Virus record (IMG/VR): IMGVR_UViG_3300043468_001158
DNA from: a virus
Taxonomy: Duplodnaviria; Caudoviricetes
Length of the DNA: 64,000 nucleotides
Direction: 5' to 3' (one strand)
The notes under the pieces: model-generated
Database searches by the model: none
Told to the model about the DNA's origin: nothing
What the model saw: only the letters and a program-made list of their open reading frames with translations
Made by a program: the position numbers and the translations under genes
In this document: positions 1 through 64,000 of the stretch, piece after piece
Numbering within the stretch: the first letter of the stretch is position 1
Layout: each line of letters opens with the position of its first letter

Positions 1-2514
1 TTCAGGTGGAGCACTTTTGCCGATTGCAGTAATAGTTGGAGTTGTTGTGATGAAAGTAGTATCATTGATATTATGAGTAATGATTTCACCAGTCTGGTCA
101 ACTAAAATGCGGCTTGTCAAATTATTGTATTGACTAACTATTCTGTCTAATGGTTGATTGACCCATTCAGTTCCATTCCAAAGTAAAGATTGATTTGCAG
201 TTGGAGTAGTGATAGTTACATCAAGTAAATCATCTAAGTACTGAATACTAGAAGGAATTGACAGAGTAGCATTAACCCATTGACTTCCGTTATACTGAAG
301 TACTTGAGTATTTGATGGAGATGTTAAAGTAACATCAGATAGTTCATTAAGATTAGTAGCTCCAACATTATCAACAATGTTTGACGCAGATGTCACACGA
401 CCTTTAGCATCAACGGTAACGGAGTTATAAGTACCTGGTGTCACACCAGAATTTGCAAGAGTGGTCGTAATAGTTCCTGTTCCTGTTCCAGTAACATCAC
501 CTGTCAATGTAGTTGCTGTTGAAGTAGGCACATTAGTTGCAGCTGTCACACGACCTTTAGCATCAACAGTCACTGAGTTATAAGTACCAGCTACAACACC
601 AGTATGACTTAGCGCGGTTGAAATGATACCACGACCACTTGCAAGAACATCACCAGTTAATGTAGTGTCGTTATCGTAATCAACATTAGATGCACCAACT
701 ATTCGACCTTCTGCATTGACAGTAAAGTTATTCCATGTTCCAGGTGTTACACCTGTTGGAGTAAGTGAAGTATTGATGAGATTTGAACCACTTCCAGTAA
801 TTACTCCGGTCAAGGTAACAGTTGTCAAGTAAGGCTCATTTGTTCCGTTTGTCACACGACCTTTAGCATCTACGGTTACGTTGTTATAAGTACCTTGAGT
901 AACTCCAGTGTTACTTAGCGTTGTTGCAATAGTTGCACTACCACTTCCAGTAACATCGCCTGTCAGTGTTGAAGAGAGGTCAATCACATCAAAAGTTGCA
1001 GCTGTCACACGACCTTTAGCATCTACAGTCACTCGGTTATAGTTACCTGGTGCTACTCCAGTGTTACTTAGTTGAAAAACGACATCACCTGGATTGGTAA
1101 TAGTTCCTAATCCATAATTAGTTCCTAAGAAGTCGGAACCGAAGTTCAATAACTTTGTATTCCATGCAGTAACGTCAAGAGACGCGCCATTGACAAAATC
1201 TACAAGAAGAGGTGCAACATTTTGGTCTGGGACGAATGAACCACTAATGACACGACCTTTAGCATCAACAGTCACTGAGTTATAAGTACCCGGTGTTGTA
1301 ACATTAGTAAGAGTAACAGGTATTGAAGTTGAACCACTTCCGGTTGCATCACCGCTAAGAGTAATCACTTCATTATGAAGCAAGTAAGGCTCAACTGTGC
1401 CTGAAGTAGTTCTACCTTTAGCATCTACAGTAACATTGTTATAAGTACCTGGGGTAACACCGGAATTTGCAAGAGTGGTGTTGATTGCAGATGAAGATAA
1501 TCCAGCACCTGATACATCACCCGCTAAAGTAATACCGACAACTGCTTGTATCTGTCCAATACCACCTCTCCATTGAATATCAACAAAGATTGAAGTTTTG
1601 TCATAGACATAACCAACAACATACTTATCTTGTAATGAAGGTTCTACTAATGAAAGTTCCCCATTTACGCCAATGTAAAGAGGATGATTGACTTGAGATG
1701 GAGCAAAGTTCCACTGTTCATTTCGAACAAGACCGTTAGCAACAACATTACCGATTTGACCAGGGAAGTATTCATTGGTCATAATACCGTTAATGATTTC
1801 TTCCGGTCTATTGCTTGATGCAAGTTTGACTTTGCCAGGAATTTCATATGTTACGAAAGAAAATGCAGGGATGAACTCGACAGCTTCGCCAAATAGTTGC
1901 ATTGCTTCAATCTTAAGATTTTCACCTGAAGTATGAGAAGCGATTAAGTTGCTTTCAGATGTAATGAATGTGCCATCGCTATCACGCACAGGTTGGGCTG
2001 AAGACCCTAAAATGATGCTACCTGCTTTACATGCAACATTCAATCCTGCTTGAGAACCACGAGGTGACGGGATGACTATTGCGTTATTTGAGTATGTTCC
2101 CGCAAAAAGACGAAGCTTTGGTATCCACTTAGCCCCACTCCAAACTTTCATTTGGTTGATGTTAGTATCATACCAGTGTTGGTCGTTTTGCGGAGATGCT
2201 GGTTCATTAGGACCAGCATATGGAGAAACTGAAGTAAAGCCACGAGATAAGGTTGCATTGAGAAGTGAAATGTCCCAGTAAAGATACTGGGTTTCACCAT
2301 GAGCCGCCATAGGGCCCCAAGCATGAGTGACAGTTCTTGGTTCAGTTACAAGATAGTCAGCATTGACACCATGAGCAATAGCAAAGATAAGAGTATCTTC
2401 ATCACATACTAAGTCAATGAATTCGTCATTAGAACCAGACTTACGTAAGAAAGTTGCAGTACCAGATGTATCGATTTGATGACGTATGATGCCATGTCTA
2501 AAAGTTAGTTCCAT
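1..2514 (-). CDS. Tail fibre protein, partial (runs off the left edge; absent from the ORF track)
   Basis: ATG at 2514 (MELTFRHGIIRHQIDTSG...). The parts I translated are open, including the N-terminus and about 7 copies of a repeat like LTGDVTGSG-x-IxTTLxNSGVTPGTYNxVTVDAKGRVT between ~390 and ~1530, typical of phage fibre shafts. TAAATA late promoter at 2560-2565. Confidence 0.8.
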   Translation of the reverse strand, partial: MELTFRHGIIRHQIDTSGTATFLRKSGSNDEFIDLVCDEDTLIFAIAHGVNADYLVTEPRTVTHAWGPMAAHGETQYLYWDISLLNATLSRGFTSVSPYAGPNEPASPQNDQHWYDTNINQMKVWSGAKWIPKLRLFAGTYSNNAIVIPSPRGSQAGLNVACKAGSIILGSSAQPVRDSDGTFITSESNLIASHTSGENLKIEAMQLFGEAVEFIPAFSFVTYEIPGKVKLASSNRPEEIINGIMTNEYFPGQIGNVVANGLVRNEQWNFAPSQVNHPLYIGVNGELSLVEPSLQDKYVVGYVYDKTSIFVDIQWRGGIGQIQAVVGITLAGDVSGAGLSSSAINTTLANSGVTPGTYNNVTVDAKGRTTSGTVEPYLLHNEVITLSGDATGSGSTSIPVTLTNVTTPGTYNSVTVDAKGRVISGSFVPDQNVAPLLVDFVNGASLDVTAWNTKLLNFGSDFLGTNYGLGTITNPGDVVFQLSNTGVAPGNYNRVTVDAKGRVTAATFDVIDLSSTLTGDVTGSGSATIATTLSNTGVTQGTYNNVTVDAKGRVTNGTNEPYLTTVTLTGVITGSGSNLINTSLTPTGVTPGTWNNFTVNAEGRIVGASNVDYDNDTTLTGDVLASGRGIISTALSHTGVVAGTYNSVTVDAKGRVTAATNVPTSTATTLTGDVTGTGTGTITTTLANSGVTPGTYNSVTVDAKGRVTSASNIVDNVGATNLNELSDVTLTSPSNTQVLQYNGSQWVNATLSIPSSIQYLDDLLDVTITTPTANQSLLWNGTEWVNQPLDRIVSQYNNLTSRILVDQTGEIITHNINDTTFITTTPTITAIGKSAPPE

Positions 2515-2579
2515 AATGATGAATACCTGTATCGTAATGTATGTAAAGAGTGATACAGGTATTTATCTAAACTAGGCTT

Positions 2580-3170
2580 CTATGAAACACTAATCGTTAA
2601 AGTATAACGAAGTCTTAAGTTACGATTTTGAGTTTTTGCAATTGGATGAAAGACAATGTGTGTTAGTAAGTACGGATGATTGACATCATCACTTTCTGCG
2701 AATAAGCCAAGTTCATCAAATTCGAACGCATATCCACCAGGTTCGTTGATATTACCAGCACCATCCGCATCAGTAAGCCATTGGCCACTACCCGGTTCAT
2801 CGGGTGCAATCGTAAAGATGACTTCAACTAATGAAGTTACATCAGTCGTAGAAGCCATAGCAGTTACTGAATTACCGGCTGCATCAGCAAATTCTGAATA
2901 GGTTTCATTGTATAGTTTTGCAGTAGTGCCAATAGTATTCGGAATGTTGAAGTGTAATGCTCCAGTGCTATCAACATAGCTTCCACCATTACCAACTGCT
3001 ACTTTCCAAATGTGACTTTTGTTCTGGTTAGCAAGTCCTCTTGCAATGATATAGGCCATGTTCTCTGGATGAACTGCATTACAATCATCTAAGAAGATTT
3101 CACCAGTATTGGTATCTTCGATAATAACTCGTGAAGCAAACTTAACAGCTGCTTTATCTTGTGTTTGCAT
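2580..3170 (-). CDS. Virion structural protein (baseplate/tail-associated)
   Basis: 196-aa ORF in the tail operon with its own TAAATA (3204-3209). C-terminus FDELGLF...LLTHIVFHPIAKTQNRNLRLRYTLTI resembles baseplate/fibre-attachment proteins. Confidence 0.6.
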   Translation of the reverse strand: MQTQDKAAVKFASRVIIEDTNTGEIFLDDCNAVHPENMAYIIARGLANQNKSHIWKVAVGNGGSYVDSTGALHFNIPNTIGTTAKLYNETYSEFADAAGNSVTAMASTTDVTSLVEVIFTIAPDEPGSGQWLTDADGAGNINEPGGYAFEFDELGLFAESDDVNHPYLLTHIVFHPIAKTQNRNLRLRYTLTISVS

Positions 3171-3206
3171 AGTATGTATAACTCCGTGTGTAAATGTTTG
3201 TTGTAT

Positions 3207-6200
3207 TTAGTAAGATACTAATTGCAAGGGTTGAGGTCTATGAATGGTAATTGCTTTATACGATGGCTGTCCAGGAATACTACTTGTAGTATAATCCAGA
3301 CCTTCTTGTAATAAGTATCCTCTAACTCCAATTCCAGGAACTGACGGCGCATTAGTATAAAGTTCAATAACATTAGTCGCATCTTCTAACTGAAGTAACA
3401 ATTCTGCAACAGGATGTTCTATTCTAGTGTCAGTGTAAGTATCATGTAATTGTAATAAGATGTCTAATACTCTAATATTAGATGGGTCTGGTAAATCTTC
3501 ATCATATCCACCAAGTAAGTATGGAAGACCAGTTTCTAAATTGATTGCAAAATCAACCATATCATATCCATACATATCATATCCATGATAAGCAAGTATT
3601 TCATAATCAGACCTTGCATCTAACGAGAAGTCATCAAATTTTGTATCTGCCCAGTTATCACCATCATCAGTTCCGGGAACTCCGGTATCCGGTAAATTGA
3701 CGTTGATTGACTCTACCTCAATGTTAAGCATTTCAAGTTGCTCATACATCTTCACACGTACTAAGTCATTGTATTCATCAGCTTGTTCTACACGAATAGT
3801 TAGTTCAGTGTTTAGCTTCAAGTAATTAGAAGCAAAATGTGGAGTAACATCAAGCACTTGTCTAAAGACGTTATCAACTGGGTCAGCCATCCAAGTAATC
3901 GTTCCAACTTTGTTATGCTTTGCTTCTGATTGATAAGCAACATTACTTAAGAAGACATCATAGATGTAAGCTCGGTCCGGAATGTTTGGCGACTGCTTAT
4001 GTGGCTTATTAGGAAACGCACCGTCATTTGCTGTTCCGTAACCTGTAGTGTCATAAGGTTCAAACTCAAAGATAGCATCATATGGTCCGTTACCTTGAGG
4101 GTCAACATTGATTTCGTTGAAGCTATTGAAGATAACTTGACCATTTTGAATAAGTGTTGTTGCAGGACTTGTATAGTTCAGTGGAGTAAGTGTATGTCCA
4201 AAGACGTCATACCCAAGTCTAAGGATATGTCCATCATATCCTTTGCCAACATTATAGTCATCCGATGCGACAAGATATGTTGGGATAAGTTCTGAATAGC
4301 TTCCAAGTTCAGGATGATTAGTTCTAAGTTCTAATGTCAAGTTATCTTCACGATAAGTATTGACACGTAATGTATTGATTGGACCTACTTGATGTGGAAG
4401 AAGTAAGACATCTTGCGAATGACACATTTTGAACTTATTAGCAATAATGCTAATAGAGAACTCAAAGTCACTTGCATATGATCCAGGTTCAATTGTAAAG
4501 TTGAACATATTACTTCTTTCGGCGCCACGTTCAGCACATTCGGCAAATACTACTTCATACGGGTCACTACCTCCTACAATGGCTGATTGAAGTTGTCCTC
4601 TTGAACTTGAATAGACTAAGAACTGGTCGTACTCATCTATAAGAGGGCATTGGTCAATTTCTGGATGAAACTTCAAGTCTAATCGTTCATCATCTGCATC
4701 AAGTCGTGGAGGTTCATTGAAAGTAATGACATTACCATTTGAAAGAGTTATAGCTCCAGCACCTGTAAGAGCAACTCCTTGTAAAGTATTCCCTTCATGA
4801 ACTTGATACTTCGGTAAGTCAAGTTGAAAACCTATCTTCCCATTCCAGTAATATTGTCCAACCACTGCAGGTTTAGTATAACCTGTGACTGAACCATGTA
4901 CTAAGTAGTTAGGTCTTTCAGCAAGTATCTCAAAGTGAAAAGTATCTCCGTCAAGTAAGTCTAATGCTGCTATACTTCTTTCAGTATAACCTAGCATATA
5001 GTTACGAGGATCTTCAAGCATCTTGGATATATCAAAGACTTCTGATGAACTGACAAGTCTGAACCTTACCAAACCATTATCATACTCATGTCCAAGGAAT
5101 GCATTAGGATGCTCACCTGTTACTGAACCATCTACATAGAAGCACTTTTCGGATGCACTGAACGTAAGCTGAATAACTTCTGTCACTGCATTTGAGTATG
5201 CTTGTCCAAGAGGCAATAACTTGAGTGTTTCGCGACCTGGGTGGAATTCAGTGATGGTTCCAAAGTATGGAACATTAGTTAGACCATTATCATATGGGTT
5301 ATAGATTGGTGAGCTATAGTCATCAGTATCATATCCAAAGGCAAAGTATGCATAATCTCCTACATGCAATTGTCTTATAGAAGAAGTAATCGTAAACTCA
5401 AATAAGTCATCAGTTCCATTATTGATAGTGAAAGATGAACCTGTTCCACTAAAAGGTGGTTGATTGGTTGCTAAGTCGGTAATCAAATAAGTATCAGGTA
5501 ATGATACAAGCTCTATCTTATAACGATGACGTAAGTAGTCAAATTCAGGTAAAGTAATGTCAAACCCGTTCGGGTCAAGGGGATTAGGGATATCTTTTAG
5601 TGCTCGTATTTGAACAAGTGGTAATCCAACATATTCATGAACTAATTGACGGTAAGAAATCGGATTGACTTTGATAAGTGTCCAGATTTCTTCCGGTGCA
5701 TTAGGATGAATAGTAAAGCCTTCTTCTCGAAGTTCAATGTATGCTTCTAATCCACTTCCACCAGTAATATCGAATGAGATATGTTCATTCTCAAACCTAT
5801 CAATCACATGACTAAACACGATTGGGGTCAAGTCATCATGAACGGGTTCATTAAGTCGAATATGACCCGGTGTGATTGATGTAAAGCCGGTGTTTAGACC
5901 ATCGACTAATACTGATGACGGGTCATGAGCAATATAGAAGTCTTGTTGTTCAATAGTAGGAGTAACAACAATTGAGCCAGTCGTTACAAGTTTTGCATAT
6001 CCTAATAGTCCTTCATTTCTGCTAGTTACTTTATATGAATTGTTATATCCGTAAGATACATAGCCTTTATAAGCTGACGGGAAAGTCAACGTCATTGCAA
6101 CTGGAGATACAACAAAGTCAGGAGAATAGTCTTGAACATAAGAACCTATACCGTCATCGACATATATTGCAAAGAATGACAAGTCCGTTCCACTAAAGTT

Positions 6201-7319
6201 TCCAGGAATAGTCCAAGTAGTTGCAAGAGTTGATTGAGTAAATCCAAATGGCAAATTAGGTAAAAAGACTTTACCAACTTGTGGCATGCTAAACTGAAGT
6301 TCTACAGTATCTGCATCAAGAACTTTAGTTTCAACTGGAATAAGATACTCATAAGTAGATGGAGCAACTTCAATTAGTGGTTGAGCAAATACATTTAGAC
6401 TATTATGGTTATGAGTAATAGTCCAGGTTGTTGATGGTACTGATTGAACAAATACTTGGTCAGGAATAGTTTCATATACCACTACTTTACCAGTATGTGG
6501 CACCCCTAAAGTAATTTCAATAGTATTGTTATCAATAACAACAACTTGCATTGCAAGAATAGCTTCATATACTCCAGGAATATTCGATTCAATGTATGCT
6601 TGCCACATAATATTAGTTGAATCAAAGTTGTGATGAACCGTCCAAACATTCGATGCAATTGGAAAATCAAATTGAACAATAGGATTTCGTTCAATAGTCC
6701 ATTTATCAAATGATAATGAAGTATCTTTGAAGAAGATATTCGAAACATTGATTGGATTGAGCGGGTCTTTTTGAACGAGTAACAAACCTTCCCAAGTCTG
6801 AATTGGGGATTGAAAATCGCGATGAGGTTCTTGCCATTTACGAACAGCAGAACTAGGTTCATTCAGCTTGACAGACAACATACCCTTACTTACATAGTAG
6901 TCAAGTCCTTCAGCTAAACTTTCAGTTCCATTGACTATAACTGACTCGATACCTCTAGATGCTCGTAATTGATATGCGTTATCAATCCCGTAACTTGTTA
7001 GAAGATAGTTCGCTTTGCCAAAGTTTGAAGCTGTACTAAGAGTACTATCATAGTAATGTTGGTTAGACTCTAATGAATAACGCGGAAGATTGTAAGAAGG
7101 TGTCAAGAACCTACTACGTTGTCCATCATTGAAATACGACTTCTCCCATACTGAACTAAGTTCAATGTCAATGAATATGTTATCTTTGATATTGACATTG
7201 AACGAGTCATAGAAGTCATACTGCTCTATGATTTCACTGATTTTGCAATGATAAGGTTTAGTATCAAGAACGTAATCAACTAAACCCTGAACATATTGTG
7301 ATTTATTAGAAATAGACAT
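3207..7319 (-). CDS. Large virion structural protein (baseplate periphery, 1370 aa)
   Basis: Begins with a KPYHCKISEI motif; three WTxxHN-type beta repeats; acidic C-terminal (G/P)YD motifs; overlaps the 3059-aa gene by 14 nt. Confidence 0.6.
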   Translation of the reverse strand: MSISNKSQYVQGLVDYVLDTKPYHCKISEIIEQYDFYDSFNVNIKDNIFIDIELSSVWEKSYFNDGQRSRFLTPSYNLPRYSLESNQHYYDSTLSTASNFGKANYLLTSYGIDNAYQLRASRGIESVIVNGTESLAEGLDYYVSKGMLSVKLNEPSSAVRKWQEPHRDFQSPIQTWEGLLLVQKDPLNPINVSNIFFKDTSLSFDKWTIERNPIVQFDFPIASNVWTVHHNFDSTNIMWQAYIESNIPGVYEAILAMQVVVIDNNTIEITLGVPHTGKVVVYETIPDQVFVQSVPSTTWTITHNHNSLNVFAQPLIEVAPSTYEYLIPVETKVLDADTVELQFSMPQVGKVFLPNLPFGFTQSTLATTWTIPGNFSGTDLSFFAIYVDDGIGSYVQDYSPDFVVSPVAMTLTFPSAYKGYVSYGYNNSYKVTSRNEGLLGYAKLVTTGSIVVTPTIEQQDFYIAHDPSSVLVDGLNTGFTSITPGHIRLNEPVHDDLTPIVFSHVIDRFENEHISFDITGGSGLEAYIELREEGFTIHPNAPEEIWTLIKVNPISYRQLVHEYVGLPLVQIRALKDIPNPLDPNGFDITLPEFDYLRHRYKIELVSLPDTYLITDLATNQPPFSGTGSSFTINNGTDDLFEFTITSSIRQLHVGDYAYFAFGYDTDDYSSPIYNPYDNGLTNVPYFGTITEFHPGRETLKLLPLGQAYSNAVTEVIQLTFSASEKCFYVDGSVTGEHPNAFLGHEYDNGLVRFRLVSSSEVFDISKMLEDPRNYMLGYTERSIAALDLLDGDTFHFEILAERPNYLVHGSVTGYTKPAVVGQYYWNGKIGFQLDLPKYQVHEGNTLQGVALTGAGAITLSNGNVITFNEPPRLDADDERLDLKFHPEIDQCPLIDEYDQFLVYSSSRGQLQSAIVGGSDPYEVVFAECAERGAERSNMFNFTIEPGSYASDFEFSISIIANKFKMCHSQDVLLLPHQVGPINTLRVNTYREDNLTLELRTNHPELGSYSELIPTYLVASDDYNVGKGYDGHILRLGYDVFGHTLTPLNYTSPATTLIQNGQVIFNSFNEINVDPQGNGPYDAIFEFEPYDTTGYGTANDGAFPNKPHKQSPNIPDRAYIYDVFLSNVAYQSEAKHNKVGTITWMADPVDNVFRQVLDVTPHFASNYLKLNTELTIRVEQADEYNDLVRVKMYEQLEMLNIEVESINVNLPDTGVPGTDDGDNWADTKFDDFSLDARSDYEILAYHGYDMYGYDMVDFAINLETGLPYLLGGYDEDLPDPSNIRVLDILLQLHDTYTDTRIEHPVAELLLQLEDATNVIELYTNAPSVPGIGVRGYLLQEGLDYTTSSIPGQPSYKAITIHRPQPLQLVSY

Positions 7320-10300
7320 CTGCGTTGTTTACAATAGTTTCTGGAGTAACGGTGATGATGCTATGAACTGAAAGTCTTGAAGTTTTGAAGATGTCAGTGA
7401 ACTCATAGTTATTGGCAAGTGCATCATTTAGCACCTCAAAGAATAGTTCGTTGATATGTTGTGGCAAAGCATGTCTCCAGATATAGTCTAAAACTTGACG
7501 AGTAGAAGCCGGTGTCACGAACCAAGTTGATGATTGTGATAGGTCTAACCCGTTGATAGTTGCTGTAGTATTTATCCCGTTTAGATAAACTGAAGTTTTA
7601 GGATTTAGAATGCTATTAGTTAGTGAAGCAATAATCAATGAACGGTCAGCTAATACTTGGTCATCTCTAAAACCATAACGAGTTCTTGTACCATGTCTTT
7701 CATCATATAAGACTTTGTTCAATGCAGGTATTGCTTGACCTGCCAGGTTAGTACCGGCAGCAGAGTCAACAAGTTTGTTCCAAAGTGTAAGAGGTATCTT
7801 CATATCTTGTTGAGGTCTAATCAATGTCCATTCAGTATGAGAGTTCTTCAAATCAAGGTCTTGTGGGTTATCACGTAAGCTAAAGTCACGCGTAAAGCGA
7901 AGCTTATACGTATTATCCTTATTAACCATCATGTTCAATCCAGCAATCGTAATACCATGATAAGCGCCATCAAACAACTCTTGGAAAGTTAAGTAAGTAG
8001 AAGGTCCTTCACGAAGTAATTGAGCAGATTGCTGACAAGTCAATTGCTTATTACCTACAGGCACTGTCTTATCTTTTACCCAAAAGTAATAAGTATCGCC
8101 AGTGATATTACCAGAACTATCACGTGAAGGACGTATAACATATTGATAGTCTGACTTATATTGAGTTTGGATACTTGGGTCATCAGATACATCAGGGTCA
8201 AAAGCAAGTTCATCAGAAGTTGGTTCATAAGCAGACATAATAGCAACTACTTCATGTCCATGTGGAATAGCTTGAGTAGTTGAAATCAAAGTCCCGTTAG
8301 TTGAATAGAATGTACGAGGTTGGCTAATGCCATTCAAGTATAGACGTAATGTATTGTCCGCTATTCGGTTAGAAGAAGTAACTTGCAAGTCTAATGTATT
8401 ACCACTTCCAAACTTACGAATGACTTCTTGTTGCAATAATATCCAATCACCCCAAACAGGATTGAACTTTTCAACTGTGGTCCCGTCATTCAATACGAGT
8501 GGCTCTTTTTCATATGCAACAATTTCGTCAATCACTTGTCTTACCGAAGGCACTTCAACATAATCGCCATACACTGGAGTCCAACTATTATGTGGGTATT
8601 TGAGGTCGTTATCAAGTATCTCTTGGGTTGGAACATTGTAACCAATCCAACCGTATTCGTCAAGTACAGTAGAAGTGCTATTCTCGATGCCAATAGAACC
8701 AGTAGATGCATCATACCCAATGACAACCATAGCACCAATAGTGCCAAGTTCATCTATGACTTGTTGAGCATCTACTCCACTAGCAAAGTAATCAGGATGT
8801 ACATTCACATTGATAGTAATATGTCCAAGATTGAAGCTAAAAGTTTCTACAAGAGGTTGAATTGCTAAAGCAACCGAAGTCAAGGTATCAATAGCAAGTG
8901 ATGATACGACTAATGATGAACCCGACGGTGTCGCTTGTATTAGTTTCAAGTAATAGGTATCATTAGTTGTATTAAGTTCTCCAGTTACTGAATATGTGCC
9001 AACTGAAGCAGTTGGGTTTTTCACAAAAGTGACTTCACTAAATGCATTGATGCCGGTCACTGTCAATTTGTTATCATATGACACTGGCAAATTGATAGGT
9101 AACACATTGTCCAAAATCGAATGAGGGAACTGAATAAGTACTGTCACTGGAGCAACTTCTTTGATTTCCAAGTTGAACAGTCCAACATCAGGAGATAAGA
9201 CTTGTTGAAGGGCAACACTTATCTCAGCACCTGTCATAGTAGCGACAGCAGTTGTTGCTATCATCTTGATACCTAATTGAACGAAGTCAATTTCATAAGA
9301 CCCGCCAACTTGACCACTATAGTCGTATAGTGGTTGGGTAACAGATAGAGACCCACCTGATGCTTGTTCAATAGCACGAATGTAATAAGTTGAACCAACT
9401 TGACTCCATTCAAATTCAATATGACCAATTGCTGCACCTTTGTAGTTCTTGTTATCAGACCAAACAAACTGAATAACATCGAAGTAATTCCCGTCACCAG
9501 CACTTACGTGCATATCACCAGAATGATAACCATCACTTAATGTAAACGCGATTGGTCCGTTAAGTATTGCTTCACCATAAGGTTTGCCACCTAAGAACCC
9601 GCTAAAATGCATACCTGGCACTAACCCGTATTGTGCAAAGCGACCTTTCTCTAACGAGACAAACGTTTCGCCAACACCTGGGCTATTCAATGTCAAACGA
9701 GTTGTTCCTGCTTTGAACAATTGAACATCTTGTGCTTCAGGTGGAGTTGGAACATATGACCATGCAATAGGTCTTGCTTCCCAAGTTCTTGTTCTTTTGT
9801 ATGATTGCTTACGAGCAGCTTTACCAGTTTTCTTATCTTCAAGTGCAACGTCTGCTGACAATTGGTCGATTGCAGAACGAGCATCATATTCACTTGGAGC
9901 TATTGAAGACTTAACCCATTCGTAGACATTGATTGACGAGTATTCAGCCATGCTACCCCAACGGCCAAGTCTTTCTTCAAAAGTTGGAAAGATTTGCTTG
10001 TCATGGTAAGGCACATATTCAAGTAGTGTTTTGTCCCACCAAGTTCTTCCTACCTCTCTGTCACCCCATGATTTTTGAGGGTCAAAGTTAGGGTTCTTAA
10101 CAGTCAAAGTTGAATAGTTGTAGAATGCAGGGTCTTTTTCCGATACAACATTGATGACTTCCATTGCAATAGCAGTATGATTATCAAATGCTGGATGCCA
10201 AGTAGTAATGTCTTCAATCAAAGCTCTATCAACATAGTCAAACAGTTTGATTGGTGAGAACTTTGGTTTAGCTGGAACTTGAAGTTCAAACTCATAAGTT

Positions 10301-13300
10301 CCTAAAGTATCACATGAAATGACTGATTGAGTATGGAATGTTACATTAGCAGTTGGAGCCGGTTTGCTCACAATAGTATATGCATCAGCTTTTGGAAGAG
10401 CAATCATTTCACCAATAGTAGTAACCTCTAAACGATGAGTTCTTAACTCAGGTTCAAACTTCAATGACGTATTCAAGTCGCTCAGTGTGTACCAACGGTT
10501 TTCGTCAGTAGGCAAGATTGAAATGTAAGTTAACGGAGCTTGAACGACTAAGCTATCAGGTTGTTCAAAGAATAGCCTAGTATGTTTAAGAGTGCAATCA
10601 TTTGCATTCAACTTAAGTTCAGGATAAGTTGGAGTTCTTGCATCACCATACTCTGCTACTTTATAAGCCCAAAACTCATCAAGTTTTGCATGTTCAAATT
10701 TGACAGAGTTCAAGAATGCATCAATGCTGTACTGAGTGCCTTTTGCATTGACCATTGCTCTCCAGAAATTAAACTCTGAACGTTCGTTTGTTCTAAGTAA
10801 ATCAAAGTATCCTTTCTTACTAAAGCCTAATAACGAAAGAGCATGTTTAGTTGTATCATCGTTATCATATACTTTATCTGCATTGTAATAATGACCTACA
10901 TCATCGATGCTGCCTGCCAAGTTCTTCTTGAAGTCATGTCTATCATTCAGGAAGAACCCACCAAAAGTTGGTCTAAAAGTATGATTTCTTCTAGCTTTAG
11001 CATCAATCAATAGTTTCTCAACTGATAAGTTCAAGAATGGGTCATAGAACAAACCTTCTGGAAATGGTGAAGAAGTAATGTAGTTCTCAAATAAGATAAG
11101 ATGTTCATACTCGTCAATAGTTATATGAGACCCGAATATTGGAACATAGCCCGTGATTTCAGTATGGTCATCAAAACGAATGACCGTTGAACCATGTGGC
11201 TGAATGATGTCTCCAGTTACATCATAGATGAACTGTGAAGTTAGAATGTCATCAAAGCGACGTTGAACAAAAGAAGCTGGCAAACCTCTATTTGTAAACA
11301 ACCAAAACTTTTCCATGAATGGATTGACACCAAAACCTTTACCTGGAACTGTTCCTTTATACAACCCATCAATGAAGCGCTCTATTTCAAGTTGCCAATT
11401 CTCAAGTCTTCCGGAGATAGGGTCTTGAGCCGGATTATCACCTTGACCAAAGGCAAAGCCTTGGTCTTCAGTATACATTGCATAAGCATGTAAGAAATTG
11501 ACTACGTTTTGAATACCTGTGATATTGATTGGCAAATTAATTGATACTATACTTGTTACTTCTAAATAGTTTCTCCATTCATCGACTGAATGAGCTTTAG
11601 AAAAAGCATTGAAAGTTTCAAATGTTCCACTTGTATTTAGAGTATAAGTATCTATTTGTGGATGACGAGAGAAATAGTTCTCTATTCTAAACTTCCAATT
11701 AGAACCTTGATTTGGACCGGGTTTATATATATTATTTCCATTTGAATCTTGACCTAACCAAATCTTGTCTAATCCAATTTCAATTACTTGAACACGAAGT
11801 GCTTGAAGCCAAAGGTTCTTAGCAAGAGTGCTCTTATTCATGAATAGTCGATATGACGGGTCAGGAATATTGCGATAAGCATCATTTGATAAACGAAGAT
11901 TACCTTGTTCAATTAAAGTTCCTGAACGATATGCAAGTTGAGTTTTCCAATTTCTTAGTAACTGAACATTCTTAGAGACTGATGAATCCATTGCATTATA
12001 CGCTAAGAATTGTGTATAAAGTTGATTTAGTCCTTTATATGTAACTTTAGTTGCAGGAACAAAATTTGATGTTCCAGTTCCATTAGTAAGAAGAGTAACT
12101 TCAAACTTATCTCCTATAATCAATGGTCTCCCATTCTCAACTACCTCAAAGTTGAATGCAATATCAGCACCATTAGTAAAAGACGTTCCTTTATGTAAAA
12201 TGATAATAGTTTCATCTTTAGTTGCAAGAATAAGCTGAAGGTCTAATTGTTGATAAACTACTTCTAATGTAAAGTTTCTTGTGCCTCCAACTGATACATT
12301 GCTAAACACAATTTCAGGAATTCCTAATAAAGTATTACTTGTATGAACAGGTTCTCCATGTAACGAGAACTTATAATGGGTTAGTAAATCACCTGTCATT
12401 CTGTCTAATTCAAGTTCATTTGAAGCAAATGTTTGGAAACCCCAATTAGTTTCAAGAAACTTAACAGGATTTATCTTATAACTTGAACGTGCTTGTGAAT
12501 ATGCAAAGGCAATAGAATGTCGCCAAATAAGTTCAACAGGACCTTCATCTCCAAACAAGTAAGAGTCACGAACTCCTAACGGTTCAGCTGTCAAAAGAGC
12601 ATAAGAGCTTATCGGTGAAGAAAGAGAGACATAAGGTGGCAATAAAGTATCAGTATTAGGATTAACACAAAGTTTGATACCAGGATATAATGCTTGAACA
12701 TCAGTCCATAATGATGGATTCCATATTCTACACTCGTTGATAATAAAAGCATCAACATCAATAGTCAATGGAACTGAAGTTACTATCCAGAAAGACCCAG
12801 CATAAGGACCTTTATCAATCATAAAGAAGTCATATAAAGAAATATCACCTGAAGTATCATATCCAGCAACACGAGATAAAGTCAATCCATTCCAAACATA
12901 TAATCCGTTCTCAGAAGCATCTGTTTGAGATGTCAATAGAACAGTATCACCATTACCTAAACCAAAAGATGAAATACTAAGAGGCGGTACAATTGTCAAT
13001 AAATCAATGTTAGTAGTTGATACAATGCTTACACTTTGTTTTAAAATTCCTTGTGCTAATAATGATAATGGATAATCTGCTTCATATGCCCATTTACCTG
13101 GAATCGATGAAGGTTGTGCAAGTATAGCTTCTGCATAAGTGTCATGTCCAAAGAACTTCCAAGGTGTTGCATCAGGACGAGTAAGACCTGGAGCAATTCC
13201 AGCGAATGTCGCAAAATAAGCTTCATATAGTTTATGCCATCTTGCAATAGATGGTAGGGTTCCAACTGTTGCCAAATGATAGTTCCATGAAAACGGGTCA

Positions 13301-16300
13301 TTGATGTTATACACAGAACCTAATGGGTCATACGAGTTTTGAATAGCAAACTTAGCTAATTCATATTGCAAATTGTAAGGGTCTTGATAGACTGGGTTAG
13401 AAATATCCCATCTAAGAGTATTAACAGAAGAACCTAAAGTAGAAGCATCATAGAGTTTTTGTTCTGCTTTTAGAACTAATGCATTCACTATATCTTGGAT
13501 ATTGACAACAACCCAATTCAGCGGAGTTGAAGTAATATCCCATACTAAAGTTGTTGCATTGTAAAGTCTAAGTTCATTCGTAATTCGATTATACCAAGAC
13601 TTACCACTTGGGTTCAACACACCAGATACATCAGGTGCAACTTCACCTTCATAATCAACTGAAAGATACTTAAGCTCTGTACCATTATACCATAATTGAC
13701 CTCTATAAGGTTGAGTTGGCATCGAGACCGAAACTGTTCCTCGCGTAATAGTTCCATCATATCGTAATACTTCAGCTAAAGCAATGTTATGCGACAATGT
13801 TGAGTCTGCTGTAAAGATTGGAGATTGGTGTCCATCATGATGAATGGTAACATGTGCATCAAGTTCAAAGTCATATACTTGTAATGGTTGAACTGCATTC
13901 ATCATTCCCATCATTGGTAAAGTGATTGGCCAATATGTAATAGGCGCAGTTGTTGAACTGAACGCACCAACTGCAGCACCTTTTAGAGCATAATCTGCTT
14001 CATACATACTAAACAAGTTATCAAGACTTCCGTCAGCTGACATACCTAGTGCTTCGGGTAAAGAAGTCAAAATGTATTCAGGAATAGAGTTTAGTGCATT
14101 TCCATATTGAAGTTCTGCAAAATCTAACAACGAAATCGGAGTCAAATCTTGTTGGTTCAATAATGAGAAGAATAAGTTATGAGCTCCATTCAATGTTTTG
14201 ATTTTGCCACCAAAACCTGGGTTAGCATTTTGCAATAATCGATAGTTATTAGAACCAAATGAACTTCCAAAGAATTCAGGTTGATTTGCTATAGTGTTGA
14301 TAAAGTGATTAGACAAATCGCCAAATAGAATTTCAGAACGGTTTTCACGTTCAGGGTTCATCATCAATTGGGGAGGCGTAAGCCAGCATCCTGGATGATT
14401 GACATCATTGTAGATTGTACCTGTTTTTGGCATGCCATCTGCATCACTTATTGCATAACGAGGTTCTTCGTACGATGATGCAACACGGAATATCATATTA
14501 TCGCTTTGGGCACTAGTAAATGTTACTGAAGATGGAACAGGTGCATCAAAGTTGAATGCGATGAAATCACTATGATAAGTTGAACCGATTATCGCATTAG
14601 GTAATTGACCCGCTTTTGAACCTCTTACTTCATATGTTGTTGGGTTCTTATAGGTTAGTGTCCAAGTTTCGTTATTTGTATAGATAGAAGCTTCGATACC
14701 AGAGATGACAATGAATACCTCACTCTGGCTATATGTTCCATTAGCTTTTGGATGAATGAAGAACGAGATGTCCCCTGATGAACTTGTATAAGGAGTTCCT
14801 GCTACTGCATCGGGTGTCTGAATACCTGCTCTTGAACCTGTGACAGTAAAAGTAATCCCATCACTTTGTGGAACAATAGTCCATGTTTGACTATCAAGAA
14901 TTGGATTGATTTCAAGCGAAGTTAGATTGCCCGTACCACTTCTATCAATGATGGCTTCATTTACATAAGGTTCAACCGGTTGTTCTGATGAACGCCAAAT
15001 GGTTCTGATAACGCCATCCTGTTTGAATGCAAGCATTCTTCCATCGCTATCAGGGGTTTTGAGTCCTTGAGCAAAGTAAAAGTTACCCGTCTTATCTGCT
15101 TTGACACGACGTTGAAGCACAGCATCAAAATCTTCATTAGGGTCTTCGACATAGTAAAAGATTGAAGAAGTCCATGGAGCTTTAGTTCCATCAAGAGGCC
15201 AATATAAGTTGAACAGCGGAGGCTGATTGAACCTTGACTTGACTTGACCTGGAACAAGTTCAAGACCTTCATCATACTCAATGATTGGTCTTGTTGCGCG
15301 TTGAACTTCACCACTAGGATTTAGTCCAAATAGATGTAAATCTTTGCCATGAACCCAATAGTTAGAAGTTTGCCAATCAGAAAGTGGTTCTAGGTTAGCA
15401 TCCTCAGTATAAGTTTCTGCGTCTAAAGATTTGAACATCTTGCCATGATTAGTCGTTCCACTCTTTACATATACTTCTATTCCATTATTAGAGTAAGAAC
15501 CTTCTGTATCATATGTGCGAACCCAATTACCAGCAGAGACTAAGTAGATACCATTCTCACTTGATACCGCTTGGTTCTTGACTAATACTCTCATACCTTC
15601 AGTAAGAGTTACTCCATCTATAGAAGTAAAGGATAAAGTTCCTCTTGTTCCTGATAAGACTCCTGTTCCAATTCCGGTAAAACTTATTTGCGCAGGTAAA
15701 GTTGAAAGATGTTCAACTTGAATAGTAAACATATCTCCACTAACAAAAGGATTAGTTCCAACTTCAATAGTGAAAGCTAAAGGTTTAGAACCGCCTCCGC
15801 CTACATAAGTATAAGTTGAACCGCTAAAAGATATTGACTCAGGAATTGCATCAATAGAACCAACAATAGTAAATGACGTCGGTCCAGTAAAAGTTATAGT
15901 CCAAACTTGATTGAGTTTACCTGTTCCATTTAGAGCTTCAAGCGGGTTAGTTGTTGCTAATAAGACTGGAAGTTTCTGTTTACTTGATAGAGAAGGTTTA
16001 GCAATAGTATAGTATTCAGGTTTCTTTAGAGGGTTCCAACTAATATTTTCATAAGGTAAAGAAGATTGAACCCAAAAGTAACTTGAGTAATTTGCAAACT
16101 TGTCAATGTCAGTAGGTGGTGCAAAATTGAAAGCTTTTGATGACATCCAAGAACTTACTGTTGATAAGTCAATTCCAGAGATTTCTGCTTTGTTCAATAA
16201 GTCCGCAAATGACAGGAAATATTCTTCAGTTCCAACTTTAGTAGCTATCATTGGAACAAATTGGTTGAAAGCACGTTCAATACTTGATTGTGTTACCCAA

Positions 16301-16485
16301 GGTCGGGTTTCTTTAGCGTTCGGAAAATATCTGCCGATTAGTCCGTATAGTTTGACAGACTCTTCGTGTGTCAAACTTTTGTCAAACAAATCTGATAAGA
16401 GAGCGGTATTGACTGGGTTCTTGATGCTATTTGGAAGTAATGAAGTTAGACTTCTAAACGGTTTTGAGTAATCAGATGTTGACAT
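7306..16485 (-). CDS. Very large baseplate wedge/structural protein (3059 aa)
   Basis: Uninterrupted ORF directly downstream of gp6, with late promoter CATAAATAG (TAAATA at 16527-16532). Two RVLVKNQ/VLLTSQ-x-ENG(I/L)Y fibre-like modules. The gp7-like role is inferred from position. Confidence 0.6.
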   Translation of the reverse strand: MSTSDYSKPFRSLTSLLPNSIKNPVNTALLSDLFDKSLTHEESVKLYGLIGRYFPNAKETRPWVTQSSIERAFNQFVPMIATKVGTEEYFLSFADLLNKAEISGIDLSTVSSWMSSKAFNFAPPTDIDKFANYSSYFWVQSSLPYENISWNPLKKPEYYTIAKPSLSSKQKLPVLLATTNPLEALNGTGKLNQVWTITFTGPTSFTIVGSIDAIPESISFSGSTYTYVGGGGSKPLAFTIEVGTNPFVSGDMFTIQVEHLSTLPAQISFTGIGTGVLSGTRGTLSFTSIDGVTLTEGMRVLVKNQAVSSENGIYLVSAGNWVRTYDTEGSYSNNGIEVYVKSGTTNHGKMFKSLDAETYTEDANLEPLSDWQTSNYWVHGKDLHLFGLNPSGEVQRATRPIIEYDEGLELVPGQVKSRFNQPPLFNLYWPLDGTKAPWTSSIFYYVEDPNEDFDAVLQRRVKADKTGNFYFAQGLKTPDSDGRMLAFKQDGVIRTIWRSSEQPVEPYVNEAIIDRSGTGNLTSLEINPILDSQTWTIVPQSDGITFTVTGSRAGIQTPDAVAGTPYTSSSGDISFFIHPKANGTYSQSEVFIVISGIEASIYTNNETWTLTYKNPTTYEVRGSKAGQLPNAIIGSTYHSDFIAFNFDAPVPSSVTFTSAQSDNMIFRVASSYEEPRYAISDADGMPKTGTIYNDVNHPGCWLTPPQLMMNPERENRSEILFGDLSNHFINTIANQPEFFGSSFGSNNYRLLQNANPGFGGKIKTLNGAHNLFFSLLNQQDLTPISLLDFAELQYGNALNSIPEYILTSLPEALGMSADGSLDNLFSMYEADYALKGAAVGAFSSTTAPITYWPITLPMMGMMNAVQPLQVYDFELDAHVTIHHDGHQSPIFTADSTLSHNIALAEVLRYDGTITRGTVSVSMPTQPYRGQLWYNGTELKYLSVDYEGEVAPDVSGVLNPSGKSWYNRITNELRLYNATTLVWDITSTPLNWVVVNIQDIVNALVLKAEQKLYDASTLGSSVNTLRWDISNPVYQDPYNLQYELAKFAIQNSYDPLGSVYNINDPFSWNYHLATVGTLPSIARWHKLYEAYFATFAGIAPGLTRPDATPWKFFGHDTYAEAILAQPSSIPGKWAYEADYPLSLLAQGILKQSVSIVSTTNIDLLTIVPPLSISSFGLGNGDTVLLTSQTDASENGLYVWNGLTLSRVAGYDTSGDISLYDFFMIDKGPYAGSFWIVTSVPLTIDVDAFIINECRIWNPSLWTDVQALYPGIKLCVNPNTDTLLPPYVSLSSPISSYALLTAEPLGVRDSYLFGDEGPVELIWRHSIAFAYSQARSSYKINPVKFLETNWGFQTFASNELELDRMTGDLLTHYKFSLHGEPVHTSNTLLGIPEIVFSNVSVGGTRNFTLEVVYQQLDLQLILATKDETIIILHKGTSFTNGADIAFNFEVVENGRPLIIGDKFEVTLLTNGTGTSNFVPATKVTYKGLNQLYTQFLAYNAMDSSVSKNVQLLRNWKTQLAYRSGTLIEQGNLRLSNDAYRNIPDPSYRLFMNKSTLAKNLWLQALRVQVIEIGLDKIWLGQDSNGNNIYKPGPNQGSNWKFRIENYFSRHPQIDTYTLNTSGTFETFNAFSKAHSVDEWRNYLEVTSIVSINLPINITGIQNVVNFLHAYAMYTEDQGFAFGQGDNPAQDPISGRLENWQLEIERFIDGLYKGTVPGKGFGVNPFMEKFWLFTNRGLPASFVQRRFDDILTSQFIYDVTGDIIQPHGSTVIRFDDHTEITGYVPIFGSHITIDEYEHLILFENYITSSPFPEGLFYDPFLNLSVEKLLIDAKARRNHTFRPTFGGFFLNDRHDFKKNLAGSIDDVGHYYNADKVYDNDDTTKHALSLLGFSKKGYFDLLRTNERSEFNFWRAMVNAKGTQYSIDAFLNSVKFEHAKLDEFWAYKVAEYGDARTPTYPELKLNANDCTLKHTRLFFEQPDSLVVQAPLTYISILPTDENRWYTLSDLNTSLKFEPELRTHRLEVTTIGEMIALPKADAYTIVSKPAPTANVTFHTQSVISCDTLGTYEFELQVPAKPKFSPIKLFDYVDRALIEDITTWHPAFDNHTAIAMEVINVVSEKDPAFYNYSTLTVKNPNFDPQKSWGDREVGRTWWDKTLLEYVPYHDKQIFPTFEERLGRWGSMAEYSSINVYEWVKSSIAPSEYDARSAIDQLSADVALEDKKTGKAARKQSYKRTRTWEARPIAWSYVPTPPEAQDVQLFKAGTTRLTLNSPGVGETFVSLEKGRFAQYGLVPGMHFSGFLGGKPYGEAILNGPIAFTLSDGYHSGDMHVSAGDGNYFDVIQFVWSDNKNYKGAAIGHIEFEWSQVGSTYYIRAIEQASGGSLSVTQPLYDYSGQVGGSYEIDFVQLGIKMIATTAVATMTGAEISVALQQVLSPDVGLFNLEIKEVAPVTVLIQFPHSILDNVLPINLPVSYDNKLTVTGINAFSEVTFVKNPTASVGTYSVTGELNTTNDTYYLKLIQATPSGSSLVVSSLAIDTLTSVALAIQPLVETFSFNLGHITINVNVHPDYFASGVDAQQVIDELGTIGAMVVIGYDASTGSIGIENSTSTVLDEYGWIGYNVPTQEILDNDLKYPHNSWTPVYGDYVEVPSVRQVIDEIVAYEKEPLVLNDGTTVEKFNPVWGDWILLQQEVIRKFGSGNTLDLQVTSSNRIADNTLRLYLNGISQPRTFYSTNGTLISTTQAIPHGHEVVAIMSAYEPTSDELAFDPDVSDDPSIQTQYKSDYQYVIRPSRDSSGNITGDTYYFWVKDKTVPVGNKQLTCQQSAQLLREGPSTYLTFQELFDGAYHGITIAGLNMMVNKDNTYKLRFTRDFSLRDNPQDLDLKNSHTEWTLIRPQQDMKIPLTLWNKLVDSAAGTNLAGQAIPALNKVLYDERHGTRTRYGFRDDQVLADRSLIIASLTNSILNPKTSVYLNGINTTATINGLDLSQSSTWFVTPASTRQVLDYIWRHALPQHINELFFEVLNDALANNYEFTDIFKTSRLSVHSIITVTPETIVNNADVYF

Positions 16486-16552
16486 ATAAGGTTCTTCTTC
16501 TCTCGTATAAAAGGATGTATATCAACTATTTATGTACTTTAGCAAACTGTGA

Positions 16553-16791
16553 AAAAACTGACAGACTATATAATTGATTTCACCTGTGTCTAAGCAGTTG
16601 ATTTTATTACTCGAAAAACTGACAGACTAAGGGTATATATTATATTCAGTTGTCTCTCCCTCTTCTTCATTTTCATATCATTTTCTCTTTTACTTCTGGT
16701 TTGTCTTTTTCTAAGTAGTTGATTTTATTACTAAAAATATTTATCATTATCTTCGTAACTTATTGATTTATATACTAGTTTTCAAACACAT
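16553..16791. repeat. Copy 1 of a ~240-bp dispersed inverted repeat (non-coding, three IHF-consensus sites)
   Basis: 16598-16791 is the reverse complement of 53904-54097 with 1 mismatch in 194 bp. 16553-16581 matches 54114-54142 exactly. Internal direct repeat AAAAACTGACAGACTA at 16553 and 16614. Confidence 0.95.
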
Positions 16792-16829
16792 TATTTTTAC
16801 CGACCGATATGGCAGTACTTTTTAAGCAA

Positions 16830-16864
16830 AAAAGACGAAATGCTTAAAAAACATTTCGTCTTTT
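16830..16864. terminator. Intrinsic terminator hairpin (probably bidirectional) after gp6
   Basis: AAAAGACGAAATG-9 nt-CATTTCGTCTTTT: perfect 13-bp stem with A/T tracts on both sides. Confidence 0.8.
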
Positions 16865-16897
16865 ATATTTCTGCTAAAAGTTTGACAAGTAATGTCT

Positions 16898-19800
16898 TTA
16901 CAATCCACCTTGTCTAAGAACTGATGCATTCAATTCAGCAACAAGTTCAATGTCACTTAGCTGAGCACATGATTGAAGTATTTCATCAAGTCCTGAACTT
17001 ACAGTAAATAAAGAACCAAATGAATTCACTGCATAAATTGGAACAAGAACTACAGATGCAATTTCAGTTGGAAGTCTTTGGTGTATCAATGAGAACAATT
17101 CGGTTGCATAGAAAGTTTCGCCAAAGTCCCAGTTCTCAATTCCAAAGTAAGAGTTGATAACGGCAAGAACTTCAATCTTTAACTTCTCATCGGATAATGT
17201 TGATGTAATGGCTTTAACAACTTTGAATTTTGCACGGAACTGAGGTTCAGCTAATGCGCCAAACAGTAACTTAATCTTGCCAGGATGCAAGACCACAGTA
17301 TCCGATAACATTTTGTTATCAAGCAAGTCTGCAAATTGATTACGTAATTCAAGAGGTGTTGGTGGTGTCGGCAATACTAAAGTTCGTCCTTGTACATAGT
17401 TACTAATCGAGTTATAATAACCTTGAGTAAGAACGTAAGTATCATGAATGTTAGACACTGACGGGTCAATCAAGTTTTCGTATGGCGTAAAGTGTTGCCA
17501 CATAAAGTCAAGTGTCGTTCTTTTTAGAGTTCTTCCATAATAAACACCACCAATTTTTGCATTACTAACAAAACTTCCAGGAGCAAAGTAAGTTGTGGGG
17601 TCAAATGTTATATTAGCTGCATTTATTTCTGTTCCTGGAACTCTGATGCCTGAACTATCAAGTTGAAAGTATTCATAGTAATTACTTTCATTAGAAGCTG
17701 CTTCTGAAAACTCAGCAAATTGAAGAACACTATCCGGCAAAGTATTACCTGAAGTATCAATGTTTAACATATCCGATGGAATAACTTCAAGAGCATGCAA
17801 ATTGACTATACCATTACTATCAACTATTGGTCCAACTACATCATAGTTTTCATTATGTCCAAGTGGTCTTCCGTCAGGTTTCAAATTAGAACGCAATACT
17901 CGTATAGTATCATATACTCGATTTTTTGTTTGCGAGTCAATAATTTGAACTCCGGCATTATACCAAAACTTAGTATTCTGACTTGATACTTGTAACTTCA
18001 GTTCACGGAAATTGACAGTGAAACTGGTTGGCAATTGAGTTATAGGATTGAGAGTTGCTTTGACCCATATTAGCCATGAATTAGGATTTCTTACTCCAGG
18101 TGATATGTATAAAGTCGGGTCATAAGGAAGGACGTTTGGGTTGACTGTATTTCCCGAAGTAAGGTCAATACCATCAATCAATTCCCAACGACCGAGTAAG
18201 TTCAGTGTTGACACATTACTTGATGCTAGTGTAAATGCATATGGTCCCGGACCAACATCAGCTACTAAGTCAAGCGAATAACTTATCTTGATTGCATCAC
18301 CTGGCATTACTTGATAACTTGCAGTTGATAATTGTGATAAGGTAAAATCAATAGTATCAGAAGTAAAAGGTAAGTTCATCTCACCTGTGCCAATATACCC
18401 ACGAAGATTTGAACTAACATGAAGTAATGAACCGTTAGCAGCAACTTCAATCGTAATAACTTCTGCACCATATGTTAATGCATCAACTAAAATACGAGAA
18501 GTTAGTTGTCCAGTAAAGGTCAAGTCAGTCCCAACAATAGGAGTATGACGATTGAACGCAAGACCGAACTGAGATTGCCATGCAACTGATTGAAGACCTG
18601 AACCAACATCTCCAGGGATGTAAGGGTTTATACCGTCAATAGTTCGAGCAACAGTGTTTAGCCATATCTTCCCGTCATCCTCTGGATGTAACCCTGGGTC
18701 TTGTATACGTGCATATGAAATACCACTTATCGTTACAAAGTCAAGAGGTTCTCCATACCAATGTTGGTCAATTGCACCCTGTATCAATGTCTTTTCTTGA
18801 AGTGCACTTCGTTGACCAGTAGAATTCCAGTAGAGTTGTCTATTATCTTCAATGAATTGACGTCGTGTCAAACTTACCATGCCTGATGTAAGTGGGTCAG
18901 TTGAAGAAATATGTGCAAGCGTATTGATGATACCTGTAGATGATAGAAGAGGTTCAATGATTTCATCAATCAATCCTCGACTTGAAGTACTTGTTCCAGT
19001 TGAAAGAGAATTGATACCAAGTGCTAAGTCAATTGTCAAATCGTCGCCAAATAGTTTGATGTTTTGATATTGACCAGAAGCATCGTTCCATTCAATGTAT
19101 TTTGGTTGCCCTGCAAAAGTTCTATTCACTGAAGTCAATCTAAGAATAGATTGGTCTTTCAACATATAAGTATTGTAATCTTGAGCATTCACCATTCTAT
19201 TTTGAGCATAGTATGTTGAAGGTGCAGATTGACGAATATGTTCAATACTTTCTGAAGCAGCAGAGTTTTGAATAGTTGATGTAAGCGAGAATGTCATACC
19301 ACATGTTTCTGCCATACCTGTTGTAGGAGAAACATATTGAAACGCAAGTGGCTGATTGATAAGTCTATTTGTTGGAATGACGATACTTCTATTAGCTGAT
19401 TGACGCATCCAAAAGAAGAAGCGACCTACAGGAATATCTGAGAAGTCGCCATCGCCAAACATCAATTTAATTGCATCATTCTCTAAAGTTTCTACTTCAA
19501 ACTTTTTACGATTTTTGATGATATTGAATGATAAGTTTTGGTCCGCTAAAGTTTCTACTTCTTCCCAAATTTCTTCGATTGCTCCAGAAGAACTAACTCG
19601 TGTAACCCATACATCTGTATCATTGACATTGATTGGAGCTAATGATAACGCTCTATTCGGAATTGCTTCATTCATAACATATTCCAAACGGGTCAAGACA
19701 CCTTGCTTAGCATACATCAAAAAGCCAGTATAATCAGAACCATCACCAAGCCCATCATTTGAATAGATAACTGAAAGTTGTGAATTGACATCTGGAGTCT

Positions 19801-20467
19801 TTTCATACGGTCCATTTGAGTCTAACAAAACTGGCACAAGTTCCATTGGGAATGTTTCGATTCCAGTATCAACATTGAACGAGAAGATACCATTAGGAAT
19901 AGTATTCAAAGAATTGTTGAATGTATAGAGCTGCATTGATACATCGCCAATCTGTTGAAGACTTGCAAACTGTCCAAAGCTACCGGTCAAACATCTATTC
20001 ATGACTAAGAAGAAACGTTCTTTCCAAAGTGGAGAATTAGGGTCATTCCAAATGATGTTCAGCCCCGCTAAGTTGACGCCTTGGGAATCGATTACTCGTT
20101 CAGTAGTAGAGATTGAAGTAATCTTGACTAAACCACGAGCCGGGATATTGCGAGAAGGTGCATACGATATTAGTTTCGCTAACTTTAGAATTGATTGCTT
20201 TCTTTGCGCTGTACTAATAAAGTTTTCATGCGATAACATATCAACTCGATAAGCTAATTGTTCTGCAACATATGCAAAGCTTTCAATTAAAGTAATTAGC
20301 TCAGAACTTTCAATAAAGTCGTTGAAACTTTCTGGAAAGTAAATGCGAATATAATCAATGATACTTAGTTTAATTGTGCTATAATCATACGCTGCAAAAT
20401 TGATTTGCGAAAACGCTTGATATATCTTAGTCCAGCTTTCAGCTTGATAAAGGTTTTTGATTGACAT
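16898..20467 (-). CDS. gp6: Baseplate wedge protein, T4 gp6-like (1189 aa)
   Basis: N-terminal YDYSTIKLSIIDYIRIYFPESFNDFIESSE...AYRVDMLSHENFISTAQRKQSILKLAKLISY and central ESIEHIRQSAPSTYYAQNRMVNAQDY are gp6/baseplate-J signatures. TAAATA at 20510-20515. Confidence 0.85.
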   Translation of the reverse strand: MSIKNLYQAESWTKIYQAFSQINFAAYDYSTIKLSIIDYIRIYFPESFNDFIESSELITLIESFAYVAEQLAYRVDMLSHENFISTAQRKQSILKLAKLISYAPSRNIPARGLVKITSISTTERVIDSQGVNLAGLNIIWNDPNSPLWKERFFLVMNRCLTGSFGQFASLQQIGDVSMQLYTFNNSLNTIPNGIFSFNVDTGIETFPMELVPVLLDSNGPYEKTPDVNSQLSVIYSNDGLGDGSDYTGFLMYAKQGVLTRLEYVMNEAIPNRALSLAPINVNDTDVWVTRVSSSGAIEEIWEEVETLADQNLSFNIIKNRKKFEVETLENDAIKLMFGDGDFSDIPVGRFFFWMRQSANRSIVIPTNRLINQPLAFQYVSPTTGMAETCGMTFSLTSTIQNSAASESIEHIRQSAPSTYYAQNRMVNAQDYNTYMLKDQSILRLTSVNRTFAGQPKYIEWNDASGQYQNIKLFGDDLTIDLALGINSLSTGTSTSSRGLIDEIIEPLLSSTGIINTLAHISSTDPLTSGMVSLTRRQFIEDNRQLYWNSTGQRSALQEKTLIQGAIDQHWYGEPLDFVTISGISYARIQDPGLHPEDDGKIWLNTVARTIDGINPYIPGDVGSGLQSVAWQSQFGLAFNRHTPIVGTDLTFTGQLTSRILVDALTYGAEVITIEVAANGSLLHVSSNLRGYIGTGEMNLPFTSDTIDFTLSQLSTASYQVMPGDAIKISYSLDLVADVGPGPYAFTLASSNVSTLNLLGRWELIDGIDLTSGNTVNPNVLPYDPTLYISPGVRNPNSWLIWVKATLNPITQLPTSFTVNFRELKLQVSSQNTKFWYNAGVQIIDSQTKNRVYDTIRVLRSNLKPDGRPLGHNENYDVVGPIVDSNGIVNLHALEVIPSDMLNIDTSGNTLPDSVLQFAEFSEAASNESNYYEYFQLDSSGIRVPGTEINAANITFDPTTYFAPGSFVSNAKIGGVYYGRTLKRTTLDFMWQHFTPYENLIDPSVSNIHDTYVLTQGYYNSISNYVQGRTLVLPTPPTPLELRNQFADLLDNKMLSDTVVLHPGKIKLLFGALAEPQFRAKFKVVKAITSTLSDEKLKIEVLAVINSYFGIENWDFGETFYATELFSLIHQRLPTEIASVVLVPIYAVNSFGSLFTVSSGLDEILQSCAQLSDIELVAELNASVLRQGGL

Positions 20468-20537
20468 GTTAGTTAGATATTCCGTGTCGGCGAATGAAAT
20501 GCGATATTGTATTTATTAGGAATAGCATAAGATAATC

Positions 20538-20915
20538 CTATGCACTGGTTTTGACTTCTATTTTTAGCATATCTTGAACTCCAAACTCAAGATAGAAAAC
20601 ATCGACTAAACCGAGGATAACATTATTATCAGTTAATGAAACTACTTGCATATCAACCAATCTTACACGCGGGTCATATTCTATTACGTAACGAAGGTCA
20701 TCTTCTATGATCTTACGAGTATTCTCATCATTTGGTTCAAACGTAAGTAAAGGAATACGAGTTCCAAACGTGGGCATCATTACTCTATCACCTTTAGCAG
20801 TAAAGATGTGGTTGTATAAGTCTTGCTTGACTACTTCAAAGTTAGAGATACCAAACTGTTTAGAGCTCATCCACTTATTAGAAGAGAAGCCATGATACAA
20901 AGTTTTGAATGCCAT
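20538..20915 (-). CDS. gp25: Baseplate wedge subunit gp25 (GPW/gp25 family)
   Basis: VVKQDLYNHIFTAKGDRVMMPTFGTRIPLLTFEP...YDPRV motif. Confidence 0.9.
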   Translation of the reverse strand: MAFKTLYHGFSSNKWMSSKQFGISNFEVVKQDLYNHIFTAKGDRVMMPTFGTRIPLLTFEPNDENTRKIIEDDLRYVIEYDPRVRLVDMQVVSLTDNNVILGLVDVFYLEFGVQDMLKIEVKTSA

Positions 20916-20922
20916 TTACTTA

Positions 20923-22161
20923 TTATCCTTTATAATGCGAATTGCGATTTTTGTTTGCGGGTCTAACGAAAGGTTCATGCGATGGAACAATAGATGCACC
21001 CGATGCTTCTTGTGCACATTCACCTGCTGCAGCGGGTCCACCTGGTAAGATACGTTCGTCTTTGTCAGCATCGGTTGGCGTTGTTTCTACTGCCGCAGTA
21101 ATCTTACTTCCTTGCATAGCAAATAAACCCAAACTTTTGATATCAACTGTGTCACCAGTCAAACGGGTTTTTGTACCAACTAAGTCTAATGTACATCCTG
21201 TCGCAGCAAGAGTTGCTCCGGCTTTAATATGTACATTCCCACCCTGAACCCTAGTATCTGCTTCGCTTTTGATGTTGATACCAGTCTTTGCTTCAAGATT
21301 AATGTTACGACCTGCCGCTAAGTTAATGTCTTCTTCTGCTCGCACTGAGATAGACTTTGCCCCATACATATGAATGTGTCCGTCTTCATCAAGTTCTACC
21401 CAAGTATTACCTGAAGCAGTTGATATGTAGATACGTTCGTTAGTATCGTCAAGAATGATTTGATTGCCTTCACAAGTCTTGACTCTTATTCGACAGTTAT
21501 CAGCAGTGTCGTTCATTGTGATGACATGATGACCTGGAGTTACCCAACAATAAGTTTGCGGGTCAAGATACTCAGTTGGGTCAGCCGCTGCCGGTGCATA
21601 TCCTTCATTCCCGTCTGGGTGAAGTTTTGGTTGGGCAACTTGTCGTTCACTTACCCCACGAGTTTGAGCGATTGGATTACTTACGTCTCCATTGAAAGCT
21701 GCACGTAAGTTAGAGTAAGCAGGTTCCAGAGGGTCATACGAGTCGGTAAACGGGCCAACTGTTGTTTCATCAGGTTTCTTATTTCTTCCAGAAGGTAGTC
21801 CTCTATTTCGATGTAAGTCATACGCCGCAGCAAAGAAGAACCTTCGATTAGGATTACCATTCAGAAGAAAGACTAACACTTGAGAATTGAGTTTAGGTAA
21901 GCAATAGAAACCATAAGGTACAGGTCCTTTAGGTGCTTTTCTATTTCGACCAGCTGGGAAGTCATTAGTAACTCCACCAAAAGGTGCTGCATATTCTGCC
22001 CAAGGTAATTGGCTAATATTATAAGACTCACCATCTAAAGCTGGACACCATACTTTCATTCTTCCCATTTGATTTGGGTCGTCCGTATCCATCACGAAAC
22101 CATTAGTGATAAATGGAAAATGATTTTGATATCGATTTAGGATTGATTTATTAGTTTGCAT
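20923..22161 (-). CDS. gp5: Baseplate central spike, gp5/VgrG-like (OB fold plus beta-helix)
   Basis: GFVMDTDDPNQMGRMKVWCPAL OB-fold motif, followed by GHHVITMND/GNQIILDD/GNTWVELD beta-helix repeats. No lysozyme domain visible. Confidence 0.8.
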   Translation of the reverse strand: MQTNKSILNRYQNHFPFITNGFVMDTDDPNQMGRMKVWCPALDGESYNISQLPWAEYAAPFGGVTNDFPAGRNRKAPKGPVPYGFYCLPKLNSQVLVFLLNGNPNRRFFFAAAYDLHRNRGLPSGRNKKPDETTVGPFTDSYDPLEPAYSNLRAAFNGDVSNPIAQTRGVSERQVAQPKLHPDGNEGYAPAAADPTEYLDPQTYCWVTPGHHVITMNDTADNCRIRVKTCEGNQIILDDTNERIYISTASGNTWVELDEDGHIHMYGAKSISVRAEEDINLAAGRNINLEAKTGINIKSEADTRVQGGNVHIKAGATLAATGCTLDLVGTKTRLTGDTVDIKSLGLFAMQGSKITAAVETTPTDADKDERILPGGPAAAGECAQEASGASIVPSHEPFVRPANKNRNSHYKG

Positions 22162-24217
22162 TATTCACACCTTCTTGTGCCTTTAGCGTACTTATTGCAC
22201 CATAATTATGTTGCATTATTAGTATAAGTTCTTGCGTAAAATCACTTCCGCTAAAAGTATGAACAACTGATTGTATCATATACCAATCATCATAAAATAG
22301 TTTGACTTTGTATTCATCTACATTACCTTCTTGGTTGAATGGATAATCTCGTGGTCCATATACATTCACTTTAGCGAATTGGGTTTCTCCTAAAAACTTC
22401 TTATCAATCATTTGACGTTCAACAAACTTACGATGTTCAAGATGAGCTTGAACAATACTTCCATTTCCAGTTGCAGCGGTTTCATTCTTAGGGTCGTATT
22501 CCCATTTAGATAATTTGTCAATATAAGATGCATCGCCATTTTCAATATAGTCTTTGACCGAAGTAGTAATTTTTGGAACAGGAGCAATTGCTTCAACTAC
22601 GAAGTTAGAAAATAAGTTAGGGTTTCCTCGAATTTTGACACTTGTTGTTCCCATTGCAAAATGCATATCTGCCAAAGTTTGATGAAATGCTTGCGCATTT
22701 TTAAATACTTCTTTTGCTAATGGATTATTCGTAGGTGCAACATCTGCCTGATTAGAACGTTGAGTAGTTGTTTTTGGCGGTAGATACATAGGCTGATTTT
22801 TACCAGGATTCCCAACGAATGTTTTCTTATCAACTTCAGGAGAAAGTTTATCTTTCTTCTTTTGAGATTGGCTTGTAATATCTTTTCCTGTTTCATAAGG
22901 CGCACCTGATGATGTTTCAAGTCCTACAAATAAATTATCTATTTTGATGTTGAAGTCTAATACGTCAGGATTATGTCCTGAATAAAGATAGTCAAATTCA
23001 ATTGAACCGTCAGGATTTTTTGCATCTCGTTCCGGTCCGGTTCTTGTGCCTTCACTTACTTTCTTTTGGTCGGCATCTGGGTTTGGCATCTTATACTGTA
23101 TTACATCAAAATGTATAACCATTTCTTCTTCATTTGAAGAAACTGATTGATTGATTTTGAATTTAGTTATTTCATCAACCTTTGATATTTGACTAGCCAT
23201 ACCTGTAACTTCAGGACACAATTTCAGTAAGTTTTCTAAGATTTGTTTGACGTCATTAGAAATTTGAGATGAATATACTCCGCTATTTGCCTTATTATCT
23301 TCCATCGATTTTTGAACTTTAGCATACTCTTCTTCAGCCGCCGCTTTTGAACCGTCTCCATAAAAGATGGTTTCTGGAGTTCTATCATTAGTAGCACATA
23401 CTGTAAGATAGAACCAATTAGGTGGAATAGTAATCATATAACGAATGATGCGACCTTTTCTTTCAGTCTTATCTTTCTTTTCGACGGGTTGTCCAGCTTC
23501 ATCACGAGGTTTACTAACAGGATTAGCTTTTAGATACCATTCACGTGCAGCAACATTTAGTTGGTTTTCAATTGCTTGAACAGCCGTTCCAAGTAACGAG
23601 TTTTCGAACTTGACAGAAAGAACTTTTGGTATTTCTGACATTTGCGGCATTTGGCCGATACCCATAGTCTGAGCACAAAAGCCCATATCATAAACAGCAC
23701 CACGAGTTGTGTATTCTGATAAAGTAAACTCTCCACCCATTATCATAGGAATACCAACCGTTGACACATGTTCAGTTGTTCCAGTATCAGTATGTCCAAT
23801 GAAGGTGATATGTAAACAAAAGACTAATCCACTCCCATCCGTTTTTAGCTTATCAAAAGTAAGGTATCTAAAGTAATTGAAGAACCCAACACCGGATGGG
23901 TCAACAACTTGAATATGAATAAGCCCTTCATTAGTAAGGGTTTGTCCAGCATATTCACCTGAAGCATTCACGAGAGTAGTAAAGGTCACATTAGCAATTG
24001 AGAACTCTGATGTCTTTCTTGAGTCAACAAGTAGATAAACACCTCCACCTATATCATCTCCTAGCTTCTTCCCTGTAACATTTGCTAGGAACCCTACCCC
24101 ATCTGGTTTGCTAGGTGCTAGATATGGTTGAAATGCTTCTGAATTACTCGCAACGGTCATAATGTAATGGATACTATGTGACCTATACTTGTCTAATGGA
24201 TTTGCTGGGATGCTCAT
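22151..24217 (-). CDS. Baseplate hub protein (gp27-like, by position)
   Basis: 688 aa between the gp53-like and gp5-like genes. C-terminal VKIRGNP...YMIQSVVHTFSGSDFTQEL resembles gp27/late-control-D hubs. Confidence 0.6.
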   Translation of the reverse strand: MSIPANPLDKYRSHSIHYIMTVASNSEAFQPYLAPSKPDGVGFLANVTGKKLGDDIGGGVYLLVDSRKTSEFSIANVTFTTLVNASGEYAGQTLTNEGLIHIQVVDPSGVGFFNYFRYLTFDKLKTDGSGLVFCLHITFIGHTDTGTTEHVSTVGIPMIMGGEFTLSEYTTRGAVYDMGFCAQTMGIGQMPQMSEIPKVLSVKFENSLLGTAVQAIENQLNVAAREWYLKANPVSKPRDEAGQPVEKKDKTERKGRIIRYMITIPPNWFYLTVCATNDRTPETIFYGDGSKAAAEEEYAKVQKSMEDNKANSGVYSSQISNDVKQILENLLKLCPEVTGMASQISKVDEITKFKINQSVSSNEEEMVIHFDVIQYKMPNPDADQKKVSEGTRTGPERDAKNPDGSIEFDYLYSGHNPDVLDFNIKIDNLFVGLETSSGAPYETGKDITSQSQKKKDKLSPEVDKKTFVGNPGKNQPMYLPPKTTTQRSNQADVAPTNNPLAKEVFKNAQAFHQTLADMHFAMGTTSVKIRGNPNLFSNFVVEAIAPVPKITTSVKDYIENGDASYIDKLSKWEYDPKNETAATGNGSIVQAHLEHRKFVERQMIDKKFLGETQFAKVNVYGPRDYPFNQEGNVDEYKVKLFYDDWYMIQSVVHTFSGSDFTQELILIMQHNYGAISTLKAQEGVNNAN

Positions 24218-24222
24218 ATGTA

Positions 24223-24597
24223 TTATAGGACTAATGGAGGGAGGATAGCTTCGCTACTTCTAGCACTATCTATTCCTCCAACTTTTTGGGTCAATAAGAG
24301 TTGAACTCGTTCGTTTGATGGTATCGTTAGCACACGACCGATGAAAGCTTCTTCATACGGGTCTAATAAGTAGTTGTATTGAGCAATGACCCACCATAAC
24401 CCCGGGTCATTGTAGAACCCATAAGCTACTTTGTCTAATCTTCCAGCAGTCGTTTCATTGATAGTATAGAGAACATCACTTGCTTCATCCACTGGGAAAT
24501 TGAAACGACCCCACCATTCTAAACCAATAGGACCGACTTCAGTTAGACCACCTTGAACAAATCGTGATAATTTTTGTTGAACACTTGATGTTGTCAT
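24223..24597 (-). CDS. gp53: Baseplate wedge protein gp53-like (LysM-like)
   Basis: GRLDKVAYGFYNDPGLWWVIAQYN motif. Confidence 0.75.
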   Translation of the reverse strand: MTTSSVQQKLSRFVQGGLTEVGPIGLEWWGRFNFPVDEASDVLYTINETTAGRLDKVAYGFYNDPGLWWVIAQYNYLLDPYEEAFIGRVLTIPSNERVQLLLTQKVGGIDSARSSEAILPPLVL

Positions 24598-26030
24598 TAA
24601 TTACTTTGACCTCTACTGAAAGCCTTAGGAATAGTTTTTTCTGCTGTTGCTGAGTCTATGACTGAGTCTACAAAATCTTTACCTTCATAAAATCCTAAAG
24701 TGCTAACTGCTTTTTTCAAAGTCGAGGTTGAACTATTCTTTTCTATGATTGCTTTTGCTTTTTGTTCTAATTGTTCTTTACCCCAAGAGCCGAGTGATGT
24801 CGTTGCTTCAGACTTAGCAGTCGACGCATTTGTAGCTGCTGGTGAAGTCGGTGTAACACCTGAAGAATTAGCTGGTGTTGGTGCCGCATCAATTCCTTTT
24901 GGAGTTTCTGCAGGTTTAGCAGTTGGTTCTCCAGCTGAAGGAGTTGCTCTCGAACCATCATAAGCACCTTTCATATCACCTTTCTTGTAAGCACTTAAAC
25001 TAAATCCACTATATTCTCGTGGCGACCAAGCTTCTTTCAATGATATGCTTACGTTCATAATAACAGGAAATGCTTGACCATCTGATGTATGTAAGTAATC
25101 AACATCATTAGGCCAATCAATGTTTAGCTGTGTCAAAACGACTGAAATGTTTCCAATGTTCTTACTGCCATACGCATTCAGTTCTAATAAGTCAGGTGGT
25201 GCTCCTAACATATTCCTATTCTCTGCTTCAGTTCCATAACCATAATATGGCATCAACCAGCTTCGTAATACATTGAGCACTCGTTGGTTTTCAGTTGCTT
25301 CAGAAATGTTTCGTGAAATTAGTTTGATTGAACCAATAGACCAACCTCTCGCTGCAGTATGATTATACTTCAACATCGAACCAGGATGATGAGCAGGTGT
25401 CACATCATCATACATTGCACCACGTTCTTCAGAAATAGTTGGAGTCACATTGAAATAGACAATCTCACCACTTGTAATAGACTTTAGCTCAACTCCTTGA
25501 CGTTTAGGACCACCTGCGTCTGAAGCAATTCCGCTACTCAATAAGGCTGAAGTCACATCAGTCGAACCGATAATCTTATCCACAAAACCAGGTTTCAAAC
25601 TATCAAAATTGAGTGAGTCTCCAATTCCCTTGATAGCATTCTCAGTTACCGATGAAAAGTTTCCGTTAGTCAATGATTTGAACGATTGAGGTATCATATT
25701 GTTTAAAGCATCGCTACTTCCTAATGCACCAGAAATCATATGCCCTGGAGTATTAGAATCGCCTGAAAAGAAGTCACCGATGTTGTCCATCATTTTAGAT
25801 GCACCCCATTTGATTTGACTTGCAACTTCACCAAGCTTTTCGAAAGGCTGTGTCAAGTCAGACATGCTCGGTAATGAAGGCAGGTCACTTTTTATTGCAT
25901 CCCACGTAGAACCGGTGCCGTTATTTGCCGCATGCCAAGCCCTTGCTTGTTCAATAGTATATGCCTGACCATTAGGTCTATTGATTTGACTAGTCGGATA
26001 GATTGGTGGAAAAGAAGCATCCCAAGTCAT
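24597..26030 (-). CDS. Baseplate-tail tube initiator (gp48/gp54-like)
   Basis: VYFNVTPTISEERGAMY...MLKYNHTAARGWSI and VVLTQLNIDWPND...PVIMNVSISLKE resemble tube-initiator folds; Ser/Thr/Ala-rich C-terminal tail. Confidence 0.6.
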   Translation of the reverse strand: MTWDASFPPIYPTSQINRPNGQAYTIEQARAWHAANNGTGSTWDAIKSDLPSLPSMSDLTQPFEKLGEVASQIKWGASKMMDNIGDFFSGDSNTPGHMISGALGSSDALNNMIPQSFKSLTNGNFSSVTENAIKGIGDSLNFDSLKPGFVDKIIGSTDVTSALLSSGIASDAGGPKRQGVELKSITSGEIVYFNVTPTISEERGAMYDDVTPAHHPGSMLKYNHTAARGWSIGSIKLISRNISEATENQRVLNVLRSWLMPYYGYGTEAENRNMLGAPPDLLELNAYGSKNIGNISVVLTQLNIDWPNDVDYLHTSDGQAFPVIMNVSISLKEAWSPREYSGFSLSAYKKGDMKGAYDGSRATPSAGEPTAKPAETPKGIDAAPTPANSSGVTPTSPAATNASTAKSEATTSLGSWGKEQLEQKAKAIIEKNSSTSTLKKAVSTLGFYEGKDFVDSVIDSATAEKTIPKAFSRGQSN

Positions 26031-26033
26031 AAC

Positions 26034-26765
26034 TTATTCCCCTTCGTTATCGTCAGTAAACCCAAATGACTTTTGAAGTTTCTTGAACATTAATCGTGCA
26101 AGTGTCTTATTATGTTCTAAACCAACAATAGTTGCAAATTCGTCTTCATACCCAAGCTCTACCGCTCGACGTGCAACTGAACCACTTATCTCGTCATCAT
26201 TCAAGTTCCCTGACGTATGTAGTTTTTCCATTGCTCTATCTAAAGCGGATTGCTTATCAGCTTTCTTGGTCTCAACCGCATCGTCCGTTCTATCAAGCCC
26301 TGGAATGATGATATGTTCAATAGGCTTATCATCTTCAGTCTTGAAGCCTTTGTCTAACATATCTTTATAACCCTTAGCCCTGTCAGAACCCGCACCAATT
26401 GCAATCGGTTCGAACCCTGCATCACGAATAGCACCAAGTGCAAAGAACGCACTTTTAGAAGTCAAGAACTCTACACCGTTAGCCTTACCTGATGCTTGCA
26501 TATAAGTAATACGTTCATCAGCGGTAAGGGGGTTTTTCTTCTTATCTAAAGATGACTTCTCGCCAGCAATCACAACAACTACAGGTTTAGCTTCAATGTC
26601 TAAATGAGGGTTCTTACGAATGAACTCTTTCATTTTGTTGATTACTTTATAGTGGCCTTGAGTGGGCGGATTTAGTCTGCCTATCATAAACGCCACTCTT
26701 TTATTCTGCATTGGTGGCAAAGCTTCAAATAGGAATTCTTCTTCTGTTTCGTTTAGTAATGACAT
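26034..26765 (-). CDS. Cytidylyltransferase-like (HIGH-superfamily) nucleotidyltransferase
   Basis: GRLNPPTQGHYKVI (HIGH-like), KKKNPLTADER, AGSDR and ISGSVARRA motifs as in the T4-like phage cytidylyltransferase family. Late promoter at 26800-26805. Confidence 0.8.
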   Translation of the reverse strand: MSLLNETEEEFLFEALPPMQNKRVAFMIGRLNPPTQGHYKVINKMKEFIRKNPHLDIEAKPVVVVIAGEKSSLDKKKNPLTADERITYMQASGKANGVEFLTSKSAFFALGAIRDAGFEPIAIGAGSDRAKGYKDMLDKGFKTEDDKPIEHIIIPGLDRTDDAVETKKADKQSALDRAMEKLHTSGNLNDDEISGSVARRAVELGYEDEFATIVGLEHNKTLARLMFKKLQKSFGFTDDNEGE

Positions 26766-26910
26766 ATTGTTAATTCACACTTATTTTGGAGTATAGAACT
26801 ATTTATCATTCAACAAAGAATGAAAAAATTACACAAAATATCAAAATAGTGATATAATTGATTAGTGGTCATTTATAACAGCACTAACCTTACAAGGGAG
26901 TTCCAATCAA

Positions 26911-27474
26911 ATGACCAAATCAATTTTAATTTTTGAACCTAATTCTAACGATACACCTTTAGAAGAACCAACAGCTTTAGAACCTCAGATAGAACAAAAA
27001 ACAAAGAAAGAAAAACCACCTAAACCTCCAAAATTCAAACGTCCAAAGGCAACTTCTACTGAAGGGCATTATGTAACCAATGCCGTCTTATTGCCTGAAA
27101 TGCTCCGTGCTAAAGCTCTCGGCCGAGTAACACCCGAACTCGCCGAAATGTTTTTGAAGATTGCTACTCGTTATTCAATGAGTAAGAATTATGCTCATCT
27201 ATCATCTATTCGTGATGATATGATTTCCAATGCAGTTCTCAATCTACTTCAAAACGGTCTCAAATTCAACCCTGAAAAATCTAGTAATCCATTCAGTTAT
27301 ACTACGCAATGTTGTTATCATAGTTTCTTAATGGTTATTGCAGAAGAAAAGAAACAACGCGAAATTCGAGATACATTACTTTTAGATAATGGAGTAAATG
27401 CATCGCTTGGACATATGGAAAAAGAACACGATAGTTATCGCGAAAAACATGCGGAGTTCTTTGATAATGAGTAA
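26911..27474 (+). CDS. gp55: Late-transcription sigma factor, T4 gp55-like
   Basis: HYVTNAVLL...RDDMISNAV...KFNPEKSSNPFSYTTQCCYHSFL...EKKQREIR; directly upstream of gp47/gp46 as in T4-like phages. Confidence 0.9.
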   Translation: MTKSILIFEPNSNDTPLEEPTALEPQIEQKTKKEKPPKPPKFKRPKATSTEGHYVTNAVLLPEMLRAKALGRVTPELAEMFLKIATRYSMSKNYAHLSSIRDDMISNAVLNLLQNGLKFNPEKSSNPFSYTTQCCYHSFLMVIAEEKKQREIRDTLLLDNGVNASLGHMEKEHDSYREKHAEFFDNE

Positions 27475-28552
27475 TGATATTGCTTTCATTGACATTTGTA
27501 CAGAATACGGTATTCATATTTCATCAATCAGTAAAATTGCAATGTTTACTGATATTCATTGGGGAAATCATCATAATTCAGTTCAACATAATATAGATTG
27601 TGCAACTTATATTGAATGGTTTATAAAACAAGTTGCAAAGAATGATGTTGATTGTATCTTCTTTCTTGGAGATTGGTTTGAACATCGTGGTGCAATCAAT
27701 AGTTTGACTGCACACTATTCAATTAACGCTCTTAGACGATTAAACTCGTTAGGTATTCCAATATTAATGTTAGTAGGGAATCATGATTTATATCATAGAC
27801 ATAATCGAGAAATCCATTCAGCGGAAACTTTCAAAGAATTGAACAATGTTCATATTATCGATGCTCCGGCTAAACTTAATGATATGTTATTATTGCCTTA
27901 TCTTTTCAAAGATGAATATCCATTAGTTGCACCACAAGTTAATAAATCTAAATATGTCTTTGGTCATTTTGAGTTTAGAAACTTTTATTTGACTGGTACT
28001 AATGCAAGAGCCGAACATGGATATCATCATAAATTATTTGATGGTCCAACTCATATCTTCTCTGGTCATTATCATAAAAGACAAGCAACTGATAATGTTA
28101 TCTACATAGGTAATCCGTTCGGCACTTCATATGCAGATGCTGGCGATTATGAACGAGGTTGTTGTATCTTAAATGTTAGTACAGCTGAAGTATCTTTTAT
28201 TGATTATGAAGCAGGTCCAACTTATCTAAAAACTGAGTTAAGCTCGTTACTTGATGAATTAGTAAAACCTAAGAATAAAGCACGAGTTAGATGTTTATTA
28301 GATGTGGAAGTAACTTACTCTGAAGCTCAAGCACTAAAGCAAGAGTTTATGGAGTTATACGACTTACGTGAGTTAATACTTGAAGAAAATGTCAAAGAAC
28401 AACAAGCGGCTCTTGAAGAAAGTATTGCTGAGCTTGAAGAATTAGACTTAAGTTCTTTAGATGAAACTGTTATGAAACTTATTGAAACTGGGGTTCAAGC
28501 AACATCAACTATTAACCCTACCACATTAGTATCAATCTACAAACTATTATAG
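27467..28552 (+). CDS. gp47: Recombination endonuclease subunit gp47 (Mre11/SbcD-like)
   Basis: TDIHWG, FLGDWFEHR, VGNHD, GHFE and FSGHYH metallophosphoesterase motifs. Start re-called to ATG 27467, overlapping the gp55 stop. Confidence 0.9.
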   Translation: MSNDIAFIDICTEYGIHISSISKIAMFTDIHWGNHHNSVQHNIDCATYIEWFIKQVAKNDVDCIFFLGDWFEHRGAINSLTAHYSINALRRLNSLGIPILMLVGNHDLYHRHNREIHSAETFKELNNVHIIDAPAKLNDMLLLPYLFKDEYPLVAPQVNKSKYVFGHFEFRNFYLTGTNARAEHGYHHKLFDGPTHIFSGHYHKRQATDNVIYIGNPFGTSYADAGDYERGCCILNVSTAEVSFIDYEAGPTYLKTELSSLLDELVKPKNKARVRCLLDVEVTYSEAQALKQEFMELYDLRELILEENVKEQQAALEESIAELEELDLSSLDETVMKLIETGVQATSTINPTTLVSIYKLL

Positions 28553-28556
28553 AATT

Positions 28557-30308
28557 ATGCAAAGATTAAAAGCAATAAGATTACGTTTTAGAAACTTCAT
28601 GTCATTTGGTAACCAATGGACTGAAATCAATTTTGAAGACTCTACTTCTACTTTCATTTACGGAGAAAACATAGATACTAATACTAGAAATGGTGCTGGT
28701 AAAACTTCAATTCTAAATGCTATTGTATATGCCGTCTATAATCGAGCTTTTGATAATATCACCTTACCTCGACTAATCAATATCACTAATGCGGCAAAGA
28801 ATACTTTGATGGAAGTTGAGTATCTTTTTTCTAAAGGTTCTGACATATATGAAATCAAACGTAAGCGAGGTGAATCTCACGGTGTAACTTTAGAAGAAAA
28901 TGGAATTGATATTACTCCAGATAGTATTAACGAAACTGATGCATTGATAGAACGTATCTATGGTAGAAGTTATGAACTTTTTACTAGAGTAATTGTCTTT
29001 GCTGGTAATACTACGCCATTCCTTGATTTACCGGTTAGTTTGCAACGAGCTCATATTGAAGAACTATTCAACATTACAGTCTTAAGCGAAAAAGCTCAAA
29101 AGCTGAAGAAGGTTATTCAAACTAGTGAAAGTGATGCAAAGGTAGAAGAAGCCTTATTGAAAGAACGAGAAACTTCGTCAAAGCTGAAGCAGAAACGTTT
29201 AGCAGAGTTTGAACAAAAGGTCATTAGTTGGGAAGAACAGAAAGAAGCTAAGCTAATAAGTTATCGCAAGCAATTAGCTTCAGTAGAAGGCATTGACTTT
29301 ACTAATGAACGAGAACTATTTGAACGTAAGACAAAGTTGTCAGAAGAACAACAACGAACCTCTTCAACTAAGGCATCGCTAACACGAGCTAAAGAACGAC
29401 TTGATAAAGATATTGCAACACTCCTAAAACAGCAACAGCATTTGGAAGATGACAAGTGTCCGTATTGCTTACAGAACATGGCAGATGCAGCTTCTAAGCT
29501 ACATGACATTGAAGAGAAGCTGTTAGCTCTTGTTGCTTCTTTAGAAGAGCATGAAGAAAAACTAGCGACAGAAACGACTAAGCTAACTAACATCCAAGCT
29601 GAATTGAAAGAAGTCAACGAAAGTATGACATATGATAATCTTCCAGTGTTACTTGATACATTAGCAAACATGAATACCTTACAAGTTCAATTACGCGAAC
29701 TCGAACTAGCAGAAAATCCATACTTTGAAACATATGAACAAATGGAGTCAGAAGTAAATGAAAGTTCTATTAGCTATGAGAAACTAGATGAATTGAAAAG
29801 CACCATTGAACACCAACAGTTTCTTTTGAAACTTTTGACTGATAAGAATAGCTTCTTAAGACGTCGCATTATCAGTCGAACTATCCCGTTTCTAAATCTT
29901 AGAATGAATACTTATGCTAAGCAATTAGGATTACCACATGTCATACAGTTCAAAGATGATATGACTTGTATGGTGTCTCAGTATGGACGAGAACTTGATT
30001 TTGGTAACTTATCCGCTGGCGAAAAGAAACGTGTCAATCTTGCAATGTCATTAGCTTTTAGAGATGTCTTACATCATTTACATGCAAAAGATAACTTACT
30101 GTTTGTCGATGAAATTGATGCTTCGTTATGTGCATCCGGGGTTGAAAGTGTTGTTGCTTTACTAAACCAAAAGACAAAAGAAGATGAACTATCAACCTGG
30201 GTCATTATGCATCGTGAAGGTGTAGAAGATAAGTTTGATAGAAAGATGTTGGTCATAAAGGAGAATGGCTTTAGTACCGTTAGTTTGCAAAGCGAAGAGT
30301 GTAAATAG
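28557..30308 (+). CDS. gp46: Recombination ATPase gp46 (Rad50/SbcC-like)
   Basis: Walker A NGAGKT, coiled coil with CPYC zinc hook, signature LSAGEK, Walker B LFVDEID. Confidence 0.93.
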   Translation: MQRLKAIRLRFRNFMSFGNQWTEINFEDSTSTFIYGENIDTNTRNGAGKTSILNAIVYAVYNRAFDNITLPRLINITNAAKNTLMEVEYLFSKGSDIYEIKRKRGESHGVTLEENGIDITPDSINETDALIERIYGRSYELFTRVIVFAGNTTPFLDLPVSLQRAHIEELFNITVLSEKAQKLKKVIQTSESDAKVEEALLKERETSSKLKQKRLAEFEQKVISWEEQKEAKLISYRKQLASVEGIDFTNERELFERKTKLSEEQQRTSSTKASLTRAKERLDKDIATLLKQQQHLEDDKCPYCLQNMADAASKLHDIEEKLLALVASLEEHEEKLATETTKLTNIQAELKEVNESMTYDNLPVLLDTLANMNTLQVQLRELELAENPYFETYEQMESEVNESSISYEKLDELKSTIEHQQFLLKLLTDKNSFLRRRIISRTIPFLNLRMNTYAKQLGLPHVIQFKDDMTCMVSQYGRELDFGNLSAGEKKRVNLAMSLAFRDVLHHLHAKDNLLFVDEIDASLCASGVESVVALLNQKTKEDELSTWVIMHREGVEDKFDRKMLVIKENGFSTVSLQSEECK

Positions 30309-30345
30309 TAATAACTTTCCACGAATACGTACAGGATTACTTTAC

Positions 30346-30942
30346 ATGAGCATATTACAAGAACTATTAGAACTTCGCCGTCAATCACTAACTGAAGAAG
30401 GCGAACAAGAACAACAGCAAGAAGGTGGGGATAAAGAGGATGCACCTAAAGATGAACATAAAAGCATGAAAGACCATCTTCAAGATATGTTCAAAGAAGC
30501 TGATGGTAATGGCAGTCTTCAACCTTATGTAAAGAATGAAACTTTACAAGCTAAGGAAGCAAATGTTGGAGAAGAAATCCATCAAAACTTTCCTGGTGTT
30601 CCGTCAAAGAACATTGTGACAAAAGAAGGTGACTTAGTTGTTCGTGATAGCGAAAATCCAAATGCAATGAAAGTTGTTCCAAAACACGAGTTTGAAGTTG
30701 AATACGAAATCGAAAAAAGCGATAGCAAACCAGATGCAGAAGGCTATACATCATATCGTTCAAAAGGGCAAATCTTAGCATTTCAATATAACGAACATGA
30801 ACCTCTTAGACTGCAAGATGAACATGGACATACCATTCACGTAAAGTTCGGTGACTATCTCGGCTATCCAACCGATGATGCTTCAACTCTAATCCAACTT
30901 GATAAGACTCATTTTGAACAAAACTATCGATTAGCGGACTAA
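30346..30942 (+). CDS. Late protein with two PGDYG-like modules; possible head protein
   Basis: Start re-called to MSILQELLELR (ATG 30346) after TAAATA at 30302-30307. Two repeats (KEGDLVVRD...FEVEYE; KFGDYLG...FEQNY). Confidence 0.5.
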   Translation: MSILQELLELRRQSLTEEGEQEQQQEGGDKEDAPKDEHKSMKDHLQDMFKEADGNGSLQPYVKNETLQAKEANVGEEIHQNFPGVPSKNIVTKEGDLVVRDSENPNAMKVVPKHEFEVEYEIEKSDSKPDAEGYTSYRSKGQILAFQYNEHEPLRLQDEHGHTIHVKFGDYLGYPTDDASTLIQLDKTHFEQNYRLAD

Positions 30943-30943
30943 T

Positions 30944-31483
30944 ATGCAAACAGAAACTATAACAATACCTATAAAGAAGAAGCGAATAAATTCCAAAAGT
31001 AAAGGTTCTTCAAATGAACTGAAGCTCTCAAAACTTTTAGCAGAACATTTGGCACCCCTTAAATTCGTAAGAACACAACAATCTGGTGCAATTACTGGCG
31101 GAAAGAACTTTGGGTTTAGAGGACATATGTTCTCTAAGCAAACACTTGAACATTATGTTGGTGATGTAGTGCCAAGTAATGAAGAAGAAGCAGGAGTAAA
31201 GTTTCGATTTGTGATTGAGACTAAAGCATACAAAACTCCTGATAGCTTTGAGTCCCTCTTTGTCGGAAAGCATAGTGTGTATGGTTGGCTTGATGAAGTT
31301 GATGTTGATAAAGTCAAGGTCAATAAAGAAGGAATTGTGATTATGAAATGGAACAACACCCCTTACTATGCCGCAGTAAGACCTCACATTGAACTCCCAT
31401 GCAAACATATGACTTTACCATCTGGCGATAAAGTCTGTCATTTGTTAGAGCTTCTAAAACATAACTCTTTTTGGATATTGTGA
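30944..31483 (+). CDS. Holliday-junction resolvase-like PD-(D/E)XK nuclease
   Basis: INSKSKGSSNELKL...RTQQSGA...GDV...VIETKAY motif set. Confidence 0.75.
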   Translation: MQTETITIPIKKKRINSKSKGSSNELKLSKLLAEHLAPLKFVRTQQSGAITGGKNFGFRGHMFSKQTLEHYVGDVVPSNEEEAGVKFRFVIETKAYKTPDSFESLFVGKHSVYGWLDEVDVDKVKVNKEGIVIMKWNNTPYYAAVRPHIELPCKHMTLPSGDKVCHLLELLKHNSFWIL

Positions 31484-31522
31484 TATAATATAACTTCAAT
31501 AATACTTTTAGGAAATACCCAT

Positions 31523-31807
31523 ATGAACTTAAAAACTGCAAAAGCATTAAGAAAAGCTGCTCGTGTTATGGCTGCTTCTAGTGGCATTGTCTTAGACAGA
31601 CAATTGGTTGAAAACGAAAGCCGTCGCAAGTATCACTTTGAACTATTGAAAGATATTGATGGTGGTCCAATTGTTGATAGCGAAACAGGTCGTCCAAAAT
31701 ACAATGCAACGTTTGTTGCTTATGGGCAAATGACCAACGAACCTGCTTCAGTTCGCGGCACTTACCGTTCGTTAAAACGTTCTTTCAAAAACACTCCTAA
31801 TCGCTAA
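31523..31807 (+). CDS. Hypothetical basic protein (94 aa)
   Basis: ORF with GGAA RBS; no recognisable motif. Confidence 0.6.
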   Translation: MNLKTAKALRKAARVMAASSGIVLDRQLVENESRRKYHFELLKDIDGGPIVDSETGRPKYNATFVAYGQMTNEPASVRGTYRSLKRSFKNTPNR

Positions 31808-32028
31808 TACACAGGGTTGTGTTTCTTAGCTTCCTGCTCTAATCTTTTATTGATAAAGTCGGAAGCAATGTCACGTTCACCCGCTGTCATTTGCAAAGTT
31901 GTATGATAATCCCATGCACCACGAGAATACCAAGATAGTTCTAAACAACTTTGAATGATTGATTTTATCTCTGCTCCGAGCTGGTCAATTAGTGCTTGAA
32001 TTCGTGCTAATTCACCTGAACGGAGCAT
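31804..32028 (-). CDS. Baseplate hub assembly protein, gp51-like
   Basis: 74 aa; LELSWYSRGAWDYHTTLQMTAGER; follows the gp26-like gene. Confidence 0.55.
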   Translation of the reverse strand: MLRSGELARIQALIDQLGAEIKSIIQSCLELSWYSRGAWDYHTTLQMTAGERDIASDFINKRLEQEAKKHNPVY

Positions 32029-32813
32029 TAGGAGAAAAAACTTATAGGGTTCAATGGAAGTTCAACATCAAATTTTTCACCACAATCACGACATACTAAA
32101 GTAGATGTCAAATCTAATCCCCAATTATTGATATCATCAAGATATCCTGCTATTCGGTCAATATGATTTGCTCCAGCAGATCTAATCCATTCGCTAATCA
32201 AATTTCTATCTTCAATTCCGTCAATACTCTGAATAACACTCATTAGGTTCATAAAGATATTGTTTTGAATATCCTCAACTGAGAGTTTTTCTTTGCCTTC
32301 GTTTGCTTGTAACACTTCAATAATTTTGTCATATCTAGCAGGTTGAAGTTTTACTATTTGTCCATTTTCTAATCTAACCACAAACTGATTTTCTAGAATA
32401 GTTGAGTCAAGATACTTTATTGTTGATAATACTTGTTCTAAATCAATAGTATATGTATGTTGTCTTCCGTTTTCGCAACGATGATTGGCAGTAATTTCAT
32501 AACTTGGTCCATAAGTCACTAATCTCAAGAATAGCATAATAGCATCAACATCTTTACCAAATAGTTCAGTTGGTTTTATAATTCCTTGAATACAATTTGA
32601 GAATACTGGGTCTAATGCTTTACCGGTAAATAACATATCAGGATTCTTGAGAACTACTTCATCAAATGCATTCATTGGCTGAATATGTAATTCTCCAGCA
32701 GTAATACTACTATCTAATTCCCCGTTCGAATATAGAAGACCTCTAGAAGGTAATTGAAGAACTCGGCCTGGAAGTTTTAATTTAGCGAGAAGTGGATTGT
32801 GTTCATTTAACAT
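32028..32813 (-). CDS. Baseplate hub assembly chaperone, gp26-like
   Basis: LQLPSRGLLY...IQPMNAFDEVVLKNPD...DVDAIMLFLRLVTYG, two Cys pairs (CENG; CRDCGE). Perfect TATAAATA late promoter on the minus strand near 32867. Confidence 0.7.
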   Translation of the reverse strand: MLNEHNPLLAKLKLPGRVLQLPSRGLLYSNGELDSSITAGELHIQPMNAFDEVVLKNPDMLFTGKALDPVFSNCIQGIIKPTELFGKDVDAIMLFLRLVTYGPSYEITANHRCENGRQHTYTIDLEQVLSTIKYLDSTILENQFVVRLENGQIVKLQPARYDKIIEVLQANEGKEKLSVEDIQNNIFMNLMSVIQSIDGIEDRNLISEWIRSAGANHIDRIAGYLDDINNWGLDLTSTLVCRDCGEKFDVELPLNPISFFS

Positions 32814-32935
32814 GATGTAAGAAACCTTATAATATAGAGTTATGATTATACAATAAATACTAAAACTATTTATACTTTGTAAATACCCACCATATACCCA
32901 ACATCACTGCAAAGCAAGAGAGAGAAATACAAATT

Positions 32936-35900
32936 ATGGCAAGAGCAGTTTCTGAAGCACAATTACGAGAAGAAACATACCAAATTCTTCTAAAGATAGA
33001 AAGAGCACTTAGTAATGGTAGTGCTTCAGTTGGTTCGGGTGGTGATAGAGGAAGTGACCGACGAGGAGCAGGAAGTGGGACTAACGATAGCGGAAGTAAT
33101 ACTCAAAGTGATGCTGCTCAACGACGTCGTGAAGCCCTACAGAACCGCACTACACAAGAGTTAGAACAAACTCTTGATAGTTTGATAAACTCTATTGAAG
33201 ACTTAAAGAATAGCGTTGAAGGACATGAAGAAAGGTTATCAGATGATAGAAGACAACTTCTTGCTGACCAACGCGAAGAAGCTCAAATAGCACGTGAAAT
33301 CATTCTTGAAGCTAGACGTGGGGAAATAGAACAATCAGAAATTATCCAAAATAGTTCGAGAAGATTAGGTCGAGCTTTATCAAGTTTGACCGAACCTGTT
33401 CGTGCAAACTGGAATGCTTTTGAAGACTATAACTTGAGCATGAACAAATCCATTTCCGCTCAGTCTTCAATGTTAGCTGGAATGGTCGAAGGTTCAAGTC
33501 TTCAAAATGCGGCATATGATAAGTATATTACTAAGCTACTTGATGCAAGTGATACACTATCAAGCTTTACTAATTTAGGTCGAGAGTTGTCTTCGGTTCA
33601 AGATTTGTCTGAAGCAATTGATGAACTGAATAAAGATGGTAAAGTATTTGAAGCATTACTGAAAGAGCACGGAAATCAAACATCGGAATACATTGAAAGT
33701 CTATACGAGCTTGAACAAGCTACTGGTAATTTAACAGACCATCAACGAGAGATTCTGGAAATTGCAAGAAAAACTAATATGATGGATGAACATGGACGAG
33801 TTCAAAATGTTCAGGCTATTCGAAATCATACAAATCAAATCAAAGCTGATATGATAAAAATGCAAGAGATTGCAGTCAAGCATATGACTATTGCTAAAAT
33901 GACACAATCGTTCCATGATAAGTTTGGAAAATACGCTAGCGCATTATTTGGAGGCAAAGGCCCATTTGGGTTATTTGCTTTAGGTGTTATGATGCTTGGC
34001 GATAGCATTGTCAAAGTCTATGACCAGTTTACTAAAGCTGCTGATATTGGTATGCTTGGCGCAAATGATTACTTAGGAAGTTTTGCAAGACTCAAAGAAG
34101 CACAAGTTCAGTTAGGTATTAGTTTTGAAGAAACTGCTAAAATCTTCCAAGAGAACCGAAGAATGGCTTATAGCGTTGGTGATAATGTTGGTGATTTTGC
34201 AGATGCCTTAGATGAAGGTCAAAAGAGTTTGATTTTGTTAGGCATGGGTAATGAAGATGCTGCTAAGACTGCGGTTGATTTTGCAAAGAATGCAACTAAA
34301 GCAGGTATTGACATCACAAGTAATGATAAAGTAAGAAAGGCTATGAAGACTCAAACGGAAGCATATGGCCGATTGAAAGTATTGACAGGTGCTTCAGCTT
34401 CAGAGTTCAAAGCTCTTAATGATGAGCTTTTTGACGCTCAATCTGTTCAAGAGCAATTGAATGGTATAGGTCGAGACGAGCGAGAAGTAAGAATGAATGC
34501 GATGTTCAAATTACGTGAAGACTTCGTCAAGTTAGGACTTTCAGCTCAATCCGCTAATAAAGCACTTATCTCTATTCAGGATTTAGGCAAAGAAAAGTTA
34601 GCAGACAGATTTACCCAAGCAGCAAAGTTCCAACAATTAGCAGGTGTTCTTGGAATGAAGAATGCAGCTCAACTTGGTCAAATAGTTCGTAAAGGTGATA
34701 GAGCTACAGCTGATGAGAAGAAAGAACTAATGGAAGCTGCGGTTGAAATGCAAAAACGCGCTGATGTTAGAAGACGCGGAAGTTATGGCGATGAGAACAT
34801 TATCCAGTCTTTAGTTGGTGGTTTATCAGGACCGTTACTTGCTATGATGGAACAAGGACGAGAAGCTTCTAAAACAACCGATGCTTTAGGCAAGTTTGCT
34901 GAGAAAGCTTTTGGTCGTCAAACCGTTGATGGAGATATCAAGATACCGCCTTGGGCAGCAACATTGATTGACATTGGACATAGTATTGAGACTGTTATCA
35001 CTGACCCGATTGTAAAAGCTATTGGTGGAATTGCTCTTGCTGCTGGTGGCTTGCTTCTGCTTTTTAGAGCCGGAGGTTCAGTTATTGAAACTTTCAGAAG
35101 CATGAAAAATTCGTTGTTCAATATTGACAAGAACACTGGTAGTATGTCATCATCGACAGGTGATGATAGTAGTGGTGGAACCGCACAAGAAAGAGCTGAA
35201 CGACGTAGAAGAGAAGAAAGTCAAAGAAGAAGACGAGGTGGGGTTAGAAATAGAACGACACCTGCAAGACCAAGAGCTGGAAATGTTAGCCGATTAGCTG
35301 GGGCGTTGAAGCCAACAGGTTTTGGAGTTGGTGCATTAGCTTCAGGTTTAGCGGCTAATGCTATTATTGACAATCAAACTAACCCGGAAACTGGCGAAGT
35401 ATCAACTGGCGGAAAATTGGCTGCAATGGCATCAGGCGCGATGTCCGGTGCATCATTGGGAATGCTATCTGGTAACCCGTTAGTCGGTTTAGCAGGTGGA
35501 GTGATTGGCGCAGGTGTTGGTTTATATGGTGCATCGGGAGGAGGAGAAGGTTCAAGTGATGCGTCTCCAACATCTGGTATATCAAGTTCATATCCGGTAG
35601 GAACGAATCCCCCATCAATCTATAGTCCACAACCATCTGCGTCAACAGCTTCTAGAGTAACCCCAATAGGTGGTTCAACTGCTGGAACATCAAGTTCAAG
35701 TAGTTCAAACGAAGCTGATGCTCCAGTTATTAGGCTGTCAAAAGATACTATCGCTAAACTTGGTAATTATCTAACAACTTTGAATGACACACAAACTAAG
35801 TCACTAAATATAGAACAAGACCAGCTTGATATGCTTGCCGCATTAGTGACAGCAAGTGATGAAGCTTATAAGAATGCAAAAAGTCTCAAACCAATTCCAG

Positions 35901-35950
35901 GTCATTCATCATTATTTGGCAGAGGTGGTCGTTATGAATATATCAACTAA
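32936..35950 (+). CDS. Tape-measure-like protein (1004 aa)
   Basis: Long helical/coiled-coil protein with Gly-rich hydrophobic segments; divergent from the gp26-like gene and upstream of the portal; TAAATA at 32880-32885. Confidence 0.6.
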   Translation: MARAVSEAQLREETYQILLKIERALSNGSASVGSGGDRGSDRRGAGSGTNDSGSNTQSDAAQRRREALQNRTTQELEQTLDSLINSIEDLKNSVEGHEERLSDDRRQLLADQREEAQIAREIILEARRGEIEQSEIIQNSSRRLGRALSSLTEPVRANWNAFEDYNLSMNKSISAQSSMLAGMVEGSSLQNAAYDKYITKLLDASDTLSSFTNLGRELSSVQDLSEAIDELNKDGKVFEALLKEHGNQTSEYIESLYELEQATGNLTDHQREILEIARKTNMMDEHGRVQNVQAIRNHTNQIKADMIKMQEIAVKHMTIAKMTQSFHDKFGKYASALFGGKGPFGLFALGVMMLGDSIVKVYDQFTKAADIGMLGANDYLGSFARLKEAQVQLGISFEETAKIFQENRRMAYSVGDNVGDFADALDEGQKSLILLGMGNEDAAKTAVDFAKNATKAGIDITSNDKVRKAMKTQTEAYGRLKVLTGASASEFKALNDELFDAQSVQEQLNGIGRDEREVRMNAMFKLREDFVKLGLSAQSANKALISIQDLGKEKLADRFTQAAKFQQLAGVLGMKNAAQLGQIVRKGDRATADEKKELMEAAVEMQKRADVRRRGSYGDENIIQSLVGGLSGPLLAMMEQGREASKTTDALGKFAEKAFGRQTVDGDIKIPPWAATLIDIGHSIETVITDPIVKAIGGIALAAGGLLLLFRAGGSVIETFRSMKNSLFNIDKNTGSMSSSTGDDSSGGTAQERAERRRREESQRRRRGGVRNRTTPARPRAGNVSRLAGALKPTGFGVGALASGLAANAIIDNQTNPETGEVSTGGKLAAMASGAMSGASLGMLSGNPLVGLAGGVIGAGVGLYGASGGGEGSSDASPTSGISSSYPVGTNPPSIYSPQPSASTASRVTPIGGSTAGTSSSSSSNEADAPVIRLSKDTIAKLGNYLTTLNDTQTKSLNIEQDQLDMLAALVTASDEAYKNAKSLKPIPGHSSLFGRGGRYEYIN

Positions 35951-35963
35951 TACGGAATACTAA

Positions 35964-37688
35964 ATGGCAACTTTACAAAGTTACTTCAGAATAATCACTC
36001 CAGTATCGAGTCAGAAGCAATATACTCAATTGCATGCTGACTCGACTAATATGAATGGACCTAACGGGTTCTCAAACGCTGCATCGTCTGTTGCTTTTCT
36101 AACTCAAGTAATGAAAGGCGCTGGAACTCGTATGCAACGATACATTCAGTATGATAGCATGGATAATGATATTGACATCTCTCGTGCTCTTGATATTATC
36201 GCTGAAGAAATATCAAATGACGACGAAACCACCAATCTTCCATTCGAAATAGAGTATCAAACTGAAGATGACCAGGAAGTATCGGAAAATACCGTTACTA
36301 CTATTCGTGCGGCTCTTAGACAATGGTCTCGCGTTCAAGACTTTAGCAATCGCATCTTCCGCATTGGTCGCATTATGTCAAAGTATGGCGACTGCTTCTT
36401 CAAGAAGTCGGCTGATACTAAAAAGTGGGAATACCTTGACCCATCTAAAGTATTGGGTATCTATCTTGACGAAAATGGTGACCGAGTTGCATACCAACTA
36501 AAAGGCGATGGTGGTGGAATGGTTGGATATGCAGGTAAGGTGACTGATGTAGAGGTCGTACCTGCTGCAGGGATTATCCACTTTACCCTGTCTGATGACA
36601 TGGGTGAAAGTGCTCCATTCGGCGAAAGTGTTCTTCAACCAATCTTTAGAACCTTCAAACAGCTTTCAATGTTAGAAGACTCTGTCATCATCTACCGTCT
36701 TGTTAGGGCACCTGAACGTCGAGTCTTCTATGTTGACGTTGGTAATATGCCTCAACAACGTGTTAAGCAATATCTTGAGAACATCAAGAATGAGATACGT
36801 CAAAAGAGAATGCCTAACACAACCAACAATCAAGACGTCATCGACGGAACTTATAATCCTAACAGTATCTCTGAAGACTATTACTTTCCAGTGACTGCCT
36901 CAGGTCGTTCTTCTCGTGTAGAAGTATTGCCAGGTGGCGAAAACTTGGGTGAATTGAATGAGTTGAAATACTTCCGTGAAAAGCTTTACAAAGGCTTACG
37001 TGTTCCAACCTCTTACTTAGGTGGAGCAGATGCACAACCTCAACAATACAATGACGGTAAGTTAGGTGTTGCACTTCTTGACGAGTTACGATTTGCCAAC
37101 TACATCCGTCGATTACAGAACAAGATTGAATGTGTGATGGACGAACAGTTCAAACTCTATCTCAAAACGATTGGTATCAATGTCGAAGATTGGTTATTCC
37201 TTCTTAGATTACCTGAACCACAAAACTTTGGTATCTACCGTCAAAATGCTCTTGACTCAGACTTAATCAATGCATTCAAATCGATTGAAGATGTCAAACA
37301 GTTGTCAATGAGATGGAAACTAAAACGTTACTTAGGCTTAACTGAAGATGACTTGCAAATGAATGAGAAAATGCTCAAACAAGAACTTGAGATTGATGAA
37401 GATGCTAATGTTTCTGATTTACGTCAAATCTATGACCCAGTTCAAATGGAAGCTAGACAAGCCGCGAAAATCAAACCTAAACATATCGAGTCAGATGAAG
37501 CTCCGGCTGGTGGAGGCGGAGGCGGAGATGAGTTAGGTATGGACATGGGAGGAGGAAGCCCTCCTCCAGGTGATGATTTAGGTGGTGGTCTTGGTGGTGA
37601 TTTAGGTGGTGGTCTTGGTGGTGGAGCTGACGACATGGGACTTGGAGCACCAGGAGCCGGTGGTGGCATGGACAATTTAGGTCTATAA
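35964..37688 (+). CDS. gp20: Portal protein gp20
   Basis: LSMLEDSVIIYRLVRAPERRVFYVDVGNMP, EDYYFP, VEVLPGGENLGE, LRVPTSYL; Gly/Asp-rich C-terminal tail. Confidence 0.95.
   Translation: MATLQSYFRIITPVSSQKQYTQLHADSTNMNGPNGFSNAASSVAFLTQVMKGAGTRMQRYIQYDSMDNDIDISRALDIIAEEISNDDETTNLPFEIEYQTEDDQEVSENTVTTIRAALRQWSRVQDFSNRIFRIGRIMSKYGDCFFKKSADTKKWEYLDPSKVLGIYLDENGDRVAYQLKGDGGGMVGYAGKVTDVEVVPAAGIIHFTLSDDMGESAPFGESVLQPIFRTFKQLSMLEDSVIIYRLVRAPERRVFYVDVGNMPQQRVKQYLENIKNEIRQKRMPNTTNNQDVIDGTYNPNSISEDYYFPVTASGRSSRVEVLPGGENLGELNELKYFREKLYKGLRVPTSYLGGADAQPQQYNDGKLGVALLDELRFANYIRRLQNKIECVMDEQFKLYLKTIGINVEDWLFLLRLPEPQNFGIYRQNALDSDLINAFKSIEDVKQLSMRWKLKRYLGLTEDDLQMNEKMLKQELEIDEDANVSDLRQIYDPVQMEARQAAKIKPKHIESDEAPAGGGGGGDELGMDMGGGSPPPGDDLGGGLGGDLGGGLGGGADDMGLGAPGAGGGMDNLGL
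37575..37622 (+). repeat. 24-bp tandem duplication in the portal C-terminal tail
   Basis: GATTTAGGTGGTGGTCTTGGTGGT x2, encoding DLGGGLGG. Confidence 0.9.
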
Positions 37689-37753
37689 AAATCAAAGATT
37701 ATCCTAAATAGATAATCACTTAAAAATCTACAAATACATGGAGAGACAATATC

Positions 37754-38374
37754 ATGTCACAACAAATATTACTTACTGAAGACCTAACTCCTGATCAAGC
37801 TAACTTAATTGAAAGCATTGATGATGGCAAAAACTATTATCTTTCTGGCATTATGATGCAAGCAGGCGTTATCAATGGAAATGGCCGCGAGTATCAATTA
37901 GCAGAAATGTTGAAAGTTGTTGAAGAAAACTCTAAAAAGATTGCAAGCGGTCAGCTAATCATGGGTGAGCTGACCCACCCTAACAATATCGCTATCAACC
38001 TTGCCAACGTATCTCATGCTATTACTGAAATGAGAATGGATGGTTCAAACGTAGTTGGTAAAATGAAACTTTTGAATACTCCATCTGGTCAAATTGCAAA
38101 AGCGATTCTTGAAGGTGGTGTTAGACTTGGTGTTTCTTCTCGTGGTACAGGTTCAGTCGGTGCTGACGGTAAAGTATCTGGCTTTAGCTTTGTGACTGTT
38201 GATATCGTTGATAATCCTTCAGCTCCTGATGCTCGCCCTAACCTTGTTCGTGAAAGCTTAGAAAATCAAAAGATAGTAACCTTAGCTGAAATTGTGGTAG
38301 AAGACAAAAGTGCTCAAAAGCATTTAGAAAAAGAAATCAAAAAATTCTTACTATCAATAGTTACAAAAAAATAA
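37754..38374 (+). CDS. gp21: Prohead protease gp21
   Basis: NGNGREY, GELTHP, GVSSRGTGS, TVDIVDNPSAPDA. TAAATA at 37705-37710. Confidence 0.95.
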   Translation: MSQQILLTEDLTPDQANLIESIDDGKNYYLSGIMMQAGVINGNGREYQLAEMLKVVEENSKKIASGQLIMGELTHPNNIAINLANVSHAITEMRMDGSNVVGKMKLLNTPSGQIAKAILEGGVRLGVSSRGTGSVGADGKVSGFSFVTVDIVDNPSAPDARPNLVRESLENQKIVTLAEIVVEDKSAQKHLEKEIKKFLLSIVTKK

Positions 38375-38395
38375 AGAACCAGGGAGAAAATAAAA

Positions 38396-38872
38396 ATGAA
38401 ACCAGAAAAATCAATGAAAGAATTGTTTGAAATTGCTGGTATTAAAGATATTGATAAAGCTCTATCTTTGATTACCGAAGTTAATCTACGAGAAGTCGAC
38501 CTTACTACAAAACAAATTGCCGATAAAATAAGTGCAGCATTTGAAAAAGATTTTGGTTCGCTTAGAACCAGCGAAACTGAAAACCTGTCGAATAAAATGT
38601 ATAAGCTAATTGTAGATAAAGATTTTCTTGATGGAAAAACACCTGTTGCTAGATTTAGAATACCAGTTATTACAAAAGCAAATGATTTGCATAACATTCA
38701 CAATTCTTATGAAGCATTTAACAAAATACTAGATAAGTTCTACAATTCTTTACGTAATGAAGGATATCTTATAACTCAACCAAAAGGCGGGTATATTAAG
38801 GGTGATACTTGGGAAGGCAATGGAACAGTTGGAAATATCATGACATTTTTTGTAGCAGGAAAACCGGAGTAA
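38396..38872 (+). CDS. Paralog array member 1 (putative internal head protein)
   Basis: N-terminus MKPEKSMKELFEIAGIKDIDKALSLITE shared with 38879 and 41124. Confidence 0.65.
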   Translation: MKPEKSMKELFEIAGIKDIDKALSLITEVNLREVDLTTKQIADKISAAFEKDFGSLRTSETENLSNKMYKLIVDKDFLDGKTPVARFRIPVITKANDLHNIHNSYEAFNKILDKFYNSLRNEGYLITQPKGGYIKGDTWEGNGTVGNIMTFFVAGKPE

Positions 38873-38878
38873 GTCAAA

Positions 38879-39505
38879 ATGAAATCAGAAAAATCAATGA
38901 AAGAGCTGTTTGAGATTGCAGGTATTAAGGATATTGACTCAGCTCTGTCTTTGATTACTGAGGCATCAACTTCATCAGCAGGTTGGGCAGACTGGAATGA
39001 TACTTTACGAGATGCGTTACAGATAATACTTATTGGTAAAGAACTTACCCGAGTTACTTTATCTGACCCATCATCAGCAGTCATTATAAAAAATGTTGCA
39101 TTTAATTCTTTTCGTGACCCTGAGAAATTGTTAATCATTTATGATAAAACTATAGATTGGCATCCGCTAAGAGAGCATAAAGAATATCAACAAGGCATGC
39201 TCAAGAAGATAAAAAGCTTTTTACCAAAAGGTAGTAAAGTGGGTGGATATGAAAGTCAAAACTATCAATCACAAGGGATGATAGGCATTGATGGAGTAAA
39301 AATAAAAGCTCAATATCCTGGCAATTATGTTGGCGGTTTATTGTCTAATGTCAAAGATAAAGTTCCGGTTATAGTTGGAGCTAAAGCATCAGAACAATTA
39401 TTAGAGGCAGCAAAGATTGTCAATGACGCCATTAAGAATAACGTAAATGTCATTGCATGCCAACGAGAACTAATTGAAAAGAATTTAGACGAGTACGCAG
39501 AATAA
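38879..39505 (+). CDS. Paralog array member 2 (putative internal head protein)
   Basis: N-terminus as member 1; C-terminus ACQRELIEKNLDEYAE shared with members 3 and 4. Confidence 0.65.
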   Translation: MKSEKSMKELFEIAGIKDIDSALSLITEASTSSAGWADWNDTLRDALQIILIGKELTRVTLSDPSSAVIIKNVAFNSFRDPEKLLIIYDKTIDWHPLREHKEYQQGMLKKIKSFLPKGSKVGGYESQNYQSQGMIGIDGVKIKAQYPGNYVGGLLSNVKDKVPVIVGAKASEQLLEAAKIVNDAIKNNVNVIACQRELIEKNLDEYAE

Positions 39506-40098
39506 TGAAAATTAACGAACTATTTACTGAAGCAGCACCAACTAAGTTTAATAAAGACCTATACGTTTTAAATTATATAAAAGAAAAACTTATTGGAAAA
39601 ACATTAGTGATGCATAATGAAAACATGGCAGTACGTGATTCACGTAGTATGATGAAATTAGAAATAACTGATATTGATATATGGAAACGTGGATGGAATG
39701 ATTATCAGATTTATGTAAATGGACTTAAGAAGATGCCTATATGGCATAATCCAAGTAAGAAAGCGCTAATGCATCCCTATGGAGATAATTCTATAATTTC
39801 TCAAATTAAAGTACTTCTCGGAACTGATATGAGTTTTTCTGTTAGTTGGACTGAAAATGGGCAACAATCAAAAAACTCTTTAGGAGTTTTTATTGATATG
39901 TGGGAGTATGATAATAATTTTAAAGGGGGCTTATTGCATCATCTTAAATCTAAAAAACCAATTTTAGTTGGCCCAAATGCCAGTAGTGAATTAAGAATGT
40001 CGGCTGATATTATCAATTCTTGTATTCAAAAAAATACCGACATCGTTGCATGTCAACGAGCATTAATTGAAAGAGACTTAGACGAGTACGCAGAATAA
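39505..40098 (+). CDS. Paralog array member 3 (putative internal head protein)
   Basis: MKINELFTE start; C-terminal GGLL...ACQRALIERDLDEYAE. Confidence 0.65.
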   Translation: MKINELFTEAAPTKFNKDLYVLNYIKEKLIGKTLVMHNENMAVRDSRSMMKLEITDIDIWKRGWNDYQIYVNGLKKMPIWHNPSKKALMHPYGDNSIISQIKVLLGTDMSFSVSWTENGQQSKNSLGVFIDMWEYDNNFKGGLLHHLKSKKPILVGPNASSELRMSADIINSCIQKNTDIVACQRALIERDLDEYAE

Positions 40099-40700
40099 TG
40101 AAAATTAATGAACTGTTTGAAAAGGTAACTTTACAAGAAGCATCGTTAGGATTTGCTGAGCATAATGATATTCTATTGTTTTTTATTCAAAAGAAACTTG
40201 TCAAAAAACAATTGAAAACCAGTAAATCGCTAATCATTGATGAAGTAACCAAAATAGCTTCTCCTGATAGTAAAGAATATAACATTAGTTATACAATTCA
40301 AGGTGAAGAACCAGGTCCACGTAAACATCAAGTAGATTACAATGAAGATGCGGAAAATTTAGCAATTTCAAAAGAAAAACAATTATTTGGAAAATTAATT
40401 GAACCATTAATTGCTAACGGGACACAAGTTGAAGTTTTACGTCAATCACGAAATTTTGTTAAAGGCAATGGTTCTTTTGGCACAACAATACAGGTGCCAA
40501 TTCAATACGACAATAAGTTTGTTGGTGGTTTATTGCGTCATGTCAAAGAAGGAATCCCTGTTATCATTGATGAAAATGCAATACCTGCGTTAAAACAAGC
40601 AGCAAAAAAAATAAATGAATATGTTTTAAAAAATAACACAGACATTATTGCATGTCAACGAGAAATGATTGAGCGTGATTTAGACGAGTACGCAGAATAA
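40098..40700 (+). CDS. Paralog array member 4 (putative internal head protein)
   Basis: MKINELFE start; C-terminal GGLL...ACQREMIERDLDEYAE. Confidence 0.65.
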   Translation: MKINELFEKVTLQEASLGFAEHNDILLFFIQKKLVKKQLKTSKSLIIDEVTKIASPDSKEYNISYTIQGEEPGPRKHQVDYNEDAENLAISKEKQLFGKLIEPLIANGTQVEVLRQSRNFVKGNGSFGTTIQVPIQYDNKFVGGLLRHVKEGIPVIIDENAIPALKQAAKKINEYVLKNNTDIIACQREMIERDLDEYAE

Positions 40701-40741
40701 CAAAATTTAACCCCCGAACACTTCATACGGAGAATTATAAA

Positions 40742-41119
40742 ATGAAAGACTTTGAAAAACTAATGAAAATTGCTGGAATTACTAATATCAATGAAAATGC
40801 TTTCAGCCAAAGCATTTATAGTGATGAAAAAGATTTTGAAACTAAAGAAAAAGCAATCAAAGGAAAACTCTTTAATGATCTTAAATCAAAAGATGAAAAG
40901 AAAATTGCATATGACTTAATATCAGAAGCAGAGCTTCTTCTTGGTCAATTCAATATGATGGTAAACGATTTTGATAAGTATCTTGGTGTTCCTAAAACTG
41001 AAAGATTTTACCATGAAGTAGTACGTTTTGGTGAGGCACTTCAGGCTCATTGTAAAAAAATAACCGGGTTTGACGGCGTTCAATCCTTAAATTTACATGT
41101 ACATAGCTTAAAGGACTAA
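40742..41119 (+). CDS. Paralog array member 5 (putative internal head protein)
   Basis: MKDFEKLMKIAGITNINE start containing the IAGI motif. Confidence 0.6.
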   Translation: MKDFEKLMKIAGITNINENAFSQSIYSDEKDFETKEKAIKGKLFNDLKSKDEKKIAYDLISEAELLLGQFNMMVNDFDKYLGVPKTERFYHEVVRFGEALQAHCKKITGFDGVQSLNLHVHSLKD

Positions 41120-41123
41120 GATA

Positions 41124-41423
41124 GTGAAAACTCTTCAACAACTATTTGAAATTGCTGGCATCAAAGACATTGATAAAGCAATGGCAATTCTGAATGAAGA
41201 CGACTTTCACACAATACTTTACAAGATTGATAAATGGATGCCTAGTGATTTATCAATTCAAGATGAGTATGATGATTTAGTTAGTAAAAAACATAAATCT
41301 TCAGCTGATGTTGAAGATTTAGCAGCTTTATTGTATAGAGAAGCAGATGAAGAAGTATTAAAGAAATACGGTTTTAGTGGTAATTGGAAAGCTTTAGCTA
41401 ATTATATTATTACTAATAAATAA
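41124..41423 (+). CDS. Paralog array member 6 (putative internal head protein)
   Basis: GTG start; LQQLFEIAGIKDIDKAMAILNE. Confidence 0.6.
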   Translation: MKTLQQLFEIAGIKDIDKAMAILNEDDFHTILYKIDKWMPSDLSIQDEYDDLVSKKHKSSADVEDLAALLYREADEEVLKKYGFSGNWKALANYIITNK

Positions 41424-41471
41424 AATCTAATAATGTAAATAGATTTTTATAATAATTGTAGTAGGAGATTT

Positions 41472-42203
41472 ATGTATTCGTTTTATCTAATTTATAGAAC
41501 TATATGTATAGTGAATAATAAATTTTATATAGGAAAACATAAAACAAACAATCTTAACGATAATTATTTAGGTAGTGGAAAACTTCTAAAAACCGCTATT
41601 GCCAAATATGGCAGAAATAATTTTGTTAGAGAAATATTACATTTTTGTTCCTCAGAAGAAGAAATGAACGAGTTAGAGACAAAAATTGTAAATGCCGAAA
41701 TGATTATGCGAGAAGATACTTATAATATTGCTATTGGCGGACAAGGAGGGTTAGGTGTAGCTCAATGTATTTCTGACGAAAAACGAAAAGAAATGACTGA
41801 TAGAATGGCACAAACCAAATCGGGAAGGACAAAAGAAGATTTTGAGTATCTACAGCGAATTAGTAATAAACTGCTTGGTAAAAATAAATTTAATACAGAA
41901 CATCATAGAAAAAATTCAGAAAGAATGTCTAAAGAAAATAAAGAAAACTCTGAAAGATGTAGAACACATTCTGAATTTATGAAAATAAAAATGAAAGGAG
42001 CAAATAATCATAATGCAAAAAATTGGATATTAGAAAATCCAATCGGAGAAGTGATTGAGACCGGAGACATAACGCTCTTTTGTCAAGAACTTGATTTAGC
42101 ATATTCAATTTTTAGATATAAAGCTCAAGTTCAAAACACTCTTCCTGTAACTAGGGGTAAAAGTAAAGGATGGAAAGTCATTTCATCATATTCAAAAACG
42201 TAA
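41472..42203 (+). mobile_element. Free-standing GIY-YIG (Seg-like) homing endonuclease
   Basis: YLIYRTICIVNNKFYIGKH...YLGSG...E...YN GIY-YIG motifs plus NUMOD-like C-terminal region; TAAATA at 41436-41441. Confidence 0.88.
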
Positions 42204-42224
42204 TAAAACTTAGGAGATACACAT

Positions 42225-42404
42225 ATGTCAGAAACGAAAGATTCAATAAGAAACTTCATTCAAAGCTTAATTAAAGATAATACAACTCAAGCAGAAATGG
42301 ATTTACATCCAGTTTTTACCACTAAAATGAAAGAGATAGCCGGCATTCAATCAAAACCTTCAGGCGAAGATTCTATTTCTTCTGAAGAAGATAATGACGA
42401 GTAA
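42225..42404 (+). CDS. Small acidic prohead core protein (gp67-like), 59 aa; absent from the ORF track
   Basis: AGGAG RBS; translated MSETKDSIRNFIQSLIKDNTTQAEMDLHPVFTTKMKEIAGIQSKPSGEDSISSEEDNDE; directly before the scaffold gene. Confidence 0.65.
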   Translation: MSETKDSIRNFIQSLIKDNTTQAEMDLHPVFTTKMKEIAGIQSKPSGEDSISSEEDNDE

Positions 42405-42491
42405 AAATCAAATTTATAGGTAACTACTATAAATAAAGTTAGCACCCTTGAATTAGGGTTTTAGATAATCAATATATCTTTGGAGGTAAAT

Positions 42492-43412
42492 ATGGATGAA
42501 ATTTTACAAAAGTTGTTAGAAACAGACCTACTTAGCGAAGACACAAAAACCGAAATCTCAGAAGCATGGGCTGAAGCTGTTGAAGCTAAGCGTGCAGAAA
42601 TTAGAGAAGAAGTATCTTTGGAAGTTCGCGCAGAGTTAGCTGAACAATTTGTTGTTGCTCGTGAAGCATTAGTCGATAAGGTTGATGCATTTGTTACTGA
42701 ACAACTAAAACAATCATACATCGAATTGAAAAGCGATATCGAACGTTTTCGCGATTTGGAAGCTGAGTTCGCTGGTAAACTAGTTGAAGAAAAGAAAAGA
42801 TTAGCAGAAGAAGTTGAGTCTGAAATCGAGTCTTTAGTTGATAAATTGGATTCTTTCTTGGAAGTTAGACTTTCAGAAGAATTTGAAGAAATGAAAGAAG
42901 ATTTAGAAGTTGTAAAACAAAATGACTTCGGTAAACGTGTATTTGAAGCGTTCGTAACCGAATATTCAAAATCATATGTTGATGAAACTTCTATTCAATC
43001 ACAATTAAGTATTGCAGAAAGTAAATTGGCTGATGCTGAAAAACGTATGCAAGAAGTTGAAACTGAAAAAGCACAATTAGTTCGCGAAGCTAAAATGCAA
43101 GACGTGTTAAGACCACTTTCTGGTTCAAAACGTGAGCAAATGAGTTTTGTTTTACAAAACGTTGAAACTGAAAAATTAGAAGAAGCTTATGGTTACTTCA
43201 TCGGTCGTATTTTGAAAGAAGAAGCTGCTGCACCTAAATCATCCGCTACTGTCGCAAAAGACAAAGTTATTTCTGAAGACAAAGCTTTAGAAGACGCAGT
43301 CGTTCTTGCAACTGGTGATGATGAAACTAAACAGCCAATCATTTCTGAACAACAACAAAAATCTATTGCTGATTTAGCGTTCTTAAAAAGAATTGCCGGC
43401 ATAACATCTTAA
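42492..43412 (+). CDS. gp22: Prohead core scaffold protein gp22
   Basis: Acidic coiled-coil protein before the major capsid gene; GGAGGT RBS before ATG 42492; TATAAATA at 42428-42435; C-terminal LKRIAGI. Confidence 0.85.
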   Translation: MDEILQKLLETDLLSEDTKTEISEAWAEAVEAKRAEIREEVSLEVRAELAEQFVVAREALVDKVDAFVTEQLKQSYIELKSDIERFRDLEAEFAGKLVEEKKRLAEEVESEIESLVDKLDSFLEVRLSEEFEEMKEDLEVVKQNDFGKRVFEAFVTEYSKSYVDETSIQSQLSIAESKLADAEKRMQEVETEKAQLVREAKMQDVLRPLSGSKREQMSFVLQNVETEKLEEAYGYFIGRILKEEAAAPKSSATVAKDKVISEDKALEDAVVLATGDDETKQPIISEQQQKSIADLAFLKRIAGITS

Positions 43413-43450
43413 AAATAAAATCTTAATATATCTGAATAGGAGTTAACTAT

Positions 43451-44743
43451 ATGGAACTTTTTGAAAATTGGTCACAAACCAAAGAAGCTTTACTAACTGA
43501 ATTACCTGCTCATAAAAAAGCCTACATGGGCCGTATTATGGAAAACACTAAACAACAGTTGATGGAAACTGCTGCTGCTGGTGTTAACGCTGCAGGCGCA
43601 ATTGGTAATTTCCAAAAAATCATTATCCCAATGATTCGTCGTATTATCCCTGGCACTATCGCTACTGAACTTGTTGGTATCCAACCAATGTCAGGTCCAG
43701 TATCTTTAGCGTACTCATTACGTTTCCTTTTCTCTCAAAATACTGATGTTCCAACTGTTAGTTATGTTACTAATCCAGATGGAACTATTTCTGCTGTGAA
43801 CTTAACACCAGGTGCTGGTCCTGAAGACATCATCGGTGCTGGTTTAGTTGACCCAGTAACTGGTACTTATTTAGGTGCTACTGAAGTATTTGGTAACAAC
43901 AGCAAAACTAAACGTTGGTATTCTGGTGCAATCAATGCTGGTGGTATGGCTCTTGGTACTGCAGCTCTTACAGCTGACTTCGAAGCGTACGGCGGACGTC
44001 AATTGCAATTAGAAGTATTGAAACAAACTGTTACTGCTGGCTCACGTAAATTACAAGCTAAATGGACAGTTGAAGCGATGCAAGACCTTTCAGCACAACA
44101 TGGTTTAGACCTTGAAGCTGAAATCACTGCAGCTCTTTCTGCTGAAATCGTTTCTGAAATCGACAACGAAATCATCAATGACTTGATTGCTCTTGCTGGT
44201 ACTGTTGAAACTTTCGACATGAATGGTACTTTCACTGGTGTTCCTAACTATGTTGGTGACCGTCATGCAGTTCTTGGTACTTTAATCAATAAAGTTGCAA
44301 ACGAGATTGCTCGCAAAACTCGTCGTAATGCAGCTAACTGGATTGTTGTATCTCCAATCGTTGCTTCAGTATTACAATCTGCTGCAAAATCAGTATTTGC
44401 TCCAGCAGTAAGCGGTTCATTCGAAGGTCCTAACAACACCAAATTGATTGGTACTTTAAACGGTTCTATCAAAGTTTACACTTACATCTATCATGACACT
44501 GGTTCTGAGCCAATCTTGGTTGGTTACAAAGGTGGAAACGGCGAAATGGATACCGGTTATTTCTACTGCCCATACGTTCCACTTATGAGCTCAAACGTAT
44601 TGTTTGACCCTGCAACTTACAACCCACAAGTAAGCTTGATGACAAGATATGGAAAAGCTACATTTACCGATACTGCTACTTCGTTGGGCAATAGTGCCGA
44701 TTACTATGGTCGTGTGAATGTTGCAAATCTTTCATTCATCTAA
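43451..44743 (+). CDS. gp23: Major capsid protein gp23
   Basis: VGIQPMSGPVSLAYSLR, SRKLQAKWTVEAMQDLSAQHGLDLEAE, EIDNEII, FYCPYVPL, SLMTRYG. Confidence 0.97.
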   Translation: MELFENWSQTKEALLTELPAHKKAYMGRIMENTKQQLMETAAAGVNAAGAIGNFQKIIIPMIRRIIPGTIATELVGIQPMSGPVSLAYSLRFLFSQNTDVPTVSYVTNPDGTISAVNLTPGAGPEDIIGAGLVDPVTGTYLGATEVFGNNSKTKRWYSGAINAGGMALGTAALTADFEAYGGRQLQLEVLKQTVTAGSRKLQAKWTVEAMQDLSAQHGLDLEAEITAALSAEIVSEIDNEIINDLIALAGTVETFDMNGTFTGVPNYVGDRHAVLGTLINKVANEIARKTRRNAANWIVVSPIVASVLQSAAKSVFAPAVSGSFEGPNNTKLIGTLNGSIKVYTYIYHDTGSEPILVGYKGGNGEMDTGYFYCPYVPLMSSNVLFDPATYNPQVSLMTRYGKATFTDTATSLGNSADYYGRVNVANLSFI

Positions 44744-44765
44744 TAGAAATTAGAAATACGAAAGT

Positions 44766-44794
44766 AAAAAAACCCGCTTCATGGCGGGTTTTTT
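44766..44794. terminator. Intrinsic terminator after gp23 (bidirectional)
   Basis: AAAAAAACCCGC-TTCATG-GCGGGTTTTTT between convergent genes. Confidence 0.9.
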
Positions 44795-44798
44795 GTTA

Positions 44799-46346
44799 TT
44801 ACCCATCTGACAGTTCTAATTGATATTTTAGTTGTCCTGCATCCGAAATAGAATACCATCCTAGTGAGTCCCAATAATCTTTAGTGATAATATCATGTCC
44901 TAAATGAGCAGGTCTTCTAAATCCCCATCGATGTTTTCTTTCAGTAAAGTTAGTAAAGAATACGCCAATCTTAGTTTCACCTACTAATGAAAAGCCCAAG
45001 GTTTGATATACATTTTTATTATAATCAGTCCATCGCAAATCTGCCCAAGAAATAATTTTCTTTGTTGGATTATTTTTTATAAAACATGATAATAATTTCC
45101 CTGCACCACCAATAATCTGATAATCACTATGAGTTGCATAACGTAATAACTCCCACGTATTACCATCATCAATTTGGTTCATCATTATTCGAGGTCTGCA
45201 AAATGTCATTACTGCTACTAAATCAATACCAGTGAATAATCCAATTTGCACTTTAGATTTTGCTGAACCTTGAATATGATATTGATTTAGAAATAACGTA
45301 GCTTCATTTGATGAAATAATTTTAGCTTGTAATTTACGTGCAAAAAGTTTCGTTGAAACATTACAACCAATAATGTTGATGATTTTATTTTTTACTAAAT
45401 CTTTTTTTGACAACCATTCATCTTCAAAAATTTGAACTAATCTAATTCCACGTTCTTTACATAATTCATATTTTTTCCGATGCTTATACCTATCATAACC
45501 AGCTTTACTTGAATGCCAATATAAGCCATGATATTCGATAGCAATGTTTTTGCTTGGAATATAAATGTCAAGTTCTAAGTTATTCGGAAGAATACTTTTA
45601 TTATGTCTAACAATTTCAACATATTGAGACACAAAGTCAGCCAATTCTACTTCAGCTTTACTTTCTCCTTTTAGAGGAGGGAAGCAAGTATGACATAAAG
45701 TATTAGCAAATTGATGCTTTTTCAAAGTAACTAATGCAACATTCGAAACGTTATTACATGTACTGCATTTGATACTAAATCTAAAATTGCCTGATATGAA
45801 ATGTTCACTATTTTCTAAAACTTCACCCCATTCAATTTGAAGATTAGTTTCTAGTTTTTTAGCGGTTTCTTCTTTCCTTCGCTTAGCAATTTTTTCTAGG
45901 TGAGGTATTTGAAACTCCATTCTTTCATCAGAAAGTGGAGGTTTTGGATTGTTATGATAATATTCATTTAGCGCAATACTCAGTTTTTCACGATATTCAT
46001 CTGAACGTTCATGAGTTCTACCAGTATTGAAATGCTCTCCATTTTCTGCAGCTTCTTTAGATCGTTGTCCAATACCATTCTTTTGTTTATCAGAAACCCT
46101 ACCTTCTTGCCAAAGTTTTTTTGTAGTTTCAACAAGTTTAGCTTTAGTTTTAGTTTCTTCTGAATGACCTTTACCTTTTAGGGGATGATTGTCACCAGAC
46201 TTTTTTGCTTTTAGCTCTGGTGAATATCCAAATGGAGCATCATTTCCAAACTGTTCAAAGTATTCTTCTTTAGAAAAACCATGAGCTTTTAGATGTTGCT
46301 TATCAATTTTAGATAGCTTTCGGTTACATATTGGACATTCAATCAT
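44799..46346 (-). mobile_element. Hef-like homing endonuclease (Zn finger, NUMOD-like region, PD-(D/E)XK/DUF559-like domain)
   Basis: CPIC...HLKAHG; ELDIYIPSKNIAIEYHGLYWHS...IRLVQIFEDEW; C-terminal WELLRYAT...IISWADLRW. Confidence 0.8.
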
Positions 46347-46681
46347 AAAATCTGCTTTACTTTTACCGGTCGTACTTTCTTCAAATACTCTGCATAACGT
46401 TTTTCACTTTCTTCTTCGATTGCTAATTGTCTTTGGTTATACTCTTCAACTTTTTCATATGAAGTCAAAGTCTTTGCAAACACAATAGCTTCTTGATAGG
46501 TTCCTAACCATCGAGTCCAACAAAGTCCAGCATATGATACATCACCTTTAAGGTAATGATATTGTTCAATTGTAACCCAAGTCTTGAATAAACCAAAAAA
46601 CCAGTATTCAGTGTATTCGATTTGATAATATTTGCTTGCCAAGCCAAGGGATTTGATGCGAACTTCAAATGGTCTTTTCAT
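46343..46681 (-). CDS. Hypothetical protein (112 aa)
   Basis: ATGA-type overlaps on both sides; operon from the promoter at 46979-47007. Confidence 0.65.
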   Translation of the reverse strand: MKRPFEVRIKSLGLASKYYQIEYTEYWFFGLFKTWVTIEQYHYLKGDVSYAGLCWTRWLGTYQEAIVFAKTLTSYEKVEEYNQRQLAIEEESEKRYAEYLKKVRPVKVKQIL

Positions 46682-46947
46682 TTCACTAATGGCTCTTTTG
46701 AGTAAATCGATTCAAAGTATTTGTTGGTAAAGTACTTGTAAGCTTCATGGGAAATGTTTCGCATTGTCATAATAACACCGCCAGAATAATCGATGTTTGC
46801 TTCCCATTCTTGGGCTTTTTCTCGTAACAGACAATCACCAATTATACTACTTTTGTTGAATCGTTGGTCATCAGCAACAATTTCTTTCCAATCATCTTCT
46901 GTAAAGGATTCCAAAAATTTGGTCCAGGTCATCGGTTTGGTTGTCAT
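46678..46947 (-). CDS. Hypothetical protein (89 aa)
   Basis: GGGGAG RBS; directly downstream of a sigma70-type promoter. Confidence 0.7.
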   Translation of the reverse strand: MTTKPMTWTKFLESFTEDDWKEIVADDQRFNKSSIIGDCLLREKAQEWEANIDYSGGVIMTMRNISHEAYKYFTNKYFESIYSKEPLVK

Positions 46948-46978
46948 CGTAGTTCTCCCCTCTTTAGAATATGTAGCT

Positions 46979-47007
46979 ATTATAAAAGGAATAAAGTCAG
47001 ATGTAAA
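46979..47007 (-). promoter_or_regulatory. Early sigma70-type promoter TTTACA-N17-TATAAT
   Basis: Read directly on the minus strand; palindrome TGATAACTAGTTATCA at 47018-47033. Confidence 0.8.
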
Positions 47008-47023
47008 CGGTTAAAAGTGATAA

Positions 47024-47788
47024 CTAGTTATCAAAATCGACAATATGTTGATGGAGCTTCTTGAGGAACCGCTTCCAAATGCGTTGGTCAAGTCGTTCTT
47101 CTGAAGTGCCAAAGTGTGTCCAATACTTGGTGATAGATGTGCCAATGGTGTCTTGTTTGGAAGTCTCGTTCTTTAGGTTATCTATAGAGTGCAAAATTTT
47201 GTTCTTGTCATTGTCAAATCTATTCATTAGCATCTCTGCTGTATTGACAGCAAGTGCTTCAATTTCTGATGGGTTGCTAAGGTAAGGCTTTATCATCACT
47301 TCCCCTTGGTCATCATGATAGTTAGAACGTTTGATGCTCTTTTCTGTAGGAGTTCTTTGGTTTTGAACTGCATGGGTTAGTTCATGCAGTAGGATAGCAA
47401 TGGCAAGAGAAATGAACTTGTCTCGCTTAGCATCTCCAAAGTAGGTTGCTTTATTGACCAAATCGAATGGTATGTAAAACTCTAACCCACCATACCCGGC
47501 TGCGAAAGAACCAATACGTGCATGTCCGCTGTCGAAGTAAGCTTCTTTAGCCCCTTGGATGACAACAGTCTTTACACCAAACTCTTTTAGCTCTTGTGCA
47601 ATTTTAAGTTCAAGCTTTTTGATGGCTTGGATGCTTTCACTTATTTGTTCTAATGGTTTATAATGTTCATCAAAGATTTCAAGCTTACCGGAAAGCTTTT
47701 CAAGCTCTAAGCGGATGATTTTGTTCAACTTTGCTCGTATATCGGTAAGATTGATTTTTTCAGTTAGGAAGAGTTCGCGTACTTTCAT
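47024..47788 (-). CDS. Zincin-like metallopeptidase (HExxH), late-promoter gene
   Basis: ILLHELTHAVQ and YLSNPSEIEALA; MKVRELFLTE start; TAAATA at 47827-47832 (minus strand). Confidence 0.7.
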   Translation of the reverse strand: MKVRELFLTEKINLTDIRAKLNKIIRLELEKLSGKLEIFDEHYKPLEQISESIQAIKKLELKIAQELKEFGVKTVVIQGAKEAYFDSGHARIGSFAAGYGGLEFYIPFDLVNKATYFGDAKRDKFISLAIAILLHELTHAVQNQRTPTEKSIKRSNYHDDQGEVMIKPYLSNPSEIEALAVNTAEMLMNRFDNDKNKILHSIDNLKNETSKQDTIGTSITKYWTHFGTSEERLDQRIWKRFLKKLHQHIVDFDN

Positions 47789-47828
47789 TGTATGTCCAAA
47801 ATTGTGAAGTAGTTATCATTATTGTCTA

Positions 47829-47857
47829 TTTACATTTGCAACACTTCTGTATACAAT
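47829..47857 (+). promoter_or_regulatory. Early promoter TTTACA-N17-TACAAT overlapping a divergent late promoter
   Basis: The -35 box shares bases with the minus-strand TAAATA at 47827-47832. Confidence 0.75.
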
Positions 47858-48074
47858 GGTTCCATCAACTAAAGAGAGGAACCTAAAGATGTATAGCTTA
47901 ACATGTTTGAAAGATGCATTCCAATCTAATCCCAGTAACTTCAAAGTATTCAGTTTCAATGGTATGTTCATGACAACCATTCATGGCGAATGGGGAATGG
48001 CTGGAAACGAATACTACTTGAACCGTCAAATGATTTCTCGTAAAGAAATCAAAGCAATGTTGGCAGGAGCATAA
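47856..48074 (+). CDS. Hypothetical protein (true start probably MYSLTC)
   Basis: GAGGA RBS precedes the internal ATG; TAATG coupling to the next gene. Confidence 0.6.
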   Translation: MVPSTKERNLKMYSLTCLKDAFQSNPSNFKVFSFNGMFMTTIHGEWGMAGNEYYLNRQMISRKEIKAMLAGA

Positions 48075-48331
48075 TGAACTTATATTCAGACCTTATAGAT
48101 AAAGCAAAATACAACGTAAGATCATATGGGCATGGTGCATTTGGCGAACCTGAAGCTTATACTGATACATATGTCAATTCAGATAAGTTGATTGAATTGA
48201 CATATCAAGAGGTATTAGATATCCTTAATGAGCAAATAGCTCAAATACCTTTAGATGAAATCACTAGTGTTCGTCGAGGAGTTTTGCACTCTATTAGAGG
48301 AGAAATCCTTGAACGGTTGGAGTTGAAATGA
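48074..48331 (+). CDS. Hypothetical protein (85 aa)
   Basis: Coupled ORF with AGGAG RBS. Confidence 0.65.
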   Translation: MNLYSDLIDKAKYNVRSYGHGAFGEPEAYTDTYVNSDKLIELTYQEVLDILNEQIAQIPLDEITSVRRGVLHSIRGEILERLELK

Positions 48332-48567
48332 GCGTTTTAGCATATCAAAAAACAGAAAAAGAATCTCGTTTCGGATTTGATGCATTCGATGATGGGCGTG
48401 AAACTAATCACAAAATTGTCGCTCAAGATATGTCATTCATTGAAGTGTTTGACGAGCTTAATAGACAACTTGACGAGCTCAAAGAATGTACGTCAAGAGA
48501 TGCGTTGAAGGCCAAACAAATCTTATTACATGCTAAAGCTAACCTAATCAAAAACTTCAAACAGTAA
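48328..48567 (+). CDS. Hypothetical protein (79 aa)
   Basis: ATGA overlap; GGAG RBS. Confidence 0.65.
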   Translation: MSVLAYQKTEKESRFGFDAFDDGRETNHKIVAQDMSFIEVFDELNRQLDELKECTSRDALKAKQILLHAKANLIKNFKQ

Positions 48568-48728
48568 TGTGGTATCTTTATAGACGACATATGTATTCGA
48601 CTTCTATGTCGTCTGAATTGATTGGCAAGTATCGCTACAAGTGGGTAGCATTTCTTATTGCTTTTAGACGCATATCCAAATTTCATACGCTTACACTACG
48701 GTACCAAGACGATGACTACTCCTTCTGA
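48567..48728 (+). CDS. Small basic hypothetical protein (53 aa); absent from the ORF track
   Basis: TAATG-coupled; MWYLYRRHMYSTSMSSELIGKYRYKWVAFLIAFRR... Confidence 0.5.
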   Translation: MWYLYRRHMYSTSMSSELIGKYRYKWVAFLIAFRRISKFHTLTLRYQDDDYSF

Positions 48729-48915
48729 TATTGATGAAAATCGAAAAGCTCTTTTTGGCTGGATGATATTGAACAAGCTTGGTAATGATGCTGTTCATCA
48801 CGTGGAACGGGAACCATCAAAACTTCCCTTATGGAAAGAACGTGGTTATCAGTGTATCCCGGTCTATGTTACTCTCAAAGATGCTTTTGCAGTAGGTATG
48901 ACTTACAAGATTTGA
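48712..48915 (+). CDS. Hypothetical protein (67 aa)
   Basis: Start re-called to MTTPSDIDENRK. Confidence 0.55.
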   Translation: MTTPSDIDENRKALFGWMILNKLGNDAVHHVEREPSKLPLWKERGYQCIPVYVTLKDAFAVGMTYKI

Positions 48916-48938
48916 TAACTGGTTATCACAAATAGCCA

Positions 48939-48968
48939 TTTACACTTTTACATTTTGTATAGTATAAT
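48939..48968 (+). promoter_or_regulatory. Early promoter TTTACA-N18-TATAAT
   Basis: Followed by AGAC like sister promoters; palindrome TGATAACTGGTTATCA at 48913-48928. Confidence 0.7.
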
Positions 48969-49004
48969 AGACACATATTCAAACAGTATAGAGAGTAAGT
49001 CATC

Positions 49005-49352
49005 ATGATGAAAATTGTATATGATCCCAAAGAAGGTCAAGTTGTTAGTGATGCAAACATTGAAGATTTCTACAAAATGTATTGTCGGTATCTTAAGCAT
49101 AACCTGAAAATTGGGAAGACAATGAGAGTTCGAGTTGGTTCTGAACTTATTGTTCAACGCTTTCGTTTGGGTGTTGCTGAAGGTGATATCCCTGCATCTC
49201 AAATCGAGTTCTGGTTTGAAGGTAAGCAACTTGAAATGACTACATTCGGTAGCTACAACGGAATGCCTCCTAAAGGTTTCTGTGACTACTTGCAAACATA
49301 CATTATGAGAATGTCCAAAAAACGTAGAGCAAATTTAACGGTAGTTGAATGA
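49005..49352 (+). CDS. Hypothetical protein (115 aa)
   Basis: First gene after the promoter; GAGAG RBS. Confidence 0.65.
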   Translation: MMKIVYDPKEGQVVSDANIEDFYKMYCRYLKHNLKIGKTMRVRVGSELIVQRFRLGVAEGDIPASQIEFWFEGKQLEMTTFGSYNGMPPKGFCDYLQTYIMRMSKKRRANLTVVE

Positions 49353-49630
49353 ACATTACATACCACGATTTTGGATTCTTTGCTCCAATCACCCTTATTG
49401 CTGGTTGCATAATGTTGATATACATCTATCGTTATGCGCGAAAAGAATATTGTCGAAAGCGTCAAATGACATTAATGGACATTTTTGGACTTACTTCATG
49501 GTGCATCTTATCATTTTGCCCAATTCTTGGATTTTGTATTTGTATTGTAGCATCAATCAATTTGGGCATTGATAAACTAATCAATCTTTTTTCTAAACTT
49601 GAAGACATTGTTATTTTTCGGAAGAAGTAA
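49349..49630 (+). CDS. Small membrane protein (2 predicted TM segments)
   Basis: Hydrophobic stretches FFAPITLIAGCIMLIYIY and IFGLTSWCILSFCPILGFCICIV. Confidence 0.6.
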   Translation: MNITYHDFGFFAPITLIAGCIMLIYIYRYARKEYCRKRQMTLMDIFGLTSWCILSFCPILGFCICIVASINLGIDKLINLFSKLEDIVIFRKK

Positions 49631-49632
49631 GT

Positions 49633-49806
49633 ATGGCAAAACTTGACCCTAACAATTGTTGCATAATGTTTGATGAATGCTTATTCTGGGCTTTAGTCCA
49701 TGACATTATTGCACACCCGTTAATTGCACTAACATTGTATCAGTGGCAGCCAGCAATTGACTTCCATAACTGGACATCGCAAAAAGCATGGAAACGAAAG
49801 CTATAA
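49633..49806 (+). CDS. Small hypothetical protein (57 aa); absent from the ORF track
   Basis: MAKLDPNNCCIMFDECLFWALVHDIIAHPL...; fills the gap between neighbours. Confidence 0.55.
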   Translation: MAKLDPNNCCIMFDECLFWALVHDIIAHPLIALTLYQWQPAIDFHNWTSQKAWKRKL

Positions 49807-49888
49807 ATAGATATACGAGCTTATACTATTCGGTTCGTATACTTTATTGATTTTTACTTTTTACACACATTTTAGAGGTTTATACTTT

Positions 49889-50980
49889 ATGGATACTTTA
49901 GCACAACAATACAAAACTCACGTCCTTATCTCCTTAGACCATTCTGCGTCTATGCGTGGTATTGCCAAACAAGCAGCTCGCGATTACAATTCCCAAATTG
50001 CAACAATCAAACAAAATGCAATTGACCTATCGCAAAACGTAGTCGTATCATTAGTCAATTGTGGTTATGGTCGAACTCGTGAAGTTCGAACTGAATTCGT
50101 CAATGCATCAATCACTGGCCTTGCTTCCATTCCTGAACACAGTTATGAAACTGATGGTAGTGGTACTCCGCTTTACGACAGCGTCGGCGAGCTTATTGAC
50201 ATTGCAAAAAAATCTCCAGACTTTGCCGACCCAAACACTTCATTCTTGGTGTTGGTTGTAACTGATGGTGAAGAAAACAGCTCTTATAACTGGAGAGCAA
50301 CAACATTAGCGGCTGAAATCAAAGCACTTCAAAGCACTGACCGTTGGACCTTTGCTTTTAGAACTCCAAAAGGCTATGCACGTCAATTAGTCCGTGACCT
50401 TGGCTTATACGATGGCAATGTTCAAGAATGGGAAACTACTGCTCGTGGTATGGAACAATCAACAACCATTACGACTACTTCATTAGGTTCTTACTTTACT
50501 GCTCGTAGCGAAGGTAAGACTGCAACTCGTTCGTTTTACGCAGACTTGCATAATGTATCACTTGACGAAGTCAAAGCTCAATTGGTCGATATCTCATCTC
50601 AAGTCACTTCATGGTTGGTCCAAACTGAAGCTGAAGGTTCAAACATTCGTGAGTTCGTTGAACATAAGCTTGGCGACAAAATGTTGAAAGGTGGAGCATT
50701 CTACAAACTTGTTGGCGGCAAAAAGACTGCAGACAAAGTACAACAAACCAAGCTGATTATGATTCGAGACAAAAATACGAAAGTCATCTATTCTGGTCAA
50801 GCTGCTCGCGATATGTTGGGATTGCCAAAGTATGGTGATGCGAAACTTAGACCTGGCGATTTGGGCAAGTGGGAAGTATTCGTTCAATCTACATCAGTGA
50901 ATCGCAAACTGCCTGTCGGAACTGAAGTTCTTTACTGGCCTCAAGTTGGTGTTCACTTCAAAGAAGGGATTAGCGCATAA
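49889..50980 (+). CDS. von Willebrand factor A (MIDAS) domain protein
   Basis: LDHSASM (DxSxS), GTPLYD and VVTDGEENSS; perfect TATAAATA at 49802-49809; start re-called to ATG 49889 after GAGG. Confidence 0.85.
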   Translation: MDTLAQQYKTHVLISLDHSASMRGIAKQAARDYNSQIATIKQNAIDLSQNVVVSLVNCGYGRTREVRTEFVNASITGLASIPEHSYETDGSGTPLYDSVGELIDIAKKSPDFADPNTSFLVLVVTDGEENSSYNWRATTLAAEIKALQSTDRWTFAFRTPKGYARQLVRDLGLYDGNVQEWETTARGMEQSTTITTTSLGSYFTARSEGKTATRSFYADLHNVSLDEVKAQLVDISSQVTSWLVQTEAEGSNIREFVEHKLGDKMLKGGAFYKLVGGKKTADKVQQTKLIMIRDKNTKVIYSGQAARDMLGLPKYGDAKLRPGDLGKWEVFVQSTSVNRKLPVGTEVLYWPQVGVHFKEGISA

Positions 50981-51249
50981 TGAAACTTACAGCTCTTAAC
51001 GACTTATGCGATGCTATTCTAAATCACGCAAGATCATTTGACCGGGACGCTAATATGTGTGCTACAATGTATGCTCGGTCTGATAATCGTGATGATAAAG
51101 CATCATTCCAAATGTATGAGGCTAAAGCGGCAACAGTTCGTGAAGTTCATGTCTTAATGTGTCAGCACTTACATTATTTTGAATCGCTTTTGACTAAAGA
51201 CGAAATTGCTCAATTGAACAAAATCGAAGAGGACAAAAAAGCAAAATGA
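50980..51249 (+). CDS. Hypothetical protein (89 aa)
   Basis: TAATG-coupled ORF. Confidence 0.6.
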   Translation: MKLTALNDLCDAILNHARSFDRDANMCATMYARSDNRDDKASFQMYEAKAATVREVHVLMCQHLHYFESLLTKDEIAQLNKIEEDKKAK

Positions 51250-51881
51250 AATTAAGTGAAGTGTTTATAGATTGGTCAAAAATCGATATTGACCTTCAAG
51301 ATTTATCTGGGCGGTTAGGTATACGACCAATCTATAATGGCCATGTATTACGAGAAGAATATGTTTATCCTCCAGTGTGGGATGAATTTGTTCTAAACGA
51401 AATGGCTTTACCGGTAAAATGGGAACGAGCTACTGAAACAGGGCTGAATGGATTCTTTTCATCACAAGGTTTTGATTACGTTATTCATTTTGAACTTTTT
51501 CAATACAAAGTAAATGATACTTTATTAAAAGGGGTTAATGTTAGTTTTGAAGTAAAAGTAGATGGTGAATATACAACTAATCTAACTTCTGCTGGACAAC
51601 CCAATCAGGTAATAGGAACTATTCAAAACTCATTAGGTGAAAAGATTATTCATTTTGATGTTGATGTAGTATTATTTGTTGCTGTTGACAACATAGAACC
51701 TCGAATGCGACTCTATGGTAGAATGGCAGATAAATTTGCGAAAAAGTTTGGAAATGTGTATAGAGATATTATATTACCTAAAGGTAAAGCTATAGCAATT
51801 ATAGCTAGACATATACCAGAATTAAAGCAAAAAGAAATCTATCAATTAGTAATAGAGGCAGGTCAGGATAAAACTCTATGA
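51246..51881 (+). CDS. Hypothetical protein with MKLSEVF-type leader (possible head cargo)
   Basis: ATGA overlap, GAGGA RBS; leader contains VLREE and VLNE. Confidence 0.6.
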   Translation: MKLSEVFIDWSKIDIDLQDLSGRLGIRPIYNGHVLREEYVYPPVWDEFVLNEMALPVKWERATETGLNGFFSSQGFDYVIHFELFQYKVNDTLLKGVNVSFEVKVDGEYTTNLTSAGQPNQVIGTIQNSLGEKIIHFDVDVVLFVAVDNIEPRMRLYGRMADKFAKKFGNVYRDIILPKGKAIAIIARHIPELKQKEIYQLVIEAGQDKTL

Positions 51882-52294
51882 GTAGAACTCTTTCATGGGA
51901 CGTTAATAACGACGGAGATAAGGTTGAAGTTTTTGTGTATAACAATACGTTACACGTTCAAGAACCAACCTTACTTTCTATTTCAATTAGCGAAATCAAA
52001 CAAGCGGCTGATAGCAAAAAGTTCCAAAGAATGTCAAAAATCAATGAACATAGGAAGGATGTTATGCCATCAAACAAATCAAAAGCAAATTTGTCTATTA
52101 CCGTTACAGAAGCTAAAGCTTTTGCTGAATGGATTTTAGAACATGCAGAAACGTGTCCTTACATCAAAGACCATGAAGAAGTCTTTACTCAAATTCACTT
52201 CAAAACTTCTCATGAAAGTGGTATCGGTCCAACTCATATCGTCACATGTGATTGCGGTGAATCGATTGACATTACTGATGTAAGTTCTTGGTAA
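51878..52294 (+). CDS. Hypothetical protein (138 aa; C-terminal Cys/His cluster)
   Basis: ATGA overlap; CPY...H...HIVTCDCG. Confidence 0.6.
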   Translation: MSRTLSWDVNNDGDKVEVFVYNNTLHVQEPTLLSISISEIKQAADSKKFQRMSKINEHRKDVMPSNKSKANLSITVTEAKAFAEWILEHAETCPYIKDHEEVFTQIHFKTSHESGIGPTHIVTCDCGESIDITDVSSW

Positions 52295-52378
52295 TATAAG
52301 ATAAACTGATTACAAGTGTGGCATATACGATTAAATAGTTTATGCCACTAGTAATCATACAATAAGAAGGATAAAGAT

Positions 52379-52681
52379 ATGAACACTCTACAATTACCCA
52401 CACATCATGATGTAAATCTAAGCTTGGACTTCAATGATAATTGTATCATTATTCAATTAGAGCTAAATAGCCCAGAACGTTTTAGCTTTGAAGACGAATA
52501 CGATATCAATGTTATTGATAAGGTAAGCAAAGAGTCCGGAGTTCCTATAAGCCAAATCATTCTCAAAGGTTTGTTTTTAGAACTTCAGGAAATTGGTGTG
52601 ACAGTAAGTTATGAAAATGAACAGTACATCAAACAACAAGTTGAAATGTACTGTGACTATTGCACCTTAGGCGACTACTAA
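52379..52681 (+). CDS. Hypothetical acidic protein (100 aa)
   Basis: AAGGA RBS; TAAATA at 52332-52337. Confidence 0.6.
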   Translation: MNTLQLPTHHDVNLSLDFNDNCIIIQLELNSPERFSFEDEYDINVIDKVSKESGVPISQIILKGLFLELQEIGVTVSYENEQYIKQQVEMYCDYCTLGDY

Positions 52682-52687
52682 AAACTA

Positions 52688-52716
52688 TTTACAACTAGTA
52701 AAGTCTATGGTATAAT
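52688..52716 (+). promoter_or_regulatory. Early promoter TTTACA-N17-TATAAT
   Basis: Exact consensus followed by AGAC. Confidence 0.8.
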
Positions 52717-52764
52717 AGACCTGTAAGTAAAGTTTTATTTCAATCTTTTATACAGGAAAATACG

Positions 52765-53016
52765 ATGACTACTAAACCTGATTATTCTGACAATGCTTTC
52801 TTCTCAATGAAGTTTATTGCTTCATTGCAAAATGAAAAAGATTTGACAAAAGCAAAGGAACGTGCTTACGAAGAAGTTAAAGCTAAGTCAAACGCTCGCC
52901 CAAAAAATATTGCAAAAGCAAATGCTCAAATCGCTAACGCTAAAAACATCAAACAACTAATGCAAGGTTGTGTCAATTTTCAGTTAGCCCATGATGGATT
53001 AGGCGTTATCAAATAA
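52765..53016 (+). CDS. Hypothetical basic protein (83 aa)
   Basis: AGGA RBS; directly after the promoter. Confidence 0.7.
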   Translation: MTTKPDYSDNAFFSMKFIASLQNEKDLTKAKERAYEEVKAKSNARPKNIAKANAQIANAKNIKQLMQGCVNFQLAHDGLGVIK

Positions 53017-53024
53017 TCCCGCTC

Positions 53025-53762
53025 TTAATTAGAAAGGGATGTTTGTTCTTTTACTTGCATCCCTTTCAAAAATTCAATTCCTGTCTCATCTTTTATATCT
53101 TTCAGCTTTACCAATTTACGAGGTAATAAGCTAGAAGATATCTTTTCATTCGGTACAATAAAAGACCAACTCTCAGATGACTTAGGGTCAAAAATGACTT
53201 TATACATTGCACGTGGAACTGGTATTCTATTTGGTCCGATAGTCAATGTAGTTTTACTCAACACAGGTCCAGTGAAGATAATCACTTCGCCATGCGACTT
53301 AGCAGTATCTTTAGCAAACTTTTCTAATACCTTCCAAATTCCTCGATTGTTTGACGGCTTCTGAGGCATCATGTTTGACAACAAGAAACTATCAGTCATT
53401 CCTTCAAGGGTATGCATATCTCCAGTTGGTACCATATGACCTCTATCAAAACCTGAGTTAGTATAATCATATAGTTCAGCACGTTGTCCTTTTTCTAACT
53501 CTGGGTCTGCTTTGAATAAACTCATTCTTGGTTCAGTATCTCGAGCTTCAATTGCAGTTAGTTTTTCACCTGCCCACAATGTTATTTTTTTCTCAGTAGA
53601 ATAACCAAGTTCAAATTCAGACCTGCATAGTTTAGTAATTTGATATGATAGCTTCGGTTCCAATGTATCATCAAGTTCAGGACAAGCATTTACATTGGAT
53701 GCTACTAAAATGCTACTTAGAAGAAAAGATGTAGGAGTATAATGTTTGGCGAACCTAATCAT
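53025..53762 (-). CDS. DNA/RNA non-specific endonuclease (NucA/EndoG family) with signal peptide
   Basis: DRGHM active-site motif, FLLSNMMPQ, NNRGIW, VPRAMYKVI; start re-called to MIRFAKH... with signal-like LLSSILVASNVNA. Confidence 0.88.
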   Translation of the reverse strand: MIRFAKHYTPTSFLLSSILVASNVNACPELDDTLEPKLSYQITKLCRSEFELGYSTEKKITLWAGEKLTAIEARDTEPRMSLFKADPELEKGQRAELYDYTNSGFDRGHMVPTGDMHTLEGMTDSFLLSNMMPQKPSNNRGIWKVLEKFAKDTAKSHGEVIIFTGPVLSKTTLTIGPNRIPVPRAMYKVIFDPKSSESWSFIVPNEKISSSLLPRKLVKLKDIKDETGIEFLKGMQVKEQTSLSN

Positions 53763-53903
53763 ATGAACGAGAACCTTTGTTTGAAAGTGTTTGTATAAGT
53801 ATATTTTATCACTATTTATGACACCCATAAACATCAAAATATGATTTTCTTCAAAATCCTCATTTTTCTTCAAAAATTGCCGAGTGATTAGTCATGGAAA
53901 ATG

Positions 53904-54142
53904 ATGTGTTTGAAAACTAGTATATAAATCAATAAGTTACGAAGATAATGATAAATATTTTTAGTAATAAAATCAACTACTTAGAAAAAGACAAACCAGA
54001 AGTAAAAGAGAAAATGATATGAAAATGAAGAAGAGGGAGAGACAACTAAATATAATATATACCCTTAGTCTGTCAGTTTTTCGAGTAATAAAATCAATAA
54101 GTTACACCTAAGCGAAATCAATTATATAGTCTGTCAGTTTTT
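53904..54142. repeat. Copy 2 of the ~240-bp dispersed inverted repeat
   Basis: Reverse complement of 16553-16791; WATCAANNNNTTR at 53927, 53971 and 54092. Confidence 0.95.
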
Positions 54143-54169
54143 GAGAGTAAAGTCCATAAGTGATGTCCG

Positions 54170-54198
54170 TTTACATCAACACAGAACTTGTATATAAT
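54170..54198 (+). promoter_or_regulatory. Early promoter TTTACA-N17-TATAAT
   Basis: Exact consensus directly after the repeat. Confidence 0.8.
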
Positions 54199-54230
54199 TA
54201 ACATTTGTATGTAATAGTGGAATAAATATA

Positions 54231-54503
54231 ATGAATACGACTGATATTGCCAATCGTAAAAAAATGCTCAAAAGTTTTTTGAGTCATAATAAAGTTCAAG
54301 TGACATTTACCAAAGTCAACGGCGACACACGAATAATGAACTGCACCCTCAATGAAGACTTGATACCGGTGACATTAGACAAAAGTGTTTATGAACCAAA
54401 AAATAAAGCTGATAATCCTAATACGATTGCCGTATATGATTTAGATAAGAATGCATGGCGATCTTTTCGAATTGAAAATATCATAGAAACTAAACTATTA
54501 TAA
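54231..54503 (+). CDS. WYL_2/SH3-like beta-barrel protein
   Basis: VQVTFTKVNGDTRIMNCTL...VYDLDKNAWRSFRIENI. Confidence 0.75.
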   Translation: MNTTDIANRKKMLKSFLSHNKVQVTFTKVNGDTRIMNCTLNEDLIPVTLDKSVYEPKNKADNPNTIAVYDLDKNAWRSFRIENIIETKLL

Positions 54504-54520
54504 GGGGAGATAACATACAT

Positions 54521-54907
54521 ATGAAAAAACTATACATAGCACTATTACTTTTAGCAACATCAGCAGGTTGTTCAAACATCAAGTTTGACGGACTTCAATA
54601 TGATAGGTTTGTGACTATCTATGAAGTCGCTGTAGATTTGCAAACCAAATGTAGTGACCCGTCAGCAGTTCGTAAAGATACCCAAAGTATCAAGAACTAT
54701 GTTCATCATATGGCAACATATGCGGAATTCAGGTCAAACAGTCCAGAAATCCAACGTTCATCTAAAGCACTACTTTCAATGGTCCAAGAATTCAGTGATA
54801 AGTATGCTGAAGGTATGACACCTCCATCAGTACCATATTGCACAGAAAAACTCAAAAACATTGCAGACGGCTCACGTCTCATTGCCGCAACTTTAGGAGC
54901 TCAATAA
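54521..54907 (+). CDS. Lipoprotein (128 aa)
   Basis: MKKLYIALLLLATSAGC lipobox; GGGGAG RBS. Confidence 0.75.
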   Translation: MKKLYIALLLLATSAGCSNIKFDGLQYDRFVTIYEVAVDLQTKCSDPSAVRKDTQSIKNYVHHMATYAEFRSNSPEIQRSSKALLSMVQEFSDKYAEGMTPPSVPYCTEKLKNIADGSRLIAATLGAQ

Positions 54908-54908
54908 C

Positions 54909-55154
54909 ATGGAATTGAATGACTTTCTTTTATCACCTGTCCCAGTTGTTAAGGACTTAGCTGAAAGGTCTCAACGTATCATCAAGCTTCACGAAAACAA
55001 GGAAATCTCAACAGTTGAATACATTGAACTGTTGAATGACTTGACTGACTTGAAACATATCAATGAAGACATGGTCGATTTACAAGCTATCAAAGAGTTC
55101 TGGGATTTGCTCGAACTATTGAAAAACTTGAAATTCATGGCAACCCTAATCTGA
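54909..55154 (+). CDS. Hypothetical helical protein (81 aa) coupled to the lipoprotein gene
   Basis: AGGAG RBS; starts 1 nt after the upstream stop. Confidence 0.7.
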   Translation: MELNDFLLSPVPVVKDLAERSQRIIKLHENKEISTVEYIELLNDLTDLKHINEDMVDLQAIKEFWDLLELLKNLKFMATLI

Positions 55155-55186
55155 TAACCACTTCACATTTTCTATCACATCAACCG

Positions 55187-55215
55187 TTTACATTGTATGG
55201 TTGATGTGGTATGAT
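55187..55215 (+). promoter_or_regulatory. Early promoter TTTACA-N17-TATGAT inside a 10-bp inverted repeat
   Basis: CACATCAACC (55176-55185) pairs with GGTTGATGTG (55199-55208). Confidence 0.75.
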
Positions 55216-55252
55216 AGACCCATATTCAAACAAACGTTGAGGAGAGAGTATC

Positions 55253-55525
55253 ATGGGGATGGTATTAAGTAGAGAGAGTTTTTTGCATGTTTTGGCTCAA
55301 GATGCGTTATCACGTGGATTACCTGAAGCTGCTTTTTTGAATTTTGTTGATGGCAAAGTTCGTCAAGCAAAAGAAAAACGTGATACCTTTGACACCTTTT
55401 TCAAAGTTATTCAAGATTTGAAAAGTGAAATGAACCACTTACGAAATGCTGCGTATCAACAAGGCGATGATTTTTTTGTTATGATGTTTGACTCTAATCT
55501 AAAAATCCTAAATGCCATCGTATAA
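55253..55525 (+). CDS. Hypothetical protein (90 aa)
   Basis: GAGGAG RBS. Confidence 0.7.
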   Translation: MGMVLSRESFLHVLAQDALSRGLPEAAFLNFVDGKVRQAKEKRDTFDTFFKVIQDLKSEMNHLRNAAYQQGDDFFVMMFDSNLKILNAIV

Positions 55526-55558
55526 ATAGACTTTTTATCTCAATTAGGAAATGAAACA

Positions 55559-55957
55559 ATGAAACACAATACTTTACTTATTACTGCTATTGTAGCTGCT
55601 GTGACTACTTTATCTGGTTGTGCATCAGTGACAAACTATAGACCAGTAGTTGATACTTATGGCGACCCACGTGCAGCTTTCTTATCACAAGACTCTTATG
55701 AATGCGAACAATTGGCATCAGAAAACTCAGGTGCTGCTAAAGGTGCTGCAACTGACGGTTTAGCTGGTGCCTTACTTGGTGGTGCTGCCGGTGCCGTTGG
55801 TGGTGCATTCTTGGGCAATCCGGGCATGGGAGCAGCAGTAGGTGCATCAGCCGGTGCGTTAGGTGGTGTTGCTAAAGGTGCAATTGAAGGCGATGAAACT
55901 TACAAACGTATCTATCGCAACTGTATGCGTGGACGTGGACATCGCGTCTTAGACTAA
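55559..55957 (+). CDS. Glycine-zipper outer-membrane lipoprotein
   Basis: TTLSGC lipobox, GAxxGAxxG zipper, C-terminal CMRGRGH; TATAAATA at 55521-55528. Confidence 0.85.
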   Translation: MKHNTLLITAIVAAVTTLSGCASVTNYRPVVDTYGDPRAAFLSQDSYECEQLASENSGAAKGAATDGLAGALLGGAAGAVGGAFLGNPGMGAAVGASAGALGGVAKGAIEGDETYKRIYRNCMRGRGHRVLD

Positions 55958-55991
55958 TTTTACTCACGTAGTAATAACCTTTATAACAAAT

Positions 55992-56246
55992 ATGAAATCT
56001 GAAATAAACTTTGAAAAGTGCGATGTCAATTGGTTGGATACATCTCAATTGACATCGTCTCATGTCATTACAATTGGTGTTGATATTGGAACTATGTCAA
56101 AAGCCAAAGAGCATATGGAAGCTTATGCAGCAGCGGCAAAGAAAGCTTTTGAACCAGCACGAATTGTGGTCTATCCAAAAGGTTTAGCAGAGTTCAATGT
56201 TGAAGAAGTTGTAGCTTCTCTAGCGACATCTGAAACAGAACAGTAA
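55992..56246 (+). CDS. Hypothetical protein (84 aa)
   Basis: ORF in the plus-strand operon. Confidence 0.6.
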   Translation: MKSEINFEKCDVNWLDTSQLTSSHVITIGVDIGTMSKAKEHMEAYAAAAKKAFEPARIVVYPKGLAEFNVEEVVASLATSETEQ

Positions 56247-56249
56247 GTA

Positions 56250-56432
56250 ATGACTGCTACGTCAGAGCAATTAGGTATCGATGATGCTCAACGTCATCGA
56301 TATCAACTTCTGATAAAAGCAGAAATACTAACAGAGAATGGTGAATATCATCCAAGATGGTTTTCACAAGAAACAATAGAACGAGATAAACAACATAGAA
56401 ATCAAACTCAGAAGAGGAATAACGAAAGATGA
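56250..56432 (+). CDS. Hypothetical protein (60 aa)
   Basis: ATGA overlap with the next gene. Confidence 0.55.
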   Translation: MTATSEQLGIDDAQRHRYQLLIKAEILTENGEYHPRWFSQETIERDKQHRNQTQKRNNER

Positions 56433-56875
56433 CTTCATTACTACAACAAATCAAAGACCGTTCGCTTGAAGCTCGCAAGGCTAAAGCGCCTGAAGCAGTG
56501 TATCTAACAACTTTGTTAGGCGAAGCTTCTCGTCCTGGTAAAGACGATGGCAGTCGTGAAAGTACTGACGAAGAAGTACTGAAAGTTTTGACTAAGTTCA
56601 AGACCGGTGCTCTTGAAATGCTTGATGTCTTCGAACGAGTTGAAGATGTTAATAAGATTATCGTGACCGAACGCGAACTTGCAATCTTGGACAGTTATCT
56701 GCCAAAGCAAATGTCAAACATCGAGCTTGAAAACATCATTGCCAAGTTTGTCGTTGATGCAGATAAGACACCATCAATTGGTATGATTATGGCATACTTG
56801 AAGTCTAACTATGCTGGTCAGTATGATGGTAAAGCTGCTTCAGTATTTGCTAAGTCTGCGATTGAGGAACTGTAG
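56429..56875 (+). CDS. GatB/YqeY-domain protein
   Basis: LEARKAK...LTTLLGE...DEEV...ELAILDSYLPKQMS...GMIMAYLK...YDGK. Confidence 0.85.
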   Translation: MTSLLQQIKDRSLEARKAKAPEAVYLTTLLGEASRPGKDDGSRESTDEEVLKVLTKFKTGALEMLDVFERVEDVNKIIVTERELAILDSYLPKQMSNIELENIIAKFVVDADKTPSIGMIMAYLKSNYAGQYDGKAASVFAKSAIEEL

Positions 56876-56887
56876 GAAATGTAGGAA

Positions 56888-57088
56888 ATGAAAATCAATC
56901 TCCAATTATTTCTTATCGTACTTCTGTTGTTTAGCATTATGCCATTGCTAAAATACTTAGACATTTCTAGACAAACCTCAGAAAATGTGATACAATGCAT
57001 TGGAGATTACAGCTTTTCGCAAGACTTTCTGGATTTTTGGCGACCATATGAAGACGAAAATCCAGAACATATCAGATGTAATGACTGA
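56888..57088 (+). CDS. Small membrane-anchored protein (66 aa)
   Basis: N-terminal TM LFLIVLLLFSIMPLL; stop codon overlaps the 5-prime end of the tRNA-like RNA. Confidence 0.55.
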   Translation: MKINLQLFLIVLLLFSIMPLLKYLDISRQTSENVIQCIGDYSFSQDFLDFWRPYEDENPEHIRCND

Positions 57089-57207
57089 ATAGCTTAATCG
57101 GCAGAGCATCTCAGCTAGGGCAGGGGGTTAGGTTCGATTCCTAACAGATAAGTGGCGCCTGTAAGTCCGCATGAGGTAGGTAGTGGGTTCGAACCCCCTT
57201 TCAGTCA
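57083..57207 (+). ncRNA. tRNA-like RNA whose anticodon loop is replaced by a 58-nt domain with a second T-arm
   Basis: GACTGAA/TTCAGTC acceptor stem; D-arm GCTT-AATCGGCA-GAGC; stem TCTCA/TGAGG; T-loop TTCGAAC; insert contains GTTAGG-TTCGATT-CCTAAC; no encoded CCA. Confidence 0.8.
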
Positions 57208-57240
57208 ATCCTTTCATAACAACACACGAGGAATAGAGTA

Positions 57241-57417
57241 ATGATTACTGCTAACATACAAAGCAATCCTGATGCGCTAATAGCTGACTTAGTTGAGCTT
57301 GCACGCACTTATGGATGGTTTGGCGACTATTTGGAAGTCCGTGATTTCGTAGAATGGTCAATTGAACATTTGGGTAAAGATGCAGATAACTATGAGCTTG
57401 AACCTTATGAAGACTAA
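57241..57417 (+). CDS. Small acidic hypothetical protein (58 aa); absent from the ORF track
   Basis: GAGGA RBS; MITANIQSNPDALIADLVELARTYGWFGDY... Confidence 0.6.
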   Translation: MITANIQSNPDALIADLVELARTYGWFGDYLEVRDFVEWSIEHLGKDADNYELEPYED

Positions 57418-57418
57418 T

Positions 57419-57820
57419 ATGGAAGAAGAACGTTTTAGGTTCTCAACAATCGATGGTACTTTGAATGACAAGTGGTTGATGTTTGATTTGCCACGTGAAA
57501 AGACAAATCTTCCAATGGTATCACTTGCTCTAACTAAGAACTGTGTATCAGACGACAATGGTCCAAGAATTCGTATTGCTATTCATGATGGCGACATTGT
57601 TGATACTTCATCTGAACTAACATCATTCTTCTTTGGACATTCATATGTCAAAGGGCCATTTGATGTTATCATGACAAAACCACGATTTGAACTGGTTGAA
57701 GGTTTTATCAAGCTCAATCGTCAAGTTCTTTTGGATTTTTGGAATTGCAATATCAATGGTGCTCAATTGTTAGATGACATTGTTCCGTATAGTCATAGAT
57801 TGTATAGCAGCTGGCTATAA
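57419..57820 (+). CDS. Hypothetical protein (133 aa)
   Basis: Start re-called to MEEERFRF, 1 nt after the upstream stop. Confidence 0.6.
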   Translation: MEEERFRFSTIDGTLNDKWLMFDLPREKTNLPMVSLALTKNCVSDDNGPRIRIAIHDGDIVDTSSELTSFFFGHSYVKGPFDVIMTKPRFELVEGFIKLNRQVLLDFWNCNINGAQLLDDIVPYSHRLYSSWL

Positions 57821-57851
57821 ATACCTTTTAGATAATAAAGGAGAGTATATA

Positions 57852-58199
57852 ATGAAACGTTATCAATTAGGAGCATTGTTAGGAATAATCGGTTTTATGA
57901 CGAGCATGTCTATTCATGCTTATGATGGCGATTACTATTATGATACTCAACCGCCACGATATTATCAACAACCGTCTTCTGGTAGTATCACAATCCCACT
58001 TGGGAATACTTACAATTCTCCAAGCATTACATTTTCAGTTCCAACCTATGTTAGACCTCCTGTAGTGTATGAGCATCACTATTATGCACCTCCAGTAGTG
58101 TATCATCGTCCATACTACTATAGAGGATATACTTCTTACCGTAGCGGAGAACATAGACATCACCACGGTCATTATAATAGTCATCATTATGATGACTAA
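57852..58199 (+). CDS. Secreted Tyr/Pro/His-rich low-complexity protein
   Basis: Start re-called to MKRYQLGALLGIIGFMTSMSIHA (signal-like) after AAGGAG; TATAAATA at 57816-57823. Confidence 0.7.
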   Translation: MKRYQLGALLGIIGFMTSMSIHAYDGDYYYDTQPPRYYQQPSSGSITIPLGNTYNSPSITFSVPTYVRPPVVYEHHYYAPPVVYHRPYYYRGYTSYRSGEHRHHHGHYNSHHYDD

Positions 58200-58271
58200 G
58201 AAAGCATATATCATTGCTCTTCATGTCATTGTATTTGGATTGATTTTTTATATGCATTTGCTAATTAACCG

Positions 58272-58300
58272 TTTACATTCTGAAAAAACTAGTATACAAT
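58272..58300 (+). promoter_or_regulatory. Early promoter TTTACA-N17-TACAAT
   Basis: Preceded by AACCG like sister promoters. Confidence 0.75.
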
Positions 58301-58377
58301 GTCCTTCAGAATCAAGTGAAACTCGTGACATCCAAGTCACTACTTATCAACTATAACTACGAAGAGAGAGAACTATC

Positions 58378-58569
58378 ATGATGAAACGTATTCTTATTAG
58401 CCTTGCAATTATTTTCGCACTCATTGTTGGTCTTTATGTTTTCAATTACGAAAAAGCCATGAAAGACATGGAATTTAGACGTACTTGTGACAGCCAAAAT
58501 GGCTTCATCATTGCAGATGAAGTTGGTGGTAAATACTGCTTACGTCGCAATAATGAAATAAGTCAATAA
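58378..58569 (+). CDS. Small membrane-anchored protein (63 aa)
   Basis: N-terminal TM segment; periplasmic Cys pair. Confidence 0.65.
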   Translation: MMKRILISLAIIFALIVGLYVFNYEKAMKDMEFRRTCDSQNGFIIADEVGGKYCLRRNNEISQ

Positions 58570-58576
58570 CCTTTTC

Positions 58577-58653
58577 AGGCCGGAAGCTTAAGCGGTATAA
58601 GCAACTCCCTCATAAGGTGAAGACAGCGGGTTCGAATCCCTCCCGGCCTACCA
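58577..58653 (+). tRNA. tRNA with CAT anticodon (Met or Ile2)
   Basis: AGGCCGG/CCGGCCT acceptor stem, GCTT/AAGC D-stem, loop CTCATAA, T-loop TTCGAAT, encoded ACCA; anticodon stem has two mismatches. Confidence 0.8.
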
Positions 58654-58713
58654 TTTTCATACTATCTCCATAAATAGTGGTATAACCAAATACACTTATA
58701 TGGAGATAACGAT

Positions 58714-59007
58714 ATGAACACTCAAAAACCTGACACTACAGAAGAAATCACAAAACCTAATCAACTTGATACATTGGGTATTCTTGATGATGGCAAGATT
58801 GATATGCAGGACGCGAAGCGCATCATTCAAAGCAAGACAATCTGGGTAAATTTGTTAGCTTTTGTAGCATTCTTTTTACAGAGCAAGTACGGTTATGTCA
58901 TGGATGAAGGTATGCAAGCTCAAATCTTGACTATCATCAATATTGGTCTTCGTTATGTCACTTCTACTCCAATCGTATGGGGCGGACCAGAAAAAGCTGC
59001 AAAGTAG
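58714..59007 (+). CDS. Holin-like small membrane protein
   Basis: QSKTIWVNLLAFVAFF...ILTIINIGLRYVTSTPI (2 TM); CATAAATAG late promoter (TAAATA at 58671-58676); GGAG RBS. Confidence 0.6.
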   Translation: MNTQKPDTTEEITKPNQLDTLGILDDGKIDMQDAKRIIQSKTIWVNLLAFVAFFLQSKYGYVMDEGMQAQILTIINIGLRYVTSTPIVWGGPEKAAK

Positions 59008-59009
59008 TG

Positions 59010-59273
59010 ATGAACCGATACAATCAAGGCTTCTGGAAGTTTGGTCCTATGGAGCAATGCAAGGATGGCATTTGGGGTAAGTATGCAGACTTTTTGCGAG
59101 TTCTTCAATATGCAGTAAAAAGCAAGAACGAACAAATTGAAGAACTCACTGAAGAATTACGTATAGCTCAAATGAAAATCAAGAAGCTTGAATCTCGCTT
59201 ACAGTTTGTCGATAATGAACATCGTTCTTTTATTGACAAAATAATCAAACATCTTTTTCCAATGGCACAATAA
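59010..59273 (+). CDS. Hypothetical coiled-coil protein
   Basis: Start re-called to ATG 59010, just after the holin-like stop. Confidence 0.55.
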   Translation: MNRYNQGFWKFGPMEQCKDGIWGKYADFLRVLQYAVKSKNEQIEELTEELRIAQMKIKKLESRLQFVDNEHRSFIDKIIKHLFPMAQ

Positions 59274-59276
59274 CAT

Positions 59277-59453
59277 ATGAAAGCTCTACTTATCTTAATC
59301 ACAATCACGATGGTTCTTACTGCGTGTGGAACAACAAGTGTCTATCAAGATGATGGTTCAAAACAACCGTCTGGCTATCATCGCAATGAATACAGTCATC
59401 GTCATGGCAATGCACCACCTGTTCCTGACCAAAACCAACTTCCGCAAAAATAA
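59277..59453 (+). CDS. Small lipoprotein (58 aa); absent from the ORF track
   Basis: MKALLILITITMVLTAC lipobox. Confidence 0.65.
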   Translation: MKALLILITITMVLTACGTTSVYQDDGSKQPSGYHRNEYSHRHGNAPPVPDQNQLPQK

Positions 59454-59456
59454 CCG

Positions 59457-59485
59457 TTTACTTTAGTCCTTCTGCTTGTTATAAT
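59457..59485 (+). promoter_or_regulatory. Early promoter TTTACT-N17-TATAAT
   Basis: AACCG before and AGAC after; followed by a 10-bp hairpin. Confidence 0.75.
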
Positions 59486-59520
59486 AGACTCATAATCTTA
59501 AAACCTTATGAGTCTTTTAT

Positions 59521-59814
59521 ATGGCAGTTCAAATTCGTGGTACTCAACAACAGATAGTTTCTATCAATGTGTCTGAATCAGACCTGATTAGCGCAGTTCT
59601 TTCTTTAGTTGAAGACATCTATGTTCCACTTGAGTCCATTGAGGCTATCAATCCCGCTGGTTATATTGTTCAGACTGAATATGATATGCATAATCATGAC
59701 CCACGAAGTGTAGTCACTGATGTACTTGCAACTGAACAAGACAGGTATTATGTAGACTTTCGCGAAAAACTTCTTACACTAAGATATCATCTACGTAAGA
59801 AATCTGGTATATAA
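59521..59814 (+). CDS. Hypothetical protein (97 aa)
   Basis: First ORF after the promoter. Confidence 0.65.
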   Translation: MAVQIRGTQQQIVSINVSESDLISAVLSLVEDIYVPLESIEAINPAGYIVQTEYDMHNHDPRSVVTDVLATEQDRYYVDFREKLLTLRYHLRKKSGI

Positions 59815-59863
59815 TACAACTTTATCGTAATACTTATAAACATATCACAAGAGGTAAATCAAA

Positions 59864-60628
59864 ATGACAAAACTCCACGAAATCCTAGCTGTTGAAAAAA
59901 CTCGTAACACTGCAGTTGCAAAATTACTGGATGACACTAGCAACAAATTCCGTAAAGACCAGTTTTTTGCAGGTCATATCAAAACATTGAAAATGTTGGT
60001 TGATTCTCCGGAAAATGCTGCAATTGAAGAAGCTGCTCGTGACGAAAAAGCTTTGCCAACTACAGTCCCTGAAACTCTTGAATATGTGTTTGACTTCTGG
60101 GCAAAAGCCGAAGACATCACTTTTGCAAAAAATCGTACTAACCAAATTGCCAATGCTGACCTGTTGTTCCGTGGACAAGTATTAGTACCTAATGTACCGG
60201 TTGATGAATTGCTTGGTCTTGAAACTCGTCTGCAAACATTGCGTAATGTGATGGATACGGTTCCAACTTTGGATGCGTCTAAAGAATGGAAAGTAACTGA
60301 CAATGGTCGTAAAGGCGAGTTCGTAACGACAGGTGAAGAAGTCACCAGCAAAACTGAAAAGACAATGACTGCTGTGGTCTTGTATGAAGCAACTGACAAA
60401 CATCCAGCTCAAATTGAAAAAGTGACTGCCGATAAAGTTGTTGGAACATTCAAACGTCGTTTGATTTCTGGTGCTGCTACTTCCAAGCAAAAAGCAGATG
60501 CAATTGCAATTCTTGATGAATTGTTGGTTGAAACCAAACAAGCAAGACAGCGTGCAAACTCTGTTGAAGTCATCAACGAAAAAATCGGTAACACGATTGC
60601 AAACTTGATTTTGGATGTCTTCAAATAA
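59864..60628 (+). CDS. Conserved 254-aa helical protein (recalled as DUF7873-like), upstream of the tRNA-mimic RNA
   Basis: GAGGT RBS; MTKLHEILAVEK, NVPVDELLGLETRL, EATDKHPAQIEKV, FKRRLISGA and ARQRANSVEV match a family I recall from phages and actinobacteria (unverified). Confidence 0.65.
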   Translation: MTKLHEILAVEKTRNTAVAKLLDDTSNKFRKDQFFAGHIKTLKMLVDSPENAAIEEAARDEKALPTTVPETLEYVFDFWAKAEDITFAKNRTNQIANADLLFRGQVLVPNVPVDELLGLETRLQTLRNVMDTVPTLDASKEWKVTDNGRKGEFVTTGEEVTSKTEKTMTAVVLYEATDKHPAQIEKVTADKVVGTFKRRLISGAATSKQKADAIAILDELLVETKQARQRANSVEVINEKIGNTIANLILDVFK

Positions 60629-60632
60629 ACCG

Positions 60633-60661
60633 TTTACATTGACTAAAAAGCATGATAGAAT
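60633..60661 (+). promoter_or_regulatory. Early promoter TTTACA-N17-TAGAAT
   Basis: AACCG-prefixed; positioned to transcribe the leader hairpin, the 119-aa ORF and the downstream RNA. Confidence 0.75.
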
Positions 60662-60671
60662 AGATACAAAT

Positions 60672-60742
60672 AAAAGTTCAACCGGAGCTAATGGATTATC
60701 CCGTTAAGATACAAACCCATAAGCGTTTTTAGTTGTACTTTT
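60672..60742 (+). ncRNA. Structured leader hairpin sharing motifs with the 61690-61758 insertion
   Basis: AAAAGTTCAAC/GTTGTACTTTT outer stem; GCTAATGG/CCATAAGC inner stem; exact 13-mer AGCGTTTTTAGTT also at 61699-61711. Confidence 0.6.
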
Positions 60743-60776
60743 ACCAAATTGTGAAATAAAGTGGAGAGAAAATTCG

Positions 60777-61136
60777 ATGTACAGACCTGAAGGTATAGGC
60801 CAAGTTATTTGGAAGTTTGCAAAATCTTCTAAAGAAGTTACAATGGAAAATCTAAAAGAAGTCATATCAGAATATTCTGGTATTGTACCTGATATGCTTT
60901 CTGATTATTCTGTGTATGAAGTAGTATTTGAAACTGTTGGTCAAGCAATAGAAGCTGGAGTAATCAGAGCTCATATGTTTAGGGATTTTGCAAATGCAAT
61001 TGTTCCATCTCCATTTTTTAGAAATTATCAAGCAATAGAAGTTCTAACTGAATTGACTATGATTCAGTGTATGATAAATATGATTAGATATGTCCAGGTC
61101 ATAGACGGTGATACCATTTTGATTGACCTGGATTAG
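60777..61136 (+). CDS. Hypothetical protein (119 aa) between the RNA elements
   Basis: GGAG RBS; open frame. Confidence 0.65.
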   Translation: MYRPEGIGQVIWKFAKSSKEVTMENLKEVISEYSGIVPDMLSDYSVYEVVFETVGQAIEAGVIRAHMFRDFANAIVPSPFFRNYQAIEVLTELTMIQCMINMIRYVQVIDGDTILIDLD

Positions 61137-61180
61137 AAAACAAACGAGCCAAACTTATCTTTATTATTGTAGTAAATCGT

Positions 61181-61304
61181 TTTAGAATTGATGTGGTGGT
61201 TCGAGTCCATCCTTCCCCACAAAGTGTTTTATCAACATAGAATATTTTGTGGGGAAGTAGAAGAACAGGCATATTCTGCTCTTATGTGAGTATTCAGTTC
61301 TATT
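61181..61304 (+). ncRNA. Circularly permuted tRNA-like module 1
   Basis: T-arm GGTGG-TTCGAGT-CCATC (61195-61211); CTTCCCC (61212-61218) pairs with GGGGAAG (61251-61257) across a capping hairpin; TAGAATTGA pairs with TCAGTTCTA. Confidence 0.7.
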
Positions 61305-61393
61305 ACAAAGTTATCTTCTTCGTATCGCTCAGCATACGTGACTAGGAAGGCATCTTAACAATTGCAAATAGGCACAATCTTATCATTCTATTA

Positions 61394-61502
61394 TGATAAA
61401 CCGAAAGTCGTGGGTTCGAATCCCATTTCCACCTCCACTTGGTATTGAATAGCTCGTCAGTATCAAGTGGGGTGGAGTAACTCAGTGGTTAGAGTGTCGG
61501 TC
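61394..61502 (+). ncRNA. Circularly permuted tRNA-like module 2 (rejoined halves read as a tRNA with GAU anticodon)
   Basis: 3-prime half TGATAA-ACCGA-AAGTC-GTGGG-TTCGAAT-CCCAT-TTCCACC-T-CCA precedes 5-prime half GGTGGAG-TA-ACTC-AGTGGTTA-GAGT-G-TCGGT-C. Confidence 0.88.
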
Positions 61503-61657
61503 AAATATAACTCAAACTCATCGTCAAACATGTGGGTTATTTGCAAAAAGATGTAAGACAAAGGTTCTTGATGACTGGTGGTTAGACAGGTATGTTCTAA
61601 TCGCTAGTCATTCTATAAAAAAGTATTAGAATAAATAGTATTTTTCTATAGAATAAT

Positions 61658-61793
61658 GTGAATGATAGCTCAGTTGGTAGAGCAGCCGCCATCAAAATAG
61701 CGTTTTTAGTTTTTGTTCAATTCACGTTGAACCGTTGAAAATGATTATCCAAATCCAAGCAGCATGTCATAGGTTCGAATCCTATTCATTCAC
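61658..61793 (+). ncRNA. tRNA-like module 3 with a 69-nt insertion in the anticodon loop
   Basis: (G)TGAATGA/TCATTCA(C) acceptor stem; GCTC-AGTTGGTA-GAGC D-arm; GCCGC/GCAGC stem; ATAGG-TTCGAAT-CCTAT T-arm; 3-prime end TTCA rather than CCA; TAAATA at 61632-61637. Confidence 0.82.
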
Positions 61794-61807
61794 TTCAAAT
61801 TATACGT

Positions 61808-61893
61808 GGCATCGTGGGGGAATTAGGTATACCCAGCAGACTTAAAATCTGCCAGCTTCGGCTATCCCGGTTCAAGTCCGGGCGATGCTACCA
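61808..61893 (+). tRNA. tRNA-Leu(TAA)
   Basis: GGCATCG/CGATGCT acceptor stem, GCAGA-CTTAAAA-TCTGC anticodon arm, long variable arm, CCCGG-TTCAAGT-CCGGG T-arm, ACCA. Confidence 0.95.
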
Positions 61894-61917
61894 ATAAATG
61901 CGAATAAACTAATGAAT

Positions 61918-62397
61918 TTATTCAATACTAACAGCTGAAGAACCGGCTTTTTTCATGTTTTCTAACTCCATTTTTAATCGTTCTATTTCTAAAGCGTAAA
62001 GTTGTGTGCAATCAATTCTCGCAGGTTCTTCTCCAATAGGAATAACAATTCGAGCATAAACTCCAATGTCATTACCGGCGATATTATTAGAAGATTCTTG
62101 ATTAGAATAATAATTATTGATAACTTGTGGGTCTGAACTATTAGATGCATTAGTATTTTTTGTTCCGGTAATACCAAAATCTAATGTAGGGCCAATATGA
62201 GTTCCTTGATTACATGTTGTTCCATCACGTCCTCTAACAGAATCTCCACCAATTGAGTTTTGAGGAGTCATTGGCATCATTGGTGAGCCATAACCATTAT
62301 TTGAAACTATAAGTAATAGTATTATTGAGAAACTTTTGTGGTAACTATAGAGCATGTTCTTAACCTCATTGATTGAGAATCTTTTAGAACCGCACAA
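61918..62397 (-). CDS. Secreted protein with C-terminal coiled coil, third gene of the pilin-like cassette
   Basis: Signal-like IILLLIVSNNGYG (true start probably MLYSYHK); DSVRGRDGTTC...LDFGITG...IGVYARIVIPI...RIDCTQLYALEIERLKMEL. Confidence 0.65.
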   Translation of the reverse strand: MCGSKRFSINEVKNMLYSYHKSFSIILLLIVSNNGYGSPMMPMTPQNSIGGDSVRGRDGTTCNQGTHIGPTLDFGITGTKNTNASNSSDPQVINNYYSNQESSNNIAGNDIGVYARIVIPIGEEPARIDCTQLYALEIERLKMELENMKKAGSSAVSIE

Positions 62398-62687
62398 AGA
62401 TAATATTTTGAATTATCTTTTATGATAATATCAATTGGAATAATTCGTTCTTGCTCTTTACCTAAAACAAATTCAGAAATAATTTTGTCTTCATTTTTTT
62501 GTAAATCAATTACTTTTACAAATTCTATAGAAGCAGTTTCAAAGTGACCATAAATTTTAAATTGAATCGGAGTTTTAGTACCAATAACTCCGGTTGTAGT
62601 TATTTTGTTTGGAAAAACACTTACTGCAAATACTGATTGGATTGATATAAAAAAGGTAATAAATAAGTTTATTAGATGCTGTTTCAT
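62322..62687 (-). CDS. Small PapD-like/Ig-fold chaperone-like secreted protein
   Basis: Signal peptide then VSVFP; beta-strand pattern with FVLGKEQERII and a C-terminal Cys pair. Confidence 0.5.
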   Translation of the reverse strand: MKQHLINLFITFFISIQSVFAVSVFPNKITTTGVIGTKTPIQFKIYGHFETASIEFVKVIDLQKNEDKIISEFVLGKEQERIIPIDIIIKDNSKYYLCAVLKDSQSMRLRTCSIVTTKVSQ

Positions 62688-62786
62688 AATATGTCATTTA
62701 TAATTATAAATCCAGTAATAAGTTGAGAGAAGGACCTGGATTAAATCTTTTCGGGTTATAAATTCCCTATCCCCCAACTTATTATT

Positions 62787-63299
62787 TTACATTGTGCAAG
62801 ATACTGGTATTTTTAATTGATATGTTCCAGCAGGGAAAGCAGAACCATCTTGACGCGTAACATTAGCATTTACGGCAATGTTGTATGTTCCGCCATCAAA
62901 GAAGAATGTATTAGACGCAGCATCTGGTCCAAATTGACTTACAGCAACGCCAAATAAATCAGAACCATTACCATTTGCTGAAGTAGTTACAATCGCGTCA
63001 GATAAAACTCCATTAGGACCAATAATAATTGGCGCTCCTAATGGTAAAGAATATCCATTCACATTAGCACGTAAGCTTACTGAAGCTGGAGAACCACCTG
63101 AATTTTCAGAAGATAATTGAGTTTGGTCTGCTGAAGTAGTAATTGTTCCATCGACAAAAGTCATAAGATTACAAGATGGAGCTACAGTTCCATTAAATTT
63201 TAAGTCTCCTGATGTTGGTCCGACTGCTGCAGGTAAAATAGCTGCAGAAGCTGAAAAACTAATTAAAAGACTGAGTGGTAAAAGTAATATTCCTTTCAT
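62787..63299 (-). CDS. Fimbrial (pilin-like) subunit
   Basis: Signal peptide ending FSASA; LKFNGTVAPSC; C-terminal FPAGTYQLKIPVSC; TATAAATA on the minus strand at 63357-63364 and 63391-63398. Confidence 0.65.
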   Translation of the reverse strand: MKGILLLPLSLLISFSASAAILPAAVGPTSGDLKFNGTVAPSCNLMTFVDGTITTSADQTQLSSENSGGSPASVSLRANVNGYSLPLGAPIIIGPNGVLSDAIVTTSANGNGSDLFGVAVSQFGPDAASNTFFFDGGTYNIAVNANVTRQDGSAFPAGTYQLKIPVSCTM

Positions 63300-63440
63300 T
63301 TTTATTTCCTTTTAAGTTGTTGATAATAAACTCATCATAATAATCTCAGCAAATGCTATTTATATAAATTTGCATTAGGTCATTTCAGGTTATTTATATA
63401 AGTTGGAAGTGACCAGTCAAATTATAATTTGTATAAACTA

Positions 63441-64000
63441 TCAAAAGGAATAAACAAAGTTGGTCGCAATCATCCACCAATTTTCATACGCACCTGGGTC
63501 TGCATTATAGTTTTCAGGTAATGCCCATCTTCCACCTTGTATCTTATGTGCTTCAAGTCCAATCATCCAATTATCACGATGATAGTTCAAACCAAAATTG
63601 ATGTCACCAGTATGAATTGTCGTATAAGGTGGTGTTGGTAAATTTTTTAGTTGCTGAGAGTGGTAAAAATTATAATTTGCATATCCAGATACATGTTCTG
63701 TTATTTCATAACGAGCACTAAACGAATATCCACCTGACCATTGACCCGGTGAATCCCATTCATTGAAGAAGGTTTTGACACGAATATCTTCAGCAGACAA
63801 AGTCAAATCTCGCCACGTGTATTCCAAACTATTCACAAAGATGTTCAACTTCTGGTCTTGATTGACATCATTTGGAAAGATAATTGCCATAGTTTGACTA
63901 GTCTTATTTCCTAAATTGATACGTGCCCATGAGGATTTGAAAACCAGGTCATCATAAGTATATTTCAATGTGGCTAATCGGTAATCCCCAAAACTTGTAT
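63441..64000 (-). CDS. Outer-membrane beta-barrel (porin-like) protein, partial (start lies beyond the window)
   Basis: Frame stays open from 64000 through the track start at 63968; alternating aromatic strands; C-terminal MIATNFVYSF ending in Phe. Confidence 0.7.
   Translation of the reverse strand, partial: TSFGDYRLATLKYTYDDLVFKSSWARINLGNKTSQTMAIIFPNDVNQDQKLNIFVNSLEYTWRDLTLSAEDIRVKTFFNEWDSPGQWSGGYSFSARYEITEHVSGYANYNFYHSQQLKNLPTPPYTTIHTGDINFGLNYHRDNWMIGLEAHKIQGGRWALPENYNADPGAYENWWMIATNFVYSF

What the first reader, a model, noticed from the sequence alone, without database searches (positions are those of the whole stretch)
61140..61800. Multi-domain non-coding RNA built from permuted and interrupted tRNA mimics, with repeated motif
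Seen: ~660 nt with no long ORF holds three tRNA-shaped modules, two circularly permuted and one with a 69-nt anticodon-loop insertion, followed by a normal tRNA-Leu. Each anticodon stem continues into a long helix. For example GCATCTT and TTGCAAATA..CACA (61350-61375) pair with TGTG..TATTTGCAA and AAGATGT (~61530-61555). A 10-mer CAA(A/T)(C/G)T(T/C)ATC recurs at 61150, 61306, 61375 and 61513, each next to one of these helices. None of the modules has a complete canonical identity set. Established: bacterial YrlA-type Y RNAs have this topology (acceptor stem closed by a loop, anticodon stem replaced by a long protein-binding helix) and act with Ro60/Rsr. Inference: this is a multivalent tRNA-mimic scaffold or decoy, perhaps for host anticodon nucleases, tRNA-sensing defences or RNA repair. 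No Ro60 gene is in this window.
Basis: partly seen in the sequence, partly recalled or inferred. Interest (0 to 1): 0.93.

Follow-up and report, generated by a model that had tools for sequence, protein, structure and literature searches.

The report
Phage tRNA-mimic RNA beside DUF7873 gene
This giant lake-water phage makes a structured RNA built from two back-to-front, anticodon-less tRNA look-alikes (plus a third tRNA-like gene with a plugged anticodon loop). The same RNA sits just after one unknown protein gene (DUF7873) in many unrelated phages, and environmental RNA data suggest it is expressed and trimmed at its tRNA-like ends.

Summary
Window 61140-61800 holds two circularly permuted tRNA-like modules (M1, M2), a tRNA-like gene with a 68-nt insert (M3), then tRNA-Leu(UAA) and a terminator.

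M1 and M2 are not pseudogenes. Across diverged relatives every stem covaries: for M2, 95.5% of cells pair against 67.5% in shuffles, and 24 of 28 pairs show compensatory changes.

They are unlikely to be tRNA precursors. No anticodon loop can be rebuilt in 7 of 12 homologues, and one relative has 4-bp capped acceptor arms.

The conserved neighbour is DUF7873 (59864-60628), not Ro60. The same gene-plus-RNA pair occurs in phiRSL1, Klebsiella FBKp24, Rhizobium, Vibrio, Arthrobacter and Gordonia phages. Only 1 of 7 of those genomes encodes TROVE/Ro60.

Lake metatranscriptome contigs show an abundant 83-nt piece (61481-61563) flanked by adapters and an abundant piece 61259-61436. One RNA contig joins the CCA end of M2 (61437) directly to its G1 (61471). 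DNA of the same study keeps that linker. This suggests RNase P-type processing, as in M. smegmatis YrlA.

Topologically the RNA is YrlA-like, but it fails the YrlA membership tests. The scan has noted this DUF7873 pairing before on other DNA; the transcript and processing data are new. Function is unknown.

The parts
59864..60628 (+). DUF7873 gene (254 aa), candidate protein partner of the RNA
   Evidence: Pfam PF25283, 225 bits. Homologues lie directly upstream of the same RNA in phiRSL1, FBKp24, RHph_Y65, Vibrio K479, Arthrobacter Mimi, Gordonia Ronaldo and GodonK, and four metagenomic contigs. No known fold or family relative.
60777..61136 (+). 119-aa ORF lying between DUF7873 and the RNA; a variable occupant
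   Evidence: Only 3 homologues found. Absent in phiRSL1, FBKp24, L038 and L040; a different small ORF sits there in L037 and L039.
61146..61182 (+). M1 leader: conserved GAGCCA, first UUAUC motif (61150-61159) and a small hairpin (61160-61176)
   Evidence: GAGCC and TTAT are invariant in 5 relatives. FBKp24 has a near-identical leader just after its annotated promoter.
61183..61302 (+). M1: permuted, class II (tRNA-Leu-like) tRNA mimic. Closing helix, T arm, 7-bp acceptor with A73 capped by a 14-bp extension, D arm, short hairpin.
   Evidence: 20 of 47 pairs with compensatory changes; A73 invariant in 7 of 7. R1 scores it 35.8 bits although the model was trained on M2 only.
61306..61349 (+). 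Second UUAUC motif and the highly conserved inter-module hairpin CGTATCGCTCAGCATACG
   Evidence: Invariant in W, L004, L005, L025, L027, L030 and L037.
61350..61554 (+). M2: permuted tRNA mimic closed by a 22-bp interrupted helix. It has a hairpin 5' of the T arm, a 4-5-bp anticodon-type stem, T arm, 7-bp acceptor with U73-CCA, a conserved extension hairpin (linker 61438-61470), D arm, and a 29-nt conserved single strand carrying the CUCAUCGU motif.
   Evidence: (covariation 0.794 against 0.24 in shuffles). Rfam YrlA 25 bits.
61437..61471 (+). Inferred processing sites: 3' end at A of the CCA (61437) and 5' end at G1 (61471)
   Evidence: An RNA contig in X2 and X4 joins 61437 directly to 61471. 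DNA contigs X21 and X22 of the same study keep the linker. The high-depth X5 contig ends at 61436.
61481..61563 (+). Abundant discrete RNA piece: M2 5' half plus the 3' strand of the closing helix
   Evidence: X3: a 130-nt contig, depth 815, with Illumina adapter on both sides. The same 61563 end followed by adapter appears in X1 and X2.
61570..61654 (+). Two long conserved hairpins between M2 and M3; missing from the RNA contigs
   Evidence: I2. Conserved with compensatory changes in L004 (by eye). No RNA contig covers 61593-61639, whereas DNA does.
61659..61793 (+). M3: tRNA-like gene whose anticodon loop is replaced by a conserved 68-nt structured insert (61691-61758) containing AAAAUGAUUAUC
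   Evidence: Rfam tRNA 45.3 bits. Acceptor and T arm covary but the anticodon stem is weak. No splice joint in 6 RNA runs.
61808..61893 (+). Ordinary tRNA-Leu(UAA)
   Evidence: ARAGORN and Rfam, 51.9 bits.
61933..61956 (+). Terminator-like hairpin plus T run that ends the unit

Best explanation
The locus encodes a member of a widespread, apparently undescribed family of phage and bacterial non-coding RNAs: a double tRNA mimic encoded just after a DUF7873 gene. Each head is a circularly permuted, anticodon-less tRNA body (T arm, acceptor arm closed by an extension hairpin, D arm) held by a closing helix. In this phage clade a third tRNA-like gene with a plugged anticodon loop (M3) follows.

Shown: the structure, its conservation and covariation, its linkage to DUF7873 and independence from Ro60, and its presence in metatranscriptomes as discrete abundant pieces.

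Inferred: the precursor is cut at the tRNA-like acceptor ends, by RNase P at G1 and by trimming to the encoded CCA. It therefore becomes a base-paired multi-piece RNA with free CCA ends, as shown for M. smegmatis YrlA.

Inferred with less support: DUF7873 binds it, possibly through the repeated single-stranded UUAUC/YAUCGU motifs. The particle would then present tRNA-shaped surfaces (M1 imitates tRNA-Leu, with invariant A73) to tRNA-handling enzymes or to tRNA-targeting host defences during infection.
For: Structure.; 95.5% of cells paired, 24 of 28 pairs with double changes, 0 of 500 shuffles as high, and slid controls of 0.11-0.17 against 0.79.

Family and linkage. A permuted-tRNA scan finds the modules only 3' of DUF7873. 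Model R1 gives exactly one hit of at least 80 bits per genome in phiRSL1, FBKp24, RHph_Y65 and K479, always beside DUF7873, and none in RsoM2USA or T4. Untrained actinophage loci hit at 39-45 bits.

Ro60 independence. TROVE is present in 1 of 7 genomes.

Expression and processing; the 61437|61471 joint in RNA but not in DNA of the same study; the 83-nt piece 61481-61563 flanked by adapters at depth 815 against 59 upstream; the piece 61259-61436 at depth 379 against 27 and 11.

Other support. N73-CCA sits at the acceptor 3' end in 8 of 12 M2 homologues. M1 A73 is invariant. Motif count 44 against 10.8 expected, with 7 on the antisense strand. Precedent for RNase P cleavage and a CCA end in a YrlA: PMC4201824.
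Against: There is no binding datum for DUF7873, and its fold has no informative relative.

All RNA data are assembled contigs, not reads. They cannot give strand, exact ends or ratios.

The CCA|G1 joint comes from one sample (X2 and X4). It could be a strain deletion or a template switch by reverse transcriptase, and no DNA of that sample was available.

The 5' end of the 83-nt piece is at position 11, not at G1.

L037 and the X9 relative lack the CCA, so acceptor-end cleavage cannot be universal.

The motif was defined after seeing the data.

The same genome is said to encode Ro60 about 100 kb away (unchecked note), so a Ro60 role here is not excluded.
Confidence: 0.6

Rival explanations
1. 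M1 and M2 are bona fide YrlA-type Y RNAs that act with the phage's own Ro60/Rsr, encoded elsewhere in the genome, to tether it to an exonuclease or to RNA-repair enzymes.
For: Same topology as YrlA. Weak Rfam YrlA hits: 25 bits here and 32-38 bits in phiRSL1, FBKp24 and RHph_Y65. These are no weaker than the 34-37 bits of the RNAs beside Ro60 in RHph_Y65. An unchecked scan note places a Ro60 operon about 100 kb upstream in this genome. Some jumbo phages carry TROVE with a tRNA-like partner (PMC7824862).
Against: No GNCGAAN0-1G or GGUCCGA motif. The score is far below the Rfam cut-off. The locus is not within 4 kb of Ro60, and there is no TROVE among the large ORFs of the window tested. Six of 7 genomes with the same RNA lack TROVE. 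In RHph_Y65 the Ro60 gene has its own separate YrlA-like RNAs. The Ro60 operon of this genome is said to carry its own Y-like RNA (unchecked).
Confidence: 0.13
2. M1 and M2 are circularly permuted (or split) tRNA genes, and M3 is an intron-bearing tRNA. All would be matured by cleavage and ligation at the anticodon side into decoding tRNAs; for example M2 would become tRNA-Ile(GAU).
For: The halves lie in 3'-5' order with matching acceptor strands, and leader and trailer form a long helix, as in archaeal and algal permuted or split tRNA genes. In W and L004 a junction at 32/33 would give the loop CUGAUAA. The phage is said to encode Rnl1- and Rnl2-type ligases (unchecked). Homing-endonuclease genes sit in the linker, as they do in introns.
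Against: No canonical loop can be rebuilt in 7 of 12 M2 homologues, including L025 and L030, close relatives of W, nor in M3. The M1 'anticodon' hairpin has a 5-6-nt loop. The abundant RNA pieces run straight through the supposed splice sites, and no back-splice or splice joint appears in 6 RNA runs. The extension hairpin that would be discarded is itself conserved and covaries. The X9 relative has 4-bp capped acceptor arms. Sequences outside the tRNA body are more conserved than the body.
Confidence: 0.07
3. The modules are cis-acting processing or stability elements of the tRNA operon and the upstream mRNA. On this reading they are RNase P/RNase E entry sites, or a tRNA-like 3' end for the ORF119/DUF7873 mRNA, with no function of their own as an RNA particle.
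For: The locus sits in tRNA clusters in all phages examined. An RNA contig runs from the upstream genes into M1 and ends near the M1 acceptor (X5, 60700-61229). The inferred cuts are at tRNA-like ends.
Against: Conservation of two elaborate heads, closing helices, loop motifs and single-stranded motifs across phyla is far more than a processing signal needs. The excised pieces accumulate 14-fold or more over the flanks. Earlier scan notes, unchecked here, report the pair in bacteria outside tRNA clusters.
Confidence: 0.12
4. The modules are decayed tRNA pseudogenes or scars left by homing-endonuclease traffic in the tRNA cluster.
For: Homing-endonuclease genes do invade this locus: GIY-YIG-like in the M2 linker of L027 and L005, and NUMOD3 in the D arm of M3 in L003-type strains. 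T4 SegB is a precedent for such genes in tRNA clusters.
Against: Compensatory changes occur in every helix across phages of different bacterial phyla. The RNA products are abundant. The endonuclease insert in L027 preserves the extension helix.
Confidence: 0.03

Closest known systems
YrlA-class bacterial and phage Y RNAs with Ro60/Rsr (Rfam RF02553; Chen et al. 2014, PMC4201824; 10.1101/312249)
   Same: A tRNA-like domain in the order T arm, capped acceptor arm, D arm, closed by a stem made from the RNA's flanks. An optional hairpin lies 5' of the T arm and begins with YUAY. The M. smegmatis member has a 7-bp acceptor, is cut by RNase P and ends in CCA, giving two pieces, as inferred here for M2.
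   Different: No Ro60-binding motif. Not next to Ro60, and most carriers have no Ro60. Always next to DUF7873. Two heads in tandem. A conserved roughly 30-nt acceptor extension hairpin. Repeated UUAUC/YAUCGU motifs. Scores far below the Rfam cut-off.
Circularly permuted and split tRNA genes (Cyanidioschyzon merolae, prasinophytes, Nanoarchaeum); from my own knowledge
   Same: Gene order is 3' half, linker, 5' half. Leader and trailer pair into a helix next to the anticodon stem.
   Different: Those mature into decoding tRNAs through bulge-helix-bulge cleavage, ligation and linker removal. Here no conserved anticodon loop exists, the flanks are the most conserved part, and the RNA pieces seen keep the flanks.
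Phage T4 stable RNAs C and D (species 1 and 2) at the end of the T4 tRNA cluster
   Same: Small stable RNAs of unknown function encoded in a phage tRNA cluster that also holds a homing-endonuclease gene.
   Different: Model R1 does not recognise them (12 bits over a partial stretch). T4 has no DUF7873 hit among the 75 phage records.
Two-piece (permuted) tmRNA
   Same: Permuted tRNA-like domain processed into two base-paired pieces. Weak Rfam hits to beta_tmRNA and tmRNA_permuted on M1.
   Different: M1 and M2 have a full D arm. They lack G3-U70, a conserved tag reading frame and pseudoknots.

Membership tests
YrlA (Rfam RF02553) / Ro60 Y RNA | T, capped acceptor (AS) and D stem-loops in that order, closed by a stem | tested here: met
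YrlA (Rfam RF02553) / Ro60 Y RNA | Reaches the Rfam gathering score (69 bits) | tested here: not met
   25 bits for M2, covering only model positions 23-85. M1 has no YrlA hit.
YrlA (Rfam RF02553) / Ro60 Y RNA | GNCGAAN0-1G (or GGUCCGA) Ro60-binding motif near the 5' end (PMC4201824) | tested here: not met
   No match in 61100-61960.
YrlA (Rfam RF02553) / Ro60 Y RNA | Encoded within about 4 kb of a Ro60/TROVE gene on the same strand (PMC4201824) | tested here: not met
   No TROVE among the large ORFs of the window that were scanned. An unchecked note puts Ro60 about 100 kb before the window start. TROVE is absent from 6 of 7 genomes with the same RNA.
YrlA (Rfam RF02553) / Ro60 Y RNA | Bound by Ro60/Rsr | not testable with these tools
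   Needs immunoprecipitation.
DUF7873-linked double tRNA-mimic RNA (not in Rfam; defined in this scan) | Lies 3' of a DUF7873 gene on the same strand | tested here: met
   DUF7873 is at 59864-60628 and the RNA starts at about 61146, with a 119-aa ORF between them. The same layout occurs in 11 other loci.
DUF7873-linked double tRNA-mimic RNA (not in Rfam; defined in this scan) | Two tandem permuted tRNA-like heads: the first with a class II D arm and A73, the second with a GCUCAGUGGUAGAGC-type D arm | tested here: met
DUF7873-linked double tRNA-mimic RNA (not in Rfam; defined in this scan) | Helices supported by covariation among homologues | tested here: met
Permuted or split tRNA gene that matures into a decoding tRNA | A 7-nt anticodon loop (Y32, U33, R37) can be rebuilt and is conserved among homologues | tested here: not met
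   None in 7 of 12 M2 homologues, and the candidate anticodons are inconsistent in the rest. None for M3.
Permuted or split tRNA gene that matures into a decoding tRNA | RNA with a joined anticodon loop, or a circular intermediate | tested here: inconclusive
   No such joint in contigs of 6 RNA runs, and the abundant pieces keep the flanks. However, contigs drop rare forms.
Permuted or split tRNA gene that matures into a decoding tRNA | Splicing endonuclease present | not tested
   No whole genome is held.
Two-piece tmRNA | G3-U70 alanine identity and a tag reading frame | tested here: not met
   Pair 3-70 is G-C in M1 and U-A in M2. The short frame in the closing helix is not conserved in L004.

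The most novel reading that the evidence does not exclude
DUF7873 and the double tRNA mimic form a Ro60-independent ribonucleoprotein. Its RNA is cut by RNase P into base-paired pieces with free CCA ends. Head 1 is a leucine-type acceptor (invariant A73, class II D arm, no anticodon) that is charged or captured by a tRNA-handling enzyme. The particle would then act during infection as a decoy, sensor or adaptor against host systems that attack or monitor tRNA acceptor ends.
Probability: 0.15. Interest if true: 0.9.

Novelty: new variant of a known kind. Interest (0 to 1): 0.74.

Why it matters
tRNA mimicry by Y RNAs is known only together with Ro60. Here the same architecture travels with a different, completely uncharacterised protein: 857 homologues in the protein search, found in phages of Proteobacteria, Actinobacteria and vibrios, usually inside phage tRNA clusters. 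That points to a second, widespread class of tRNA-mimic particles in the conflict between phages and hosts over translation.

I found no paper on it, and no Rfam family reaches threshold. Several cultured phages carry the pair (FBKp24, phiRSL1, Gordonia and Arthrobacter phages), so the question is directly testable.

This window adds what earlier scan notes lacked: environmental RNA evidence that the RNA is made, accumulates as discrete pieces, and has ends at the tRNA-like CCA and G1 positions.

Tried and rejected
- Phage database DNA search of the locus: only the tRNA-Leu matched.
- IMG/VR exact-pattern scans: no hit, or chance hits only. The search for related loci with ORF119 found nothing.
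- No whole genome is held, so Ro60, RtcB and ligases could not be verified in this phage.
- Known ribozymes, GOLLD, ROOL and tmRNA: nothing in Rfam at E up to 10 except weak hits driven by the tRNA-like parts.
- ARAGORN intron mode gave implausible tRNA-Phe and tRNA-Gly models.
- DUF7873 function: Foldseek against PDB and AFDB, VIA-align wide search, ESM Atlas by features and by shape, PHROGs, NCBIfam and a PDB profile search were all uninformative.
- T4 rnaC and rnaD are not of this family.
- An RNA ligase (PF09414) is not a constant companion: 1 of 5 genomes.
- Burroughs and Aravind 2016, named by a later check of the scan as the nearest work in print, is not held and could not be read.
- The reading of M2 as tRNA-Ile(GAU) was considered and set aside.
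- Complex prediction was not used, because no protein-protein claim is made.

Full report
CONTEXT

The window comes from a jumbo myovirus. It has a T4-type portal (35964-37688, Pfam Portal_T4), a Gp23 capsid protein and baseplate genes. Its nearest cultured relative by portal is Ralstonia phage RsoM2USA at 49% identity. No whole genome is held. Twenty lake and freshwater metagenome runs from 18 studies hold all sampled words of 61140-61660.

THE OBSERVATION

No ORF longer than 57 aa overlaps 61137-61917. The plus strand folds with z = -9.7 against shuffles; the minus strand gives -4.1.

- M1 (61183-61302) runs: 9-bp closing helix, T arm, 7-bp acceptor with A73 that continues into a 21-bp capped helix, class II-type D arm, short hairpin.
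- M3 (61659-61793) scores 45 bits as tRNA with a 68-nt insert.
- tRNA-Leu(UAA) and a terminator follow.
The window has 8 copies against 1.9 expected.

THE MODULES ARE NOT PSEUDOGENES

Near-identical contigs (L001-L003) give no information. Diverged relatives do: L004, L005, L025, L027, L030 and L037-L040, found through neighbouring proteins and a 19-mer scan.

For 12 M2 homologues, 95.5% of cells pair against 67.5% in shuffles. Twenty-four of 28 pairs show changes on both sides. The covariation score is 0.79, against 0.24 for shuffled and 0.11-0.17 for slid partners.

M1 covaries likewise, and so does the long closing helix of M2. The roughly 30-nt acceptor extension hairpin, which a tRNA precursor would discard, is itself conserved in length and pairing, with an apical ..AG...

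THE MODULES ARE NOT TRNA PRECURSORS

A canonical anticodon loop cannot be rebuilt in 7 of 12 M2 homologues, including L025 and L030, close relatives of W. The CUGAUAA loop that is possible in W and L004 is part of a conserved hairpin.

M1 has only a 4-bp hairpin with a 5-6-nt loop. M3 has a weak anticodon stem and no possible U33.

A diverged relative seen in RNA run X9 has both acceptor arms reduced to 4-bp capped hairpins. The flanking non-tRNA sequences are the most conserved parts.

THE CONSERVED NEIGHBOUR

The upstream 254-aa gene is Pfam DUF7873 (225 bits). It has 857 homologues in the protein search and occurs in 75 phage records.

In phiRSL1, Klebsiella FBKp24, Rhizobium RHph_Y65, Vibrio K479, Arthrobacter Mimi, and Gordonia Ronaldo and GodonK, the gene lies in or beside the tRNA cluster. 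It is followed by a 340-500-nt gap that holds one or two permuted tRNA-like modules. A simple signature scan finds them there and almost nowhere else, with 1 hit in 20 shuffled windows.

Covariance model R1, built from M2, gives exactly one hit of at least 80 bits per DUF7873 genome, always beside the gene. RsoM2USA, which is not among the 75 DUF7873 records, gives at most 33 bits, and T4 rnaC/rnaD give nothing useful.

TROVE/Ro60 is present in only 1 of 7 of these genomes. In that one, RHph_Y65, Ro60 has its own separate YrlA-like RNAs.

DUF7873 models confidently (pLDDT 86) but has no informative structural or sequence relative. No paper mentions it.

EXPRESSION AND PROCESSING

All RNA evidence is from assembled contigs and carries their limits. 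Four findings stand out.

1. In RNA runs X2 and X4 (one sample) a contig joins 61437, the A of the M2 CCA, directly to 61471, its G1. This removes the 33-nt linker exactly at mature tRNA ends. RNA of another sample (X1), and DNA of that sample and of a second sample from the same study (X21, X22), keep the linker.
2. In X3 a contig of depth 815 covers 61481-61563 with Illumina adapter on both sides. The upstream contig has depth 59. The 61563 end followed by adapter recurs in X1 and X2.
3. In X5 a contig covering 61259-61436 has depth 379, against 27 upstream and 11 downstream.
4. No RNA contig covers 61593-61639, although DNA does. No joint removes the M3 insert or joins anticodon-side ends.

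Together these findings fit cleavage at or near both acceptor arms: 5' ends about 8-10 nt inside G1 of M1 and M2, and a 3' end at the CCA. They also fit accumulation of the pieces between the arms.

The joint could reflect ligation in vivo, template switching between two processed pieces, or a strain deletion; I cannot tell which. M. smegmatis YrlA, which also has a 7-bp acceptor, is cut by RNase P and ends in CCA in vivo (PMC4201824).

N73-CCA stands at this position in 8 of 12 M2 homologues. It is missing in L037 and in the X9 relative, so cleavage cannot be universal.

FURTHER FEATURES

- The M1 discriminator is A in every homologue examined. Its D arm is of the tRNA-Leu class II type, and by my memory of the E. 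coli tRNA-Leu sequence the FBKp24 D arm (GGCGGAAUUGGUAGACGC) is nearly identical to it.
It also appears in linker inserts of M1 and in the M3 and M4 inserts. The motif was defined after seeing the data, and some of the loci are related.
- Homing-endonuclease genes invade the locus without breaking the helices. In L027 and L005 one sits in the M2 linker loop. In L003-type strains a 786-nt cassette, whose adjacent ORF is a NUMOD3 homing-endonuclease gene, replaces 61681-61696 in M3.

COMPARISON AND VERDICT

Topologically this is a YrlA-like tRNA mimic, and it may be processed like the mycobacterial YrlA. It nevertheless fails the YrlA membership tests:

- score of 25 bits against a 69-bit cut-off;
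- no Ro60-binding motif;
- not next to Ro60, and Ro60 is missing from most carriers.

It belongs instead to a DUF7873-linked family of double tRNA mimics. This scan has noted that family many times on other DNA, and I re-derived it independently here before reading those notes. A later check in the scan names Burroughs and Aravind 2016 as the nearest work in print, but I could not read it.

The function is unknown. My best reading is a Ro60-independent RNA-protein particle that presents tRNA-shaped, CCA-ended surfaces. DUF7873 binding and any decoy role are inferences.

Noticed in passing
window 57083-57207 (with 56429-56875): A tRNA (Rfam 35 bits) carries a 58-nt insert in the anticodon loop that contains a T-arm-like hairpin, GTTAGGTTCGATTCCTAAC. 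It lies about 200 nt after a YqeY/GatB-like gene (PHROG 'tRNA amidotransferase'). An earlier scan note (e1-2989576) describes tRNA-shaped inserts in phage tRNAs.
   Followed up: partly
window 61681-61696; L003 7931 onward: In L003-type strains, which are the strains in RNA runs X1-X4, a 786-nt cassette replaces 16 nt of the D arm and anticodon stem of M3. The adjacent ORF in L003 is a NUMOD3 homing-endonuclease gene on the minus strand. The DNA run X21 holds both alleles.
   Followed up: partly
L027 2450-3180; L005 950-1029: A GIY-YIG-like homing-endonuclease ORF sits in the apical loop of the M2 acceptor extension. The extension helix (CCAGGTG/CACCTGG) is preserved, and a terminator-like CCACC-TCCA-GGTGG-TTTTT precedes the ORF.
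   Followed up: partly
L004 1305-1450; L025, L027 and L030 equivalents: Relatives carry a further tRNA-like gene (M4) between M2 and M3. Its insert is homologous to the M3 insert (TTTTTG, hairpin, CCG ... ACGTTATC). It is absent from the window.
   Followed up: no
L034 6018-6097 (Klebsiella phage FBKp24): The annotated 'tRNA-Sup-TTA' overlaps the hairpin and 3' half of the FBKp24 M2 module. It is probably a mis-call of the permuted tRNA mimic.
   Followed up: partly
window 61228-61243 and 61385-61400: There is 16-nt, 88% complementarity between the apical region of the M1 acceptor extension and the hairpin 5' of the M2 T arm. It could be a loop-loop contact or chance. The M1 linker differs in relatives.
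   Followed up: no
L033 6566-6689 (phiRSL1); L036 3162-3287 (Vibrio K479): Other DUF7873 phages also carry tRNAs of about 125 nt with roughly 50-nt anticodon-loop inserts. The phiRSL1 insert contains a GGATCGAAT T-loop-like element.
   Followed up: no
L038 1367-2392: In one metagenomic relative an RNA ligase gene (PF09414) lies about 600 nt upstream of DUF7873. The link is not general: 1 of 5 phage genomes has this family.
   Followed up: partly
window 61570-61654: Two long hairpins are conserved with compensatory changes in L004, yet no RNA contig covers 61593-61639. They may be an excised spacer (RNase III-type site) or a promoter region for M3 and tRNA-Leu.
   Followed up: no

What the first reader, a model, noticed from the sequence alone, without database searches (positions are those of the whole stretch)
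61394..61502. Circularly permuted tRNA whose halves rejoin into a 76-nt cloverleaf with a GAU anticodon
Seen: the 3-prime half (61394-61437, with encoded CCA) precedes the 5-prime half (61471-61502). Joining C61502 to T61394 gives GGTGGAG TA ACTC AGTGGTTA GAGT G TCGGT CTGATAA ACCGA AAGTC GTGGG TTCGAAT CCCAT TTCCACC T CCA, with all four stems paired. The linker is an 11-bp hairpin (CCACTTGGTAT/GTATCAAGTGG) that pairs the CCA itself. Established: processed permuted tRNA genes are known from some algae and archaea. Inference: either it is matured by anticodon-loop ligation plus RNase P/Z-type cuts, or it stays a mimic. The mimic reading is favoured by U73 and G4-C69 (E. coli tRNA-Ile uses A73 and C4-G69), and by TTATCAT (61380-61386), which can sequester ATGATAA.
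Basis: partly seen in the sequence, partly recalled or inferred. Interest (0 to 1): 0.85.

Follow-up and report, generated by a model that had tools for sequence, protein, structure and literature searches.

The report
Processed tRNA-mimic RNA beside DUF7873
The "back-to-front tRNA" is real, but it is not a tRNA gene awaiting re-joining: it is the tRNA-shaped head of a conserved, apparently undescribed phage non-coding RNA that nearly always follows one unknown-function gene (DUF7873), and environmental RNA data suggest its capping linker is cut out exactly at the tRNA-like CCA end.

Summary
Observation confirmed. The halves at 61394-61437 and 61471-61502 re-join into a cloverleaf that ARAGORN calls tRNA-Ile(GAU), and the 33-nt linker is a hairpin that pairs the CCA.

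Interpretation partly supported. The window is a T4-like lake phage. The module (T arm, closed 7-bp acceptor with UCCA, D arm, 5-bp anticodon-like stem) recurs a median 172 nt after the DUF7873 gene in 64 of 74 related loci, including cultured phages phiRSL1 and FBKp24. Covariation is strong (86.5% of cells paired against 35-52% in slid controls). No way of splitting the loop gives a conserved U33/R37, and the "GAU" lies in a hairpin that covaries in the nearest relatives. So it is a non-decoding mimic with the YrlA/Y-RNA design.

It is not a proven YrlA. It scores 25 bits against a cut-off of 69, it has no CGAA motif, and Ro60 is absent from two complete genomes that carry it.

New datum: one metatranscriptome contig joins A61437 directly to G61471, an abundant contig from another study ends at 61436, and two contigs end at 61563. 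This fits RNase P-type acceptor processing. No anticodon-side joint was seen.

The scan has found this family before on other DNA. Interest is moderate to high.

The parts
59864..60628 (+). DUF7873 gene (254 aa), the invariant upstream neighbour of the RNA
   Evidence: Pfam PF25283, E 1.4e-66. A module follows it in 64 of 74 loci. The AF2 model has pLDDT 87 and no informative structural match.
60633..60661 (+). Promoter-like site TTTACA-17-TAGAAT (TG-extended), the likely start of the RNA operon
   Evidence: Best promoter match in 60500-62000, 10 of 12. The same CCGTTTAC-type box precedes other early genes (read). Inference only.
61183..61302 (+). Element A: a second permuted tRNA-like module. 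T arm 61195-61211, acceptor 3' strand 61212-61218, A73, no CCA, 32-nt capping hairpin, acceptor 5' strand 61251-57, D arm, extra hairpin, 9-bp closing stem.
   Evidence: Fold z -5.6. Model R1 gives 34.6 bits at 61186-61269. Homologs lie in L001, L002 and phiRSL1.
61321..61338 (+). Conserved inter-module hairpin CGTAT..ATACG carrying a TATCG motif
   Evidence: Nearly identical in L001 and similar in L002.
61350..61371 (+). 5' strand of the outer (terminal) helix of element B
   Evidence: It pairs with 61537-61554 in the MFE and centroid folds. Equivalent helices occur in L001 and L002.
61380..61399 (+).
   Evidence: Fold. There is a compensatory change in L001 (TTCTCATT/AATGAGAA), and hairpins sit at the same place in L002 and FBKp24. 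H1 is clade-specific, not family-wide: 11 of 48 modules against 27% of shuffles.
61400..61437 (+). 3' half of module B: AC-like strand, V loop, T arm, acceptor 3' strand, U73, CCA
   Evidence: An RNA contig of high depth ends at 61436 in run X17.
61438..61470 (+). Linker (acceptor-capping hairpin), missing from one RNA contig
   Evidence: The X16 contig (depth 161) joins 61437 to 61471 with no shared letters at the joint. The X15 contig retains the linker.
61471..61501 (+). 5' half of module B: acceptor 5' strand, U8 A9, D arm with GG, G26, AC-like strand
61502..61536 (+). 3'-side internal loop carrying the motif CATCGTCAAAC (61519-61529)
   Evidence: ATCGT/TATCG/TCGTT words are enriched about fourfold in family flanks. 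A similar UAGCGU motif occurs in T4 rnaC.
61537..61563 (+). 3' strand of the outer helix (61537-61554) and the RNA end at 61563
   Evidence: Fold. X15 and X16 contigs stop at 61563 and run into Illumina adapter.
61659..61793 (+). tRNA-shaped module 3 in normal order, with a 68-nt insert in the anticodon loop
   Evidence: Rfam tRNA 45.3 bits with a 68-nt insertion. Fold.
61808..61893 (+). Ordinary tRNA-Leu(UAA) closing the RNA operon
   Evidence: ARAGORN and Rfam, 51.9 bits.
61933..61948 (+). Only intrinsic-terminator-like site of the unit

Best explanation
Element B is the tRNA-shaped head of a non-decoding structured RNA, a tRNA mimic built on the Y-RNA (YrlA) plan. It belongs to a widespread phage (and, per earlier scan notes, bacterial) RNA family genetically tied to the DUF7873 protein. 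It is transcribed from the promoter at 60633 within a roughly 1.3-kb unit: leader, small ORF, element A, element B, a long tRNA-like module, tRNA-Leu, terminator. The RNA folds into a genuine tRNA elbow (T arm, D arm with GG, covarying 15:48 pair) with a 7-bp acceptor stem. In place of an anticodon loop, a 5-bp stem continues through an internal loop into a long helix formed by the RNA's two flanks. The acceptor stem is first capped by a 33-nt hairpin. That hairpin is then removed exactly between A76 of the encoded UCCA and G+1, most simply by host RNase P cutting 5' of G61471 and 3' trimming back to CCA. The two ends then stay base-paired as a two-piece RNA or are re-ligated. The mature RNA ends near 61563. 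The exposed tRNA-like head on its helical handle then serves as a protein-binding platform, most likely for DUF7873, and for Ro60 in the relatives that encode it. It would act on some tRNA-related process such as RNA repair or quality control, or countering host attack on tRNAs. What is shown: the structure, conservation and covariation, the lack of an anticodon loop, the linkage to DUF7873, and RNA contigs with a CCA|G+1 joint and ends at 61436 and 61563. What is inferred: the enzymes, the two-piece or ligated state, the protein partner and the biological role.
For: The re-joined halves form a tRNA. Rfam YrlA matches the same topology weakly in the window (25 bits), L001 (29 bits) and L002 (34.5 bits over the full model). 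A python screen found 48 distinct modules. Model R1 finds about 77 primary copies, all on the DUF7873 strand. Covariation: 86.5% paired against 35-52% slid, score 0.66 against 0.14 or less. A14 is present in 47/48, GG in 48/48, and 15:48 is G:C or A:U in 45/48. No conserved U33/R37 loop appears at any split. The flanks pair. NCCA follows the acceptor in 18/18 short-linker and 15/30 long-linker members. Where it is not CCA, the bases before +1 change to match. The module follows DUF7873 in 64/74 loci at a median of 172 nt, including phiRSL1 (78 bits) and FBKp24 (71 bits). RNA contigs show a 61437|61471 joint in X16, a contig covering 61259-61436 at depth 379 against 27 in X17 (another study), and adapter after 61563 in X15 and X16. 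Precedent: M. smegmatis YrlA has a 7-bp acceptor, is cut by RNase P and receives CCA (PMC4201824).
Against: The RNA evidence is from assembled contigs of four runs in two studies, not raw reads. The joint is in one contig of one run, while the sister sample shows the unspliced form. A DNA strain variant lacking the linker, or reverse-transcriptase template switching, cannot be excluded. In the precursor the CCA is paired, which in textbook substrates disfavours RNase P. No binding datum exists for DUF7873, and its fold gave no functional clue. A promoter and a 119-aa ORF separate DUF7873 from the RNA in this window. The flank-helix signal by duplex energy is modest family-wide (mean z -1.3).
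Confidence: 0.75

Rival explanations
1. It is a canonical Y RNA (YrlA family) whose working partner is a Ro60/Rsr protein, encoded outside the 64-kb window or by the host. DUF7873 is only a syntenic neighbour.
For: There are weak YrlA hits in three homologs. A TROVE gene lies 3.6 kb (L002) and about 0.7 kb (L061) downstream on the same strand, and elsewhere in G001. Tandem Y RNAs beside Ro60 are known in phages (PMC4201824, PMC12135203).
Against: The score is far below Rfam's cut-off (25 against 69). The CGAA/GNCGAA Ro60 motif is absent from the window flanks and not enriched in the family (9 observed, 13.7 expected). There is no TROVE gene in the window, in seven other viral contigs, or in the complete genomes of phiRSL1 and FBKp24, which carry high-scoring modules.
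Confidence: 0.12
2. It is a true circularly permuted tRNA-Ile(GAU) gene. Leader and trailer are cut and ligated in the anticodon loop, the linker is removed by RNase P and a 3' nuclease, and a decoding tRNA results.
For: The halves re-join to a clean cloverleaf. The encoded UCCA and 7-bp acceptor are conserved. Linker removal at CCA|G+1 is seen in RNA. RtcB ligase is encoded by phiRSL1 and FBKp24. Insert-bearing tRNAs occur in the same clusters.
Against: No conserved 7-nt loop with U33/R37 appears at any split (best 21%). TGATAA is replaced by non-loop-like sequence in L002 and shifted in L001. The GAU lies in a covarying hairpin. The flanks form a long helix with an asymmetric loop, not a bulge-helix-bulge. 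No 61502|61394 joint appears in four RNA runs, although contigs cannot prove absence. Bacteria lack the splicing endonuclease this pathway needs (established knowledge). RtcB is absent from G001, G003 and G004.
Confidence: 0.04
3. The modules are cis-acting processing punctuation. They are tRNA-shaped RNase P sites that cut the polycistronic transcript and stabilise the neighbouring mRNA or tRNAs, with no trans function of their own.
For: They sit in an operon with an ORF and tRNAs. The ends map to tRNA-like sites.
Against: Punctuation does not need a permuted order, a conserved D arm, a covarying 15:48 pair, a long terminal helix or conserved flank motifs. The segment 61259-61436 is about 14 times deeper than the upstream mRNA in X17, as for a stable RNA product.
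Confidence: 0.05
4. It is a relic: scrambled tRNA gene fragments left by recombination or integration events, with no function.
For: tRNA clusters in phages are recombination-prone. Strain differences lie close by (61564-61649 and 61680-61697).
Against: It is conserved in about 77 loci at protein identities down to about 35%, with compensatory changes in every helix, and it is expressed in RNA runs.
Confidence: 0.01

Closest known systems
YrlA-type bacterial and phage Y RNAs (Rfam RF02553; Chen et al. 2014, PMC4201824), especially M. smegmatis YrlA
   Same: Same order of parts: stem, V loop, T arm, closed acceptor-like hairpin, D arm, stem, then a terminal helix formed by the RNA ends. Same tRNA tertiary signature, including the covarying 15:48 pair. 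Often two RNAs in tandem. M. smegmatis YrlA has a 7-bp acceptor, is cut by RNase P and gains CCA. Some relatives of this phage have a Ro60 gene just downstream.
   Different: It scores well below the family cut-off. No CGAA Ro60-binding motif is present. Ro60 is absent from complete genomes that carry it, and the constant neighbour is DUF7873. NCCA is genome-encoded and conserved. The handle is longer, with other motifs (TATCGT/TAGCGT, GGGRAACC). This clade has an extra 5' hairpin.
Circularly permuted tRNA genes of Cyanidioschyzon merolae, some green algae and Thermofilum
   Same: The 3' half is encoded before the 5' half, the halves are joined by a short linker that is removed at the tRNA ends, and the flanks pair.
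   Different: Those yield decoding tRNAs through a bulge-helix-bulge cut and ligation at the permutation point. Here there is no conserved anticodon loop, no such motif, no junction contig, and a bacterial-virus context that lacks that endonuclease.
Two-piece (permuted) tmRNA genes of alpha- and beta-proteobacteria and cyanobacteria (Rfam RF04321, RF01850)
   Same: A permuted gene in which the T arm, acceptor 3' strand and CCA precede an excised intervening segment and the acceptor 5' strand. The mature RNA is two base-paired pieces. There are weak model hits on element A.
   Different: No G3:U70 pair (0 of 48), no tag reading frame or pseudoknots, a D arm is present, and scores are far below the cut-offs.
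Phage T4 stable RNAs rnaC and rnaD (species 1 and 2 RNAs, function unknown)
   Same: They are encoded in the tRNA cluster of a T4-type phage. rnaC has a T arm, paired ends and two UAGCGU motifs like those in this family's flanks.
   Different: They do not match the permuted-module model (16 bits or less), and T4 was not among the DUF7873 hits.

Membership tests
YrlA (Rfam RF02553) | tRNA-like module in the order T arm, acceptor-like stem-loop, D arm, enclosed by a stem | tested here: met
YrlA (Rfam RF02553) | Score at or above Rfam's gathering threshold (69 bits) | tested here: not met
   Window 25 bits, L001 29 bits, L002 34.5 bits.
YrlA (Rfam RF02553) | Ro60-binding helix with the GNCGAA(N0-1)G / CGAA motif on the 5' strand | tested here: not met
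   There is no CGAA in 61300-61400 or 61502-61600. In 73 family members, CGAA occurs in 9 of the 5' flanks against 13.7 expected.
YrlA (Rfam RF02553) | Encoded within about 4 kb of, and on the same strand as, a TROVE/Ro60 gene | tested here: not met
   No TROVE gene anywhere in the 64-kb window, of which only 2.5 kb lies downstream. The feature is met in L002 and L061. TROVE is absent from the complete phiRSL1 and FBKp24 genomes.
YrlA (Rfam RF02553) | Bound by Ro60/Rsr | not testable with these tools
   Needs immunoprecipitation or EMSA.
YrlA (Rfam RF02553) | tRNA tertiary nucleotides, including a covarying Levitt pair 15:48 | tested here: met
   G:C in 36, A:U in 9 of 48; A14 in 47/48; GG in 48/48.
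Circularly permuted tRNA gene giving a decoding tRNA | 3' half upstream of the 5' half, with complementary acceptor and anticodon-stem strands | tested here: met
Circularly permuted tRNA gene giving a decoding tRNA | A 7-nt anticodon loop with U33 and R37 can be reconstituted, and this is conserved among homologs | tested here: not met
   Best split gives both features in 21% of 34 modules. The window's TGATAA is not conserved in L002.
Circularly permuted tRNA gene giving a decoding tRNA | Bulge-helix-bulge (3-4-3) motif at the leader/trailer junction | tested here: not met
   By inspection of the folds, the flanks form hairpin H1 plus a distant 17-bp helix (window), or an asymmetric loop of 3-6 and 9-13 nt followed by a long helix (family). 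No formal BHB search was run.
Circularly permuted tRNA gene giving a decoding tRNA | Junction or circular RNA joining the permutation point | tested here: inconclusive
   No 61502|61394 joint in four RNA runs, but these are contigs, which drop rare forms.
Two-piece (permuted) tmRNA | G3:U70 alanine identity pair and a tag-coding piece | tested here: not met
   0 of 48 modules have G3:U70. Rfam tmRNA_permuted scores 19 bits against 47, on element A only.
DUF7873-linked permuted tRNA-mimic RNA (scan-defined, not a published family) | Permuted module on the same strand within about 1.6 kb downstream of a DUF7873 gene | tested here: met
   In the window, DUF7873 ends at 60628, element A is at 61186 and element B at 61400. 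In the family, 64 of 74 loci meet this.

The most novel reading that the evidence does not exclude
The acceptor-capping linker behaves as a protein-spliced intervening sequence. It is cut out exactly at A76 and G+1, and the ends are either covalently re-joined (giving a UCCA-capped tRNA mimic, perhaps by a phage or host RNA ligase) or left as a free, possibly chargeable CCA end on a two-piece RNA. This processed RNA works with DUF7873 as a Ro60-independent ribonucleoprotein that phages use in a tRNA-centred conflict with the host.
Probability: 0.2. Interest if true: 0.85.

Novelty: new variant of a known kind. Interest (0 to 1): 0.6.

Why it matters
Y-RNA-like tRNA mimics are known, but their tRNA-like domain has no established function and they are defined by their Ro60 partner. 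This member belongs to a much broader family that keeps the tRNA-shaped head, keeps an encoded CCA, and travels with a different, uncharacterised protein. It is present in cultured jumbo phages (Ralstonia phiRSL1, Klebsiella FBKp24), where it is unannotated or mis-annotated as a suppressor tRNA. The RNA-contig evidence for precise removal of the linker at CCA|G+1 is, as far as I could find, the first processing datum for this family. It makes the question "what does the tRNA-like head do?" directly testable. It also warns annotators that such loci are neither pseudo-tRNAs nor permuted tRNA genes.

Tried and rejected
- **Own genome:** not held. There was no near match in the phage collection, and only tRNA-Leu matched in distant mode.
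- **Own record:** an exact-pattern scan of viral contigs did not find the window's record.
- **Neighbouring ORFs:** PHROGs and NCBIfam gave nothing for DUF7873, the 119-aa ORF or the downstream minus-strand ORFs.
- **DUF7873 fold:** Foldseek against PDB gave no hit at E 1e-3 or better. AFDB clusters gave only uncharacterised proteins. The VIA wide search gave a best Z of 9.6 to a protein of unknown function at rmsd 7.8. The atlas gave no usable hit. There is no functional lead.
- **T4 rnaC and rnaD:** they do not match the module model.
- **Literature:** No paper contains 'DUF7873'. A search for 'permuted tRNA' plus 'phage' found nothing relevant.
- **Hairpin H1:** it is not a family-wide feature (11 of 48 against 27% of shuffles).
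- **Flank duplex energies:** only modestly better than shuffles (mean z -1.3).
- **ARAGORN with introns allowed:** it gave inconsistent anticodons for the long tRNAs, except L001 tRNA-Leu(UAA).
- **RNA coverage gaps:** no RNA contig covers 61564-61649, and nothing covers 61446-61633 in X17. No conclusion is drawn from these gaps.
- **Integration-scar idea:** prophage att remnants were considered at the start and dropped once the window proved to be a lytic-type T4-like phage and the module proved conserved.

Full report
**What is there**

The order is: the strand ACCGA, a five-base V loop, a T arm, the acceptor 3' strand TTCCACC, U73 and CCA (ending at 61437). Then comes a 33-nt linker, then the acceptor 5' strand GGTGGAG (from 61471), U8 A9, a D arm and the strand TCGGT. 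ARAGORN and Rfam's tRNA model do not see it in genomic order. When the two halves are re-joined in silico, ARAGORN calls a 76-nt tRNA-Ile(gat) with four stems. RNAfold forms the T arm, the 7-bp acceptor, a 14-bp extension in which CCA pairs with the UGG before +1 (U73 bulged), and the hairpin TTATCAT/ATGATAA. It also forms a long helix between 61350-61371 and 61537-61554 (z -5.2).

**Context**

The window is a large T4-like myovirus, with baseplate wedge, portal, major head protein and SbcCD-like nuclease genes. It comes from lake and freshwater metagenomes. No whole genome is held. The element lies in an RNA operon:
- a strong promoter-like site at 60633-60661
- a leader and a 119-aa ORF
- a second permuted module, element A, at 61183-61302 (34.6 bits)
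- element B
- a tRNA-shaped module in normal order with a 68-nt insert (61659-61793)
- an ordinary tRNA-Leu(UAA)
- the only terminator-like site, at 61933-61948

Immediately upstream is a 254-aa DUF7873 gene.

**It is one member of a large family**

Using DUF7873 as bait, I fetched 9 viral and 80 metagenomic loci. A mechanical screen found 48 distinct modules with the same permuted order. A covariance model built from 18 of them then found about 77 primary copies. All are on the DUF7873 strand, and a weaker second copy often lies in tandem.

On the model-based alignment:
- 86.5% of cells form pairs, against 35-52% when partners are slid.
- 24 of 25 pairs show changes on both sides.
- The covariation score is 0.66, against 0.14 or less in the controls.

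Features the screen did not impose are tRNA-like. A14 is present in 47 of 48, GG in the D loop in 48 of 48, and the 15:48 pair is G:C (36) or A:U (9). This is the same covariation that Chen et al. 2014 stress for YrlA.

Among 74 loci with a complete DUF7873 3' end and at least 450 nt downstream, 64 have a high-scoring module within 1.6 kb, at a median of 172 nt. Most of the other ten have weaker, long-linker or upstream copies.

Cultured phages carry it too. Ralstonia phiRSL1 has it in an unannotated gap (78 bits, plus an element A). Klebsiella FBKp24 has it at 71 bits, where the record's 'tRNA-Sup-TTA' feature overlaps it.

**Not a decoding tRNA**

For 34 modules with a perfect 5-bp anticodon-like stem, I built every possible 7-nt loop from the two flanks. 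U33 and R37 occur together in at most 21%. Real tRNAs have both almost always.

The window's TGATAA is part of hairpin H1. In L001 the hairpin reads TTCTCATT/AATGAGAA, which is a compensatory change. L002 and FBKp24 have other hairpins at the same place. H1 is a feature of this clade only.

In more distant members the 5' flank pairs directly with the 3' flank, after an asymmetric internal loop of about 3-6 and 9-13 nt. I saw no bulge-helix-bulge motif. So the architecture is that of a Y RNA with a tRNA-like domain, not that of the algal and archaeal permuted tRNA genes.

**Is it a YrlA?**

Rfam's YrlA model is the only family that matches:
- window: 25 bits, covering the tRNA-like part only
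- L001: 29 bits
- L002: 34.5 bits over the full model

The gathering score is 69.

A TROVE/Ro60 gene lies 3.6 kb downstream on the same strand in L002, about 0.7 kb downstream in L061, and elsewhere in the contig of L001. Against this:
- There is no TROVE gene in the window or in seven other viral contigs.
- There is none in the complete phiRSL1 and FBKp24 genomes.
- The CGAA motif that marks Ro60 sites (PMC4201824; PMC12135203) is absent from the window's flanks and not enriched in the family.

Instead, TATCGT/TAGCGT-type words are enriched about fourfold on both flanks, and a GGGRAACC block recurs further 3'.

I therefore say it works like a YrlA-type mimic but do not file it as a member. 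The constant genetic partner is DUF7873. Its confident model (pLDDT 87) matched only uncharacterised proteins.

**The acceptor end**

NCCA follows the acceptor strand in all 18 members whose linker is 22 nt or shorter. There it sits in a small loop that usually ends in AT before +1. It also follows the acceptor in 15 of 30 long-linker members. In the long class, positions 74-76 pair with the three bases before +1. When they are not CCA, the partner changes to match: CAA/TTG, CTA/TAG, CCC/GGG, CCT/AGG. Both a capped precursor helix and a CCA are thus under selection. No member has G3:U70.

**RNA evidence (assembled contigs only)**

Four metatranscriptome runs from two studies hold the stretch.
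- In X16, a 2.3-kb contig of depth 161 runs 60600-61437 and continues at 61471-61563. It lacks exactly the 33-nt linker and joins the A of CCA to G+1, with no shared letters at the joint. It still contains element A's linker; element A has no CCA.
- In the sister sample X15, the contig is unspliced.
- Both contigs stop at 61563 and run into Illumina adapter. This marks a defined fragment end 9 nt past the outer helix.
- In X17, from another study, a 178-nt contig covers 61259-61436 at depth 379, against 27 and 11.5 for its neighbours. This is a stable species whose 3' end, or a branch point, coincides with the CCA.
- No contig joins 61502 to 61394.

The simplest reading is that host tRNA-end processing acts on the module. 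RNase P would cut 5' of G+1 and trimming would proceed to CCA, as shown experimentally for M. smegmatis YrlA. The joint then reflects either re-ligation or reverse-transcriptase switching across a nicked, base-paired two-piece RNA.

A DNA strain lacking the linker cannot be excluded. However, 14 DNA runs hold all the sampled words of the stretch, and no family member has a linker shorter than 8 nt. The tool allowed only one laying, and of contigs only. Raw reads are the decisive next step.

**Relation to earlier scan notes**

After reaching the DUF7873 linkage independently, I found that the scan had reported the same RNA-protein pairing on other DNA several times. A later check there had remarked on the lack of any transcript or processing datum. 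One search begins to fill that gap. The idea attributed there to Burroughs and Aravind 2016 could not be read.

**Verdict**

The 'anticodon-loop ligation to tRNA-Ile(GAU)' half is not supported. The predicted cuts at the linker are supported. It is a new variant of a known kind: a Y-RNA-like tRNA mimic that is DUF7873-linked, largely Ro60-independent and CCA-bearing, and whose cap is excised.

Noticed in passing
window 57083-57207: A tRNA-shaped RNA (Rfam tRNA, 35 bits) whose anticodon loop is replaced by a 58-nt insert. The insert itself contains a perfect T-arm-like hairpin (GGTTAGGTTCGATTCCTAAC). L001 111-230 is a homolog.
   Followed up: partly
window 61659-61793: A tRNA-shaped module in normal order with a 68-nt insert (Rfam tRNA, 45 bits) carrying AATAGCGTTTTTAG and a GTTCAA/TTGAAC hairpin. 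No clean 7-nt loop can be restored. RNA-run contigs of other strains have 786 other letters between 61680 and 61697, and different sequence upstream of 61650.
   Followed up: partly
L001 9129-9246: A tRNA-Leu(UAA)-like gene with a 33-nt perfect hairpin inserted between anticodon positions 34 and 35. This is the same site as the cyanobacterial tRNA-Leu group I intron, but the insert is far too short to be one.
   Followed up: partly
L100 (phage T4) 6909-7047, minus strand; window 61519-61529, 61697-61710, 60722-60734: T4 rnaC (species 1 RNA, function unknown) has a T arm, paired ends and two GAGUAGCGU motifs. A related UAGCGU/UAUCGU..AAC motif recurs in this window's RNAs and is enriched in the family's flanks, hinting at a shared binding site.
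   Followed up: partly
L097 (Klebsiella phage FBKp24) 5018-5097 against 5060-5153: The record's 'tRNA-OTHER / tRNA-Sup-TTA' feature overlaps the permuted module and is probably a mis-annotation. In phiRSL1 (L096 4882-5197) both modules lie in an unannotated gap.
   Followed up: partly
L098, L099 (phiRSL1 and FBKp24 genomes): Both complete genomes that carry the module but lack Ro60 do encode an RtcB RNA ligase (E 1e-121 or better). RtcB was not found in the contigs of L001, L003 or L007.
   Followed up: partly
window 56429-56875: A YqeY-like protein (PF09424, the GatB/YqeY tRNA-binding-type domain) is encoded just upstream of the first odd tRNA of the cluster.
   Followed up: no
window 61918-63998, minus strand: Four small ORFs on the opposite strand right after the RNA operon, with no Pfam or PHROG function.
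   Followed up: no
window 44799-46346, minus strand: A 515-aa ORF next to the major head gene matches homing/HNH endonuclease PHROGs and, weakly, a Mom-like DNA modification protein.
   Followed up: no
window 7306-16485, minus strand: A single 3059-aa ORF, followed by a 1370-aa ORF, among the tail and baseplate genes.
   Followed up: no

What the first reader, a model, noticed from the sequence alone, without database searches (positions are those of the whole stretch)
61658..61793. tRNA body with a structured 69-nt anticodon-loop insertion too short for a group I intron
Seen: near-canonical D- and T-arms and a possible G-1:C73 pair (His-like), but no CCA. The loop 61690-61758 holds a GTTCAA/TTGAAC hairpin, AGCGTTTTTAGTT and ATTATCC. 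No removal that I can see restores a U33-containing 7-nt loop (3-prime side reads AATCCAA). A late TAAATA sits ~20 nt upstream. Inference: a third mimic domain, or a tRNA with a new kind of protein-spliced intron.
Basis: partly seen in the sequence, partly recalled or inferred. Interest (0 to 1): 0.7.

Follow-up and report, generated by a model that had tools for sequence, protein, structure and literature searches.

The report
tRNA-shaped Y RNA with Ro60 handle
This phage gene makes a tRNA-shaped RNA whose anticodon loop is replaced by a conserved 55-69-base hairpin. The same hairpin-in-tRNA design recurs in about 30 large phages that nearly always encode the RNA-binding ring protein Ro60, so it is most likely a new, unpermuted form of Y RNA, not a tRNA with an intron.

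Summary
Window 61659-61793 (+) has a perfect acceptor stem, D arm and T arm (Rfam tRNA 45.3 bits), and a 69-nt insert (61690-61758) where the anticodon loop should be. No excision restores a U33 loop.

The insert is not unique. A covariance model of the insert alone finds about 50 copies in about 30 uncultured large-phage contigs, always inside tRNA-shaped genes, with compensatory changes in both helices. It fits no group I intron, no BHB intron, no known ribozyme, and neither the T5 stable RNAs nor the Lak-phage introns.

The link to Ro60 is the key result:
- All 6 near-complete genomes with the insert encode a Ro60/TROVE protein, against 4 of 16 controls (p = 0.003).
- Starting from 40 phage Ro60 genes, 16 of 16 insert matches within 3 kb lie on the Ro60 strand, several within 200-800 nt.
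- Those copies lack an anticodon, as the window's copy does.

Best reading (about 0.6): a Y-RNA-like partner of phage Ro60. It has the YrlA architecture, but the RNA ends sit at the acceptor instead of in the handle.

Rival: a new small tRNA intron. In other family members, removing the insert restores perfect anticodon arms.

This scan noted similar arms in giant-virus tRNAs before. I found no description of it in the papers I searched.

The parts
61658..61665 (+). Possible G-1 (61658) and the acceptor 5' strand (61659-61665)
   Evidence: Pairs 7/7 with 61786-61792.
61668..61683 (+). D arm (GCTC / AGTTGGTA / GAGC)
   Evidence: Rfam tRNA alignment.
61685..61689 (+). 5' strand of the anticodon-stem analogue (GCCGC). 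It pairs with 61759-61763 (GCAGC), with a C.A mismatch at the 29:41 position.
   Evidence: The same stem and the same mismatch recur in L209, L155:2333, L111 and L003:9994.
61690..61698 (+). 5' junction strand of the handle (CAUCAAAAU). The family consensus here is N-AAAAC.
   Evidence: Alignments A2 and A4.
61699..61709 (+). Handle helix P1, 5' strand. It pairs with 61735-61745.
   Evidence: MFE fold. In the family, 8 of 10 P1 pairs show changes on both sides.
61715..61732 (+). Handle helix P2 hairpin (GUUCAAU / UCAC loop / GUUGAAC), flanked by the conserved UUUG...AACCG internal loop
61735..61745 (+). Handle helix P1, 3' strand (UUGAAAAUGAU)
61746..61758 (+). 3' junction strand (UAUCC + AAAUCCAA). 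UAUC is invariant in the family. AUCCAA is duplicated in this copy.
61694..61749 (+). Match to the handle-only covariance model R2
   Evidence: 44.1 bits, E 1.5e-6. It is the only R2 match in the window.
61759..61793 (+). Anticodon-stem 3' strand, variable loop (61764-61768), T arm (61769-61785), acceptor 3' strand (61786-61792) and discriminator C (61793). No CCA is encoded.
61808..61893 (+). Ordinary tRNA-Leu(UAA) 15 nt downstream, followed by a terminator-like hairpin at 61933-61958. Probably the same transcription unit.
   Evidence: Metatranscriptome contigs cover 61650-62000.
60672..60734 (+). Permuted, partial copy of the handle motifs in the leader of the 119-aa ORF. The order is P2 3' half-CCG-P1 3' strand-UAUCC, then 20 nt, then the P1 5' strand.
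   Evidence: It is not matched by R2, and its fold is no better than shuffles (z = -0.42). Most likely a recombination relic.

Best explanation
The gene encodes a stable, tRNA-shaped non-coding RNA of the Y-RNA class. A complete tRNA top half (acceptor, D arm, T arm) gives it tRNA-like processing and stability. The anticodon loop is replaced by a conserved two-helix 'handle', which I infer to be the docking site for the phage's own Ro60/TROVE ring protein. The handle consists of:
- an unpaired AAAAC-like 5' strand;
- helix P1, with a conserved A-U / U.G / C-G / G.U / U-A core;
- a UUUG / AACCG internal loop;
- hairpin P2;
- an unpaired UAUC 3' strand.

The architecture is that of YrlA (a tRNA-like domain with a protein-binding stem leaving from the anticodon-stem position). 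The chain, however, is not permuted: the RNA ends lie at the acceptor and the handle is closed by a loop.

By analogy with known Ro60-Y RNA particles, the RNA would gate Ro60 or tether it to another factor (PNPase in Deinococcus, Salmonella and Thermus phage phiLo) during infection.

Shown here: the structure, the family, the covariation, and the co-occurrence and adjacency with Ro60 genes.
Inferred: that Ro60 binds the handle, and what the particle does.
For: 1. **tRNA body.** Rfam tRNA 45.3 bits with a 68-nt gap in the anticodon loop. The fold has z = -2.3.

2. **The handle is a family.** Model R2, built from inserts only, finds it only inside tRNA-shaped genes. It matches 19 copies in the first locus set and the window at 44.1 bits. 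Each genome carries 1-4 copies.

3. **RNA-level selection.** On 25 distinct members, 91.8% of cells pair, against 67.5% after shuffling. 27 of 34 pairs change on both sides, including 8 of 10 in P1 and 3 of 4 in P2. Slid controls pair at 33-54%.

4. **Co-occurrence with Ro60/TROVE (PF05731).** All 6 handle-positive contigs that are at least 84% complete encode it, as do 7 of 14 fragments. Among handle-negative large phage contigs the rate is 4 of 16 near-complete. Fisher p = 0.0028.

5. **Adjacency, tested from the Ro60 side.**
   - In 40 phage TROVE loci with 3-kb flanks, R2 gives 16 matches in 10 loci, all 16 on the TROVE strand (p = 1.5e-5).
   - Several lie 200-800 nt from the gene (L458, L476, L469, L471, L461).
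   - In the window's relative L003, three copies sit 630-1300 nt upstream of the Ro60 ORF.
   - This is the genomic signature by which Y RNAs were defined (PMC4201824; phiLo Yrl1/2, PMC12135203).

6. **The Ro60-adjacent copies are anticodon-less tRNA shapes like the window's**. In L486:1480-1576 the handle replaces the whole anticodon arm.

7. **Local context.** The gene follows two permuted, YrlA-like tRNA mimics in the window and in L002.

8. **Expression.** Contigs from four metatranscriptome runs cover 61650-62000. In one of them (X5) the contig is colinear and unspliced. In the other three, 786 other letters replace 61681-61696.
Against: - No Ro60 gene lies in this 64-kb window, and the rest of the genome is not held. 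The link therefore rests on relatives. The closest, G001, has Ro60 about 49 kb from its copies.
- Binding is untested.
- The handle is not recognised by Rfam YrlA or Y_RNA. It lacks a clear contiguous GNCGAA / CGAA Ro60 motif. Only AAAAC...UCG and, in some members, (C/U)GAAUGG resemble the YrlA stem.
- In most genomes the copies sit in tRNA clusters 8-90 kb from Ro60.
- Seven handle-positive contigs lack TROVE. All are incomplete: six are estimated at 12-29% complete and one at 45%.
- About two thirds of the members keep a complete, canonical anticodon stem-loop beside the handle. A pure Y-RNA reading does not explain this.
- Two cultured Ro60-encoding jumbo phages have no R2 match.
Confidence: 0.6

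Rival explanations
1. The handle is a new class of small (about 53-57 nt) tRNA intron. An unknown nuclease would cut it out, and the phage's Rnl1-type or Rnl2-type RNA ligases would rejoin the exons. The Ro60 association would then be indirect, or Ro60 would take part in processing.
For: - In 20 or more members the handle sits inside the 5' strand of the anticodon stem, after position 27, 28 or 29. Removing it restores a 5-bp stem and a 7-nt loop with U33 and R37.
- The restored anticodons differ: GUU, GUC, GUA, UUG, CUU, UGG, UAC, UCC and CAU.
- Pair 29:41 covaries across the insert (C-G in L002:7670, G-C in L054:9492).
- L083 restores a class II tRNA-Tyr(GUA) with its long variable arm.
- Most members encode CCA.
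- Rnl1 (PF09511) and Rnl2-type (PF09414) ligases are present in all 3 complete genomes tested.
- RNA-level cut-and-join does occur nearby: the 61437-to-61471 joint appears in two runs.
Against: - For the window's copy, and for all other members in which the anticodon stem is complete before the insert, no excision gives a canonical loop. These are the forms found next to Ro60.
- There is no BHB motif, and there is no EndA or RtcB in 5 contigs, 3 of them complete.
- The implied splice sites shift by 1-2 nt relative to the conserved handle.
- No RNA contig skips the insert, and one colinear contig spans it. Contigs cannot show absence.
- The restored anticodons duplicate ordinary tRNAs in the same clusters.
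- No insert-free orthologue was found.
Confidence: 0.22
2. It is a tRNA gene disabled by a small mobile DNA element, that is, a pseudogene with no RNA-level function for the insert.
For: - AUCCAA is tandemly duplicated beside the insert, and UAUC is duplicated in L101, L132 and L482.
- A permuted partial copy lies 1 kb upstream.
- L002:5506 has a decayed acceptor stem.
- A strain variant has 786 other bases in place of 61681-61696.
Against: - Compensatory changes in P1 and P2 and invariant single-stranded motifs persist across copies only about 60% identical.
- The acceptor, D and T arms of the window copy are perfect.
- The strand-specific adjacency to Ro60 is not expected of a DNA parasite.
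- There are no terminal inverted repeats and no consistent target duplications.
Confidence: 0.08
3. It is a homologue of the tRNA-like stable RNAs of phage T5 (RNA1) or T4 (species 1 and 2): a tRNA-cluster RNA of unknown, Ro60-independent function.
For: T5 RNA1 (AY543070, 30501-30644) is annotated as a 'tRNA-like stable RNA with unknown functions'. By eye it has CUGCC-GAAUAGGUUUAC...UAAAUGGUCUAUC, which resembles the handle's ends. The neighbouring window RNA at 57083-57207 was earlier linked to T5 RNA2.
Against: R2 finds nothing at RNA1 in the whole T5 genome; its only match is 15.9 bits at an unrelated site. R1 does not score RNA1 above ordinary tRNAs. I did not test T5 for a TROVE gene, and its stable RNAs are not annotated as Ro60-linked.
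Confidence: 0.05

Closest known systems
YrlA-type Y RNAs of bacteria and phages (Rfam RF02553; Chen et al. 2014, PMC4201824; phage phiLo Yrl1/Yrl2, PMC12135203)
   Same: - A tRNA-like D/T/acceptor module joined, at the anticodon-stem position, to a conserved stem with unpaired A-rich strands.
- Genes co-occur with Ro60/TROVE, and many lie beside it on the same strand.
- They occur in large phages.
- Weak YrlA matches lie next to family members (window 61402-61499, L003:7007-7140, L486:1276-1412).
   Different: - The topology is not permuted. The 5' and 3' ends are at a true acceptor stem, often with encoded CCA, and the handle is closed by a hairpin. In YrlA the acceptor is capped and the ends are in the Ro60-binding stem.
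- The handle sequence is not matched by the YrlA or Y_RNA models.
- It has no clear GNCGAA motif.
- Many members keep a full anticodon arm.
Protein-spliced tRNA introns of archaea (BHB introns at non-canonical positions such as 29/30)
   Same: A short insert in the anticodon stem or loop, including positions 27-30. In many members, removing it restores a normal anticodon arm.
   Different: - No bulge-helix-bulge can be drawn.
- There is no splicing endonuclease or RtcB in the phage genomes.
- The insert is conserved in sequence and structure, which BHB introns are not.
- The window copy restores no anticodon.
Group I introns in bacterial and phage tRNA genes
   Same: They interrupt the anticodon loop of bacterial-type tRNA genes.
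   Different: The insert is 51-69 nt, against 200 nt or more. It has no P3-P9 core, and no Rfam intron match at E up to 10.
'Enigmatic' tRNA introns of Lak megaphages (Devoto et al. 2019, PMC6784885)
   Same: Conserved inserts of unknown mechanism in phage tRNA genes.
   Different: The handle model finds nothing in Lak-A1. The Lak inserts were described as possibly tRNA-like themselves, and no Ro60 link was reported.
Phage T5 RNA1 / RNA2 tRNA-like stable RNAs
   Same: tRNA bodies of 125-144 nt with an expanded anticodon region, encoded inside tRNA clusters, of unknown function.
   Different: No detectable homology of the insert.

Membership tests
tRNA (Rfam RF00005) | Cloverleaf with acceptor, D and T arms scoring above the gathering threshold | tested here: met
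   45.3 bits against a cut-off of 29, but only in E-value mode. The default scan and ARAGORN miss it.
tRNA (Rfam RF00005) | 7-nt anticodon loop with U33 and a purine at 37, directly or after removal of an intron | tested here: not met
   Enumerating all excisions gives at best CA[UCA]AA or CAUCCAA, both with A33.
Group I intron in tRNA | Catalytic core (P3-P9), 200 nt or more, Rfam Intron_gpI match | tested here: not met
   The insert is 69 nt. No intron family matches at E up to 10 in 56000-64000.
Archaeal-type BHB tRNA intron | Bulge-helix-bulge at the exon-intron junctions, and a splicing endonuclease (PF01974) with an RtcB-type ligase | tested here: not met
   No exon-intron pairing can form the central 4-bp helix (read directly from the sequence). 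PF01974 and PF01139 are absent from 5 handle-bearing contigs, 3 of them complete.
YrlA Y RNA (Rfam RF02553) | tRNA-like T and D arms attached to a protein-binding stem | tested here: met
YrlA Y RNA (Rfam RF02553) | Permuted order (T arm, capped acceptor, D arm) with the RNA ends in the Ro60-binding stem, and a score at or above 69 bits | tested here: not met
   The element has normal tRNA order. No YrlA match falls on 61659-61793, even at E up to 10.
YrlA Y RNA (Rfam RF02553) | GNCGAAN0-1G / CGAA motif implicated in Ro60 binding (PMC4201824, PMC12135203) | tested here: inconclusive
   Some members have (C/U)GAAUGG in the P1 3' strand. The window has UUGAAAAUGAU. The contiguous motif is not conserved.
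Y RNAs in general (functional class) | Encoded with, and usually beside, a Ro60/TROVE gene | tested here: met
   Met for the family: 6 of 6 near-complete genomes, and 16 of 16 co-oriented matches within 3 kb of TROVE in 10 of 40 loci. Not testable for this phage, because no TROVE lies in the window and the rest of the genome is not held.
Y RNAs in general (functional class) | Physical binding to Ro60 | not testable with these tools
   Needs an EMSA, RIP or structure.
Handle-bearing tRNA-shaped RNA family defined here (models R1, R2) | Match to the insert-only model, with P1 and P2 helices and AAAAC / UUUG / AACCG / UAUC motifs | tested here: met
   R2 44.1 bits, E 1.5e-6. R1 94 bits. The window deviates in one place: it has AGCG...UGAU, a G.A pair, where the family has AUCG...UGGU.
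Phage T5 RNA1 | Detectable homology of the expanded anticodon region | tested here: not met
   No R2 match at RNA1 in the T5 genome.

The most novel reading that the evidence does not exclude
The handle marks a phage system in which genuine, chargeable tRNAs (the members that keep a full anticodon arm and CCA) are physically coupled to Ro60. Either they are decoding tRNAs carrying a Ro60-docking arm, or they are precursors whose handle is removed in a Ro60-dependent cut-and-ligate pathway using the phage Rnl1/Rnl2 ligases. The second would be the first protein-dependent tRNA splicing pathway in the bacterial world.
Probability: 0.15. Interest if true: 0.9.

Novelty: new variant of a known kind. 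Interest (0 to 1): 0.64.

Why it matters
Y RNAs are the obligatory partners of Ro60, but few bacterial and phage Y RNAs are known. All described tRNA-like ones (YrlA, Yrn1) are rearranged mimics.

A family that keeps true tRNA topology, often with CCA and even an anticodon arm, and simply carries a docking handle, would show three things:
- how Y RNAs can arise from tRNA genes;
- a compact, testable candidate Ro60-binding module;
- that large phages bring their own Ro60-RNA particles, perhaps to redirect host RNA decay or tRNA-directed defence.

It also explains why tRNA finders miss these genes or misread them as intron-containing. If the minority reading is right, it would instead uncover a new kind of tRNA intron in phages.

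Tried and rejected
- **tmRNA-like tag ORF in the insert.** An open frame after AAAA exists in several copies, but the frame shifts between members (read by hand). Rejected.
- **Known small ribozymes, riboswitches, Y_RNA.** No Rfam match at E up to 10.
- **T5 RNA1, RNA2H.** They look similar by eye, but R1 and R2 do not match them.
- **Lak-A1 megaphage introns.** No R2 match.
- **Cultured phages.** The blastn search of INPHARED with the window region matched only the neighbouring tRNA-Leu, and the search with member L101 found nothing. Phosso and Atu_ph07 (both Ro60-positive) have no R2 match.
- **Cellular genomes.** 80 of at least 120 pattern matches were tested. None passes R2.
- **Leader copy at 60672-60734.** Not matched by R2, and its fold is not better than shuffles.
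- **Strain variants.** The exact-word search of IMG/VR and the one of JGI metagenomes found nothing.
- **Insert-free orthologues.** A search of all held loci found none.
- **DUF7873 as the handle's partner.** It is present in only 1 of 5 handle-bearing contigs. Rejected.
- **RNA contigs.** No contig skips 61690-61758. Contigs drop rare forms, so this says nothing about splicing.
- **First motif scan (AGCGTTTTTAGTT...GATTATCC).** It hit only a coding region by chance.
- **Pattern AATGRTTATC...T-loop.** It mostly returned ordinary tRNAs whose D loop reads AATGGTTATC.

Full report
**1. The observation**

Window 61659-61793 (+) reads as a tRNA body.
- The acceptor stem pairs 7/7 (61659-61665 with 61786-61792).
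- The D arm (61668-61683) and T arm (61769-61785) are canonical.
- A 5-position stem (61685-61689 with 61759-61763, one C.A mismatch) encloses 69 nt (61690-61758) instead of a 7-nt loop.

Rfam's tRNA model gives 45.3 bits in E-value mode. ARAGORN and the default Rfam scan miss the gene.

I enumerated every excision that would leave a 17-nt anticodon arm. None gives U33, partly because AUCCAA is tandemly duplicated. No CCA is encoded. The upstream 'late' box is only AATAAATA.

The window comes from a T4-like large phage: it has gp23, gp20, the prohead protease and baseplate proteins. It has no close cultured relative.

**2. The insert is a conserved structured RNA family**

The two closest contigs, found through the neighbouring DUF7873 gene, carry the same kind of gene. 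L002 has one at the syntenic position after the same pair of permuted tRNA mimics. L003 has three in tandem.

Motif scans of IMG/VR gave more members.

I built two covariance models:
- R1: tRNA body plus insert.
- R2: insert only, from 25 sequences, 53 positions.

R2 matches only inside tRNA-shaped genes. It gives 19 matches in the first million bases searched, and scores the window at 44.1 bits, E 1.5e-6. Further copies brought the total to about 50, in about 30 contigs, with 1-4 copies per genome.

The consensus, starting from the tRNA side, is:
- unpaired N-AAAAC;
- helix P1, about 10 bp, with a conserved AUCGUU / AAUGGU core containing U.G and G.U pairs;
- an internal loop, UUUG on one strand and AACCG on the other;
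- hairpin P2, often capped by a GNRA loop;
- unpaired UAUC.

On 25 distinct sequences:
- 91.8% of cells pair, against 67.5% after shuffling and 33-54% when partners are slid;
- 8 of 10 P1 pairs and 3 of 4 P2 pairs change on both sides;
- the acceptor stems differ freely between members.

The window copy is a somewhat divergent member. It has AGCG...UGAU, a G.A pair, in place of AUCG...UGGU.

**3. What it is not**
- No Rfam intron, ribozyme, riboswitch or Y_RNA model matches.
- No BHB motif can be drawn.
- The archaeal splicing endonuclease and RtcB are absent from five carrier contigs, three of them complete genomes.
- The T5 'tRNA-like stable RNA' RNA1 looks similar by eye but is not matched by R1 or R2.
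- Lak-A1, whose 'enigmatic' tRNA introns are the only phage precedent I found in the literature (PMC6784885), has no R2 match.
- None of 80 pattern-matching loci from bacterial and archaeal genomes passes R2.

**4. Two kinds of member**

In about two thirds of the members, the handle interrupts the 5' strand of the anticodon stem, after position 27, 28 or 29. A complete, canonical anticodon stem-loop follows it.

Joining the flanks restores 5-bp stems and U33/R37 loops with different anticodons. Pair 29:41 covaries across the insert. One member is a class II tRNA-Tyr(GUA) with its long variable arm.

This is the evidence for an intron, and I keep that reading as the main rival.

The window's kind is different. 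Its relatives are L209, L155:2333, L087, L111, L080, L057/L059, L158:5816, L003:9994, L390, L482, L483, L486 and L487. In these, the stem is complete before the handle and no anticodon can be recovered.

The restored anticodons of the first kind duplicate ordinary tRNAs in the same clusters.

**5. The Ro60 link**

Earlier notes of this scan on giant-virus tRNAs suggested that similar arms dock Ro60. I tested that idea here in two independent ways.

*Forward test.* PF05731 (TROVE) is present in all six handle-positive contigs that are at least 84% complete, and in 7 of 14 fragments. Among handle-negative large phage contigs it is present in 4 of 16 near-complete. Fisher p = 0.0028. The protein is 32-43% identical to the annotated 'Ro-like RNA binding protein' of 366 cultured phages.

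*Reverse test.* Starting from 40 IMG/VR loci that encode this Ro60, R2 finds 16 matches within 3 kb of the gene, in 10 loci. All 16 lie on the Ro60 strand (p = 1.5e-5).
- Several lie 200-800 nt from the gene.
- In L003 the three copies lie 630-1300 nt upstream of the Ro60 ORF.
- The weak matches in distant phages fall in 97-134-nt tRNA-shaped genes (Rfam tRNA 40-53 bits) of the anticodon-less kind.

Genes for small structured RNAs beside and co-oriented with Ro60 are exactly how bacterial and phage Y RNAs were found (PMC4201824; PMC12135203).

DUF7873, the neighbour in the window, does not track the handle: it is in 1 of 5 contigs.

**6. Reading**

The RNA has the architecture of YrlA, a tRNA-like module with a protein-binding stem leaving from the anticodon-stem position. 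The chain break is moved, however. Here the ends are at the acceptor and the stem is closed by a loop. In YrlA the acceptor is capped and the ends are in the stem (one search shows the YrlA consensus).

The strand leaving the tRNA domain reads AAAAC-AUCG here and AAAAC-UUGUCG in YrlA. That is a resemblance, not a test. The YrlA model does not match the handle.

I therefore place it as a new, unpermuted variant of tRNA-like Y RNA, with confidence about 0.6. The binding itself and the downstream function (gating or tethering Ro60, for example to PNPase) are inferred.

**7. Expression and local oddities**

Four freshwater metatranscriptome runs from two studies hold the locus as contigs.
- One contig (X5) is colinear over 61650-62000.
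- No contig skips the insert, but contigs cannot show absence.
- In three runs, contigs carry 786 other letters in place of 61681-61696. This is unexplained.
- All contigs diverge from the window upstream of 61650.
- Contigs from two runs join 61437 to 61471. This removes the capping linker of the upstream permuted mimic, so RNA cut-and-join does occur in this system.
- Rnl1-type ligase is encoded by 4 of 5 carrier contigs, and so is Rnl2-type ligase.

**8. Limits**

No Ro60 gene lies in the window, and the rest of the genome is not held. No cultured carrier was found. My motif-seeded searches favour conserved copies, so the family size is a lower bound and the control set is small.

I found no description of this RNA in the papers I could search. 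This scan has noted comparable arms in giant-virus tRNAs before, on other DNA.

Noticed in passing
window 61437-61471: Metatranscriptome contigs from runs X2 and X4 (depth 160-194) join 61437 directly to 61471. This removes the 33-nt linker that caps the acceptor-like stem of the permuted tRNA mimic, and fuses ...CCUCCA to GGUGGAG... It is an RNA-level cut-and-join or circular junction.
   Followed up: partly
window 61563: Contigs in runs X1 and X2 end at 61563 and run straight into Illumina adapter sequence. This suggests an abundant, defined RNA end of the Y-like RNA there. No run covers 61587-61633.
   Followed up: no
window 61650-61697: In runs X1, X2 and X4, long contigs match 61650-61680, then carry 786 other letters, then resume at 61697. 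In all four runs the sequence upstream of 61650 differs from the window. This could be a strain variant, a paralogous tRNA 5' end or an inserted gene. The letters could not be retrieved.
   Followed up: partly
window 60672-60734: The leader of the 119-aa ORF holds the handle's motifs in permuted order (GTTCAACCG...AATGGATTATCC, 20 nt, AGCGTTTTTAGTT). The 20-nt spacer, together with the end of the UAUCC motif, reads CCGUUAAGAU, like a decayed Asn-type anticodon loop. Probably a relic of recombination between handle-bearing tRNA genes.
   Followed up: partly
window 61520-61553; L002:7395-7435; L003:7120-7165: Just 3' of the permuted tRNA-like domain, the Y-like RNAs carry (A)CAUCGU followed by (G/U)GGUU(A/G)U. 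This is reminiscent of the handle's AUCGUU / AUGGUUAU core, so the two RNA types may share one protein partner. R2 does not match these sites.
   Followed up: no
window 57083-57207: A second tRNA body with a 58-nt insert that contains its own T-arm-like hairpin (Rfam tRNA 35.3 bits). It is unrelated to the handle family (no R2 match).
   Followed up: no
L003:9700-9815: Between the handle-bearing genes and Ro60 lies another CCA-ending RNA. It has a tRNA acceptor and T arm but a long irregular helix in place of the D and anticodon arms. It is a further candidate Ro60 partner.
   Followed up: no
L057:925-1053, L059:4315-4444, L072:10999-11128, L101:1028-1156: These members have one extra nucleotide between the T stem and the acceptor 3' strand. 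In L072 this allows a 6-bp T stem, for 13 stacked pairs instead of 12, as in tRNA-Sec-like geometries.
   Followed up: no
family-wide: Among members with a restorable anticodon, the queuosine-family anticodons are over-represented. GUU (Asn) occurs 4 times, GUC (Asp) once, GUA (Tyr) twice and GUG (His) once, out of about 20.
   Followed up: no
L178:8982-9055: ARAGORN calls the 3' 74 nt of a handle-bearing gene (part of the handle plus the anticodon arm, T arm and acceptor 3' strand) as a free-standing tRNA-Asn(GTT). Annotation pipelines may therefore mis-call these genes.
   Followed up: no
window 41472-42203 and 44799-46346: A GIY-YIG SegE-like endonuclease gene and a NUMOD3-containing, nuclease-like gene flank the major capsid gene (43451-44743). 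They are free-standing homing-endonuclease candidates.
   Followed up: no
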